A DNA stretch of 64,000 bases. Origin: Macrostomum lignano. Taxonomy: Eukaryota. Each line of letters opens with the position of its first letter. Within the stretch, counting starts at the first letter, position 1. Below are positions 1 to 64,000 of the stretch, one piece after another. The notes under the pieces were generated by a model, which worked only from the letters and a program-made list of their open reading frames with translations, was not told where the DNA came from and ran no database searches. Both the position numbers and the translations under genes were made by a program. Where the stretch lies: the NCBI GenBank assembly GCA_002269645.1, contig NIVC01000422.1, forward strand, positions 496,001 to 560,000. Reading direction: 5' to 3'.

Positions 1-329
<329 letters not shown>

Positions 330-939
330 AACAAAGCACAGAATCGCAGCCAGCCCAGGTCAGCAATGCTGTATAGCAGGGATGCAGACTACACACAGTT
401 ATTAATCAAGCCGTGGAACCCTGCAACTCGAGTCGAAACTCAGCTTAAGAAGAAACGCGACGCCACTCGAACTGCGCAGGCCACACGTCGCAAGGATATC
501 CGATGGGTTTGGAGAGTTTAAGCTGACTCTTTGACCGAAGCACAATAAAGAATGAAGCGGATTATCTCTCTATGCTCAAAATCCGTGGCTTTGCAACTGC
601 TGGACTGTTTGTTAGAGCATTATGCTTGCTGTATAATCACATGTTTGTCCGGTTCTGTGGACATGTTCCTGGAAATCTGTAATGCGAATAGAAATGGATT
701 AGTTTGATATTTTTCCTCATCTATTCATGCCCAGGCAGCTTATAGAAATATTATATCAATATCTCAAGATGTTCGGAAAGTGCTGTGATGTTCTGAAATA
801 TGCGACTAATAACTTAAATGTTGTTTTGTTAATTTGGCTGAGTTGCATTTTTGGAGAATTGGAAAGTAGCGGTCTGCTCATGAGGGTGGGCAGTGAGGGG
901 TGAGGAAACAACTCGTGAGATACGATTGCGAGAGAGAGG

Positions 940-1990
940 GAGAGGGGGGCGAGATAGGATAGAGGATAAAGAAGAGACAAGAGATAATAGAGAGGAAATA
1001 TATATAATAGGACAGATGAGAGAGTAGGATTGAAAGTGTAGAGAGTAGAGAGTAGACGGGAGGGAGAAGATACGAGAGGATGAGAGATGAGAGATGAGAG
1101 AGGAGAGAGGAGAGATGAGAGAGGAGAGGTGAGAGATGAGAGAGGAGAGATAAAAGATGAGAGATGAAATATTCGTTCGACCTGTTTTCATTTCATTAAC
1201 ATAATTGCGCGCAATCAGGTAAGCAAATATGTCTATGTAAGCAATCGTTTCAATCGAAACAGATATGAGATGAGAGATGACAGAGACAGAGATAGAAGAG
1301 GATAAAGTAGATAGGAGAAGTGAAGGGGTGGGTGAGACGAATTGAGGATAGAGTATAAAGGAGAGACAAGAGATAAAGGATAAGATAGGGAATGAGTAGA
1401 GAGATGAGAGAAGAAAGATAATAGATATAGGTGAGAGGTGAGCTGATATGAGATATGAGATGTAAGAGAATAGAGATGAGAGAAGAGAGAAGATAGAAGA
1501 GAGATGATAGATGAGAGATGAGAGATGAGCGAGAGATGAGAGAAGAGAGAAGATAGCTGAGAGATGAGAGATGAGCGAGAGATGAGAGAAGAGAGAAGAG
1601 AGAAGATAGCTGAGAGATGAGAGATGAGCGAGAGATGAGAGAAGAGAGAAGAGAGAAGAGAGAAGAGAGATGAGAAATGAGAGATGAGAGATGAGAGATG
1701 AGAGATGAGATAGGAAATGAGTAGAGAGATGAGAGAAGAAAGATAATAGATAGAGGTGAGAGGTGAGCTGATATGAGATATGAGATGTGAGAGAATAGTG
1801 ATGAGAGAAGAGAGAAGATAGAACAGAGATGATAGATGAGAGATGAGAGATGAGCGAGAGATGAGAGAAGAGAGAAGATAGCTGAGAGATGAGAGATGAG
1901 CGAGAGATGAGAGAAGAGAGAAGAGAGAAGAGAGAAGAGAGATGAGAAATGAGAGATGAGAGATGAGAGATGAGAGATGAGAGAGAATAG
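940..1990. repeat. Purine-rich low-complexity (GAGAT/GAGAA)n repeat
   Basis: Degenerate GAGAT/GAGAA units in two blocks. This explains the spurious LISHLSS ORFs. Confidence 0.9.
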
Positions 1991-2989
1991 GTATTTCACT
2001 GCAGGAGTATATAGATATATAGAGGAGAGAGAAGCAAGGGGGCGGATAGGGCCCTCAGTCAGTCTTCAGTATACATGTAGCAGGCTTAAGTTATTGTACA
2101 GAAAGTTACTTTAAATTCCAAGCGTACTACTAATCAGTTTGTGTCAGTAGTATGCTAGAGATTATTCAGGCTTCGTTTCCATTATGTCCTATATACTAAA
2201 AATAAGAATTTCGAATCTTGCAAACAAAATTTAGTTAAAATTCCAACTAATTTATTCTGAATCCAACACTCAAGAGTTTCACATTTCTGTTGGTTATTCC
2301 CCGGAACTGTGAAACGAATTCAGAAATAAATTGCAAATCAATGTTTCAAGTCTGTCAAAATTTCAAAAAAGACACTTCCTTAATTAGGACTTGGGACAGG
2401 GTCTCTCTTTTAGAAGAATCCTTCTTTTGCTTTTGGTCTATTGGAAACTTCTGCTGTTGCTACCGAGTCGATGTGCGGACATGTTTGAGGCTACTTGGCT
2501 GCCATATATGGGCGCAAATCTAATTAGCGGCTTTGCAAGAGGCTTTCACACCTGGCAGTATTGAGCCATCCTTGAGGACATCCTTGATTGAGTCTGTTCG
2601 AAATCTTTTTGCCAAGCCGAGGGCAGATATTGGGCTTATGATTTATTCATAATTTCATATTGATTTTTCTGTGCAAGTTTGAAAGCAATAGAAGGCGTGT
2701 GGCAGAAATGCTAATTTTGTTTTAGTTAGTTTAAACAAACTTCTACCATGGTTAATAAAGGCCATTTCTCATCATAAAATTTTACTCAAGTATTTCTTGT
2801 CACGATTTTCACCAAATTTGTCTTCTTTTAAATACATTTAAGCATTAGTTTACAATATCAACAAATGCTTACTTTTACTTTCACAGATTTGAGGATTAAT
2901 AAATGTTTTATTATTTTTTATAACGCTACTATGACTGAAACAATACTGTATGATGTGCTGGATAATTAATAACCAGATCAACATTCTAT

Positions 2990-3460
2990 GAGCATTTAAA
3001 TATTCTATGACCGTTTCAGCACTCAATGACCTTTAGCTATGACCACTCTAGCTATGACCACTTTAACACTCTATGATTAGCTTAACACTCTATGACCAAT
3101 TCAACACTCTATGACCATTTCAAAATTCTCTTGATGACCTGCTGTACACCCTATGACCATTCTAACACTGTACGAGAATAAGCATTTCAACACTCCATGA
3201 ACAGTTCAAGAATTTATGACCAGTTTAATATGGTCTATGACCATTTCAACACCATGAACAGTTCAAGAATCTATGACCAGTTCAATATGGTCTATGACCA
3301 TTTCAATACTCCATGAACAGTTCAAGAATCTATGACCAGTTCAATATGGTCTATGACCATTTCAATACTCTATGAGCAGTTCAAGAATCTATGACCATTT
3401 CAATACTCCATGAACAGTTCAAGAATCTATGACCAGCTAAAGCCTTCTATGACCAGTTGA
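2990..3460. repeat. Degenerate ~19/38-bp tandem repeat
   Basis: Alternating CTATGACCATTTCAA.ACT and CCATGAACAGTTCAAGAAT units. Confidence 0.8.
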
Positions 3461-3719
3461 ATTCTAGCCAGCTTTGCCAATCCTGACAGCAATAACTATC
3501 CAAGTCTGAAACCAAATTTTCTTAGTAATGAGCCACACAAGCCAGTAAGCAACGCATCATAGCGGCGCTAAATGGGGTTTTGCCAGAGACTACCGAATGC
3601 AGTGCCAGGCAATGCGACAAGTATGCGTTCCTTATCAACCTCCACCTCATTTCTAAGAAACTCTATTGTAGCCTCCGTCTACTCCGCTTGTCCATGAAGC
3701 AGAGCTGGTCTGCCAGCAG

Positions 3720-3870
3720 AGCCCGCCCTCATTGGCTTCGGCTGAAACATTCAATGGGCATAAATATCCTAACAATATCAACTCCAACAGATAAGAGAGG
3801 AAGCTTCTTTTTAGCACCTAACACTGAACTCACTTCGTGAGCACTCGATCTACAAAGGCTTTCCTTTTAG
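3720..3870 (+). promoter_or_regulatory. Candidate Hdc promoter and 5'UTR exon
   Basis: GC box CCCGCCC at 3722, ATTGG (reverse CCAAT) at 3731, TATA-like CATAAATA at 3759. Strong donor AG|GTAAGA at 3871 pairs with acceptor TTTCAG(CAG)(CAG) at 4332-4340, just before the ATG. An in-frame TAG at 3868 makes the upstream exon non-coding. Confidence 0.4.
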
Positions 3871-3878
3871 GTAAGAAA

Positions 3879-4310
<432 letters not shown>

Positions 4311-4346
4311 TGTCGCAGCCTCCCTGCCTTTCAGCAGCAGTCTCTG

Positions 4347-4547
4347 ATGGACCTCAGCGAATACCGCAGGCGCGGCAAGGAGATGGTGGACTTCATCGCG
4401 GACTACCTGGAGAACATCCGCAGTTACCGCGTGTTTCCGGACGTGGAGCCCGGCTACATGCGAGCCATGGTGCCCGATGGGGCGCCGGAGCGCGGCGAGA
4501 AATGGGATCAAATTTTTGCCGACTTTCAGAGTGCCGTCATGCCGGGA
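4347..4547 (+). CDS. Hdc: Hdc coding exon 1
   Basis: [24 protein letters not shown]...VMPG; donor GTGAG at 4548. Confidence 0.93.
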
Positions 4548-6004
4548 GTGAGCGAACATCTTGGGCTTGATGAAGGATCTAGGATTCTGTAGATTAGGTC
4601 ATAGTCAGATCATAACTCAGTCCTAGTGACATAATGGAGTCATAACCGTTTCCAACCCAACGCAGATGACGCACTGGCAGAGTCCCAGGATGCACGCCTA
4701 CTTTCCTGCTCTGAACTCGCCAGCATCCCTGCTCGGAGACATGCTGGCCGAGGGCCTGAACCCGGTTGCCTTCACCTGGGCCTCATCACCTGCCTGCTCA
4801 GAGCTGGAGATCATCGTGATGGACTGGCTGGCAAAGATGCTGAGTTTGCCGGAGTACTTTTTGCACAGCTGCGGTAGCAGCTCCGGCGGGGGCTGCATTC
4901 TGGTGAGCGGTGATGGCACTGTACTGATTGTCACTCTCTGCTGTGATTGAGTGATTGTCACTCTCTCCTGTGATCGAGTGATTGTCACTCTCTCCTGTGA
5001 TTGAGTGATTGTCACTCTCTCCTGTGACTGAGTGATTGTCACTCTCTCCTGAGATTGAGTGATTGTCACTCTCTCCTGTGACTGAGTGATTGTCACTCTC
5101 TCCTGTGATTGAGTGATTGATTGTCACCCTCTCCTGTGATTGAATGATTGTCACCCTCTCCTGCGATTGAGTGATTGATTGTCACCCTCTCCTGTGATTG
5201 AGTGATTGTCACTCTCTCCTGTGATTGAGTGATTGTCACTCTCTCCTGTGATTGAGTGATTGTCACTCTCTCCTGCGATTGAGTGATTGATTGTCACCCT
5301 CTCCTGTGATTGATTGATTGTCACTCTCTCCTGTGATTGAGTGATTGTCACTCTCTCCTGTGATTGAGTGATTGTCACTCTCTCCTGTGATTGAGTGATT
5401 GTCACTCTCTCCTGTGATTGAGTGATTGTCACTCTCTCCTGTGATTGAGTGATTGATTGTCACCCTCTCCTGTGATTGAGTGATTGTCACTCTCTCCTGT
5501 GATTGAGTGATTGTCACTCTCTCCTGTGACTGAGTGATTGTCACTCTCTCCTGTGACTGACTGATTGTCACTCTCTCCTGTGACTGACTGATTGTCACTC
5601 TCTCCTGTGATTGAGTGATTGAGAAATGCTTTCGCAGTTTCTGGCTAATTTCTATTAAAGTACACATGTCTTCTAATTTGGCCTATAGCAGCAGGAATAT
5701 TGCATGTCTACGGCAAATATCTTAGCTGAAGATTGGTATCAGTATAATGCAACTCACTTACTTGCAACACTCGCTACACCAAGAATGTCGGTGTGTAAAC
5801 ACATTGAGCAGTAGCCTGCCCAGTTGCAGTTGTTTGGCATTTCATTATTTATCGATTAAATCACGCGACAGAAATTCTGCACATGCTTGGTTTAGTAGGC
5901 TCAGTGATTTGCATTGCTGCACTTTACGTGAGTTGCTGTTGACAGTAGCAAACAACTCACATCAATCAATGAACCAGTCAATCAATCAATCAATCAATCA
6001 ATCC

Positions 6005-6048
<44 letters not shown>

Positions 6049-6070
6049 GTCAATCAATCAATCATTCAAT

Positions 6071-6104
<34 letters not shown>

Positions 6105-6207
6105 GTCAATCAATCAATCATTCAATCAATCAATCAACCAATCAATCACTTAATCAATCAAAAAATGAATCAAACAATTAGTCAATGAATTAATCAATCA
6201 ATAAATT

Positions 6208-6244
<37 letters not shown>

Positions 6245-9200
6245 GTCAATCAACCAATCAATCACTCAATCAATCAAACAATGAATCAAACAATCAGTCA
6301 ATGAATTAATCAATCAATCAATCAATCAATTAATCAATCAGTAAAATATACAAACAAGCCAGCCAATCAATCAGTCAAACAACCCATCAACCATTGTGCA
6401 GACGACAGCCTCCGAGGGCACCCTGGTCAGCTTGCTGGCTGCCAGACGTCAGGCAATAAAAAATTACCGCCTGGATTTGGACTGCGACGAGCTGACGGAC
6501 TCCGAGATCAACAGCCGGCTCATAGCTTATTGCTCCGATCAGGCCAGTAGCAATATTGCTTCTATTTCTACTTCTTGCTACTTATTAAGTAGAAATATTT
6601 GCATTTCATGTTCGAAACTTGCCCGTCTAAGAAAAGTGAAAGAAAACGAAAATGCATAATACACATTGTTGACTTGAGAGAAGTAGTTAACAGTGACTGT
6701 TGTAACGATGAAGGTAGAATTTAATAATTAATTTAATAATTGACTGCACCTGCCCCAATTGGGCCAGATGTGCAGCTGACAGCTCAGCCGCAGCTATTGC
6801 GCGGCGCATCTCTGAAGGCTGCGTACGGCTGTTCAGTCCAAGGACTGGGGGCTCGCCACACACACCCTCAATTACCCCAGCTAATGCTGGCACCCATTTT
6901 ACAGCTGGGTGAACTCAAGCAATGCAGATTTAAGTGTCTTGCTCAAGGACACAAATTGTTCCAGTGGGATCGGGAATCGAACCCTCGACCTTCAAGTCGT
7001 GAGTCCGACGCTCTGACCACTAGGCTCCACATTGATACAGGGATGAAGGGACACATTGATATGAAGGGACACATTGATACAGGGATGAAGGGACACATTG
7101 ATACAGGGATGAAGGGACACATTGATACAGGGATGAAGGGACACATTGATACAGGAATGAAGGACATCGATGCAGGGATGAAGGGACACATTGACCATTG
7201 CAGGCGCACTCGTCCGTGGAGAAGGCCGCGGTGATCAGTCTGGTTCAAATTCGATTTGTCCCATCCGACGAGCGGCACTCGATGCGCGGCGCTGCACTGG
7301 AGCGCATGATCGCCGAGGACGTTAAACGGGGCTTGCAGCCGTTTTACGTTTGCGCCACGCTGGGCACCACCGGAGCCTGCGCGTTTGACGTGCTTGAAGA
7401 GATCGGACCAGTGTGTGAGTTTCCGCGGGGACCTGTCAACATCTTGAACACACTTGAACACACTTCTCAAACACCTTTCTCAAAGACATTTCTCATAGAC
7501 ACTTCTCAGAGACACTTCTCAGAGACATTTCTCAAATACACTTCTCAGAGACACTTCTCAAAGTCACTTCTCAAAGACACTCCTCAAAGATACTTGTTAA
7601 AGTCACTTCTCAGGACTCTTTCCTGGCACTAATCTCTTACGATTTATACCTGACACCTGCTCTAACGCATTCCCAAAACGTTCCTTCACCAAACGCTATC
7701 TGGATCAAACCGTCGTAGGTAAAACGCACGACCTTTGGCTTCACGTGGACGCGGCTTACGCCGGAAGCAGCTTCGTCTGTCCAGAGTTTCGCCAGCCAAT
7801 GCGCGGAATTCAACACGCTGAGTCATTTGTCTTCAATCCCAGCAAGTGGCTGCTGGTCAACTTCGACTGTACAGCGCTTTGGTAAGCGGAGGTTAAAGAC
7901 TACGTCGTATCAAACTCAGTGTTTGTGTACAAAACTTAACCAGGGGATTCATGCCAAGTGTGTGACTGACAAACTTACGGCTCGTATTAGCAATACAGAT
8001 CTCTGATCTCAGACTACAATTAAGTTCGCCATTCCTCATCCGGCAGGGTGAAAGACAGTCGCAAGCTGCACAACACGTTCAACATTGAGCCGCTGTACCT
8101 CAAGCACGAGAGGACCGGTGTAGCCATCGATTTCATGGTGAGTTTTCGTCTGTATCAACAATTATCAAATAATCAATTGAGCATTAGAAATAGCCGCAGA
8201 CCCAAACACTGACAGCATTGGCAGATTCCTTTGAGCAAGAAGTTTCGGTCACTAAAGCTTTGGTTCGTTCTGAGAAGCTACGGCATTGAGGGACTTCAGG
8301 AGCATATTCGGAAGGTGAGCTCTGAATGGCGTTTGCGTCTGACGGCTGACTCTACTGGCTAACAGGTGACTCTAGTGTCTAGCAGGTGACTCTAGTGTTC
8401 AACAGGTGACTCTAGTGTCTAACAGGTGACTCTAGTGTCTAACAGGTGACTCTAGTGTCTAACAGGTGACTCTAGTGTCTAACAGGTGACTCCAGGGGCT
8501 AACAGGTGGCTCTAGTGTCTAACAGGTGACTCCAGTGGCTAACAGGTGACTCTAGTGTCTAGCAGGTGACTCTAGTGTCTAACAGGTGACTCTAGTGTCT
8601 AACAGGTGACTCCAGTGTCTAACAGGTGACTCCAGTGGCTAACAGGTGACTCTAGTGTCTAGCAGGTGACTCTAGTGTCTAGCAGGTGACTCCAGTGGCT
8701 AACAGGTGACTCTAGTGTCTAACAGGTGACTCTAGTGTCTAGCAGGTGACTCTAGTGTCTAGCAGGTGACTCTAGTGTCTAACAGGTGACTCCAGTGGCT
8801 AACAGGTGACTCTAGTGTCTAGCAGGTGACTCCAGTGGCTAACAGGTGACTCCAGTGGCTAACAGGTGACTCTAGTGTCTAGCAGGTGACTCTAGTGTCT
8901 AGCAGGTGACTCTAGTGTCTAACAGGTGACTCTAGTGTCTAACAGGTGACTCTAGTGTCTAACAGGTGACTCCAGTGGCTAACAGGTGACTCCAGTGGCT
9001 AACAGGTGACTCTAGTGTCTAGCAGGTAACTCCAGTGGCTAACAGGTGACTCTAGTGTCTAGCAGGTGACTCTAGTGTCTAGCAGGTGACTCTAGTGTCT
9101 AACAGGTGACTCCAGTGGCTAACAGGTGACTCTAGTGTCTAACAGGTGACTCTAGTGTCTAGCAGGTGACTCTAGTGTCTAACAGGTGACTCTAGTGTCT

Positions 9201-12200
9201 AACAGGTGACTCTAATGTCTAACAGGTGACTCTAGTGTCTAGCAGGTGACTCTAGTGTCTAACAGGTGACTCCAGTGGCTAACAGGTGACTCTAGTGTCT
9301 AACAGGTGACTCTAGTGTCTAGCAGGTGACTCTAGTGTCTAACAGGTGACTCTAGTGTCTAACAGGTGACTCTAATGTCTAACAGGTGACTCTAGTGTCT
9401 AACAGGTGACTCTAGTGTCTAACAGGTGACTCCAGTGTCTAACAGGTGACTCTAGTGTCTAGCAGGTGACTCTAGTGTCTAACAGGTGACTCTAATGTCT
9501 AACAGGTGACTCTAGTGTCTAACAGGTGACTCTAGTGTCTAACAGGTGACTCCAGTGTCTAACAGGTGACTCTAGTGTCTAGCAGGTGACTCTAGTGTCT
9601 AACAGGTGACTCTAGTGTCTAACAGGTGACTCTAGTGTCTAACAGGTGACTCTAGTGTCTAACAGGTGACTCTAGTGTCTAACAGGTGACTCCAGTGTCT
9701 AACAGGTGACTCCAGTGGCTAACAGGTGACTCTAGTGTCTAACAGGTGACTCCAGTGGCTAACAGGTGACTCCAGTGTCTAACAGGTGACTCTAGTGTCT
9801 AACAGGTGACTCTAGTGTCTAACAGGTGACTCTAGTGTCTAACAGGTGACTCTAGTGTCTAACAGGTGACTCTAGTGTCTAACAGGTGACTCCAGTGTCT
9901 AACAGGTGACTCTAGTGTCTAGCAGGTGACTCCAGTGGCTAACAGGTGACTCTAGTGTCTAGCAGGTGACTCTAGTGTCTAGCAGGTGACTCTAGTGTCT
10001 AACAGGTGACTCCAGTGGCTAACAGGTGACTCTAGTGTCTAACAGGTGACTCCAGTGGCTAACAGGTGACTCTAGTGTCTAGCAGGTGACTCCAGTGGCT
10101 AACAGGTGACTCTAGTGTCTAACAGGTGACTCCAGTGGCTAACAGGTGACTCTAGTGTCTAGCAGGTGACTCTAGTGTCTAGCAGGTGACTCCAGTGGCT
10201 AACAGGTGACTCTAGTGTCTAGCAGGTGACTCTAGTGTCTAACAGGTGACTCTAATGTCTAACAGGTGACTCTAGTGTCTAACAGGTGACTCTAATGTCT
10301 AACAGGTGACTCTAGTGTCTAACAGGTGACTCCAGTGGCTAACAGGTGACTCTAGTGTCTAACAGGTGACTCTAGTGTCTAACAGGTGACTCCAGTGGCT
10401 AACAGGTGACTCTAGTGTCTAGCAGGTGACTCCAGTGGCTAACAGGTGACTCTAGTGTCTAGCAGGTGACTCCAGTGGCTAACAGGTGACTCTAGTGTCT
10501 AGCAGGTGACTCCAGTGGCTAACAGGTGACTCTAGTGTCTAACAGGTGACTCTAGTGTCTAGCAGGTGACTCCAGTGGCTAACAGGTGACTCCAGTGGCT
10601 AACAGGTGACTCCAGTGGCTAACAGGTGACTATAGTGTCCAACAGGTGACTCTAGTGTTTAACAGGTGACTCTACTCTCCAACCAAATGACTCTAGTATC
10701 GAACCAGACGACTCAGTCTCTAAAATGTGAATTTAATATCTAGACAGTTAACACTAGTGTCTAGCAGTTGATTCAAATATCTAACAGGTCACAAGTGTCT
10801 AATGTTTAATTGCCTGCCACCCGAACTTTCAACACCACTGCAGTCGGTTCATCTCGCCGAATACTTTGAAGCCAAGATTCGGGCCGACTCGCGATTCGAA
10901 ATGATCGCCGAACGAAACCTGGGTTTGGTGACGTTTCGACTGAAGGTTCGACTATTAATGATACCTGAATGTCAAAGAAGTCTTGGATAGAGTTTAGCTG
11001 GTATTAAGGCTAAAAGTGCATGTATCGTTGTACTTTATCACATCACTCTCGTCTAAATGAAGTTTCCTATTTGTGTTCGGGATCGGTTTAAACGATTGAT
11101 TTCACTATTGAAACGATAAAGTGATTTTTGCAGCTGGATTTTGCACAAAGCGCAGTCTGAGGCTGTTATTTATAAAAGTCAATCTGTTATCGTTTAAAGT
11201 CCTTCTGATCGTTCAAGGTCACTCTCTCATCGTTCAAAGTCACTCTCTTATCCTTCGAGGTCAGTCGCTTATCTTTCAAGGTCAGTCTCTTACGCTCTTA
11301 TCGTTCAAGGTCAGTCTCTTACGCTCTTATCGTTCAAGGTCAGTCTCTTACGCTCTTATCGTTCAAGGTCAGTCTCTTAAGCTCTTATCGTTCAAGGTCA
11401 GTCTCTTACGCTCTTATCGTTCAAGGTCACTCTCTTACGCTCTTATCGTTCAAGGTCACTCTCTTATGATCTTATCATTAAAGGTCACGTTTTTATCAAA
11501 TTCAAGGTCAGTGTCGTATTAAACGTATCGATCAATCGCATCAAAACACAATTGTCGGATTTCCATCCTCCAATTATTTGTACTTTCTGTTTTGCAATTC
11601 AGCCTTGTACTTTTCAGTTAGCCGACTCCCTTCGTCTACCATGCTCTTCCCCACAGACAATCTCAATCGTTAATTCACCATAGATTATACAACTAACCTG
11701 TTCATTCTGTTAGTATAAATACAAGTTAATCTGGCGGCTTAGGCCCTTCACCTCTCTCTCTTCCTTTCTGCACCACTTAAATCTCGTTCTATTAGTTTAT
11801 TGTCTATTCGACAATTTTGGTAGCAGAGCGTGGTTATCATGGTCATTACACGATCGACAACGGACCAATCTGGCGACCAGACCCAGCAGTCGGAGAATGA
11901 CCACCTCTCAGCCTCTGCTGAAGCGACCACTGCCGCGGAGCAGCCACCCGCCGAAAGCAGTGACCCGCTGCCAGCCGCTTCGTCCGCCACGACATCCGCT
12001 CCTCCCGCTGCTCCGTCCTCAGCTCCGATCCCTGCAACAGCTCCCACTGCCTCCGTCGACGTGAACGCCCTCATCGCCTCAATGACTGCGATGATGCAGC
12101 AGAACCAGCAGCTCATTCAACAGCTTGCCGCCACCGTCCGTCCAGCCTCAACATCAACTGCCTCAACGCCCGCATCAGATGCTCACGATCCGGCCGGGCT

Positions 12201-15200
12201 CATCCGCTCCACCATTCTCAAGAACGTACATCTCCCGACCTTCGACGGTACGGACCCTGCTGCATTTCCGGGCTTCTGGGACGCCTTCGTCTACCGCGTT
12301 GACCGCTCCAGCCTCAACGACGTGGACAAATTCGAGGCGCTTCGCGGTCTGCTCTCCGGCTCCGCTCTCAAGAAGCTCGGTGCCCTCGACGCCTGCCAGC
12401 CAAACGCCTACGCTGAGGCCTGTCGTGTCCTTCAGGCCAACTACGCCGACACACAGGAGCAAAAGAACGCCTCCTTCCAGCGTCTCCTCGCCCTTCACTG
12501 CAACTCTGCCTCCGACCTGGGTGAGCTCGAGGAATTCACGGACGCCCTCCGCCTGGCCACCGGCCAGCTTCTCCGCCTTGGCGAGCTTGCCTGCACCCTA
12601 GACAGCTATGTCTACGCGCTCTGGAACCGCCTGCCGCTTGAATTCCAGAGCGAGATCCGCAATCTTCGCGCTTCTAACAAACAACCTCTCATGCCCACCA
12701 TGGCGGAGCTCCAGGACCATCTCGACTGCAAGCTCAAGACCCTCAGAGCTGCCTCAGCCACAGTGCCAGTTGCGCCATTCGCCTCCGCCAGTCTTCTGGG
12801 CAACGCTGCGTCCCGGCCGCCATCCAATCGCAGCCCAGGCGGACACCGAGCTCCTCGCACCAATGCTGCGCCTCGCCCATCAGCGTCACTCGTCCCTTCT
12901 GTCAGCCAACAACAGAAGCCTAGGCGCAGCTGCCTCTACTGCGACAGCTCCGACCACATCGCCATGTTCTGCAGCGAGGTGCGGAAGCCCGATGACCGCC
13001 TCAAGATCGTCCGAGAGAAAAACCTCTGCCGCAACTGCCTCCACAGCCACCACACCCGGGACTGCCATGACACTCGACGATGCCGCGAGTGCAACGGGCT
13101 GCACCACACGACTCTCCACGGAGCCACCTTCGCGAGTTCTAATCAACGTTCGGCGATTCCTCGTTCAAACGCCAACCTTAACGCTGCCGTTGGAGATTCG
13201 AACTCCAAGGGAACAGTCAACTCTCTCGTCTCTGCCTCAGCGGACGGAGGCCTCGCTCCGACCATCATGGCGACCCTTCGAGCAACTGCCGTCAACCCAA
13301 AGGACGGCCGCACTGTCGATTGCAACATCCTTCTCGACTCAGGGTGCTCCTACTCTCACCTCGACGGCGCCGTCGCTCGCAAGCTTGGACTCAAGGCCGC
13401 CAGGAAGCTTACGATTGCCACATCTACCTTTCATGCAGAGTCCAGGCGCCCTGTCACCGCGGATCTTGTAAGCTTCGACCTCCAGGCTCCGGATGGCCGC
13501 CGCTGGCCAATCACCGCCCTCGCGTCTGAACAGCTGGCAGCTCCGATCTACATGCCCGCCGTCGATCTTCCAAAGGACGTCCTCAACACCCTCCAGAGCG
13601 TCCCAAACGGCGTCTGCAACCTTCCACCTGCCCGTGACAAAGACATCTCACTCGACCTCATTCTCGGCGGCGACGTCAACCAGCTCCTGATCGGCCCCGC
13701 CGTTCCTGCCCTGGCTCTGCGACCAACCCTCACCGCATACCTGACACCCTTCGGCGCAATTCTCAACGGCTCCCTCGACAGCACGAGCACCCGGCGCATC
13801 AACGGCTTCCTCGGCTCCTCCCAGGTTCTCGTCGCTAACACCTACCTCAATATCAACAACGAAAGCCTTCACCTGGACCGACTCCTGGACCGCATGTCCA
13901 ATCTCGAGGTTCTGGGCATCGATAAGGGTGCCGGAAAGCCATGCCTGCAGGACGACGGACCCACTCAGCGCCTCCTCGACTCCTCCACCCGCGGCCCTGA
14001 CGGTCGCATCTCCGTCGACCTGCCATTCAAGCCTGGTGCCGAGCTCCTACCTTCCAACTTTGGCCAGGCCTTCGGTCGTGCTCAAGCCACCCACCGCCGC
14101 CTCAGCCTTCCGAGCGCGAGGCCTACTACGCCGAATTCGAAAAACGGAAAGCCGAAGGAGTCTTAGAGCGAGTCGACCCCAAGCGAGACAACAACGGGCA
14201 GATCCTTCACGTTCTACCGCACTTCCCTGTCATCAAGGAAAGCTCAAACACCACAAAAATTCGCCCCGTTGTCGACGCATCAGCACAGACCTCTCTTTCC
14301 GGCGCTACGCTTAATGATTTTCTGGAGCCTGGACCAAACCTGTTGACCTCTCTACTCCAAGTCCTTTTAGTCCATCGCGCCCACCGCTTCGCCATCTCGT
14401 CCGACTTCCAAGCTGCGTTCTATCAGATCGGGGTCAATGAACGCCATCGAGACGCTCTCCGTATCATTCTCCCAAGAGACATCTCTCAACCCCTCATCGA
14501 CGGCAACTTTGAAATATGGCGCTTCACCCGTATCGTCATGGGTGCTTCTCCCAGCCCGTGGATCCTTCTCGCAGTTCTGCACAAGATTTGTTTCGACGCT
14601 CTTAACTCCGGAGAAACATGTCTGACTCGTACGGAGCTCGAACGCGTCATAGGTGGTCTCTACGTCGACAATCTAATCGTCGGAACCGACACTGAGGAGG
14701 ACGCCGCCCGACTAGTCCGTGGACTTCGCGAGCTCTTCCGGCGAGCCTGTTTTCATCTTCGCGAGTTTGCCACCAATCTGCCCAACTGCCTTTCCACGAT
14801 TCCCAGTGAGGATTGCATCCGCAGTCACAAAGTCGGCCTTCTGGGTCTCACTTGGGACACCAGCGCAGACCGCATCGCTCTCAAGAAGCCCAACCTGCCA
14901 CGCCCAGAGGAACTCACCCGCCGAAGGCTATGCCAAGGTGTCCACACCCCCTACGACCCAGCCGGTTACGCCGCTCCACTCATCCTCAGCGGTCGCCTTC
15001 TATATCGCCAGGCTTTCCAAGCCTCCGACTCCTGGGATGAAGCGGCCAGACCCGAGATCCGCGACGCCTGGGCTAAGCTCCTGCCAGACCTCCTCCGCCT
15101 CGATGAGATCAACGTCCCTCGCTTCGTCGCCCAGGATGCGGGTCAGCCAGTCCGCCTCGTCATCTTCTCCGACGGTGCTCCGGGTGCCTATGGCTTCACC

Positions 15201-18200
15201 ATCTACATCTGGCAGAGCCTCGGCTCCAGCATCACCTGCCGCCTCGTCTTCGCCAAGACCCGTCTTGCTCCTGCCGCCAAGAAGGGCCTCCTCGTCACCG
15301 TCCCACGCCTCGAGCTCTGGTCAGCTCTCATCGCCACCCGCGCCGCATCTGTAATTCTCGACGCCCTGCGAGATCACCTCAAGTTCGAAGGCGTCACTCA
15401 CTTTATTGACAGCCAGATCGTCCTTCACTGGCTTGCCAACGGTGCCAAACTCCGTGATTACGAGTCGCGTCGCGTTCAACAGATCCTTGACTCCGATGTT
15501 ACACGTGACTATCGTTACGTACCTACAGCCGAGAACCCCGCCGACCACTGCACGAAGCCACTCAGCTTAGCTCAACTGCAGCAGTCCAGCTTCTACGAGG
15601 GCCCCGCCTTCCTCAAGCGGCCGTTTCTCGATTGGCCTTCCTGGACCGCTTCAGCGCCTGACCCTTGACTTTTGAAAGGTGTCCCTGCTAGGAAGAAGCC
15701 TACAACACTCGGGGCTACTCTAATCGCTACTGGATCTGCTGCCTGTGCCACGCCTGGCCACCTGAGCCTCGAGCGCTCCAACCGCCTTGAACACATCCTC
15801 GGCGTCACCTGCTACCTCATCCGACTGAAGGCCTACATCCAGCGACGCCAATTCTCGAAAGACTTCCCGCCTTCTCATGCCGAACGCCAGACGGCCCTTC
15901 TCCTGTGGATCCGAGTAGCCCAAACTGAGTGCTACGGAACCGTCATCCAAGCCCTCGAGTGCGGCCGGCCCAAATCTGAGAAGATCATCACCCAACTGGA
16001 TCTTCATCTCTGTGACGGTTTCATCCGCCTCGGCAGCCGCTTCGCCAACGCTTCCATGGATGAGGACAGCAAGTACCCGCTCCTGCTGCCGCCCGGCCAT
16101 CGCCTGACCCGGCTGCTCATCCTGCTCATCCATCGTCAGAACAGCCACGCTGGTGCCTCCACTGTTCTCGCCATTCTCCGCGACAAATACTGGGTGCCCA
16201 AGGGCCTCCTAACCGTCCGTGATGCGCTCTCCGACTGCATCCAGTGCCGCCTCGCCAAAGGCTCAACTCGCGCGCCGCCCGCACATGGCCAACTGCCCAA
16301 GGAGCGCCTAGACGCCGAAGCTGGTCCCTTCGCCTCCGTACTCGTCGACCAGCTCGGGCCCGTCTTCACCTACGACCATAAGCTCAGAGTCTCCACCAAG
16401 CGCTGGGCCCTGCTCATCACGTGCTGCACTTCAAGAGCCCTCCACATCGAGATCCTCTACGACTACTCCGCTGACGCCGTCCTTCACGCATTCGAGCGCT
16501 TCTGGTGCCGCCGCGGTCTCACCAAATGCACTGTCTACCTTGACCAGGCCACCGCCTTCCAAGCCGCAGGAAAGTTCATCGAGAACCACATCGCCACCGA
16601 CTTCCAGAAAAAGCTCCACAACAACCTCGGACCACTCGCCGCCTCGCGACCCCTGGTGTTCAAGTTCGCGCCAGCCCGAGCCCCCTGGCACCAAGGCGCG
16701 GTCGAGCGCCTCGTCGCCCTCACAAAGTCCAGTCTTCGTCCCGCCCTCTGGCGCAAACGCATCTCCGATGAGGAACTACACACTCTCCTCGTCAAAATCG
16801 AGGCCATCCTCAATTGCCGGCCGCTGACCACTGTCTCCAACGACCCGGCCGATCCGTCACCGCTGACTCCGGCTCACCTCCTCGGGGTTGGCCCTCACCT
16901 GTTACTTCCGGGCCACCACGACGCCTTCCTGCCTGCCGGTACTTCCACTGCTGACCGCCTCCGAGCTCTTCATCGCCGCCGCGACGCCATCCTTAACGAG
17001 TTCTGGGGCCGGTGGAGACAGGAGTACCTCAGCCATCTCCGGTCAGTCCATCTACAAGAACGGCATCGCCACAGACAGCACACCAGCGACGGCATCAGCT
17101 TTCAACCCGGCCAAGCCTGTCTGCTGGCTGAACCTACGCCTCGAGCGACATGGAAAGTGTGCCGGATTCTGCAGCTGCATCCGGACCCAACCGGTGTCGT
17201 CCGGTATGTGACCATCCGCACCGTATCTGGCCACGATGTCCGGCGATCCATTGGACACCTCGTACCCCTCGAGTGTGACATCAACGGCCCGCTTGCCGGC
17301 CCGCCTGCCGGCCCGCCTGCCGGCCCGCCTGCCGGCCCGCCTGCCGGCCCGCCTGCCGGTCCACCTGTCCGCCCGCCGACTGGCCAATCACCCCGCGACA
17401 AGCGCGCCATACGCCGGCAAAAAAATCCGTGACGGCATTTTTGACGCCTGAACTGAACTACATAACCGAATACTCACAGTCACAAGTTAATAATTCTACC
17501 GTTTTACCGTTCAAAATCCCCGCTATTTATCGTTACCTGTTGGCCCCCCGAGCCTGTCGGATTTCCATCCTCCAATTATTTGTACTTTCTGTTTTGCAAT
17601 TCAGCCTTGTACTTTTCAGTTAGCCGACTCCCTTCGTCTACCATGCTCTTCCCCACAGACAATCTCAATCGTTAATTCACCATAGATTATACAACTAACC
17701 TGTTCATTCTGTTAGTATAAATACAAGTTAATCTGGCGGCTTAGGCCCTTCACCTCTCTCTCTTCCTTTCTGCACCACTTAAATCTCGTTCTATTAGTTT
17801 ATTGTCTAATAATAAACTATAATAACAATAATGCCCGAAGCATCTACTTCTAGTAGCAATGTTAGATAAAAATACAACGATCCTCCTAGGGCGACAATGT
17901 GAACACAGAGACGCTACTGAAGCGGGTGAACAAATCCGGCCAGATCCACATGGTCCCAGCCGCTTTGAAAGGCCGCTACATCATCCGTTACACGGTCACC
18001 TCGCCCATGACTACCGAAGCTGACTTGGACTTCGACTACTCCGTCATTAGCGACATCGCTGGTCGAGTTTTGGCCGACGTCGGGCGTGAGCAGCAGCTCC
18101 AGCAGCAGAAGCAGAAACAGCTGCTACAACTGCAGCAACAGCAGCAACTGCAGTTGCCGCAGCAACCGATGCCACAGCAGCCGAGACGGCCACCAAAGAG

Positions 18201-19203
18201 AATCGGCGACTATCGAATGTCTCTGTTGCTAAGCAACGTGACATCCCAGCCGAAGTTTGTCGACAGCTCGTTCGCCGCTCTTACTGACAGTCGAGAGTTG
18301 GCCAGGGTTGGTGGCTGGTCCATCCCTAATCCCATACCCCTAATCCCATATCTTCAATCCAATATCCCTGATCCCCATATACCAAATCTCTAATCCCACA
18401 TCTCAAATCCCATATCCCTGACCACATATCCCATATCCCTAATCCCATACCTCAAATCTCTAATTCGATATCCCATATACCTAATCCCGTATCTCCAATC
18501 CCATATCCCTAATCCCATTTCTCGAATCCTATTTTCCTAATCCCATATCCCTAATCCCATATCTCCAATTCAATATCCCTAGTCCCATACCTCTGATCCT
18601 ATAGCCTTTATATGGCGTTTTTTTCGTAATATCCCTGGTATCGTATCGATAATTCAAAAATCAATAACTTTATTTCGCACGTCGGCTGCTTAATCTCACA
18701 AGAAAGCGCATCCTGAATCCCCAACTATCCAGGACTTCCGCAGCCAGCTGTCCGTGTGGGTGAGCAGTCGACCCTTGTCATTTTCCCCAATCGCCGGGGG
18801 TCGTTCGGCGGCCGCCGCCGCCGCCGCAGCGATGCGCGGTCAGAAAAGTCTCGACTTTGGCGGCGGTTGCCTGCCGCCGCAGTCGCAGAGCTCTTCGACG
18901 ATGTCGACGTCTTGTCGGCGTTTAGTTCGACCTTCTCGTGGCCGTCTGAACTCGCTGGACTCCAAAGTCGACGGCCTGGTGGTGAGCAGCGTCAGCGAGG
19001 CGGACGGGGACGCGGAGGCTGCGGCGGCTGAGGAGGAAGAAGAAGATGAAGATGAGAGCATCTGTGATGAGGTGGATGAAGAAGATGACGGCGAGGACGC
19101 GGATGAAGGCGACAAAGAGGAAGCTGATCAGGATGACGCCAACAATTGCGATGAAAAAGGATCAGGATCTGTTGGAGACGACGCCAAGAAGTCCGGCTAT
19201 TGA
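4347..19203 (+). CDS. Hdc: Histidine decarboxylase (group II PLP-dependent decarboxylase), 10 coding exons, ~710 aa
   Basis: join(4347-4547,4666-4902,6402-6542,7204-7414,7719-7881,8047-8137,8216-8314,10844-10945,17890-18306,18733-19203) = 2133 nt with consistent phases. Motifs: [43 protein letters not shown]-lysine FNPSKW (HDC type; DDC has NPHKW, Tdc has NPNKW), GVAIDFMHWQIPLS, and HDC-type C-terminal SLLLSN...FAA and SLDS. Confidence 0.92.
4666..4902 (+). CDS. Hdc: Hdc coding exon 2
   Basis: CAG acceptor; MTHWQSP...[11 protein letters not shown]...GGGCIL; donor GTGAG at 4903. Confidence 0.93.
4925..5621. repeat. 26/30-bp minisatellite in Hdc intron 2
   Basis: Unit TTGAGTGATTGTCACTCTCTCCTGTGA-like, with occasional extra GATT. 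Confidence 0.93.
5960..6392. repeat. (TCAA)n microsatellite in Hdc intron 2
   Basis: Degenerate ATCA/TCAA run ending at the exon 3 acceptor. Confidence 0.93.
6402..6542 (+). CDS. Hdc: Hdc coding exon 3
   Basis: [16 protein letters not shown]...LIAYCSDQ; followed by non-canonical donor GCCAGT. Confidence 0.88.
6718..7031 (-). mobile_element. tRNA-derived CORE-type SINE in Hdc intron 3
   Basis: Minus strand: A box (TAGTGGTCAGAG) and B box (GGTTCGATTCC), then TGTGTCCTTGAGCAAGACACTTAA...CTGTAAAATGGG matching the CORE-SINE (MIR-like) central domain, then an AT-rich tail at ~6720. Confidence 0.8.
7030..7195. repeat. 24-bp minisatellite in Hdc intron 3
   Basis: Unit ATTGATACAGGGATGAAGGGACAC, ~7 copies, abutting the SINE 5' end and the exon 4 acceptor. 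Confidence 0.9.
7204..7414 (+). CDS. Hdc: Hdc coding exon 4
   Basis: AHSSVEKAA...[14 protein letters not shown]...IGPV; donor GTGAGT at 7415. Confidence 0.93.
7455..7620. repeat. Degenerate ACACTTCTCA(G/A)AG repeat in Hdc intron 4
   Basis: Visible ~13-14-bp periodicity. Confidence 0.75.
7719..7881 (+). CDS. Hdc: Hdc coding exon 5 (PLP-binding lysine)
   Basis: [16 protein letters not shown]...[19 protein letters not shown]; TAG acceptor, GTAAG donor. Confidence 0.93.
8047..8137 (+). CDS. Hdc: Hdc coding exon 6
   Basis: [30 protein letters not shown]; CAG acceptor, GTGAG donor. Confidence 0.93.
8216..8314 (+). CDS. Hdc: Hdc coding exon 7
   Basis: [33 protein letters not shown]; CAG acceptor, GTGAG donor. 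Confidence 0.93.
8341..10680. repeat. 20-bp minisatellite (~116 copies) in Hdc intron 7
   Basis: Unit AACAGGTGACTCTAGTGTCT with a few variant alleles (AGCAG; TCCAGTGGCT; TCTAATGTCT). Phase is kept exactly over 2.3 kb. Confidence 0.97.
10844..10945 (+). CDS. Hdc: Hdc coding exon 8
   Basis: [34 protein letters not shown]; CAG acceptor, GT donor. Confidence 0.9.
11170..11510. repeat. ~29-bp minisatellite in Hdc intron 8
   Basis: Unit CGCTCTTATCGTTCAAGGTCAGTCTCTTA with degenerate ends. Confidence 0.88.
11553..11813 (+). repeat. BEL/Pao 5' LTR (261 bp)
   Basis: Termini TGTCGGA...TTCGACA; TATAAATA at 11714. Confidence 0.93.
11818..11835 (+). promoter_or_regulatory. Primer binding site, complementary to the initiator tRNA-Met 3' end
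   Basis: TGGTAGCAGAG is complementary to the ...CTCTGCTACCA end of eukaryotic tRNAi-Met; it lies 4 nt after the LTR end. Confidence 0.75.
11830..14166 (+). CDS. BEL/Pao gag-protease region
   Basis: LPTFDG...F...F gag motif, triple Zn knuckle (CLYC..H..C / CRNC..H..C / CREC..HHTTLH), aspartic protease ILLDSGC. Frameshifts (-1) into the RT frame near 14110. The true start codon is uncertain. Confidence 0.88.
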   Translation: MVIMVITRSTTDQSGDQTQQSENDHLSASAEATTAAEQPPAESSDPLPAASSATTSAPPAAPSSAPIPATAPTASVDVNALIASMTAMMQQNQQLIQQLAATVRPASTSTASTPASDAHDPAGLIRSTILKNVHLPTFDGTDPAAFPGFWDAFVYRVDRSSLNDVDKFEALRGLLSGSALKKLGALDACQPNAYAEACRVLQANYADTQEQKNASFQRLLALHCNSASDLGELEEFTDALRLATGQLLRLGELACTLDSYVYALWNRLPLEFQSEIRNLRASNKQPLMPTMAELQDHLDCKLKTLRAASATVPVAPFASASLLGNAASRPPSNRSPGGHRAPRTNAAPRPSASLVPSVSQQQKPRRSCLYCDSSDHIAMFCSEVRKPDDRLKIVREKNLCRNCLHSHHTRDCHDTRRCRECNGLHHTTLHGATFASSNQRSAIPRSNANLNAAVGDSNSKGTVNSLVSASADGGLAPTIMATLRATAVNPKDGRTVDCNILLDSGCSYSHLDGAVARKLGLKAARKLTIATSTFHAESRRPVTADLVSFDLQAPDGRRWPITALASEQLAAPIYMPAVDLPKDVLNTLQSVPNGVCNLPPARDKDISLDLILGGDVNQLLIGPAVPALALRPTLTAYLTPFGAILNGSLDSTSTRRINGFLGSSQVLVANTYLNINNESLHLDRLLDRMSNLEVLGIDKGAGKPCLQDDGPTQRLLDSSTRGPDGRISVDLPFKPGAELLPSNFGQAFGRAQATHRRLSLPSARPTTPNSKNGKPKES
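14112..17432 (+). pseudogene. BEL/Pao pol (RT, RNase H, integrase) with one in-frame TGA at 15666-15668
   Basis: [71 protein letters not shown]; then [27 protein letters not shown]. The track ORFs 14343-15668 and 15672-17432 are in the same frame. Confidence 0.88.
17290..17362 (+). repeat. 12-bp GCCGGCCCGCCT tandem repeat at the integrase C-terminus (GPPA)n
   Basis: About 6 copies visible. Confidence 0.88.
17555..17808 (+). repeat. BEL/Pao 3' LTR, lacking the last 7 bp
   Basis: Matches the 5' LTR up to TTATTGTCTA, then diverges. Confidence 0.92.
17890..18306 (+). CDS. Hdc: Hdc coding exon 9
   Basis: [23 protein letters not shown]...YIIRYTVTS...polyQ...MSLLLSNV...FAAL. Acceptor TAG; donor AGG|GTTGGT inferred from phase. 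Confidence 0.85.
18325..18600. repeat. Degenerate ATCCC(TA)ATCCC repeat in Hdc intron 9
   Basis: Visible low-complexity periodicity. Confidence 0.8.
18733..19203 (+). CDS. Hdc: Hdc coding exon 10 (acidic C-terminal tail, stop TGA)
   Basis: CCAG acceptor, phase 0; DFRSQLSVW...[13 protein letters not shown]...E/D-rich. Confidence 0.75.
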   Translation, partial: DFRSQLSVWVSSRPLSFSPIAGGRSAAAAAAAAMRGQKSLDFGGGCLPPQSQSSSTMSTSCRRLVRPSRGRLNSLDSKVDGLVVSSVSEADGDAEAAAAEEEEEDEDESICDEVDEEDDGEDADEGDKEEADQDDANNCDEKGSGSVGDDAKKSGY

Positions 19204-22035
19204 AGGCCGATTATCGAAATTTTGCAGGTTCGGGTTGGTTCAAATTTATTTTACAACTTTGAGAACATTTTCTAGCGTCGATTTCTGGTTCGACTTCTGC
19301 AGAAATGATATTTTATTGAATGGGATTGAATAATTTACTTTAAAGGTTTAATTGGTATTTTTATCAAGTGTTGAAAATTGTTTTTAGACCAATAGCTGTA
19401 TTTAAGTCCACTGTCTGCGACCTATAAATTTAGCAATATGCAGTAGTATTTTTCAGTAGTATTTTAGTTTTTCTGCGCTTAAATGTTGCTACATGTATTT
19501 CAAACTAACCTATCCTTTGCTGTTGTATGTTAATGTATTACCTTAGCAAGCTGTGTGCACGCTGTACGCGTATTTATAATCGTAAATAATGTTTCCTATA
19601 ATAGCTACGGCGGACTGTATTTGCACGCCTCTTAGATTCTTAGATTTTTAGAACCTAGCCAAGAACGTTATAATTGTTTTTATTTCCTCTTTATTTGTTT
19701 TTGTGTACACTAAGAAAGCACATTGGAGTATAATCTTAGATTGTCTCTATCCATCGGCATTGAAACACATCAGACAGAAAAAATTATAGCACTAACAATT
19801 TTTTGTTTTTTTTTGTTTAATCGCTTAAATGCTACTACGTTAAAAGATATTAATCAGTCATTTCGTCTGCATATCGTAGATGAATATTGTACTTTAGAAA
19901 TGATTGCACACGGCTATTGAAATTATTTGTTGCTGTTATTCAAAATTTATTCATTTATTAGTAAAACTAAAATGTTTAAATTAATATTTCATTGACGGAC
20001 AATATATCAATACGAGTAAACTTTTTGTTAGTTTGTTAGTCTGAGCACTTTTAATAGTGCCCAATAAATATTGACTATGGTATTTATTGCCAGATCGACT
20101 ACTAACAATAGTGCTTCAGTTTCACGGCCCGCTGAGAAAGTCTATGGTAAAGGTACAAAAATTAGATGTCTATAAAAGACTCGAAAAGTCTATTGGAAAG
20201 TTTTTATACCAGTAACATGTGGTGGTGTGTTGCATTTGCAAATTTTATTGGCGGCAGTGATAATGGATGTCTTTCTGCGATAGCTACACTTCTATTAGCT
20301 ATTTAATAATTGTACAGTAAGTTAGTGCAGGCCTCATGAAGCTACCGAATCGACTAACTTTCAAATTTCAAAGTTACATTTCGCGCCTCGATCTGAGCAT
20401 CATTCGGACGTTTGTCAAACCGCGACGTACTCGACGTCAACATAAGTCGCTAGAAAATTGGTGTTTTTACGTTACGCCGACGGATGGCAAGGCTATACCG
20501 GTACGTCGGCCGAATGTGGGAGTAATGTAACTTACGAGCTATTTAATAGCGACGTCGAAGCGTTGGCCAATGTCGCCGAAGTCGGATTTTGCTGTATGGG
20601 CCCCGTAAGCATACTGAAACTCAGCATCAGAATTGTGCATCCAGGTCAGAAAAACCCGTCGCATCACTGGCTAGATCGGACACAATCTATATAAATATTT
20701 GCTAACTACAGCACAAATTTACATGCAGCATAAATAATATCAGATCGGGATCGAGCAGCTTAACGAAAAACGCATGTGACTCTCGCGTCACAATTCAGCT
20801 AGGAGCAATTTGCCAGTGGGTTGTCAGTTGTCCTGCGACAACCGACAACCCACAATTAGAACAAATTGTGGCACAATATCCGTAAAAAATCGTGTAGTGA
20901 TTACCGCTGTAAAAATCGATCGCGAAATTTTAGCGTACCCGTCGATGGAAGTCTTTAACAAAGCAGGTAATTTTTATTACGCCGACGGATAGCGACGTTT
21001 AAAGTAGGATAGCTCGTACTAGTAATTTTCGTTGTATTATATACATATGGTTTACTCGTAGTAAATATAAGTATATATGTAGCATATATTTCGATAGATT
21101 CGAAAAACGAGTTGGCAAGCATATTGCGAATCAAGCCCTCTTAAACGACTAACTGGGTGGGGGGAATTTAGAAACAGAAAAGTACTGTACAAATTAAGAA
21201 GCATTCAAAAAATGTAGAAGGAAAATACGGATTTACCCACTAAAATAGAACGTAATAAACCATATTAGTAGCTGGAAATTACACATACAACAATGCATAT
21301 ATCATAACAGCGTACCATTTCATACCATTAGCAACCCTTTCCGAGTGACGCCGATAGACGTCGCAATTATCAGATGCCAGTAGTTAACACAACTTGTTAA
21401 CACATGCCAGTAGATTATCGTAAGATATTGAGAAATAGCATTAATATTTTACGTGAAAATAACATGGATAAATACAGAATGTGATAGACACACAGCTATA
21501 ATTGATTGGACAACTATAGACACTATTAGCACGATTCAAAGACGAATTAATTGGATCTTTAAGTGAATTAATTTACTGATTTTCCAATTAAATGTATGAT
21601 CATATGCACTGAAATTACAGTGCTTTCTGAACAGTTTAGATCAGCACAACGCAAATGTAAATAAAATTTAATTCAATATTAAAAAATTGAATGACACGAA
21701 GTTCATGTTTTGTTTTTAGTTCACGTTAAAGTCGTTATGAGGACTTACATTATAAAGTTCTTTTATACCACCTTCATGCACTTATGACCTATGAGCCACT
21801 AAATTACACGATTGACGAAAAACGAGCACAAGCCATGTGACAAGGACCACTCTAAAAGTTACCGTTGTCTACGTTGTTGTGTTTTTATGGTAACTTCTAG
21901 TGGTCCTTGTCATGTGATCGCTATTAAAATTAGCTTCGCTGAATGAAGGTGTGATCGAGTCCTAGAAAGTTTTCTATACTTCAACTATGCCCTTGCAATA
22001 CTTGCTTCTGAGGAGGTTAGAGTACAACAGATATA

Positions 22036-24820
22036 TTAAAGCGTCTCTAGTATTATGCCAGGAACTCTACCAGGCTTACTGACATATACAACAACATCGT
22101 AAATATTTTCAATTTCACTTCCATCATTGGAATTACCGTTTAGAATGATGTCAGTTGCTGGTTGCCGAGTCGTTCGTAATCGTCTCGAACGCCGGCGGAG
22201 CCAGAATCCAAGCGCTATCAAAGCGCCACAACCGAGCACTACAGCAGACAGCAGCAGAGCCAGTCGACGATAGAAACTTGCCGGATCGACGCTTTCAGCG
22301 ATCAAATCAAAGTTCACCATCATCTTCGTAAGGCTCTCTGACCTATCTGAGTTAATCAGCTGGTCTTCGAATGCAGTAGAGTAGAAACAAGTCGGATCTT
22401 CAGCACAGATTGTGTCGCTACCGTTGTACCCCACTTTCCGAGAGTATCTTACCAGTTCTATATGGCCGAGGACTTCAATGTCAGGGTAGTGATAGTTAAA
22501 CACCGCGGTGAGTGAACCCGATTTCTTTGACGCTTGTTCTTTAAAAAGATTCAGTAAATTTGGCGTACTCTTCGTGGCGGCAACGCTTACGCTAAGAATG
22601 AGTTGACCATTTTTATTGTCATACTCGATGCTCAATGCGTCTTGCCAACCGCGTTCGATTAGGAATGCTCGTGTGAGCGCGAGTCCGTTCAGACTGAAAT
22701 GTCCAGTAAAGCGAGCTCCAGAAGATGTTACAGACTCAATGAACCGTCGCTCGATAGAAAACTTCCAGTCAATGCGACTGTAAATCAGGCACAGATGTTT
22801 CCATGAGCAGTGACTCGCACTGCTAGCTGTGACATGGGCTGCTGGGAGAATTTCGGGAACTAAAACAATGTGGGAGCGAGCACGCATCCAGTACATCGGC
22901 AGCAGTTCGGGCTCACCGTCTTGTATAGATTTCACTGTACATACAAACGTATTTGCGTCTTTAAAGGAAGCTGAAGTATTTATTCCGTAGAAACGATTCA
23001 AATTATTTTCAGTCGGAGGTAAGTATGCAGTCTGTTTGGTAAGAATCGACGAAAACTGTGAGTTTCTTTGAGTTTTAGTTTTATAATTGACACTTATTCG
23101 CGTGTCTGCTTGGTCAGACACTTCAGTCTCGCAAGTCAGGTTTATGCTGTCACCCTCAGCTACCAAAACTCGATCTGGAGGGTACCTCAGCCTCTGTGGT
23201 GGAACAACTACACGAACTTGTAAATGTGCAGACACTCCTCCTGCTCTGCACATGTAGTCACCACCGTGACTTTTCTGCGACAGTTTCTTCGGCAGTTCGA
23301 TCACGTGACCTCCAGTCGCGATCTTTATTCCATTGTTAAGCGTTGTCCATTGCTTAGTAGGGTAACCTGTTGACAATTCAGCAATCAGAGACTGATTTTT
23401 GTGGTAAAACTCGAATTGTTGACTCCTGATCGCCGAGTTGCACACAATCGGACAAGCTACATGAGAGCGAACCATTCCTGATCGAAGAGTTACACTTCTT
23501 CTTTTCTTACCAACAAGACTGCATTTTGCACCGCGAACTACAAGTGGTGTTCCAGCCTGTCTTGTGCTCGGAAGAGACAAGCGTCCAACTCTTCGGCGAA
23601 CCTCGTAAGGTTCCCGTTCGCCAGAAAGGGACAGAATGACGCAAAATGTGACGTCTCCTGTGCTGCGTTGTTTCATTACATCCATGAAGCCAATTGAGAA
23701 CAATTTCAATCTACCTGTAGCCACGTCCAGTTGTGCATGCCCCATCAGATCCAAGTTCCACTGGTCTAGCTTTGTGTAGAAATTATTTGTTAGAATAACT
23801 GATCGGCTGAACTGCAGATTCTGACAATGGTCTGGACTGAGCGCAAGGCCTACATTGATCAATGGCTGCAAGAATGGAGGAGCTGATTTGATCAGGCTGA
23901 CTAAATTATCACTTATGATTTGGACACTTTGCGCTGTGTCCACCCCTGACTCGATCATGCCTCGCGAAAACAAAGCATTCAGTATTTCCGATGCATTGTG
24001 AACCAAAATAGGAATTTTCAACCAAGCATCCATGGTCCAAACGTAGAGTCGACCGCTTTCCATCAGAATCTTGCCATCGAAGCCTTTCCATACCACCTGC
24101 AGAATCAGCGCATCGCTAAACTTCCCGGCGAGAGCTGATCTTTCGAAACGCCAGTTGGATTTTTCAACAAGTCTAATCAGTAATTCTGTGCGGTCTATTG
24201 AGAACAGCTCGAAAGGACTGCCGGCTGTCAAGCAAAGCTTCTCATTCCTTGTCGTTACCAGCCGATCTTTAAAGTTCCCCTGTTGTAAAGCAGTTTCAGA
24301 AGCACCTTGTTTACATTTATATCGCAGATAAATACTGTTGTACGCTTCGATATGCTTCGCTAATGAAGGAAAGTCAACTTTGATTTTGAGCACGTGACTG
24401 GGTGACTCAGCAGATAAAACGGCCAGCTGTGCTGTTCTCTGTTGACTAGCAAACCATGTGTCGCCCCACATCAGCAAATTCTGGTTGTTGGATGCTACCA
24501 GAGCGAAATCCATTTGTAAAAGCAGCGCTGTAGCAACAATCTGAATGAGTTGTAAATGAATTAATTTGTCAATAGAAATGCAAAGCAATCCAAAATTGTT
24601 TAGAAAATTTATTGCAAACGTTGGCTCAGTATCTAATATAGCTGAGCTGTTGGTAAAATTGAGGAGATACTTATCATCTGCCTATTTGTCAACCGACGGA
24701 TTCTGGTCATTAGTGTATATGCAAGTAGACTTTAGATTTTCTACAAGGTACTATACTATTTAAGTAGGAAAAATTTCCAAAAAATATAGAATTTTTATTT
24801 ACCAAAACATTCAGTGGCAT
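22036..24820 (-). CDS. Type I membrane protein with Ig-like domains, paralog A (~840 aa)
   Basis: complement(join(22036-24540,24803-24820)). GCCATG start gives MPLNVL|IVATALLLQMDFALVAS (signal peptide) across a GTAAAT...TTCAG phase-0 intron. Two Ig-like units (C...GDYMCRA; GDSINLTC...DANTFVC), TM LALLLSAVVLGCGALIALGFWL, stop-transfer RRRS, tail with YDVV and C-terminal ETL. Confidence 0.8.
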
Positions 24821-27800
24821 GGCGTTGTCGAGAAGAATTTTCTTCCAGAAGAACCACTACAAAAACCTGTCGTCTGTATTGTGCTTTGTGTGACAGATTG
24901 ATTTTTAAAACAGTTGCTCCTTAGAACGCTACTCTGGACATTGCAGTTATATTCCAGGTTATTAGCAGATTAAATAGTGACCCATGCTAAAAATGTTCTT
25001 CAATTTTAAGGATTGATATGATATACAATTATAGTAGCTAAGTTCAGCATTCTAGAATGAACTAAAGTTGTAATGGCAAAGTCATCAGTCGCAGTGATGT
25101 TCACTTGGCGGAATTCTAACTTTTGCAGAAGCTTTGCCTTCTGTCACAGCTTTATTTCTTATTTTACGCTTGGTACCGCAACCTGCTTCTAAAATTTACA
25201 GATCGTACGCGCACGTAATGACAAGAGAGAAGTTCATTTTTAGAAAACACTATCTCTTGATTACGTTGCTATAACTGTTCTAAATCTGCTGTAAGTGTTT
25301 GCAAAGTTAAGACTGAAATGCATAGAACTATCTTTATAGGCCCAACTAATTTTGATGAATTGCATGGTTTTGAAAATTGAAACGTTACCTTGTGCTAGAA
25401 AATTGGGACTCCTTTGACTTTTGGAAACAGCAGCCAGAGAACAGGCATAATACTATCAATTTGCGCATAAAATTCTCATTTTGCATGCTGTTATAGGTTA
25501 TATTCTGCTTCTAAAAACATCACGGACAACTGAAAAAGTTACTAAATTTTCCTCGAATTGCATCAATCTTTTACTGTTTCGACAATCGTATAATTGTTGC
25601 TATTATTGTTGAGTATTCGGGAATTGCTAATCTACGAGACGTACTAAGAGTTGTGCATTTTTCCAACAATGACAACAGAAGCCAGTCAACGAAGGGAATG
25701 CCAAGTTGCCAGAGAAGGTCTTCAAGAGTGCACTTTATTATCAGTGCGATAAATCCCTGATTGTCTAATGCGCTCCTAGATCGAGCTCAAGAAGGATGAG
25801 CGCAGAATTCTAGGTTATGGTGAACTTTTTTTACAATATCTTTCACGTAAAACAAAACTAGGCTGTACGATATTTGCGTACGGCTGTACGCAAAGCTAAA
25901 AGCTATATATTACAGTATATTATACATTCGTTCGTTCGATCCGAGCCGTCCTCCAGTCCGAAGCGCTGCCCGACCGCCAGAGGGCTCGGCTGTGGCAGCG
26001 GTGGTCGAAACCATCCTGCTATACAACGCCGAGTGGACGCTGACGGCTACGCTAGAGCGGCAGCTGGACTCGGCGCACTCAGGGCTGCTCCGTGCGGCCT
26101 TTCGAGCTAACGAGAGCGTCGGAACCGAGGCCCTGTACGATCGGGCCAAGCTGCAGCGCCCGTCCATCATCCTGCGCCGGCGGCGACTTAAACTGGCGGG
26201 CCACAAGATCCGGGCCGAGGGCTACTGCCCCCAACCTGTTCAGGACGTCCTGCTGCTCACCTTGCAGGGTCCGTTCAGGCGGGGTCAGGCCCGAACCCGT
26301 CGATACGTGGACTGCCTGCTGTGCGACGCTGGGGCGCCCGACACTGCCAACGGAGCGGACTTTGTTCGCTCCCAGGCTCTGCGGCGCGCCATCTGACGCG
26401 CCCTGCTCCAACTGTGACTGTGCATGCGGGGTCGCGTATTTTGTTGTTGTTGTTGTTGTATATTATACATTACAATATATAAAACATGTTTTTTATAGCC
26501 AGCAATGTACAATGAAATGCAAGTAAAGAAAGGCGAATCAGGATAAAACTAATAGTCACCGGCATGAAACATCTGTTGATGCTAGTCGTATAGTGTATTT
26601 CTTAAGAAAACTGTACAATTGCGGACAATATTTTTTTCAAGAAAAATATGTAAGTGGAAAAGCAAGAATTCGTTGGAAAATACATTTAGGAGCGTATTAC
26701 CTCTACAGAAATCTTCACATTGACTTTCTAATTTGTGTGATTAAATCGTTGGTCCGCGAGCCGTGCGTTATGGCTAGCAGCAATTTTCACAAAACAGGAA
26801 GTTTATGCAACGTCAAAATGGTAGATGAAGCCTATTCCAGCACGAGGCAATGCCCATCTAAGCTCGTTAAAACGTAGGCATAAATAATCCTGTTGTTGCG
26901 TAGGTCAACTGAATATTTAAATTAAAAATTAACAAAGTAGCCATAGGCGCATCAAAAAAAAGTTTAAGTGATGACGAATCGTAGACTTTCTGGGAGAAGT
27001 CTGGTATCGTTTAAGTGTCTGCTGCTTCGAGGACTAGTGGTAATTACTTTAATTTATGAATTTATTTCAATGCCATATTTAGTAAGTTAGATGACAATAT
27101 GCAAAGCGGGAAACATTTTAAGACTTCCACATGCACGAGCCTAGGTCTTCTGGTATGATGCTTCGCGAGAGGATTCACTTTTAGATACTTAAACAAATAT
27201 TTCCAAGCGTTTATTAAAAACTGAAAAAGACACTTTGTTCCAATTCAGCTAAACTTTTTCTATTCTAAACGCGCAGGTTGCAGCCACAGTCTTCTACCTG
27301 CCAGATACATCGGCGCAACGAAATGGTGACAATCGGTATTTGCTGCTATGGGGCGACACCTGGTTTGCCAGTGGACCCAAATTAGCACAGCTGGCCATTT
27401 TATCCGCCGAATCATCCGGTCATATTCTGAATATCAAAACTAACCTTCGCTTCGGGATGACTTCAGAGAACGCAACTAAATATTGTTTCTTAAAATACAA
27501 ATGTAACATCAGTGATTCTGATACAGACTTTTCAGAAGTGAGTCTTCACAGAAATTTAAATGAACAAAAGAAAAAGCTATGCTTCCGAGGCGCTATCGCC
27601 TTTGAGATTGAATCGAAAAGTGGTTTCGATAATTTCGGTTTTCAACTTATTAAATCTTTGGAACAAGGAAGTAAAAACTATACATTTACTCCCACATTCC
27701 GAGATGCACTGACATTGCAGGTGGTATGGAAAGGCTTCGATGGCAAGATTCTGATGGAAAGCGGTCGACTCTACGTTTGGACCATGGATGCTTGGTTGAA

Positions 27801-29628
27801 AATTCCTATTTTGGTTCACAATGCATCGGAAATACTGAATGCTTTGTTTTCGCGAGGCATGATCGAGTCAGGGGTGGACACAGCGCAAAGTGTCCAAATC
27901 ATAAGTGATAATTTAGTCAGCCTGATCAAATCAGCTCCTCCATTCTTGCAGCCATTGATCAATGTAGGCCTTGCGCTCAGCCCAGACCATTGTCAGAATC
28001 TGCAGTTCAGCCGATCAGCCATTCTAACAAATAATTTCTACACGAAGCTAGACAAGTGGAACTTGGATCTGATGGGGCATGCACAACTGGACGTGGCTAC
28101 AGGTAGATTGAAATTGTTCTCAATTGGCATCATGGATGTAATGAAACAACGCAGCACAGGAGACGTCACATTTTGCGTCATTCTGTCCCTTTCTGGCGAA
28201 CGGGAACCTTACGAAGTTCGCCGAAGAGTTGGACGCTTGTCTCTTCCGAGCACAAGACAGGCTGGAACACCACTTGTAGTTCGCGGTGCAAAATGCAGTC
28301 TTGTTGGTAAGAAAAGAAGAAGTATAACTCTTCGATCAGGAATGGTTCGCTCTCATGTAGCTTGTCCGATTGTGTGCAACTCGGCGATCGGGAGTCAACA
28401 ATTCGAGTTTTACCACAACAATCAGTCTCTGATTGCTGAATTGTCAACAGGTTACCCTACTAAGCAATGGACAACGCTTGCCAATGGAATAAAGATCTCG
28501 ACTGGAGGTCACGTGATCGAACTGCCGAAGAAACTGTCGCAGAAAAGTCACGGTGGTGACTACATGTGCAGAGCAGGAGGAGTGTCTGCACATATACAAG
28601 TTCATGTAGTTGTTCCACCACAGAGGCTGAGGTACCCTCCAGATCGAGTTTTGGTAGCTGAGGGTGACAGCATAAACCTGACTTGCAAGACTGAAGTGTC
28701 GGACCAAGCAGACACGCGAATAAGTGTCAATTATAAAACTAAAACTCAAAGAAACCCACAGTTTTCGTCGATTCTTACCAAAAAGACTGTATACTTACCT
28801 CCGACTGAAAATAATTTGAATCGTTTCTACGGAATAAATACTTCAGCTTCCTTTAAAGACGCAAATACTTTTGTATGTACAGTGCAATCTATACAAGACG
28901 GTGAGCCCGAACTGCCGATGTACTGGATGCGTGCTCGCTCCCACATCGTTTTAGTTCCCGAAATTCTCCCAGCAGCCCATGTCACAGCTAGCAGTGCGAG
29001 TCACTGCTCATGGAAACATCTGTGCCTGATTTACAGTCGCATTGACTGGAAGTTTTCTATGGAGCGACGGTTCCTTGAGTCTGTAACATCTTCTGGAGCT
29101 CGCTTTACTGGACATTTCAGTCTAAACGGACTCGCGCTCACACGAGCATTCCTGATCGAACGCGGTTGGCAAGACGCATTGAGCATCGAGTATGACAATA
29201 AAAATGGTCAACTCATTCTTAGCGTAAACGTTGCCGCCACGAAGAGCACGCCAAATTTACTGAACCTTTTTAAAGAACAAGCGTCAAAGAAATCGGGTTC
29301 ACTCACCGCGGTGTTTAACTATCACTACCCTGACATTGAAGTCCTCGGCCATATAGAACTGGTAAGATACTCTCGGAAAGTGGAGTACAACGGTAGCGAC
29401 ACAATCTGTGCTGAAGATCCGACTTGTTTCTACTCTACTGCATTCGAAGACCAGCTGATTAACTCAAATAGGTCAGAGAGCCTTAAGAAGATGATGTTGA
29501 ACTTTGATTTGATCGCTGAAAGCGACGATCCGACAAGTTTCTATCGTGGACTGGCTCTGCTGCTGTCTGCTGTAGTGCTTGGTTGTGGCGCTTTGATAGC
29601 GCTTGGATTCTGGCTCCGCCGGCGTTCG
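22186..29628. repeat. 1.9-kb inverted duplication (22186-24101 vs 27716-29628)
   Basis: Reverse-complement near-identity from LQVVWKG to FWLRRRS. Arms are 1916 and 1913 bp; the 3-bp difference is the PELLPMY/PELPMY indel. Confidence 0.95.
25929..26457 (+). mobile_element. 5'-truncated non-LTR retrotransposon (RTE/CR1-like 3' end)
   Basis: RT C-terminal motif VETILLYNAE.WTLT...LKLAGH..RA; (TTG)n tail; 14-bp TSD GTATATTATACATT at 25915-25928 and 26458-26471. Confidence 0.88.
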
Positions 29629-29778
29629 CGACATCAAAGTTTCGTGGCTACAGGGCCGCAATGCCGGTGGGAAACTGAGCCAGGAAACAATTTCGAACGG
29701 CAAGACGCTTACGATGTCATACTTTTTGTTGATAAGCCAGAGCCGACTGCTGTTATTAGAAATGATTTTTTGTCGTAA
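26971..29778 (+). CDS. Type I membrane protein with Ig-like domains, paralog B (~856 aa)
   Basis: join(26971-27039,27277-29778): MTNRRLSGRSLVSFKCLLLRGLV|VAATVFYL..., phase-0 intron (GTAATT...GCGCAG) at the same position as in paralog A. Same Ig-like/TM core; tail with YDVI. The first exon is inferred. Confidence 0.78.
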
Positions 29779-30394
29779 ATAGAAAAGTGGAGGATTTCTA
29801 AATTGCATATTTTTTATGAACTTTACTACTGTTTACAGAACAGAAGAAGCGCAACTCATATCCAGTAATAATTATTAGTAATAATGCTAATTTTTTTAAA
29901 TTCTCTATTCATTTTTTAGTTTTGCATGTTGCTTTAGTCCGCCTTATTCTGTCCGATTGTATGTCGAAAAACACGACTGGATTTATTAGTACTTGCATCA
30001 GGTACAAATGTAAATACCATGCTACATTTTCACTCAAGGGATTTTCTGATTTTAGCTCGAGTTTCAGTCCCAGTCATAGTGATTTATTTTATTGCTTTCT
30101 TTTTTCGTTTCGGTTTTGTTAACAAAAACAATATACGCTATTATGCGCTATTCAAGCTATTCAAGTATTCAAGGTATGCGCTAAAATAAACTTACATGCA
30201 CGAATTCATTACCCATTCCATGGACCACTCATTATTGTCAGTCTCTCCAGTTGGATTCTCAGAGCAAAATCGCAAACACACACTGTACCTTCTCTAAATG
30301 CTTTTCAGTTAATGATCAGTTTTAGTGATAAAAGTGGGCTAACAAGAATGAAAATAGCACCCTGCAGTTTCGATAGTTACTGAATCATAAAGTT

Positions 30395-30790
30395 GTATAT
30401 GTGCATCACCCTGCTCTGCGCAGGGCCCTGCTTGAACTCAACCGTAGGGTCACCAGGGCGGTGAGTCGTGACCATAGCCCTTCGGGTCATGGCTGTTTTT
30501 TCAGGCATCGTCACTTCCAGCTCCAGGGAAAAATCCGTAACGAGAAATGCCTTTTCTGCCTCTCCGGTGTCGAGAATGCTGAGCACTTCATCTGTGAATA
30601 CCCCGCCTTTACCCAGGACAGGCTCAACCACTTCTGCTCAAAACCGGACCTCTCTAAAGTTTTCAGGCCCGAGAACCTCTGCCAGCTCGTCCGCTACCTA
30701 AGGGCCATCGGGCGAGCGACCATCCACCTCCTGGACTCTCTGGAGGGGGACCGCGCTGCGGACAGTGGCACCACCGGATCTCTCTAGCTG
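30395..30790 (+). mobile_element. Fragment of a non-LTR retrotransposon C-terminus (I/R1/Loa-like CCHC tail)
   Basis: CLFC....[15 protein letters not shown]...L.QL..YL...GR resembles the CX2CX7-8HX4C C-terminal motif of LINE ORF2 (one Cys altered). No TSD found. Confidence 0.6.
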
Positions 30791-32766
30791 CCATAGCTCC
30801 CAGTGATAGCCAGGGGTAAGCGAAATGGGCGGCAACGCCTCCTCGCTGCATCCGGATGCACGGAGCCCCCTCAGCTACGTAAAGCAAGTATATGCATCGC
30901 CTTGTTACGTACAAGTCTAGAATTTCATTCTTGCCTTTGTTTACTTAAGCACGGCCATAAGTTACGAACGATAAAGAATAAAGAGGAAGCCAGGACCACG
31001 AGTCTTAGAATCTGGGTTTAGGGTTAAGTCAGCTTCAGTATTCAAATCAAAAAGGTCAGCTTGGAAAAAAGTATTCGACTGGCTCTGAAGCTGGCCGTGC
31101 AATTCGCGCCCATCATGAGGTATTCCACTCGTAAATATATAAACATCCACAAATATTATTGCAAATCATTGCTTGAATTGCTTTACATTTGATAAATTGA
31201 ATTATAACTACATTGCTGGATATTGACGTCGTACGTCGGCTATGTACAGGTACATAGTTATCAGGGACATTGATAAACGCCGGGGAGCGCGTCGGATTGC
31301 TGTATGGGTCTAGAGGTGCTGGCCTTGGCGATATGCGCATCGTCTTTCTGTCTCCGAGAGCTTGAAACCTGAATGCAAGAGATGATTAGATCCCGACTGT
31401 AAATGGTGTCCATTAAAAAAAGCGGCAAAATTAGTAAAAACCTAAATTTATTTACCATTTCATCTTTTGTCGCTTCATCCGCTGTTTCAAGGATGCTTAG
31501 TGCAGACGCAAGCAGATCGCTTCGACGAAACCGCTTCTCTCGTATGAGCACTTGCAGTTAAGGGTGCCAGTTTTCCCAACTGCTCCAGTGTCCAGAAAAC
31601 ATTGGTTCCCAAGCCAGGATGCACTGCGTTTCATCAACTTTAATAACTTCTCTGTCCCGAACAGAATAACAATATTTATTTCATATTGGCTCTTCTAAGC
31701 TATGAATAGAACAATATTTAAGCATTCATAAACACAGACTACTTTAGTAAAAATAAATTACAAAAAAGTAGTCCGTGCAATTGAAGACAAAGCTGACACT
31801 GGAAAATTATTTTTTATATTTTTTCGATGAATTGGTTCTGAATGCTGAATGCATGAATGCATGAACCTACCTACATGTACGTGATCATAGTTGTAGAAGC
31901 GATTCCAAGATTCTAGAAAGTACCCTAGCTAGTGTTCAAAATTCAAACTATTACAATAATTTCGGTCCAAAGAAGCACTGAAGTTCTTTGGGTACCCATG
32001 GAGACCAACCAGAGCAATATATGAAACCGCAAACGTGCGAGCTGACACAGACTGCTGCATTTTTGATAGGCCAATACCAATGGAAGGCGCCTAGACGTTT
32101 ACAAAATGGCACTGCATGTACATGCACATGTTGCATGTATTATATGTTGTAGGATATAAAATAAACATATGGAATGCTTATTTTCTGAGCGAAAAGCCGT
32201 AAATATCAATAGAGCTATAAGAGAGGGAAGACATATCCAATGGAAATTGTGTCTGCCTCCTACAAGAGGTGTGCTGGAAAATGAAACCCTATTTCCATCT
32301 ATGTATATTTCCTTATTTTACAGGTATTTTCGTAACTAACAGTAAAACCTGTCTCCTAAAATTTTGCAAGAAACTACGTAGTTTCCCGTCCTTTAATCCT
32401 GTACTTGAAACTACAAAGTTAGGCTCGAAATTTAAACGGATGATTGTTGCATTGTAAGGTTAAGTTAAAGATTATAAGTTGTAAGGAGAAAGGGCACCAC
32501 AAAAGCCATGATGCTGTCCGCTGTGCGTAAAGTGCGATTATCCTGGGACGACTACCGATTCATAGCCTTCTATCTCCGCAGTTGCATCCTTGGTACCTTT
32601 TGGGCTATTTGGAGGGTGTATTTTATGCCTAAAAGCGTGAAATACATATAATACGCGTAGCAACCATGGGTTGTAAATTAGATAACTCGAGTTGGACTTG
32701 AAAAACAGTCACCAATTATCGGTTTCAGTGTGCAATTTCGGCGGTCAGATCTTGACTCAGAAAGTA

Positions 32767-35218
32767 TGAGGGCTGAGCAAAAAGTTTCCGGATGTGCCCA
32801 GACAGAAATAGTTAGAGAGAAAGAAACAGTTAAATCTTTTCAAAGTACTCTTCAGCAGATTCGATGCAAATTTTCATGCGCTTAAATCACTTGCTGAAGC
32901 AGCTGAACCAATCTAAAGCAGGCACCTCCTCCACATGCCGTGTGAAGGCCTTCACTGCAACTTTGGTGATTCATAGCGGATTCCACGCATCCTGCACTTG
33001 ATTTGTGGATGCACAAAAAAGTCGCAGGGGGCCAGGTCGGGGCTGTAGGGTGGATGACCGAGCTCTTGAATGCACTCTCCGGCCAGGAACTCCGCCACCT
33101 GTCGAGCCTTGTGGGCCGGGGCGTTGTCGTGATGGAGAAGGATGCCCCGAGCTCGAGTCCTTGGGCGACGCCTGGAGAGAGCGCTCAGCACTTCTGGCAG
33201 GCAAACGTTGGCGTACCAGTCACCGGTGACTGTGCGCTGCTGCACGAGTGGAACTGTGGCCAGATGACCGGTTTTCGCCACAAAAACAACCACCATCTGC
33301 TTCGCCACGCTGCGCTCTCGCCGAAGCTTATGTAGTGAGTCGCTAGTTTAGTTAAGCGCCGCACTAGTCAGCTGCCTCCCTCGCCCTCGCCCCAGGCTTC
33401 TGTCTGCCGCTGGGCAGTTGCCTGTCCCTCCCGCCTGTCCTCTGGCCTGTCCCTTGCCCGCCTGCCTGTCTGTTTGTTTGTCCTCGTTTGCCCCCGTTTG
33501 CCTCGTGTTCTCGTTTTGCAGTGCCCAGACAGCTTGGTCTGGCCTGCCTCTGTTTCGTTCTCTGTTTGGCATCTCCAAATTTGGAGTGCCATTCTGTTTT
33601 CCGGTCCCACGGTCACGAGTGCCTTCACTTGTGGGCCTTTTCCCCTTGTCATGTGAGCCAGTCACTTGACAAGGCCTTCTTCCTTCTTTAGTCCAAAGTG
33701 CAATGATTTCATCATTGTACGCTGGGCTCGTGTTTATGGGGAGATCATGTGCGCCCGGACCCCCTTGCCTGCTCTGAGGCAGGGCCCGCTTGTTTGTTGC
33801 TAAAAATAGCAACAGAGTCACTTATGACTCTCAGCGGGGGCCTTTCGTGCTATGGTGCAATCGATTCTCCCTATAAATGCGGCCCCTCTCATGGCTTGGC
33901 TCAGCCAAGCGTTTCCGCGTGTTCACCCTTTCGGCCTTTCCGCGTTCCCAGCATTCAGCCTTTCCAGTTTTCCCGAGTAACCGTTCTCTTCGTCCAGCGA
34001 ATACTCTAAGTTTGTGTGCCAAGTTGAGCTAAAGTTTAACTCCAAGACTCCCGACTTTGCGCGTGCCTGCTTCCGTTGCTCCTGCTATCAATTAGCAGGC
34101 CAGCTCGGATCACCCGAAGCTAGCACTTTCGCTCTCACCCCGCACCAGCCCGGTAGGGCCTGCTGACGGTGGGCACCTCTGCGCGAGAACTGCTAAATCT
34201 GCACGGAGTGCGAGTCTCTTTCTCTCGTCTTAGTTATTTGCTTCTACGAGCTCAGCACCTCACCGAAGGCTGCGACTCTGCGAAGCTGGTGGCAGCACTA
34301 CCTAAGCTACAAGTATTGTTTCTAAGAAACCGGCAGCTAGAGGTCACCGCCCTGCACCAGGAGACCTACCAGGCCATCTCTAGTCGACATCGCAGAAGCC
34401 TGTACTTCATTGGTGGCAGCGCTCCTATTGAAGGCCTCTAGACAACAACAGGCAAGACACAAACACTTCACTTAGACGATGGGGTGCCGCCAACTGGAGT
34501 CCGCTGGGCCGACTGCTGCTTAGTCTCCGGGTCGAAACTATAGATCCAGGACTCGTCACCACTGACGATATCCCAAACCGAGTTTGAGCTGCCTCCGTTG
34601 AATCTGTCGAGCATGGTGCGGCACCAGGTCACCCGAGCCTCCTTCTGCTCCGGAGCCAGCTGATGAGGCACCCAGCGTGCAGAAATCTTGCTCAGGTTGA
34701 GCTGTGAATGCAGGATCGTCCTGATGGATCCTGATGAGATGCCCACCTCTGCCTCTATCTGGGTCACAGTCACTCGGGCATCATCCTCAACCATGGCCCG
34801 GAAAGCAGCAACATTATCCTCGGTCGTTGCGGAGACAGACCGGCCGCTGCGCTCCTCATCATCCAGACTCTGCCTGCCGCGTCGAAATTCGGCAAACCAG
34901 TCAAAAACGGTGGATCTAGAAGGTGCTTCATCCCCAAAAGCTCCTCGCAATCGCTCAAGAGTTTCTTGCTGATGCAAACCACTTTTAAAATCGTAATAGA
35001 TCAGTGCTCTAAAATGACTCCTATTGAGCTCCATTGTGAATTTGATAGATAGGGTGGGTATGGTAGCTTGGTTTGGGTGCTGCACTGGCTATATAGGACC
35101 AGTGTGTCTGAAACTTTACAAACATTGTACTTATATAATGTACTTGACACCTATGGTGTCAGATTGTGTCAGCCGCCTCTCAACTATGCACATCCGGAAA
35201 CTTATTGCTCAGCCCTCG
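32767..35218 (-). mobile_element. Mariner (Tc1/mariner, DD34D) transposon, defective, interrupted by a solo LTR
   Basis: 28-bp TIRs (T/C)GAGGGCTGAGCAA(A/T)AAGTTTCCGGATG; TA TSD at 32765-66 and 35219-20; 1308 bp once the insert and one TSD copy are removed. Transposase from ATG 35034 has WVPHQL, GDESW, HDNAPAH and YSPDLAPCDF; frameshift and stop near the C-terminus. Confidence 0.95.
33331..34470. mobile_element. Solo LTR (1140 bp) inserted in the mariner transposase
   Basis: Termini TGTAGTG...CACTTCA; 4-bp TSD CTTA (33327-30 and 34471-74); TATA-like CCTATAAAT at ~33872; no internal coding domain. The transposase frame rejoins across it (GTPSSK|LRRERSVAKQMV). Confidence 0.85.
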
Positions 35219-35238
35219 TATACATGTAGAAGGATTAC

Positions 35239-38200
35239 TGTCGCGAGCAACTCCGGCTAGTGTTTGCGAGTGTTGGTTAGCCACTCAAAAGGGTGGAGAA
35301 GTAGAAGGTGGCTGTGCCTGTGTATTTATTGTCTGACAGAACAGATTTCCGGTTTCATTGAGTGCGCGTGGTGATGTGCTCTAGTAAGGGAGTGGATAGG
35401 CTGGGCCAGTTCGTCACAGAGTGCGAAGTGGCTGTCCTCGAACTGCCTCACTGGGCGCGCATGCTACATCCCTCGTGTGGTAGATCGGAACCTGGGGTGC
35501 GGGTTTGGCTCATGTTACGCGTGATCAAGGAATCAAAGTGTCAGTCTGAGTCAATAGTCAGTCATTGCTGCTGTCCCGTCTGATTTCCGGAGCCTTTCGC
35601 CAGTCGCCCTCTTCGTAGCGTTTCGGCGTCTCTTTAGCCTGTCGGGGGTGCGGCCTGTTGGCGAGCGGGACGTCCTGGTCGGCGGTTGGCTCGTATGGGC
35701 CGGTTGGTTCGTCCGGCTAGCTGTCCTGTCCGCTGTCTCGTTTCTCGTGGCCGTCTGGCCAATCGTCGGCTGCCTGGGAGGCTCGCTTGACGTGGGTGGC
35801 GTGCCTGGAGCAACCTTTGGCCGGCCCGCTGGAGCTGCAGGGTGTTGCCGCAGACTTTTGTCACTGTCCACGGCGAGGCCTCGAAGAAGGGGTCGGTCTT
35901 TCTGCGGTTGGTGAGTCGGCGGAGGACGAGGTCACCCTCGGTGATTTCGTGGTCGGTGGCGCCTCTCTTGCTGTCTGCGAATACCTTCATCCGCTCCTTC
36001 GCCCTGGAGTCGTGGCCGCAAACGGTCTGTCGCCTGGCGTCAACCGGTCGGGAGTAGTGCAGGCTGGGGGATCCTGTCGTTGAGCTGTCGGCCGAACAGC
36101 AGGTCGGCTGGGGCCATGCCGGTTGTTGCGTGCGGTGTTCGACGGTAGGCCGCAAGGTAGTCGTCCATTGCCGTCTGCCAGTCGCTGCTCTCCATGATCG
36201 CCGCTCTGATTGCCTTATTGAGGCCCCAGTTGCATCGCTCCACGAGTCCGTTGGCTTAAGGGTGCAGTGGTGTAGTCCGATGGTGGTTGATGCCCTGACT
36301 GCTCAAGAAGGCGTTGAACTCAGCAGACGAGAATGGCGGGCCGTTGTCGGTGGTCATCTTGACTGATTGGCCAAACGTGCTGAACTACTGGCGGAGGGTT
36401 CGGATGACCGGACTGCTGCTGTCGACCCCGCCATTGTCTGTATCAGTGGAAAACGTGAAAAAGTCGGTGCACACCAGCAGCATGTGGCCTCTGATCGGTT
36501 CCAGGAACTCCAAGCCCAACTCTCGCCAGGGCCCCTGCGGCAACTTAGTAGGCTGGATTGGTGCTGCCTTCAGCTCAGCTATGTTCGTGCAGGCCTTGCA
36601 GCTGAGACAGGAGTTTACAAAATTCTCGACGGAGGCCTGCATAGAAGGCCACCAGACCTTTGTCTGCAGGCGTGCCAAGGATTTTTGGACACCCAGGTGG
36701 CCTTGGTGCTCCAGATGCAGGCAGCGGTAGCGCAGAATGTCGGGAACGACGATTTGGTGCCCTTTGAGCAGGAGTCCGTCGTGCTGTGAGAGCTCGTACC
36801 GCAGGCTGTGTAGGCTGCGCGTGTCGTGGCTTTCGAGTTGCCACCGCTGGGACTGGGCCCGGATACGGCGGCTTGGATCGCCCTGGCGCCTCCGGAGGCC
36901 GCCTTGATCGTGTCGGGGCTGATGCTGTTCGGTGCCGCTGCCTAAGCCGTCATTGCGATGTAGGCCGTGTCGAGATCTTCGCCCTCGTTGTTCGGTGGTG
37001 TTGGACGTGGCTGGCGGCTCAGGACATCCGCCGGGTTGTCTGCCCCTGGTGGGTAGGTGACTTTGAAGTGGAGCTCCTGCAGCTGAAGTGCCATGCGCTC
37101 GATCTGCGGCGGGGGCCGAGAACCAGGGCTGAGCAGGCTGACTAGCGGCTTGTGGTCGGTGAAAACCTTGAACTTTGGGCAGCCGCTAAGGTAGTGGTGG
37201 GATTTGAGGCAGCCGAATTTGATGGCCAGCGCCTCCCTCTCTGTCTGCGAGTAGCGCTGCTCTGTGTCACTGGCGTAGGCTGGCGTAGGTGATTGGCCTG
37301 GTGACACCGCTCGGTTGCATCTAGGCGAGGATCGCCCCGAGGCCGGTCGGCTGGCCTGGTCTCGCAGTTTTTGTTGAAGAAGGCAAGCGTGGTGCTGTGT
37401 GCGATCGACTGCATGATGGAATGGAAGGCAGAGGCTTGCTGTGGGCCCCACGACCACTGCACGTTCTTCTTGGTCAGCTCTCGAAGGGGCCTCGCCTTGT
37501 CGGCGAGATTTGGGATGAAGCGGACTACGAATGTGACGAGTCCGAGGAAGGACCGCACCTCCGTTGCATTTTCTGGTCGCTTGAAGTTGGCCACAGCCTT
37601 CAGCTTTTCCTCGGTCGGTTAGATTCCGGCCGCCGAGAGGCGCGTGGCCAGGAAGTCGGCCTGCTGGGTCGCAATGCGGCATTTGCGGGGGTTCAGAGTC
37701 ACGTTGTGTTGGCGCAGCCTGTCAAGGCAGTTGCGCAGCCTCTCGTTGTGCTCTCAGCTTAGGGTGCTGGCAAAGATGATTGACGTGATGCGAAAGCCAG
37801 GAGCTGATTGTTGTTTAATAACGAATGTGAATGCTTGCGATATATTTGTAGGATAGCCAAAGTTACTTGACGAGCTAAAGACCGAGAGCAATAGCTTAAA
37901 TTTTGTAAATATTAAATTTCACTGATGCACTGGCTAAATGAGTGGGGAGAGTTACAAAATGGTAGAGACTTAAGAGGCGAGGCAATGGCTAGCGCAATGA
38001 TGCACATTGAACAGAGTAGAGTACGCAAAGAGTACGCTCGTACACAATGATTTACTGAGTACACGCAGATCGCAAGCTGCAACCAAAGTGACCAAGCGAA
38101 GTTAAGCAGACAAACCCCACACAGTAACCATTACCAATCAACCATCACTTCAATGATGATGTCGTCATGGACCCACCGCACGCCCCTCAAACCGCTCAGG

Positions 38201-40218
38201 ATGGAAGTCATGACGCGCTGTAGGATTTTTGATGCTGAAGTAAATCCCATGCAAAGACGCTTGAGGCGAAGCAGGCCCAGAGGTGTTGAGAAGGTGAGGA
38301 GGTGACGTGACTTCTCGCTGACCTCGATCTGGTGGAAGGCCTTGGCAACGTCCTGTTCGGAAAAGTAGGTGGAGCCGGCCATCTCATCTGTGACTTCCTC
38401 GAATGTCGGTATTGGCTGCTTTTCTGGAACGACGTGCTTATTGACGTCCCTCAGGTCCTGCGTGATGCGGATCTCACCTGGCGAGGCCTTCGGACCGATC
38501 ACCATACGCGAACTCCAGGCACTGGGCCCCGTCACTCGCTCCAGGATGCTGGCTGCTAGCTGGTCTTTCAGCTTGTTTCCACTGCGGTTCGAAGATGCAC
38601 CGGGACTCGGGACGGAGGGTGGCAGACTGGCACCGCTTCTTCCTTCAGCTGGATGCTGACTGAGACGCCCTTAATGCAGCCAATTCCTTGAAACCTGTCG
38701 CTGAACTCCTTCATGATCGATGACAGTCGCAAATCTTGCGGAAGGTGCAGGTCGTTGACTGTTGGTGTTAGTCTGGCGGTGAGAGCTGTCTCAGCCTGCG
38801 GTCCGACCCTCAGCATCCCCATCTGCGCGCTTGTCTCGCGGCCCAGGATGGTGATGCAGTCCTCTCTGATGACGATGAAGCGCACTCACTCCGAGTTGCC
38901 GTTGATCTTTGTGTGCAGAGTGATCTGGCCAGCGGGTGTCAGGGGTCTCGCTGCTCGAGAGGATAGACCTTTGTGTGTGTGGGCTGTAGCGCCAGCTCGG
39001 GTGCTCCCGTTAGACGAAGTGTCCCCTGGCTGAGCACGTTGCAGCTCGCGCCGCTGTCGATCAGGACGGGTACGTTCGAGCCGTTGATGATCGCTTTGAA
39101 GGTGGCGCTTCTGCGGCTAGGGTCGAGGCTGGAGAATGCCGCCTCCGCCAGGTGCGCCACTGCCGGTTCCTCTGGTTTAGGCTCTGTCATGTTGATGCGT
39201 GCGCGGCCGCTTAGGCAGGCTTTCGCCAGGTGGTGCAGCTTGCCGCAGTTGCTGCAGCGCTTGCCTTGGGCCCGGTTGCAAGTGCGGTAGCCGGGCTCTC
39301 CGCACCTCAGGCATTTGTCGGCCGGGCTTGCTGGCGGGCGCCTTGCGGGGCGCTTGTCGCGAGCCGCATGCACTTCTTCACCTGGTCCGGCTGCTGGGCG
39401 CTCCATAGCCGCCTGCTGGCTGGCTGCTTCGTTTGTTCTCGCCAGCTGGGGGCCTCCGGGAGGCAGATGTTGGGCACGTTCATGAGAAGCCGCTTTCGGA
39501 GGGAGTCGCTGCGGCAGCAGCCGACGATCTGGTCGCGGATGAGAGACAGCTGGCGCAGCTCTCCGAACTGGCAGGCCCCAGCCGAGTTGCACAGTCGGAT
39601 GTACCAGCTGTTGATGGCTTCCCCGTCCACTGAGCTGCGTGCACTGGCGGAATTGGTACCGGGTGAACACGACCTTGCGTCCTTGAAAGTGCTGAGTTAG
39701 CGTCGCTATGAGTGAGTCGAGCGTTTGCTGCTCCGGCCTGTTAGTTGCTGGCCGTGTCGCTGAGATCTCTTTAAAATGTCCGAGACCTCTTTTCCCGCAA
39801 TGTACAGGAGAATTTCCTGCTTCTGGGCGTCGTCAGACACTCCTGATGCTGCAGGAATCGCTTTATAGTGTGGTCGCCCACTCTTTCCAGCGCTTGCTGA
39901 CGGTGTGAGAGTCCGCGCTGACGCTGAATGCGGATTGCGGCTGTAGCTGTAGTAGCGCCATTTGGTTCTGGTTTGCGACGCCAATGTACATGTAGCGAGA
40001 AACTTCGGCTAGTGTTTGCAAGTGTTGGTTAGCCACTCAAAAGGGTGAAGTAGAAGGTGGCTTTGCCTGTGTATTTATTGTCTGACTGAACAGATTTACG
40101 GTTCATTGAGTGCGCGTGGAAATGTGCTCTAGTAAGGGAGTAGATAGGCTGAGGCTGGGTCACAGAGTGCGAACTGGCTGTCTCTGAACTGCATGCCTCA
40201 CTGCGTGCGCATGCTACA
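35239..40218 (-). mobile_element. Ty3/Gypsy LTR retrotransposon, full length but decayed
   Basis: LTRs 35239-35468 and 39991-40218 (TGT...ACA, visibly diverged); 5-bp TSD ATTAC; PBS-like TGGCGTCGC. Order gag (ATG 39961; Zn knuckles CLRC/CSNC), protease LIDSGAS, RT (QDLRDVNK, VHDDIII), RNase H (YSQTEREALA, TDHKPL), integrase (KVWWPSM, ER.N, YRRTPHATTG). Many frameshifts and stops. Confidence 0.93.
37781..38152 (-). mobile_element. Solo LTR (372 bp) inserted in the Gypsy RT active-site region
   Basis: Termini TGACGTGATG...CATCACTTCA; 5-bp TSD ATGAT (37776-80 and 38153-57); splits VHDDII|IFAS. Strand is taken from an ATTAAA on the minus strand and is tentative. Confidence 0.85.
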
Positions 40219-40336
40219 ATTACCACGAAGTGCATGCACATACATGTACTCTACAAAATATAAAAGTGCTCCGTTGATCCCTTCCATGGAAATATACATG
40301 TATATGATATTCAATTTTAACGATACAAACCAAAAT

Positions 40337-43300
40337 GAGGATGTGAACTTAAGCGCGATTTGGAAGCCGTGAGTCCAGCAACCAAACCGCTGCGAAATTC
40401 TCACTATTCAGACCCAAAATAGACAAGAAAAGCGTAATTGATCTTTCTTCCACCCCGGCCGCTTCCGCATGGGATAAATGGGGAAAAATGGGAATTTCAT
40501 GTGAACTTAAGGCTCTGAAATGGAAGCGGTGGCCGATTGAGCCGGTTTCTCTATCGGATCTCTCTACTGGACCGACAATGAGAAAAGAATCGTCGAAAAC
40601 CGCATCTCTCTATCATTTGGTCTCCCTGAATGGGATAAATGGGGAAAATGGGGATTTCATGTGAACTTAAGGCTCTGAAATAGAAGCGGTGGCCGATTGA
40701 GCCGGTTTCTCTATCGGATCTCTCTACTGGACCGACAATGTGAATCTGACCGATGAAGCAGGCCGGTAAAGCTACCTTGAGTCTTTCTGTTGAAGAATGT
40801 TTTAATAATTTCTGTAATTGTTTTTAACGGTAAAATATATTTTTAAGTATCTGTATTAGACTTTTCTGGACAGGTTTAATGAAATATTAAAATGCACGAT
40901 TTTAGTACTGTATGACACAGTGCATTTGCAAATAAGGGGAACCAAAAGTGCATGAGCAAATATTATTAAGCAGAAATACAAGAGCAAATATTAACAAGCA
41001 AAAGTACATGTAACAGAGCAAGTAGTGGCAAGCAAAAGTTCATAGGTACATGTAGGTATAAGTCTTTCGAATGTTGGAGTGCATCGCAAGGAAAAACTAA
41101 AACTTTTCTAGCTCGGGTCTACGATCTGGTGAAAGCACGATCAGTCTTTCTTTTGCACAACTACAGCAACGATATTTTGTGCATCCCGGAGAAACGGATT
41201 GCAGTTGGGCACAATTCTGGAATCGTCAATCAATCACCATACATTGTCATGCCAAACACTGGTAGTGGCATATCACTATCAAAGGACTGCAGAAGTCGGA
41301 ATTACTCTCAGATCTTGGTGAGTACCGTATTTGGGTGTTGATTTTTTCGGCGTTATAGTTTTCTGGAGTCCTGCTGAAGTAAATAATTGCAAACTTGGCC
41401 GCTGATAGAATAATCTGCTCTTCAATCAAGCCTTCGCATCCTAATTGGCCGCACTGCGAAATGCGTGGTCGCAGTCGCTCTTCCAAAAGATCGTAAAGGC
41501 TAATCGGAGCCCTGCTGCACTCTGAGAGAGGAACGCAAAGAATTTGTTCACTGATTGTTCCTGTTGGAATTGAGGCTGCGCTGTAGGCACAACGTCGACA
41601 ATTACGGAGCGCAGTAACATCTGCAAGGGCGCCATTAGCGACCGAGAGAGTCGAAAGCAGGGCTTCCAAGAACTCCAGAAAGCAGTGCTGCTCACCAGCA
41701 GCAAATCTGCCGGGCAAGATGCGCCTGATAATTCCTTGTACTTCTGCGGCAGAAGCATTTTTAGAGCTAGCATTTGATGAAAAAGTAGCTGTAGAGATCT
41801 TTGCAAGGCACTAGCTATCTCCCGTCTCACTAATGGACCCTTCTGGTCCATCCAGTAAAGAAGCTGAATGGCAGAATTGGCATAGCAGTCTGCTCCGCTA
41901 TTTCTTAGTCCACAGAGAGGCTGCGGCTCTGAACTTCTTGATGATGTTTGTTTGGCAGCCTTTGCCCCTAAACGATGCTCTTGACGAGGCTCTGTTCTAA
42001 CATTTTCCTCAGCAGGTAGAGAGGTGTAAAGATTAGCGTTGAGGCTTTTAGGAAGCTGTGTATCAACGAAGCGGCGCTCAGGATATCGTTGGCGAAAGCA
42101 ATCTGGGTCGTAGGCATAATGACCTAGGACCAAAAGAACTGTCATTACATGGCAGTCACAGCCAGCTGTTCGGCTACCCACTTTGGACGAGGAGTAGTAG
42201 GCATGTAGCCTCCTTAGACCGGCATCGTGGAATCCAAAAGGGTTTCCATTCGGTAAATCGCTGAGGCGAAGAAGGACTCGATATGTTTGAGATGTGTGCC
42301 TCGAAAACACAACGGACATAAATATCCACGACGGTTGCCAGTTGCCGAATTTCTTTTGCCAGTTCCTTGGCTGCTGTTATTGCCGGAATTTCCAGCAGCG
42401 CATCGATTGAGGCAGCTGCGATGCAAGGTCTTCAAGCTCTAACCACGTATCACCGTCAAAATTCTCAAGAAGCGTGTGTTGCACCTGGATGTTTTGGATA
42501 TAGCTTTCAGACTGCTGTACATGAAATGGTTCCACACTTACTTCCTGAAGGTTGTCTATCTCAATTCGAGGAAAGCCTGTGGACTCTGGATCTAGCACAT
42601 CGACTGGTGACCAGCGCCTCGACCCTTCGATAGGAGTTCGGGTCACGTCACACAGGTAGTTCACACCTTCAATCGGATCGAATTCGTTGCTAAGAAACAT
42701 GCGCCTAGTAAAATTCTGACCAAACTCAAAAAGTGAGCTGTCATTCCATGACTTTGGCAGCGTTTTATTCAGTGGGAATCCAATGTGCGAGCGGTCGTAT
42801 TTGGCAATGCAGTTGTCGATAATGACATCTAGCCGACTAGATGTACTGAATTGAGCTGGCTGCTGCCACTGGTATGGCTCATGCCGCTCATTAATACATC
42901 TGTTCTGCTTGATTGCAGCGAACGCGCACTCAACAAAAAAGCGGAAAAGCGTAGCCAGCCTTCTGGTATTTGACTCAATAGAAGTCAGTTTTCCGTGAAC
43001 GGGGCGATCCTCAGCCGATACTAGATTCTTTACGTAGCAAAATCGATCATTAAGTATTGGATCGCCGGATCCGAGAGGAAACAATAGGAGCGTGTTTCCT
43101 CGACTATTTGATTCAATCAGATCGCGGAAATACTTGCCCGATGAATCAGTGCAGCGTGGTGAACTGTAACCGCGGTCAAATATCGCCACGACTCGATACC
43201 CTGGCACATTGGCACAGAGTAGTTTTGTTAGTGCAGCTGGAATGAGATGCTCTCGCTCCATCTCTATCTGGTAGGCCGTCAGATTTCCATCACTGAGGGC

Positions 43301-45137
43301 AGGAGATATGGATCCGCTGAGCGGTGCTGCGTAAACTACCTTGCCAGTCGCATTCACCACGACCAGTTTCTTTAAAACGTTGCTACTCTTCGGAGCATAG
43401 TATGTGCGTTTCTGCAGATGGTGCTGGCCGCCTTTACCGATGAAAAAGTACGTATGGTCACCGATAAACAAAACAAGCTGCTTATCCCGAACGTATCGTT
43501 CAAAAACACCTGCAAAAAATTCGTCCGTAACAACGTTCGTCTCCAGGATCGTCTCAATCGGAGCACATGACAGTAGCCTTGGTTGAAAAGGGTCGTTGAT
43601 GTAGTGATCCTTGGCCACCTCCCAAAAGACTTCACAAGCGCGGCGCGCAGAAATGTTGAAATCGTTTCCTATGGCTTGAAAGCTGACGCCATGGCGGAGT
43701 TTTTTCAGGTAAAGAAATACTCTGTTCTCTTGACTTAGAAATCTAGTGCGTACTGAGCCAGAGATGAGGCTTTTGAAGCTGTCAAAGTTCTCTCGAGACA
43801 TTACAACGACTTTCTCAAAGCGCTTGTCAGCCAAAAGTTCCAGCGCATCTCTCACATCTGCGAATGACTTGCAGGAGCCAAAGGAAGTCGCTTCCTTTAA
43901 AACCGAACACCTGGTTGTCTGCTGATGTTTCTTGAGGCTGAATTCAGTGCTGAACTGTTTACCACATCGATGGCATGCCCAGTCCATGACAAAGCTAAGT
44001 TACATAGATTGAAAAGTGAAGGAAACAATGAGCCGCAAGAGTCGATCAGAAAATGTGCATCACCAAATTATTGCACGTATAGATTTCGAAATATAAATGG
44101 CTAATGGTCACGCACTTTAGAGTCCAGCATGCCGTCTTGAAGGCTACTGACAAGCGTTTTTGACATAAAATACCTTTCTGCCCAAATACTTTAACACTTT
44201 TATAATGATAATAGCAGTATTATTAACACACTCAGCGTCGGCCATACAAATGTACATGGAGTGCACATATGGGTTGCGGGATTCAGATTGCGTAATCGAT
44301 ACTTATGCTCGTTGCCCAGCAAAAAAAAGTTCAAGGTGTCAGGGCAATAAAAAGTGAAGAACACTCATTATAAAATGATATTGGCTAGCCAAAGAATTAC
44401 GTCGGCCCTCGATATAATGAGGATTTCAACATTAGGTCCATAAGATTTAGGCATATTGTAGCAGTCCTAAGCCTGCCGAAACGAGGGTGAAAGCAACGAT
44501 GTCTGCCCGCCAGCAAAAGTTGTCTATGGCCCCAAGTGGGCACAAAGAAACTATGTGTATATTTTCAGCTAATACTAGCATTAACATGAGATATTAACAT
44601 TAACATGAGATAAACATTAGATATATAGTCCATTGACAGTCTTTAGATTTCTCACGCGGTATACCTCCTGACCTTTATAGTTTGATTGATTAAAGTTAAA
44701 CGTACAATTTTCAAACTTGCAATTTTCAAACAGTGAGCTTGCACTCTGGGAACTGCCGACTGCAATAGAGTAGTTGGTAGCAGATCTCGTGAATGAGTTC
44801 GCATTAAGTTCACATGAAATCCCCATTTTCCCCATTTATCCCATTCAGGGAGACCAAATGATAGAGAGATGCGGTTTTCGACGATTCTTTTCTCATTGTC
44901 GGTCCAGTAGAGAGATCCGATAGAGAAACCGGCTCAATCGGCCACCGCTTCCATTTCAGAGCCTTAAGTTCACATGAAATTCCCATTTTTCCCCATTTAC
45001 CCCATGCGGAAGCGGCCGGGGTGGAAGAAAGATCAATTACGCTTTTCTTGTCTATTTTGGGTCTGAATAGTGAGAATTTCGCAGCGGTTTGGTTGCTGGA
45101 CTCACGGCTTCCAAATCGCGTTTAAGTTTACATCCTC
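40337..45137 (-). mobile_element. Long-TIR DNA transposon, PIF/Harbinger-ISL2EU-like, carrying a USP domain
   Basis: ~335-bp TIRs (40337-~40670 and 44805-45137, GAGGATGT...) with an internal ~160-bp repeat. The flanks read AAAAT| and |TTTCC, so there is no clean TSD. Internal transposase plus USP-like frame. Confidence 0.82.
41130..43987 (-). pseudogene. Transposase (C2H2 finger, HTH, DDE_Tnp_4-like, SWIM-like) fused to a ubiquitin-specific protease (C19-like) domain
   Basis: CHRCGKQF...H; LYLKKLRHGVSFQAIGNDFNIS (HTH); FIGDHTYF, SDG, IFDRGY, RFFVECAF (DDE). A single in-frame TAA at 42377-79 is followed in the same frame by SRH..TY and VGSRTAGCDCHV...VLG, then USP Cys box GLRNSGADCYANSAIQ. 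After a frameshift at ~41760 come GEQH..EFL..LL, CxxC pairs and CHY...W.LIDD. Confidence 0.75.
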
Positions 45138-47135
45138 TTTCCGGCAGCATAAATGTATATAAAAATCAGTTCAAGTTTTACACTGCCTTCCCGATGTGGG
45201 AACACAATCGACACACGTCGATCATCAACGATAATTCTATTCCTGTTATGTACATGTAGGAATGCAAATCAAGGACCATATAGCTATGGCTAAATTTGTA
45301 AATATAGTTGGGGCGTTACTGTCTAAGGGAAGCTTAGCTCTTCAGGAAAAAAACGATTTGTTGAACGGAAAACTCGCTGCAGGAATATAATGTAGGCCGC
45401 GCTAGCTTAACAATGCTGTTTACTCAGTCTTGTAGTAGCGGTGTACGGTTATTAGTTTTCAGTTAAACTTTCTTTGCCCTTTTCTCCACTGAATAGCACT
45501 GAAAAAACAGCTGGTCCTTTAATTGGTTGATCCTACCATCCGAGTTGAAGTTCTTTTACGTACTAAAACAATGTAACACATAAAGCTACTTAAATGGTGT
45601 CTTTCTGTGTATTATTAGTGGTGTATATTATAGAAAAAGCAGTTGCTAAATTCAGTAATTAATATTTTACTCTAAAATATTATAAAAAGTTTGAACGCGT
45701 ACATCTTTACGACGTGTTTTAATTCCAGTTTAATTTAGTGTGCTATAAAATAATCAAAATGGACCACTGGAACTGGACCTGCTGGTTATCACAAACCTTC
45801 GTGATAGTCATTTTAACTTTTCACAGAGCTAATTTCTTTTCAAAGTAGTGTCATCGCATTGTCTCAAAAGTTTTAGATAGCTATATATAGCTATGCAAGC
45901 ATTCAGCCAGTTAGACTTTGTGATTGCAATTGGCAGTAGGTCTCCAGACTCCAGTATTCCAGTAAGTAAAGGGCGCACCAAGTAAAGTAGCCTAGCCAAT
46001 ATCAAAAGATTGCGTGACTAAGCCTACATTGATACATTTGTGTTCGAAAATTTGTTCCAATAAGGAAGTCAAGCCTAAATAAATGCATGTGATGTAAGAG
46101 GATTGCAATCAATAATTTTTCACTATATTTGCAATTTTGCTATTGTGGGGCCTAATACTATAGAGTGTAGGACCAAGACCGCCACACTTGAGGAGCTGGG
46201 GAGGAATTTGGCTCAATGTGTTATTGGATGGTGCTAAATAAGAGATGAGTGGGTAGGAGAGCTAGTAGGACAAGGCTACGAGAGGAACCCATGAGAGGAA
46301 TAAATGCTAGAAGATTGGTAGGCCTAGCTCCACCTCAATAGTCAATACCAGTAGCCAGTAATAGCTGATTAGCTGTGGCGGTCTTGATGTGTGGTGGTCT
46401 TAGTCATGCGCCAAGGAATTATCCAAATTATACACTATTTTTTCCCTTTATTAATTGTTGCTGAATTTGCCTAGATTTTTGCCAAATTTGTTTTTGCCAA
46501 ATTGGTTCATTGTGAATCTCAATTGCCAAATTTGTTTGTCTCCAAATTGGTTAGCACTCATTAAATGTAATAAATAGATATTGAATACAAAAGACAATAA
46601 GAATATATTGAAATAGGGACATTGCAATTTAAAGTAGAGAATTTAGTGAATATAAATGGCAAAAGTAACTAGGGCCTATGTCTTTTATAGTTAAATGCAT
46701 TAATATAATCTAATTAGTGCTATATTTATATTTTTTGATAGGTATTTTTTACAACTTGCCTTGACTAGGCCAAGTTAGCCAAGTAGGCCTACTAGGGGCC
46801 TAAATGTATATAATTTTATTATAGGACCCATAGGCATAAGTATCAGAATAGGGGAAGGGGCTAGGGTCTTTTTGTCTACCTTTGCAATTGCATTCTCCTA
46901 ATAAGTTTTGTCAATAGTATTAATAATGTACTTATAATATATTTGATTATACACTTACTTGGTGCTTGGTCACCTGTATCTCTAATTATATAGGCCTACA
47001 TGACCTTATTGATTGTTATACACTTTTTGGTTGATTAAAACTTAATACTAGACTCTAAAAAGTTATATATGTACATGGGCAGCGAGAGCTTGCAGCACCA
47101 AAAACATGCGCCCCCCCAGAAAATGAGTCCACCCA

Positions 47136-47435
47136 GCATACATGCGCAACAGTCGGCCGAGTCGGCTGATCCGGCCGACTGATTTGGCAGCCAACCAAGG
47201 AAGTCGCAAAAAATGCCCACCCAAAAAATACCCACGCAGTAGTACTAAGTAGCTGACGAGGCATTTTTGCCTAATAAGACAGTCATAGTTACTCCCGCCG
47301 TTTACCCAAAGTTGCGTTAATTTTGCTTTAGGGTTTTTTTACATGTAAGTCGCATTTTTGGCCAAAAACTACGTCGCATTTTTGTTAAAACTAAGTCGCA
47401 CGGCCGACCGAATTTTGGACGTTGCGCATGTATGC
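47136..47435. mobile_element. Putative MITE-like element with 15-bp inverted repeats enclosing the 28S fragment
   Basis: GCATACATGCGCAAC (47136-50) / GTTGCGCATGTATGC (47421-35); internal GTCGGCCG hairpin and GTCGCA repeats; no TSD found. Confidence 0.45.
47244..47307 (-). rRNA. 64-bp 28S rRNA-derived fragment (helix 69-71 / R2 target region), not a functional gene
   Basis: Minus strand GGGTAAACGGCGGGAGTAACTATGACT matches the conserved eukaryotic LSU sequence for 27 nt and stays colinear to ...AAATGCCTCGTCA.CTA.TTAGT. Comparison is from memory of the consensus. Confidence 0.8.
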
Positions 47436-48960
47436 CACCCAGTAATTTTTAGTGCTCTTTTTTATTTTAGGCCCTAATTAGCAGTTACAAAAGTACCTGT
47501 GCCCCCCTTGCCCTGTGCCTGGTGCCCCCTTAAAATATTAGGCTCCGCCGCCCCTATATATATATGCCAGAAAATTCCAGCATACAAATGACCACCTTCA
47601 AAGTTGGCATACAAATTATTGCATTTTTTGCATATTCATGCATGAACATTATAATGTAAATTAACATTTTTACATAAAATGAATTAAAATTTGTAAAGTC
47701 TAAAAAGTCAATGATAAACTTTTTGCTTCTTTAAATGAACAATAATTAAAGTTAGTATAAATTATTGCTAAGAACATAAATTTTGCTTACTTCTTTCTAT
47801 CGGTATAATTTAAGTTTGTTTAAAATGAAAATATATTTAATTTTTTACAAAGACTCTTTATATAAAAGCTTTTTTAGAAAACTCTACTCATGAATACCAA
47901 ATGACATTTTAAATACTATATCTATACTAGATCTAATAAATACTATATCTGTATTTTTTGGGTGGGCATTTTTACAAGTTACCTTAGTTGAGACCTTTAC
48001 AAGCTGGCTAGGTTAGCCAAGTGCTGCATATGCATAATTATATCATAAGCCCATAAGTATCAAAATGGGAGGGCTAGAAAGCCATTGTCTTATTTTTTTA
48101 AATAGATAGAGTTTTCAATGGTACCTAGCCTATCCACTTTAAAAAAATATTCTTATGCCTATGCTAATAGGCTATATTTCAATGGTCTATAAAACATTAG
48201 ATATAATCATGCAATCCTTATCTTTATAAGTGATATAGACTGGGTATGGTATTGTTTCTTTTTGCATTTCTACAATTGTAAAAACTTTTATAATTCTGTC
48301 TATGTGCTAAAGTATTGCAGTAATTAAAAATATTCAAGTTACTAAAAAGTAGTATGACAGTGTTTTTTGCTATATAGAAATATATCAGAATTTTTACTAG
48401 ATATCATTGACATTAGAGATTTTTATATTTTGTATTTTTTTATTTAATGTATTTAATTATTTTATATTACAAAATAAATTATTTAATATAAATTTGATAG
48501 TAAATATTTAACTATATTAATAATCTTTAAAAAATGACTAAAATCAATCTATGTCTATATTCTAGCTTTTTATTAATTAATCTATCAATCATAGTATTAT
48601 ATGAAATATTAAGTGAGGTAACTATATTATATTTTAAGTTTTGTTTTACATCTATATATGCTTTGAAGATAACATGAAAAAATCTAAGTAATTATTATAG
48701 CTAATTAGTTTGAGCGCCCAAATTTTATTTAACTTTTCAAGAAAAAAATATTTTTTATTTTATTTAAGTAGTAAAATAAATGTGAAAATCTATATAGATT
48801 AAGTTGGATTAAATTTTTCCAATTTGTTTTGGTCCAACAAGGGCTATCTTTAGGGTTTAAAATATTTTCACTAATGCAACAACTTTTATAAGAGATAAAT
48901 AGAGAAGAAAAGTTTATTATATAGTCCAGGGGCATACATATCAGGGGCAGATATGCTTGG

Positions 48961-49115
48961 GTGCAACCTTGGGATTCACTCGGCCATTTCTATTGGCAAC
49001 ACACACACATAAGTTGCTATTAGATAGAATAGTAGTCACATGACTACTCTCAGCCAATAGCAACTTACATGTGCGTGTTGCCAATAGAAATAGCCAAGTA
49101 AATCCAAGGTTGCAC
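48961..49115. repeat. 155-bp imperfect palindrome (foldback)
   Basis: Arms GTGCAACCTTGG...TATTGGCAACAC...AAGTTGCTATT with their reverse complements; centre AGTAGTCA-CA-TGACTACT. Confidence 0.88.
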
Positions 49116-50013
49116 ATGTATGGGGGCAGAATGTTCAAAGTAAGTGAGCAGAGATTGTAAGTACAATGATTAGGTTTGTGCCTTCACTTAGAATACCTTG
49201 AGTAAATGGGCCATACCACTGTGAGAAAGTTAAATATTTAGATTTAGTTTCTGGTTTTTGATTTACATGGATTCAAGTATATTGAGCCTAAAGTCAGTCC
49301 TACAATAATCAATAATTTTAAACTGCTGAGTTTGCTTAATATTGCAACAACTATTGCAACAGAGCAGGTGGTCTTAGATAGCCAACCTTTTCAACCAATG
49401 CTCTCTAACTCTGGTGTATAGGTGTCAATAGAATAAGAGAACTTGTACACAACACCCACAGCCAGAGCAAGGGGAAAATGGGATTTAAGTCTACCAACAT
49501 ATTGCGCATTTTTAGTTCAAGGCAAAATTGTATATTTTGTATATTTTTAAAGGTTTTTTAAGCATTAAAATTGCAATACTATTTGCGATTATTGGCCTAA
49601 TTCTAAATGCCAAATTGAAAACCAATATTCTGGCTAGTGTCAGGCAGTTAAAAAGTTCAAAATCAAATATAAATACATCCCTACCCAATTTTTAATATTG
49701 TCTCTTAACCCAATGAAGTTGCAAAAGTCTACTGATTCCATGTTTAAAGATTAGCCAAATTGACAATTCATAGAGTTCTTTAAATCCTGCATATTCCTAC
49801 ATAAATTTTTATTGAACTTAAATGTTTGCAATACCTATTTTTCAATTTGGCATCCTGTTTGCATAGCTGCCTGTCTGTTAAACATCTGCCATTGCAAATA
49901 ACAACAACTTGCCTTCATGCTGTAAATTGACTCTACTTTGAAAATTAAACAATCTTAGCTGATTTTCTATCTATTGGAAACTGACAAAGGACAAATAAGG
50001 GTCCAGGCAAAAA

Positions 50014-50327
50014 ATGTCTTTTGGGCCTGGCGCTTCTGGTGGGACGCCGCCTCGTGCGCCTCAGCTATATAATCCGACAACATTTGCCTCTGGCACTGCT
50101 CAATCAGCTAATGCCCAATCCAAAGGCTGGAATCCCTTTGCTTCGCAGCCGCAGTCATCATCAATGTACGGTACACCTGTGTTTCCTGGAAACTATGGCG
50201 GTGCAGCCGATCTAGATCCTGATAATTTTTTTTCATCTTTTGGCGTGTCTAGTCCGCCTAAGCCGAATTCCCAGCCGCCGCCGCCGCCACCACAGGCGCA
50301 GCAGTATTTTAAACCACAGAGCGCTTA
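50014..50327 (+). CDS. Sec16: Sec16 coding exon 1 (putative)
   Basis: ATG in AAAAATG; WNPF/DNFF-containing P/Q-rich N-terminus; donor TA|GTAAGT (phase 2) is compatible with acceptor 51146 (or tandem 51149). Confidence 0.62.
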
Positions 50328-53300
50328 GTAAGTTAATAATTAGTACATCTACACTACATAAAGTTTTAGTCTATCTTTTGCTCTATCTCAGGATGGGACT
50401 TCTCTATCTCAGGATGAGACTTCTCTATCTCAGGATGAGACTTCTCTATCTCAGGATGGGACTTCTCAATCTCAGGATGAGACTTCTCAGTCTCAGGATG
50501 GTACTTCATAATCTCAGTATGAGACTTCTCAATCTCAGGATGATGTTACTCAATCTTAGACTTCTCAATCTCATGATGAGACTTCTCTATCTCAGGATGA
50601 GACTTCTCAATCTCAGGATGGGACTTCTCAATCTCAGAATGAGACCTAAATCTCAGGATGGGACTTCTCAATCTCAGGATGAGACTTCTCAATCTCAGGA
50701 TGGGACTTCATAATATCAGTATGAGACTTGTCAATCTCAGGATGATGTTACTCAATCTCAGACTTCTCAATCTCAGTATGAGACTTCTCAATCTCAGGAT
50801 GATGTTACTCAATCTCAGACTTCTCAATCTCATGATGAGACTTCTCTATCTCAGGATGATACTTCTCAAACTCAGGATGAGACCTGAGACTTCTCAATCT
50901 TAGGATGAAACTTGAACTTCTCAATCTCCGGATAAGATTTTAAACTTCTCAGTATTATAATGAGAATTAGTATATAGGAAGGATGTCGGGGTAAAAGCAT
51001 ATATTCTTATTGTCAGAAACTCAAGAGTGAGATTGCAGGCTAAATTACTCAACATTCCGAAGAGTGAGGGAAATTTTAGAGCGTCAAAACATGAAAAAAT
51101 ATTGAACCAGTTAATCTCTTTAACCCGTTTTTACCCTTAATATCAGCAGCTGCGATCAGCCGGACTCAAATGCTGCTCATCAAGCGCCTGTGGCGGCACC
51201 TGCGGCTTCTACGGCGTACGCCTGGCCAACTGCCGACTATCGCGTCGATGATAACGAGGACAATGCTTCTGGCGAGGCGGGCGGCGGAGACTGGAACGAC
51301 ATCGATTTAGATGCGGAATCTCGCGGCGGAGGCGGCGGCGGTTGGGAAGACGAGATCGGCATGCTAGGCGTGGCTTCCAGCGTGGACTCTCGCAATAAGG
51401 AGTATTTTTCTTCTTCTAGCAGCGGCGGCGGCGGCAGCAGCGGCAATGGCATGGACGAAGAAGACGAAGTTGATGACGATGGAGAGGGCAGCTCCGATGG
51501 CGTCCAAAGCGACACAGATAGCCAAATTGCTGGCGGGGAGCAGCCGCCCCATCAGGTTTATCAGCCGAACGCTTCGGCTGCAGCTGTCAGTCAGGCTGAC
51601 ATGCATCAACAGTCTGTTTTAGAGTCTTTCCAGCCTGATTCATCAGCAGCTTCCGCTAGTCAGGGCTATCAGATCTATCAGCCAAATTTAACCAATCCTC
51701 CGCCAGATACTACTAATGAGGATACTACTGCTACTCATCAGCAGCAGGATTATCCTGACTCTAATTATGATCGTCTACAGAATATGGAGCAGCCTGAAGA
51801 TAATGGAGAGTCTAGAAGTACACCACCGCCAGTAATGGGCAGTCAGGAGCATTGGCAGTTTGATGAAGTCCCGTCTGATAGTCAGTCCGCTCCGCCGGAA
51901 TTGTTTGCCAACTCGGCTATTGAGCAGTCATTTCTTCCTACACCTGCCAATCAGGCTTATCAACTGCCAGCTGTGCAGTCAGCTGCTAGTGGCCATTCTT
52001 TGACTAACTCTTTGTTTCAACAGTCTGCGCCTTCGCTAGCTGGCTATTTGTTCCAACCGTCTGCGACTATTCCACCAGCTAGTCAGGCTTACCAACAATC
52101 GATGCCACCTCCAGTCAGTCAGGCTTACCAACAATCGGCGCCACCTCCAGCCAGTCAGGCTTACCAACAATCGATGCCACCTCCAGCCAGTCTGGCTTAT
52201 CAACAATCGGCGCCACCTCTAGCCAGTCAGGCTTATCAACAATCGGCGCCAACTCCACCACCAGCCAGTAAAGCTTATCAACAATCGGCGCCAACTCCAC
52301 CATCAGAAAGTCAGGCTTGTCAACAATTGGCGCCAACTCCTCCACCAGTCAGCCAGGCTTATCAACAATCGGCGCCAACTCCACCACCAGTCAGCCAGGC
52401 TTATCAACTATCGGCGCCAACTCCACCACCAGTCAGCCAGGCTTATCAACTATCGGCGCCACCTCCAGCCAGTGAGGCTTATCAACAATCGGTGCCACCT
52501 CCACCTCCAGTCAGCCAGGCTCATCAACAATCGGCACCACTTCCATCTGCTAGGCAGGCTTATCAACAATCGATGCCACCAGAAAGTCAGGCTTATCAAC
52601 AATCGGCGCCAACTTCTCCACCAGCCAGTCAGGCTTACCAACAATCGACGCCACCTCTAGCCAGTCAGGCTTATCAACAATCGATGCCACTTCCAGCTAG
52701 TCAGGCTTACCAACAAGCGACGCCACCTCCAGCCAGTCAGGCTTATCAACAATCGACGCCACCTCCAGCCAGTCAGGCTTACCAACAATCGACGCCACCT
52801 CCAGCCAGTCAGGCTTACCAACAATCGACGCCACCTCCAGCCAGTCAGGCTTACCAACAATCGATGCCACTTCCAGCTAGTCAGGCTTACCAACAATCGA
52901 CGCCACCTCCAGCCAGTCAGGCTTATCAACAATCGGCGCCACCTCCATCCAGTCAGGCTTACCAACAATCGACGCCACCTCCAGCCAGTCAGGCTTATCA
53001 ACAATCGGCGCCACCTCCATCCAGTCAGGCTTATCAACAATCGGCGCCACCACCAGCCAGTCAAGCTTATCAACAATCGATGCCACCAGAAAGTCAGGCT
53101 TATCAACAATCGGGGCCAACTTTAGCGCCCCCAGCCAGTCAGGCTTATCAATTATCGGCGCCACCTTCAGCCAGTCAGGCTTATCTACAATCGGCGCTAC
53201 CTTCAGTCAGCCATGCTCATCAACAATCGGCGCCAACTCCACCACCAGCCAGTCAAGTTTATCAACAATCGGCGCCAACTCTACCGCCTCCAGTCAGCCA

Positions 53301-56300
53301 GGCTCATCAACAATCGGCGCCAACTCCACCACCAGCCAGTCAAGTTTATCAACAATCGGCGCCAACTGTACCGCCTCCAGTCAGCCAGGCTCATCAACAA
53401 TCGGCGCCACTTCCATCTGCTAGGCAGGCTTATCAACAATCAATGCCACCAGAAAGTCAGGCTTATCAACAATCGGCGCCAACTCCTCCACCAACCAGTC
53501 AGGCTTATCAACAATCGGCGCCAACTCTAGTCAGCCAGGCTTATCAACAATCGGCGCCAACTCCAGTCAGCCAGGCTCATCAACAATCGGCGCCACCTTT
53601 TGAAGCCAGTCAGGCTTATCAACAAGCATTGCCACCACCAGCCAGTCAGGCTTATCAACAACCAGCGCCACCTTCAGTAAGCCAGGCTTATCAACAACCG
53701 GCGCCACCTCCAGACAGCGAGGCTTATCAACAACCGGCGCCACCTCCAGCCAGCCAGGCTTATCGTCTATCGGCGCCACCGCCACCTCCGGCACCCAGTC
53801 AGGCTTATCAACAATCGGCGCCACTTCCGTCTGCCAAACAGGCTTATCAACAATTGGCGCCACCTGCATCTGCCAGTCAGGCTTATCAAATATTCACACC
53901 AAGCATGGCCAGTTATTATTCTCAGTCTTCCACTGCAGTGACCACAGCTTTAACCAGCCAACCCTTGACTGCTTTGCCTAACCAGTTTGCTCCAATGGCA
54001 AAACAACAACAACAGCAGCCGCAATTCTATCAACCATATAGCGCTGCAAACGATGACGAAGGCACCGCCGCTGCATTTTTTGATCACGGCAGCGACGAAG
54101 ATGTCGATGTTAGAAAAGCTGGCGAAGTTGCTAGCGCTTCTGGTTCTGCAGCCGCCGCTAGTCCGAGAGAGGAGGCAACTACAGCTATGAGTGTAAGCAG
54201 CTTCCAGCTGCCGCCGCTGCCTCCGCCGCCTGTGCAGCAACAGCCGAAACAGCAACCTTCACATTCAACAGCGGCTGACGATTTCAATCCTCAAGGATAT
54301 CTTTACTTGCAACCAGGTCATCTGCAACAGCAGCAACAAGATAGTCAATTGGAACGAACCCTGACTCCGCCTGATAGTCGTCGGGCGATGTATCAGCCTC
54401 AGTATTCGCAGCAGCAGCAACAGCCCGTGTCTTCTAGACCACCCTCTGTGCCAGCGGCTCCGTCATCTCAGGCTCAGGCTGCCTTTCATCAATCCAGCCC
54501 ATTGATACCACAGCAGCAGCAGGCTCAGCCTCAGCCTCATCAACCAAAGGCTCAAATTCGAATGCCTGGCCTATCGGACACTGCTAGGCCTAGCAGCGAA
54601 ATTCAATCAATTATGGCCGAGTTAAAACCTAGCCGTCAGGTGCTAAGCGTGTCTCAACAGCAGCAACAGTTACAGGCGGCTCGACAGCAGCAGCAGCTAC
54701 AGCAGCAGCAGCAATTGCAACAGCAGATGCAATTGTTGCAGCAGCAACAGCAACAGCTTCAACAGCAGTTATTGCAACAGCAATACGGTCGCTCGTCTAA
54801 TAAACACTCTCGTACAACATCCAAGACGTCTAGTTTAGCTTCGAATAATTCCATAGAATTAGGCAGTTCGGCTACAGGCTTGCCAAACATGCCATCGGCT
54901 GTACAACAATCGCAACCGCAGCCGCAGTTGTACCCGAGTTCCAGTCTGTTTCCTTATCAGCAGCACCAGCAATACGGTTATTCACCGGCTGGTAGCAGGA
55001 CAGCCAGTAGGCCCACCAGCAGGCCGGCAAGTCGAGCTGGCAGTGTCGCTAGCGAGTTGGCCGCCTCAGCATCCAGCCCGGCGCTGGGCAGCCTTGCCCA
55101 ACAGTACGAGCAGTACTTTGATAATTGTATCAGACAGCAGCCGCAGAATGCCGCGTATTTTCATCAGCAGCGACAGGAGTATAGGAATTATTTTCTTAAC
55201 TACATGAACTATGTCCAACAGGCGCAGTACGATGGAGATGGCGATGGCGATTATGCTCAACCGTCTGGTCGGTGCACTCCGTTAAAGTTCAATTTGCCTC
55301 ACGCCAGACTGGGACTGGACGCTCCGGGACTTGTTGTACAGGTATATTGTCTGATCTGGATTTTTGTGGAATGGAGTTTTGTGAGAGATAATCGCTCTTA
55401 GACTAATTCTATCTGAGTGAGAATCGGCCTTTACCTACCTGAGAGAGAATCGCCCTTTACCTACCTGAGAGAGAGAATCGCCCTTTACCTACCTGAGAGA
55501 GAGAATCGCCCTTTACCTACCTGAGAGAGAGAATCGGCCTTTACCTACCTGAGAGAGAATCGCCCTTTACCTACCTGAGGGAGAGAATCGCCCTTTACCT
55601 ACCTGAGAGAGAATCGCCCTTTACCTACCTGAGAGAGAGAATCGGCCTTTACCTACCTGAGAGAGAATCGCCCTTTACCTACCTGAGAGAGAATCGCCCT
55701 TTACCTACCTGAGAGAGAGAATCGCCCTTTACCTACCTGAGAGAGAATCGCCCTTTACCTACCTGAGAGAGAGAATCGCCCTTTACCTACCTGAGGGAGA
55801 GAATCGCCCTTTACCTACCTGAGAGTGAGAGAGAATCGCCCTTTACCCACCTGAGGGAGAGAATCGCCCTTTACCTACCTGAGGGAGAGAATCGCCCTTT
55901 ACCTACCTGAGAGAGAATCGCCCTTTACCTACCTGAGAGAGAGAATCGCCCTTTACCTACCGAGAGAGAGAATCGCCCTTTACCTACCTGAGGGAGAGAA
56001 TCGCCCTTTACCTACCTGAGAGTGAGAGAGAATCGCCCTTTACCTACCTGAGGGAGAGAATCGCCCTTTACCTACCTGAGGGAGAGAATCGCCCTTTACC
56101 TACCTGAGAGTGAGAGAGAATCGCCCTTTACCTACCTGAGGGAGAGAATCGCCCTTTACCTACCTGAGAGAGAGAATCGCCCTTTACCTACCTGAGGGAG
56201 AGAATCGCCCTTTACCTACCTGAGAGTGAGAGAGAATCGCCCTTTACCTACCTGAGGGAGAGAATCGCCCTTTACCTACCTGAGAGAGAGAGAATCGCCC

Positions 56301-59300
56301 TTTACCTACCTGAGAGTGATAGAGAGGGAGAGAATCGCCCTTTACCCAAATTGCTCAGGTACCAGCAGCCAGACCAGATGAAGGCGAGCCAGCCCGCGTG
56401 CATCTACTCGAAAGCTCGTGCGTTGTTAGCGAAGCAGAAAAACTCGAATTCGTCTCCTTTCCCGGGCCGCTAGTTCGCGGTAAAACTTTAAAAAGCGAAG
56501 TTCGAGCCTATTTGAATGGCAAACTGCAACAGCTGCAAGATCGACTGGCTGGCGACTGGGATAGCGCGACTCTGCTTATTGGCTATCTTGACTTTCTCAT
56601 TCGGAATAATGGGGTGAGCTGCAGCTGCTACTGACGGGGTGTTAGATGTAATTATTAACAGACGTCATAAAGGCATATTTACACAAATTGCAGGTGTAAA
56701 AATATACACTTAATTATAGTGATATTTAGACAGAAACTTCTAGACCGCCATACAAGGGCAGGCTTATCAAGACTAACACTAACACAGACGCTCGAAGACA
56801 GGCACATTAAAACAGACACATTAAGATAGGCATACTAAGACAGACACCTTAAGACAGTCGCATTAAGACAGATACCTTAGGACAGTCGCATTAAGACAGA
56901 TACCTTAAGACAGTCGCATTGACACCGGCACATTAAGACAGACACCTTAAGACAGGCACCTTAAGACAGGTGCATTAAAACTGGCACCTTGAGACAGTCG
57001 CATTAAGACAGATACCTTAGGACAGTCGCATTGAAACCGGCACATTTAGACAGACACCTTAAGACAAGCACCTTGAGACATATTTTAAGACAGGTGCATT
57101 AAAACTGGCACCTTGAGACAGGCGCATTAAGACAGATATATACCTTAAGACAGTCGCATTAAGACAGATACCTTAGGACAGTCGCATTGAAACCGGCACA
57201 TTAAGACAGACACCTTAAGACAGTCGAATTAAGACAGATACCTTAGGACAGTCGCATTAAGACAGATACCTTAAGACAGTCGCATTAAAACCGGCACATT
57301 AAGACAGACACCTTAAGACAGGCACCTTGAGACAGGCGCATTAAGACAGATAGATACCTTAAGACAGGTGCACTAAGACAGGCACATTAAGACAGTCACC
57401 TTGAGACAGACATATTAAGACAGTCACCTTGAGACAGACATATTAAGACAGTCACCTTGAGACAGACATATTAAGACAGTCACCTTGAGACAGACATATT
57501 AAGACAGTCACCTTGAGACAGACATATTAAGACAGTCACCTTGAGACAGACATATTAAGACAGTCACATTGAGACAGACATATTAAGACAGTCACCTTGA
57601 GACAGACATATTAAGACAGTCACCTTGAGACAGACATATTAAGACAGTCACCTTGAGACAGACATATTAAGACAGTCACCTTGAGACAGACTTATTGAGA
57701 CAGTCACCTTGAGACAGACATATTAAGACAGTCACCTTGAGACAGACATATTAAGAGAGTCACCTTGAGACAGACATATTAAGACAGTCACCTTGAGACA
57801 GACATATTAAGAGAGTCACCTTGAGACAGACATATTAAGACAGTCACCTTGAGACAGACTCAGTCACCTTGAGACAGACATATTAAGACAGTCACCTTGA
57901 GACAGGTAGCACTAAGACTTTACACCCGAAGCCGCGCGCTAATACAAAAGTGCATAATCAATAAAATAAATAATTAAGCACCAGATATTAGTGCATGTGC
58001 ACTATACAAAGACTGAGTGTTAATCACCGTCTCCCATCTCTATCTCCCTCTTCCTCACCACCAGATAACAATGGGCGCAGATCTGACCGACCTACTCCTA
58101 GAAGGTCACGAGCCTCGCACCTCCGAATATCGCGATCACGGCCTCGCTATTCGGACTAATTCGTCCGATAATTTTGCTTCGTTGCCTCCAAGCGAACCGC
58201 CTAGCGGCAGGGCCAGCCCTACTGGCAGCGTGACCAGCATGCGGTCTGCCGGTCTCAGACAGCAGCAGCAGCAGCCGCCGTATTCTCTGCAGTCAAGCCA
58301 GGTGGCCCAGTTGATTGAACGACATGACGACAGGTTGATTGACAGGTTTCGCAAGTTGCTAATGTACGGACGGAAACGCGAGGCTTTGGAGTACGCTGGC
58401 AAACACGGCTTGTGGGGACAGGTGAGGTTTTTGTTTCGATTATATATTTGAAATTTATTAAAATATCTCTATCTTTATTCAGTATTTATCATTTATTAAG
58501 TGGACACTAATCGCTCCTGAACTTCAATCGGAATCGATCTTAATCCCTACTCAAAACAGCCCCTAATCCTATTTAGAATCTCTTTAATCTTACTTATGGA
58601 TTGAATCGCCCCTAATCTCTAAATAAGTCGCTCCAATACTCACTTAGAGCCGCCCCTAATCCCTACTTAGAAACTCCCTAATTCCCAATTAGAATCTCCA
58701 TAATCTCCAATTAAAATCACCCCTAATCTTTATTCAAAATCGCTCCTTAGTCCGAATTAGAATCGCCCCCAAAATTCCTACTTAGTATCGCTCCTAATTC
58801 TTTCTTAGAATCGCCTTTAATCCTTACTTAGAATTACCTGAATCCCTACTTAGAATCACACCTGATCCCTACTTGCAATCGTCCCTAATACCTACTTATA
58901 AGCGCACCTAATCCGTACTGAGAATTGCCCCTAAGCCCTACTAAAGATCGCCCTAATCCCCACTTAGAATGACACCTAAACCCTACTAAGAATCGCCCTA
59001 ATCCCCACTTAGAATGACCCCTAATCTTTACTTAAAATCTCCTTAATCCCTAATTAGAATCGCCCCTAATCCCTACTTAGAATTAACGTCATCTTTACTC
59101 AAAATCGCCCAAAATCCCCTAATTAGGAATCACCTATAATGCAGAATTAAAGAACTAATCAAGCAGTATCTCTTACTCAACCGCAACACTGACAGGCGCT
59201 GTTCCTATCCTACAACATGGACCCTGGCGTGCACGCCAAGATGCTGGTCCGCTTTGCCAATCAAGCGATGCGAATGAACGACCCGCTTCAGACGCTCTAC

Positions 59301-62300
59301 CAGTACATGCAAGGCCAAATGCCAGCCGTCACTGCCGGATTAATGGATACGACCGATTCTGCTTGGGGAGACTGGAGGCCTCATCTGGCTATGCTGCTGT
59401 CAAATCAGCCAGATAGACCCGAACTGGCTTCTCAGGCTATCGCTCAGATGGGCGACACTCTGGCCGCTAGGAGACTGCTGTACGCTTCCCAACTGTGCTA
59501 TCTTATGGCTGGCGTACCGTTCTCCCAGTTCGGCTGCGATCGACAGGTATTGTAGCTTGTTTTGCAGCTGATTTCCGGACACCAGTACGTTCACTGCACA
59601 TCTAGCTTGTTCATTAGACACCAAATCCTATTCACCGGACATATTCCTATTCACCGGACACTCATCCCTATTCACCGGACACTTATCCCTATTCACCGGA
59701 CACATCTTTATTCACCGGACACGCATCCCTATTCACCGGACACTCATTCCTATTCACCGGACACTCATCCCTATTCACCGGACACTTATCCCTATTTACC
59801 GGACGCTTATCTTTATTCACCGGACACTTATTCCTATTCACCGGACACTTATTCCTATTCACCGGACACTTATTCCTATTAACCGGACCCTCATTCCTAT
59901 TCACCGGACACTTATCCCTATTCACCGGACACTCATCCCTATTCACCGGGCACTCATCCCTATTCACCGGACACTTATCCCTATTTACCGGACGCTTATC
60001 TTTATTCACCGGACACTTATTCCTATTAACCGGACCCTCATTCCTATTCACCGGACACTTATCCCTATTCACCGGACACTCATCCCTATTCACCGGGCAC
60101 TCATTCCAATTCACCGGACACTTATCCCTATTTACCGGACGCTTATCTTTATTTACCGGACACTTATTCCTATTCACCGGACACTTATTCCTATTAACCG
60201 GACCCTCATTCCTATTCACCGGACACTTATCCCTATTCACCGGGCACTCATCCCTATTCACCGGACACTTATCCCTATTCGCCGGACACTTATCCCTATT
60301 TACCGGACGCTTATCTTTATTCACCGGACACTTATTCCTATTCACCGGACACTTATCCCTATTCACCGAACACATCTTTATTCACCGGACACTTATCCCT
60401 ATTCACCGGACACTAATCTTTATTCACCGGATACTTATTCCTATTCACCGGACACTCATCCCTATTCACCGGACACCCATCCCTATTCGCCGGACACAAC
60501 CCCATGATACAAACAAGAATCTGTATGACCACACACAAGAATCTTTATGACCAGACACAAGAATCTGTATGACCAGACACAAGAATCTTTATGAGCAGAC
60601 ACAAGAATCTGTATAACTAGACACAAGAATCTGTATGAGCAGACACAAGAATCTGTCGGAGGAGACAAAATAATCTGTATGAGCAGACACAAGAATCTGT
60701 ATGAGCAGACACAAGAATCTGTCGGAGGAGACACAAGAATTTGTATGAGCAGACACAATAATCTGTATGAGCAGACACAGGGATCTGTATGAACAGACAC
60801 AATAATCTGTATGAGCAGACACAATAATCTGTATGAGCAGACACAAGAATCTGTATGAGCAGACACAAGAATCTGTCGGAGGAGACACAAGAATGAGCAG
60901 ACACAATCTGTATGAGCAGACACAATAATCTGTATGAGCAGACACAAGAATCTGTATGAGCAGACACAAGAATCTGTATGAGCAGACACGAGAATCTTAC
61001 TGCTTCTCAAATTTTAACCTCTGTCAGGCAAAGATAGTTCTCATCGGCGCCAGACACCACGACTTCGATAGTGCCGCGGCTTCAAGAAGTTCAAACGCCA
61101 ATTTATTCGCCACCAATGAAGCTATCCAGCTCACTGAAGTATTCGAATATGCAATGAGTCTGTCCGACAAAGACTACCAATTGGGTCACTTGCTGCCGTA
61201 CAAGTTCATGTACGCTACTAGACTGTTGGATGCGGGCATGATTGAGGAGGCTTTCAGTATTGTCAGGTATTATTGATTGATTTATTGCATCTGAATTTTT
61301 TCGTCAAAAATATCCTAAATTATTAGAAAAAAATTATCCCCAAAGCTTCAATAAGTATCAGAATAGGGGAGAATCATCCCCAAAGCTTCAATAAGTATCA
61401 GAATAGGGAGAACTATCCCCAAAGCTTCAATAAGTATCAGAATAGGGAGAATTATCGCCAAAGCTTCAAAAGTATCAGAATAGGAGAATTATCCCAAAGA
61501 TTCAATAAGTATCAGAATAGGGAGAATTATCCAAAGCTTCAATAAGTATCAGAATATTATCGCTTCAATATCAGAATAGAGAATTATCCCAAAGACTACA
61601 ATAGGGTCATCTTGCTGCCGACAAGTTCATAGTACGCTACAATAGATCTGTTGCTTCATAAGTATCAGGGCATGAATTGAGAGGCTTTCCAGTATTGTCA
61701 GGTATTATTGAATTGATTATTGCATCTGAATTTCGAAAAATATCCTAAATTATAAGTATCAGAAAAAAATTATCCCCAAAGCGTCAATAAGTATCAGAAT
61801 AGGAGAGAATTATCCCCAAAGCTTCAATAAGTATCAGAATAGGGGAGAATTATCCCCAAAGCTTCAATAAGTATCATAAAAGGGGAGAATTATCCCCAAA
61901 GCGTTAATAAGTATCAGAATAGGAGAGAATTATCCCCAAAGCGTCAATAAGTATCAGAATAGGGGAGAATTATCCCCAAAGCTTCAATAAGTATCAGAAT
62001 AGGGGAGAATTATCCCTAAAGCCCCATTAATCCCCATGAATCAAAGGAAAACCCGCCACCCCAAATCCCAGGTGATCGGCAGATCGCTGCTCAACCAGCA
62101 GCAGTCTCCAGACCAGGCCGCATTCGCCACCGACACTCTGGTCCGCGAGACTCTCCGTCTATCCGAGCGGCTTCAGTGCCACCCGGCTTGCGAGATGTCC
62201 CTCGACCAGCCTGATTGGCTGAGCCAGCTCAGGCAGTACTACACAGCTGGCCAGTTGCCATGCCAACTGTCGCAGGACCAGCAGGTGTACCAGTCTCAGT

Positions 62301-63636
62301 ACTGGCAACAGCAGCAACAGCAACTAGACGAAGTAGATCCATCAGTAGCGACAGCTCCGTTTTCTAGCTACGCGGCTGCTAAAACACCTGTTAGTTATTC
62401 ACCTCTGCGTCAGCAACAACAGCAGCAGCAGCATAGAGATTCTCCTCTGTCATTTGGCGATGTCAACTCTTATAAACAGCAGCAGCAGCATCTGGCAATG
62501 CGCAAGGACTCTGTATCGAGTGTGTCTCAGCATTCTAACGCTGGTTCCAGTCTGCACCAGCAGCCGCCTCCTCCGCCGCCGCCACCGCCGCAACAGCATC
62601 AACCGTCAAGTCCTCCTGGCACCTCCGGCTCGGGTGGTGGCACCGTATTTGATTATTATGGCGCGGTGCAGAGCAGCGGTCAGCAGGTGAGTGTGTCTAA
62701 ACTATATTCTATTTACTTTTCTAGCTCGTTAATATGCCTTGTTTTGTTGTGCTTTCTGTCTTTTATATTGATGCTTTTTTTCATGTCTGATCTTTGAGTT
62801 AACCCTTCCATATCCCTAGTTTCTTGGCCATCTCAGCTCCTCAGTTTCTGGGCCACCAGCCTCCCAGATCCTCAGTTTCTGGGCCACCAGCCTCCCAGAT
62901 CCTCAGTTGCTGGGCCACCAGCCTCCCAGATCCTCAGTTGCTGGGCCACCAGCCTCCCAGATCCTCAGTTGCTGGGCCAGCAGCTCCCGATCCTCAGTTT
63001 CTGGGCCACCAGCCTCCCAGATCCTCAGTTGCTGGGCCACCAGCCTCCCAGATCCTCAGTTGCTGGGCCACCAGCTCCCAGATCCTCAGTTTCTGGGCCA
63101 CCAGCCTCCCAGATCCTCAGTTGCTGGGCCAGCAGCTCCCCGATCCTCAGTTTCTGGGCCACCAGCCTCCCAGATCCTCAGTTGCTGGGCCACCAGCCTC
63201 CCAGATCCTCAGTTGCTGGGTCACCAGCCTCCCAGATCCTCAGTTGCTGGGCCACCAGCCTTACCAGATCCTCAGTTGCTGGGCCACCAGCCTCCCAGAT
63301 CCTCAGTTGCTGGGCCACCAGCCTCCCAGATCCTCAGTTGCTGGGCCAACCTTCGAAATCCCATAGCCTAATATCCTCAAAATGCTTAAAAACTATATTG
63401 ATGTTCTGTATGCTGCTGAAGATTATACGCAACTGCCTGCATATAAGAAAAACCTCAATACACCACACGGAACACACGTGTGCACCCGAACTCGCCAGAT
63501 CCCAGACTATCAGCGCAGGCGAACTCTATCCAGCGCCTCATCTTCACACGGCGACGCTGCCTCATCGGCTCTTGGCAGCAGCGCTGGCGGCTTGAGCCCG
63601 TCAGCCTCTTTGAGCCTGCAACCGGGTGCCCTAAGG
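50014..63636 (+). CDS. Sec16: Sec16 (ER exit-site scaffold), 5' part; the gene continues beyond the window
   Basis: join(50014-50327,51147-55341,56359-56613,58065-58421,59196-59546,61028-61266,62072-62686,63499-63636,...). Central conserved domain motifs: TPLKF..PHA, FPGPL....T.K..V, GADL..LLL, FRKLL.YGRK.EALE.A...GLWG.ALFL, NDPLQTLY..M, W..HLAMLLSN, GDTL......ASQLCYLMA, IQLTE.FEYA.SL, YKF.YA..L.D.G. Exon 6 needs a 1-nt correction at ~61255. Confidence 0.88.
50380..50950. repeat. 21-bp minisatellite in Sec16 intron 1
   Basis: Unit TCTCAATCTCAGGATGAGACT. Confidence 0.92.
51147..55341 (+). CDS. Sec16: Sec16 coding exon 2 (4.2 kb, disordered N-terminal region)
   Basis: Open frame with acidic, PPASQAYQQS-repeat and polyQ segments, ending GRCTPLKFNLPHARLGLDAPGLVVQ; donor GTATAT at 55342. 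Confidence 0.85.
52070..53890 (+). repeat. Coding tandem repeat (33-42 bp units; PPASQAYQQS-type) in Sec16 exon 2
   Basis: Roughly 50 in-frame units. Confidence 0.93.
55415..56347. repeat. ~26-32-bp minisatellite in Sec16 intron 2
   Basis: GAATCGCCCTTTACCTACCT plus a variable (GA)n spacer. Confidence 0.94.
56359..56613 (+). CDS. Sec16: Sec16 coding exon 3
   Basis: VPAARPDEGEPARVHL...FPGPLVRGKTLK...LIRNNG; CAG acceptor, GTGAG donor. Confidence 0.9.
56795..57905. repeat. Composite minisatellite in Sec16 intron 3
   Basis: Degenerate TTAAGACAG units grading into 28-bp TTAAGACAGTCACCTTGAGACAGACATA units. Confidence 0.92.
58065..58421 (+). CDS. Sec16: Sec16 coding exon 4
   Basis: ITMGADLTDLLL...FRKLLMYGRKREALEYAGKHGLWGQ; CAG acceptor, GTGAG donor. 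Confidence 0.9.
58520..59130. repeat. Degenerate ~23-bp repeat in Sec16 intron 4
   Basis: CCCTAATCCCTACTTAGAATCG-like units. Confidence 0.82.
59196..59546 (+). CDS. Sec16: Sec16 coding exon 5
   Basis: ALFLSYNMD...NDPLQTLYQYM...WRPHLAMLLSN...LCYLMAG; CAG acceptor, GT donor. Confidence 0.92.
59625..60495. repeat. ~20/21-bp minisatellite in Sec16 intron 5
   Basis: Unit CTATTCACCGGACACTTATCC. Confidence 0.94.
60505..60995. repeat. 22-bp minisatellite in Sec16 intron 5 (second array)
   Basis: Unit ACACAAGAATCTGTATGAGCAG. Confidence 0.94.
61028..61266 (+). CDS. Sec16: Sec16 coding exon 6 (apparent 1-nt deletion near its 3' end)
   Basis: AKIVLIGARH...IQLTEVFEYAMSL...YKFMYATRLLDAG. Restoring TTCC at ~61255 gives AFQYCQ, in phase with exon 7. 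Confidence 0.85.
61350..62015. repeat. ~39-bp minisatellite in Sec16 intron 6, with an embedded garbled exon copy
   Basis: Unit AAGCTTCAATAAGTATCAGAATAGGGGAGAATTATCCCCA. Confidence 0.9.
62072..62686 (+). CDS. Sec16: Sec16 coding exon 7
   Basis: VIGRSLL...LRLSERLQCH...PDWLSQL, Q/P-rich; CAG acceptor, GTGAGT donor. Confidence 0.85.
62830..63348. repeat. 31-bp minisatellite in Sec16 intron 7
   Basis: Unit GGGCCACCAGCCTCCCAGATCCTCAGTTGCT. Confidence 0.94.
63499..63636 (+). CDS. Sec16: Sec16 coding exon 8 (putative)
   Basis: CCAG acceptor, phase 0; IPDYQRRRTLSSASS...ALR; donor GTAGGA. Confidence 0.62.
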
Positions 63637-64000
63637 GTAGGAAAAAATAGAATGGTTGTGGCATAGTTGCCGTAGTATCAAAGTAATTCACTGTTTAATA
63701 CTTGCTTAGTTGATTGTAGTTTAACAATACCGCAACGGTTAATCTGAATTAATTCTCATTATAATAACACGCTTGTAGTTTCAGATTTTAATATGATATC
63801 AATACTACTAATACGATTGTTTTTGGTGTTATTGCTGTAGCGGCATATGGGCATTTTGTTAGCAATTAAAGTTTTTCGTGTTGATTTAATAATTGTTTGT
63901 TTTGTATTTTTGTTTCCGTAACGCGTAACGTACCCAGCTCACTGCATTATCATTTATTTGCGTACATATATAGTATTTTAACCCGGTTTAATCCCAGGAG

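Follow-up and report, generated by a model that had tools for sequence, protein, structure and literature searches.

Background

Neighbouring paralogues of the immunoglobulin superfamily (IgSF) in which one part has been converted to near-identity while another part differs are known among the vertebrate paired Ig-like receptors, where KIR, LILR and Siglec-11/Siglec-16 are homogenised by gene conversion. Classical paired receptors resemble each other in their ligand-binding domains. Hydractinia Alr1 and Alr2, which span the membrane in type I orientation, carry Ig-like domains and diverge in the membrane-distal one; their variability is hypervariability among alleles within a population. The L1CAM family (L1CAM, neurofascin, NrCAM and neuroglian) combines six Ig with three to five FN3 domains and a Bravo_FIGEY tail. 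Concerted evolution that is partial, with sharply bounded tracts, has been described for the human G-gamma/A-gamma globin genes and for arm-to-arm conversion in inverted repeats and palindromes.

Here we describe a pair of genes, A and B, found in a 64-kb stretch of Macrostomum lignano DNA (the window, to which all coordinates refer). Like the vertebrate receptors, A and B are neighbouring IgSF paralogues with one near-identical part. In the KIR, LILR and Siglec pairs, however, the ectodomain is homogenised and the transmembrane (TM) segment and tail differ (ITIM versus charged TM residue), whereas in A and B the distal region differs and the TM segment is identical. The pair resembles Alr1/Alr2 in its type I topology, its Ig-like domains and the divergence of the membrane-distal part; Alr1/Alr2 vary between alleles, while A and B are known from one haplotype and their distal dN/dS is of the purifying type. 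Pfam and phmmer searches found no sequence relationship to Alr.

Layout of the gene pair

Gene A lies on the minus strand and gene B on the plus strand, divergently oriented, each with one exon of about 2.5 kb and each predicted from sequence to encode a type I membrane protein of about 840 aa. Open reading frames span 22036-24588 (-) for A and 27340-29778 (+) for B. In our models the large exon 2 of A covers 22036..24540 (-; 834 codons plus stop, acceptor TTCAG/ATT) and that of B 27277..29778 (+; 833 codons plus stop, acceptor GCGCAG/GTT), both supported by the reading frame and by alignment to M. lignano relatives, which for A is full-length.

The initial annotation had proposed a tiny signal exon in each gene, which is plausible. 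Sequence inspection and a candidate scan yield a putative exon 1 of A at 24803..24820 on the minus strand (MPLNVL; ATGCCACTGAATGTTTTG followed by donor GTAAAT), and the presumptive exon 1 of B lies at 27070..27081 on the plus strand (MPYL; ATGCCATATTTA followed by donor GTAAGT). Each would join in phase 0 onto the AG acceptor, giving full models of 840 aa for A and 837 aa for B. Alternatively, the AUG may be supplied by a spliced leader trans-spliced onto the exon-2 acceptor; a spliced leader donating the AUG is known in macrostomid flatworms (PMC10468722).

The two proposed start codons are separated by a divergent intergenic region of 2.25 kb (24821..27069) that contains a retrotransposon fragment. 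We found no similarity between A and B in this region, nor in their intron, upstream or downstream DNA, which makes the duplication itself old. No third copy of the gene is present within the 64-kb window.

A near-identical core between diverged ends

Overall the two proteins are 83% identical (BLASTP), and this identity is very unevenly distributed. An earlier count by eye had given a core of about 638 aa with some 25 substitutions and one codon indel; our recount, from LQVVWKG to FWLRRRS, agrees exactly: the 638 codons that align differ by 25 amino acids and 39 nucleotides, and one codon indel separates the copies. At the DNA level, the core forms an inverted repeat whose arms (22182..24114, minus strand, in A; 27703..29632, plus strand, in B) show 97.62% identity by blastn over an alignment of 1,933 nt that contains 43 mismatches and a single 3-nt gap, and are separated by 3.6 kb of unique DNA. 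Boundary alignment places the tract from just past the membrane-distal 150 or so residues through the transmembrane helix and the RRRS stop-transfer sequence. Core dS is 0.030 and dN 0.018, and the resulting omega of 0.6 indicates a sequence that is not especially constrained. Differences are evenly spread along the tract (KS p 0.34; 22 transitions, 17 transversions) and its single indel is an in-frame whole codon, which is what genuine copies of slight age, and not sequencing noise, would show.

Both ends of the tract are abrupt and fall inside the single large exon, confirming the sharp boundaries proposed earlier. At both ends, identity in 60-nt windows climbs from some 35-50% to 95-100% within a single window; in the nucleotide alignment each step is less than 20 nt wide and without gradient. 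A two-breakpoint maximum chi-square test gave 839, while none of 100 column permutations exceeded 20.7, consistent with discrete breakpoints. The 3' step lies exactly at the TM/cytoplasm junction, after RRRS, and the 5' step where, in the AF2 model, a loop of low confidence gives way to a predicted strand. Short similarity is present at the junctions (GATGCRCTGA; CGGCGTTCG), no simple-sequence hotspot was seen at the edges, and the DNA flanking the tract is about 50% identical between A and B.

Outside the tract the two genes are old. Divergence is not uniform along the alignment: a low-dS core stands between ends, N-terminal region and tail, at which pS is 0.70 and dS about 2.1, meaning that synonymous sites are saturated. 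The N-terminal region of about 150 codons, comprising the end of the signal peptide and the membrane-distal region (24115..24540, minus strand, in A; 27277..27702, plus strand, in B), is 37% identical (52 of 146 aligned residues) and keeps the W, W, C, C and F positions conserved in the family. Pairwise dN/dS of the distal region is about 0.27, a value that comes from one paralogue pair with saturated dS and is no test of allelic diversity. Since family-conserved residues are kept and dN/dS is about 0.3, both ends are maintained as coding sequence.

The distal domain had been described as keeping only a few motifs, which understates its similarity: besides the 37% amino-acid identity, a 125-nt stretch (LLMWGDTWFAS...IK; 24365..24488, minus strand, in A, pairing with 27329..27453, plus strand, in B) is still 76% identical at the DNA level. 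Over its 41 codons pS is 0.40 and dS about 0.57, with saturation on either side; elsewhere in the N-terminal region pS is 0.70-0.93. This block of intermediate age suggests more than one exchange, at different times.

Predicted domains and relatives

The initial annotation had viewed A and B as Ig-like receptor-type membrane proteins, and sub-threshold Pfam matches, family alignment, Foldseek and hydropathy all support single-pass proteins with Ig-like domains. Two canonical Ig-type domains can be placed approximately at 28294..28911 (+) in B (Pfam Ig_3, E 1.3e-4, under the gathering score) and their mirrored counterparts at about 22903-23523 (-) in A. Their motifs in B (C..CPIVC / W / GDYMCRAGG, then INLTC / FVCTV) follow a canonical, conserved Ig pattern (C363/C367, W398, Y429-x-C431; C470 ... 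FVC). Pfam returned only Ig_3, V-set and ig matches to this one region, all sub-threshold, and no fn3 domain. The AF2 model is of medium confidence (pLDDT 56, below 50 in the second Ig region), and its top Foldseek matches are multi-Ig adhesion proteins (contactin, neurofascin, sidekick, hemolin and titin Ig arrays) at probability 1.0 and low TM-scores, at most 0.48 on the target. The fold search points to an Ig array, while HMM scores for Ig domains stay sub-threshold. The TM segment of B (LALLLSAVVLGCGALIALGFWL; 29551..29616, plus strand) is the best 19-aa Kyte-Doolittle window (2.48) and coincides with AF2 helix 753-785; that of A (22198-22263, minus strand) is identical, and neither contains a charged residue.

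The cytoplasmic tails, about 47 aa each plus stop (22036..22181, minus strand, in A; 29633..29778, plus strand, in B), had been called largely unrelated. This holds for their overall divergence (29% amino-acid identity, pS 0.70), but the two tails share YDV[VI]x[YF]VxKP, with YDVV in A and YDVI in B. Each has one YxxPhi motif; neither an ITIM ([SIVL]xYxx[IVL]) nor ITAM spacing was found in either tail. The Bravo_FIGEY domain (Pfam PF13882) has no match in A or B even at E up to 1, and a search for a downstream exon encoding it found none for either gene.

No family in curated libraries accommodates A and B, in agreement with the earlier statement that no named family was recognised, but full-length homologues do exist in M. 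lignano and several of them have L1CAM-type tails. Using phmmer we found six full-length homologues (E 1.3e-38 to 6.4e-23 over query 1-769; identity 21-32%) and one partial (E 9.5e-6), all from M. lignano. The closest relatives are the M. lignano proteins PAA70766.1 / PAA70765.1 (Mlig011430g1 / Mlig020049g1), PAA49069.1, A0A1I8GDY1, PAA58182.1, PAA69490.1 and A0A1I8ITC0. UniRef names them 'Bravo_FIGEY domain-containing' or 'Ig-like domain-containing' and they are otherwise uncharacterised. Neither outgroup orthologues of A and B nor a second genome of the species turned up in the collections searched. The order of motifs is common to A, B and the relatives (LLxWxDxW, APxF..xN.G, CPIxC, G.Y.C.AG, C..D..CFYSTxF, then TM), and the family alignment has 55 invariant columns, 10 of them Cys. 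Four of the eight M. lignano members in the alignment match PF13882, the relatives' domain being full-length (E 5.8e-15, positions 1-86 of 86, including FIGEY/FIGDY).

Like A and B, the relatives have a single TM segment, one large exon for most of the protein and the same invariant cysteines, and they occur as adjacent paralogue pairs. They differ in that their pairs are tandem on the same strand rather than inverted, and uniformly 40-46% identical without a tract of nucleotide identity, whereas A and B are mosaic. Their signal peptide lies in the big exon instead of a possible tiny 5' exon, and their tails, of about 100 aa, are the best-conserved part, with the FIGEY motif carried by a small 3' exon, compared to tails of about 47 aa without that domain in A and B. 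It appears from these comparisons that the window pair has replaced the L1CAM-type tail by short divergent tails. Membership of A and B in the L1CAM family itself was considered and rejected: there is no FIGQY-type ankyrin-binding motif, no Bravo_FIGEY domain and, judged by sequence, no array of six Ig plus FN3. The L1CAM-type tails of the homologues point to adhesion molecules rather than immune-type receptors.

Origin of the mosaic

We consider it probable that the core of A and B was homogenised by interlocus gene conversion or ectopic replacement between old inverted duplicates, as the initial annotation had proposed. Because core dS is 0.03, the ends are saturated and the steps are sharp, the pattern speaks for exchange and not for protein-level constraint. 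A and B would be old head-to-head duplicates whose family, of type I membrane proteins built on Ig-like beta-sandwich domains, is uncharacterised, and one gene would have supplied the other with a 1.93-kb stretch of the single large exon, most recently about 0.03 synonymous substitutions per site ago. The N-terminal region and the short tail would have been spared, retaining their original deep divergence, and the inverted orientation would allow exchange without deleting the spacer. We infer that conversion has been recurrent. Graded rather than step-like edges would be more natural under recurrence, and a homology-dependent start should not occur in DNA as diverged as the flanks, which makes a one-off exchange between paralogues already fully diverged mechanistically awkward. 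This reading is based on one pair in one genome, and a donor outside the window is possible. The process itself is already known, from globin genes and palindromes of another gene family and taxon that likewise show a kilobase-scale tract, abrupt edges and old duplicates; A and B, whose edges lack a simple-sequence hotspot, are a clean example and no new kind of system.

That awkwardness favours a single recent homology-poor replacement, by template switching or break-induced replication between the inverted copies, or a patch from a third paralogue at another place in the genome, either of which would have entered one gene or both without long-term concerted evolution. Step-like edges, uniform age across the tract and the short junction similarity would fit such an event, which we nevertheless hold to be unlikely given the intermediate-age block suggestive of an earlier exchange, the lack of a third copy in the window and junctions that are in frame and seamless at both ends, more easily produced by homologous exchange. 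A collapsed, chimeric or fold-back assembly is very improbable as the source of one tract. Inverted duplications are a known long-read artefact and a 2.4% difference is within the range of allelic divergence, but the arms are neither adjacent nor identical, unique DNA lies between them, each runs on, in frame and without a seam, into an N-terminal region and a tail of its own that are old and conserved in the family, and the sole indel is a whole codon. Absence of any exchange, with a core under very strong purifying selection and fast-evolving ends, has next to no probability: although the core holds family-conserved Ig and Cys motifs, its synonymous sites are near-identical (of 591 identical residues with degenerate codons, 579 share the codon, versus 26 of 49 in the N-terminal region), its omega is 0.6 and the cores of M. 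lignano paralogues are only 35-47% identical.

It is also conceivable, if rather improbable, that the same mosaic is kept by selection as a recognition system, be it a paired, allorecognition or mate-recognition locus, which is how the initial annotation had interpreted the pair. Repeated conversion would keep stalk and TM segment identical, and conversions reaching into the distal domain or tail would be purged where ligand specificities and cytoplasmic outputs must differ. The positions of the two steps, the hint of repeated exchange in the three age classes, the differing tails and the sharp edges expected if over-long tracts are selected against are all compatible with this. The boundary coincidences are post hoc, however, and the 5' step as a domain boundary is an assumption. 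A paired activating/inhibitory receptor is not supported, as the divergent part is the distal region, both TM segments have one and the same uncharged sequence, there is neither ITIM nor ITAM, and YDV[VI] occurs in both tails. Nor is the allorecognition reading supported, since the distal dN/dS does not look diversifying and M. lignano paralogues have no hypervariable distal region. Their distal regions are 31-43% identical compared to 35-47% for the core, that is about equally diverged, suggesting that a variable tip on a constant stalk is not a trait of the family, and their tandem, uniformly diverged pairs show no exchange.

Conclusions

Under gene conversion, the preferred reading, A and B are a textbook-clean case of partial concerted evolution: the tract is 1.9 kb long and has step-like edges, sequence of three age classes is present, and the copies are inverted. 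Gene conversion has, to our knowledge, hardly been described in this phylum. The pair also draws attention to uncharacterised Ig-like surface proteins, a lineage-restricted family with detectable relatives only in M. lignano. Both genes may be expressed as surface proteins of adhesion or recognition type that share stalk and membrane anchor and differ in distal surface and tail. In the absence of selection keeping the ends apart, the locus would serve as a warning for orthology and dN/dS pipelines, since a tree built from the whole of A and B would be wrong. If selection does keep them apart, it would offer an entry to flatworm surface recognition. As a long shot, we hypothesize that the pair is a flatworm module for cell-cell, self/non-self or mating-partner recognition in which selection confines recurrent conversion to stalk and anchor. 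Two distal surfaces and two tails would then be shown on an identical scaffold, an invertebrate surface-receptor design that would have evolved when members of an adhesion family with L1CAM-type tails lost the ankyrin-binding tail.

A near-identical core in a head-to-head gene pair

This eukaryotic, transposon-rich window carries two genes encoding Ig-like membrane proteins in the region 22.0-29.8 kb. Gene A, on the minus strand, and gene B, on the plus strand, have long ORFs (22036-24588 and 27340-29778, respectively) that point away from each other. The large exon of each gene begins at a good AG acceptor, TTCAG/ATT at 24540 (minus) for A and GCGCAG/GTT at 27277 (plus) for B. We infer that each is preceded by a very short first exon with an ATG start, a GTAAxT donor and phase 0; the putative exons lie at 24820-24803 on the minus strand (MPLNVL, gene A) and at 27070-27081 on the plus strand (MPYL, gene B). 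Alternatively, nearly the same proteins would result if a spliced leader were trans-spliced to these acceptors; the spliced leader of Macrostomum species probably has the ATG start codon at its end (PMC10468722). The spliced models encode 840 aa (A) and 837 aa (B), each with a hydrophobic N-terminus, a single strong transmembrane (TM) segment, identical in both (LALLLSAVVLGCGALIALGFWL), and a cytoplasmic tail of ~47 aa.

The initial annotation described a near-identical core flanked by diverged ends, and for the core this description holds in detail. Aligned over 1,933 nt, the arms 24114-22182 (A) and 27703-29632 (B) show 97.62 % identity, the differences being 43 mismatches and a single gap of 3 nt. 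The stretch from LQVVWKG to FWLRRRS spans 638 codons and contains 39 nucleotide differences, 25 replacements and one codon indel. Beyond each edge of the tract, nucleotide identity is down to background level within 20 nt, and comparison of the intron, the promoter side and the 3' flanks of A and B revealed zero similarity. The 3' edge coincides with the junction between TM segment and cytoplasm; the 5' edge, according to the secondary-structure summary of an AlphaFold model, follows a low-confidence loop and falls where a predicted strand starts, at most a possible domain border. No third copy was found within the 64-kb window. The ends are less dissimilar than described: the N-terminal region, said to keep only a few motifs, retains 37 % protein identity (52/146 aligned residues), and the tails, described as largely unrelated, have the motif YDV[VI]x[YF]VxKP in common.

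Probable DNA exchange between the two genes

Nei-Gojobori estimates between A and B differ sharply by region. In the core, dS is 0.030 and dN 0.018, with an omega of 0.6 that is indistinguishable from relaxed evolution (binomial p 0.10). At both ends dS is about 2.1 and saturated, in the N-terminal region (pS 0.71) with a dN of 0.58 and an omega of 0.27, and in the tail (pS 0.70) with a dN of 0.70 and an omega of 0.33. Selection on the protein by itself is ruled out as the source of the core identity by codon usage, the same codon being found at 579 of 591 identical degenerate residues in the core and at 26 of 49 in the N-terminal region. Protein-level constraint cannot explain this pattern and therefore DNA has been exchanged. 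The two-breakpoint maximum chi-square is 839, compared with at most 20.7 in permutations; with the low dS of the core against saturated ends, the proposed gene conversion of the core is thus well supported. The feature is real and its statistics overwhelming, and the mechanism is already well known. Paralogues in inverted orientation, here separated by 3.6 kb, can exchange sequence with the spacer not being deleted, and ectopic conversion tracts of about 2 kb are ordinary.

How such an exchange would have started is harder to picture. Conversion that depends on homology could not have begun between cores that had diverged to the level of the ends. One possible explanation is that the core has been homogenised repeatedly since the duplication, the ends being left out by selection or by chance. 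This is favoured by a block of 41 codons early in the large exon (LLxWGDTWFAS...IK; 24488-24365 in A and 27329-27453 in B), where pS is 0.40 compared to 0.76-0.93 in its neighbours. The block forms a third, intermediate age class that is suggestive of an older exchange, although constraint on the nucleotide sequence close to the exon start could also have kept its pS low. Another possibility is a homology-poor replacement as the last event, for which a paralogue beyond the window may have been the source. The step-like edges and the uniform age of the tract favour one dominant recent event, and the differences inside the tract are spread evenly (KS p 0.34), which fits such a last event. Repeated exchange and one dominant recent event are compatible and not exclusive.

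Other elements in the window

Inserted between A and B, at 25925-26460, is a 5'-truncated, GC-rich (about 62 %) fragment that terminates with a (TTG)n run. This fragment has no Pfam match and resembles the C-terminus of an ORF from a non-LTR retrotransposon (…LLYNAEWTLTATLERQLDSAHSGLLRAAF…). A BEL/Pao LTR retrotransposon at 11830-17432 (plus strand) contains DUF1759 gag, Peptidase_A17, RVT_1, an integrase zinc-binding domain and DUF5641; it is GC-rich (58-62 %) and its frame is in at least three pieces. At 34468-39700, within a GC-rich block, the minus strand has a mariner-type HTH fragment (34468-35085) and fragments of RNase H and aspartic protease of the Ty3/gypsy type (36942-37682 and 38939-39670). 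A DNA transposon-like unit at 40334-45140 is bounded by 340-nt terminal inverted repeats (40334-40673 and 44801-45140, 99 % identical) and encloses a 536-aa ORF with HTH_Tnp_4 (PIF/Harbinger-type) and a 292-aa ORF.

A Sec16 orthologue occupies 51190-61270 on the plus strand, with conserved-domain exons near 56.4, 58.3, 59.2 and 61.0 kb and a best identity of 49 % to the M. lignano Sec16 conserved domain. This low identity was taken to place the window in a species other than M. lignano, and look-ups of the exact products of both the A and B ORFs gave no record. Upstream of these exons is a 4.1-kb exon that consists mostly of a (SQAYQQSAPPPA)n low-complexity repeat. Minisatellites in the Sec16 introns (55500-56400 and 59600-60600) give rise to long spurious ORFs on either strand, and the Pfam MINT_RAM7 match at 59689-60375 (minus) is false, a minisatellite artefact. 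A further long minisatellite with a 20-nt period spans 8199-10800 (more than 115 overlapping 300-nt copies, about 90 % identity), and at 18325-18614 lies a degenerate 7-nt array of CCCTAAT and CCCATAT units, spaced at 14 and 21 nt, that recalls interstitial telomere-like repeats.

Protein family and proposed function

Curated libraries gave only sub-threshold Ig matches (Pfam Ig_3, E 1e-4), and PDB sequence searches with a single sequence and with a profile gave no significant match. Neither B nor A1, an alignment of A and B with their M. lignano relatives, gave a match in word-indexed protein searches; this reflects the sensitivity limit of the tool rather than absence because HMMER, run exhaustively against 1.84 billion representative proteins, did find relatives. 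Of the 17 HMMER matches, six are relatives aligned over their full length, each about 900 aa long (E 1e-38 to 6e-23), and a seventh is a partial, more distant relative; all seven are from Macrostomum lignano and unnamed, and the other matches cover the Ig region only. Another M. lignano protein, P0013, has only the family's N-terminal ~350-aa part in common. A metagenome scan with family patterns revealed no relative, a literature search on the M. lignano gene identifiers of the relatives found nothing, and one on Macrostomum and immunoglobulin brought up only vertebrate KIR-type papers.

Of the columns of A1, 55 are invariant, among them the cysteines of two putative Ig domains of canonical pattern (CPIxC / W / G.Y.C.AG; L.C / F.C) and those of a C..D..CFYSTxF motif next to the membrane. 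A single-sequence AF2 model was useless (pLDDT 31.6), and an AlphaFold model from the shallow A1 alignment reached medium quality (pLDDT 56), with beta-strands predominating over a few short helices. In the PDB, the folds most like this model are the Ig arrays of contactin, neurofascin, sidekick, hemolin and titin (probability 1.0, low TM-scores). Four of the eight M. lignano members of A1 have the complete Bravo_FIGEY domain of Pfam, which is the cytoplasmic domain of the L1CAM family and contains the FIGEY motif. The domain is absent from A and B in Pfam searches, and no FIGEY-encoding exon was found downstream of either gene. The family is best described as flatworm-restricted, Ig-like, adhesion-type membrane proteins, of which A and B are a short-tailed branch; it is uncharacterised yet not an orphan.

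The initial annotation proposed a paired-receptor or recognition locus. The paired-receptor reading finds no support, since the TM segments are identical and uncharged, neither an ITIM nor an ITAM was found in A or B, the same YxxPhi motif occurs in both tails, and it is the distal domains that differ. Sequence proxies do not point to allorecognition, with a distal dN/dS of 0.27 and no excess distal divergence in M. lignano. We consider it quite improbable that A and B form a recognition module whose boundaries are set by selection.

The mosaic and the loci of the relatives

As with A and B, the M. lignano relatives occur in adjacent pairs, but these are same-strand tandems, 3-4 kb apart, at NIVC01001207.1 (3102-12800) and NIVC01002404.1 (10001-18900). 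Their exons also differ from those of A and B in having the signal peptide inside the big exon and an additional, separate small 3' exon, which carries the FIGEY motif. Members of the two tandem pairs are 46 % and 40 % identical, and neither pair was found to contain a conversion tract or a tract of nucleotide-level identity. In P0001 and P0019, the only pair aligned residue by residue, divergence is even along the length. Among the M. lignano paralogues, distal region and core have diverged to a similar extent (31-43 % versus 35-47 %), and it is the tail that is conserved best. The mosaic is therefore particular to the A/B locus and results from homogenisation of the core; it is not a variable tip common to the family.
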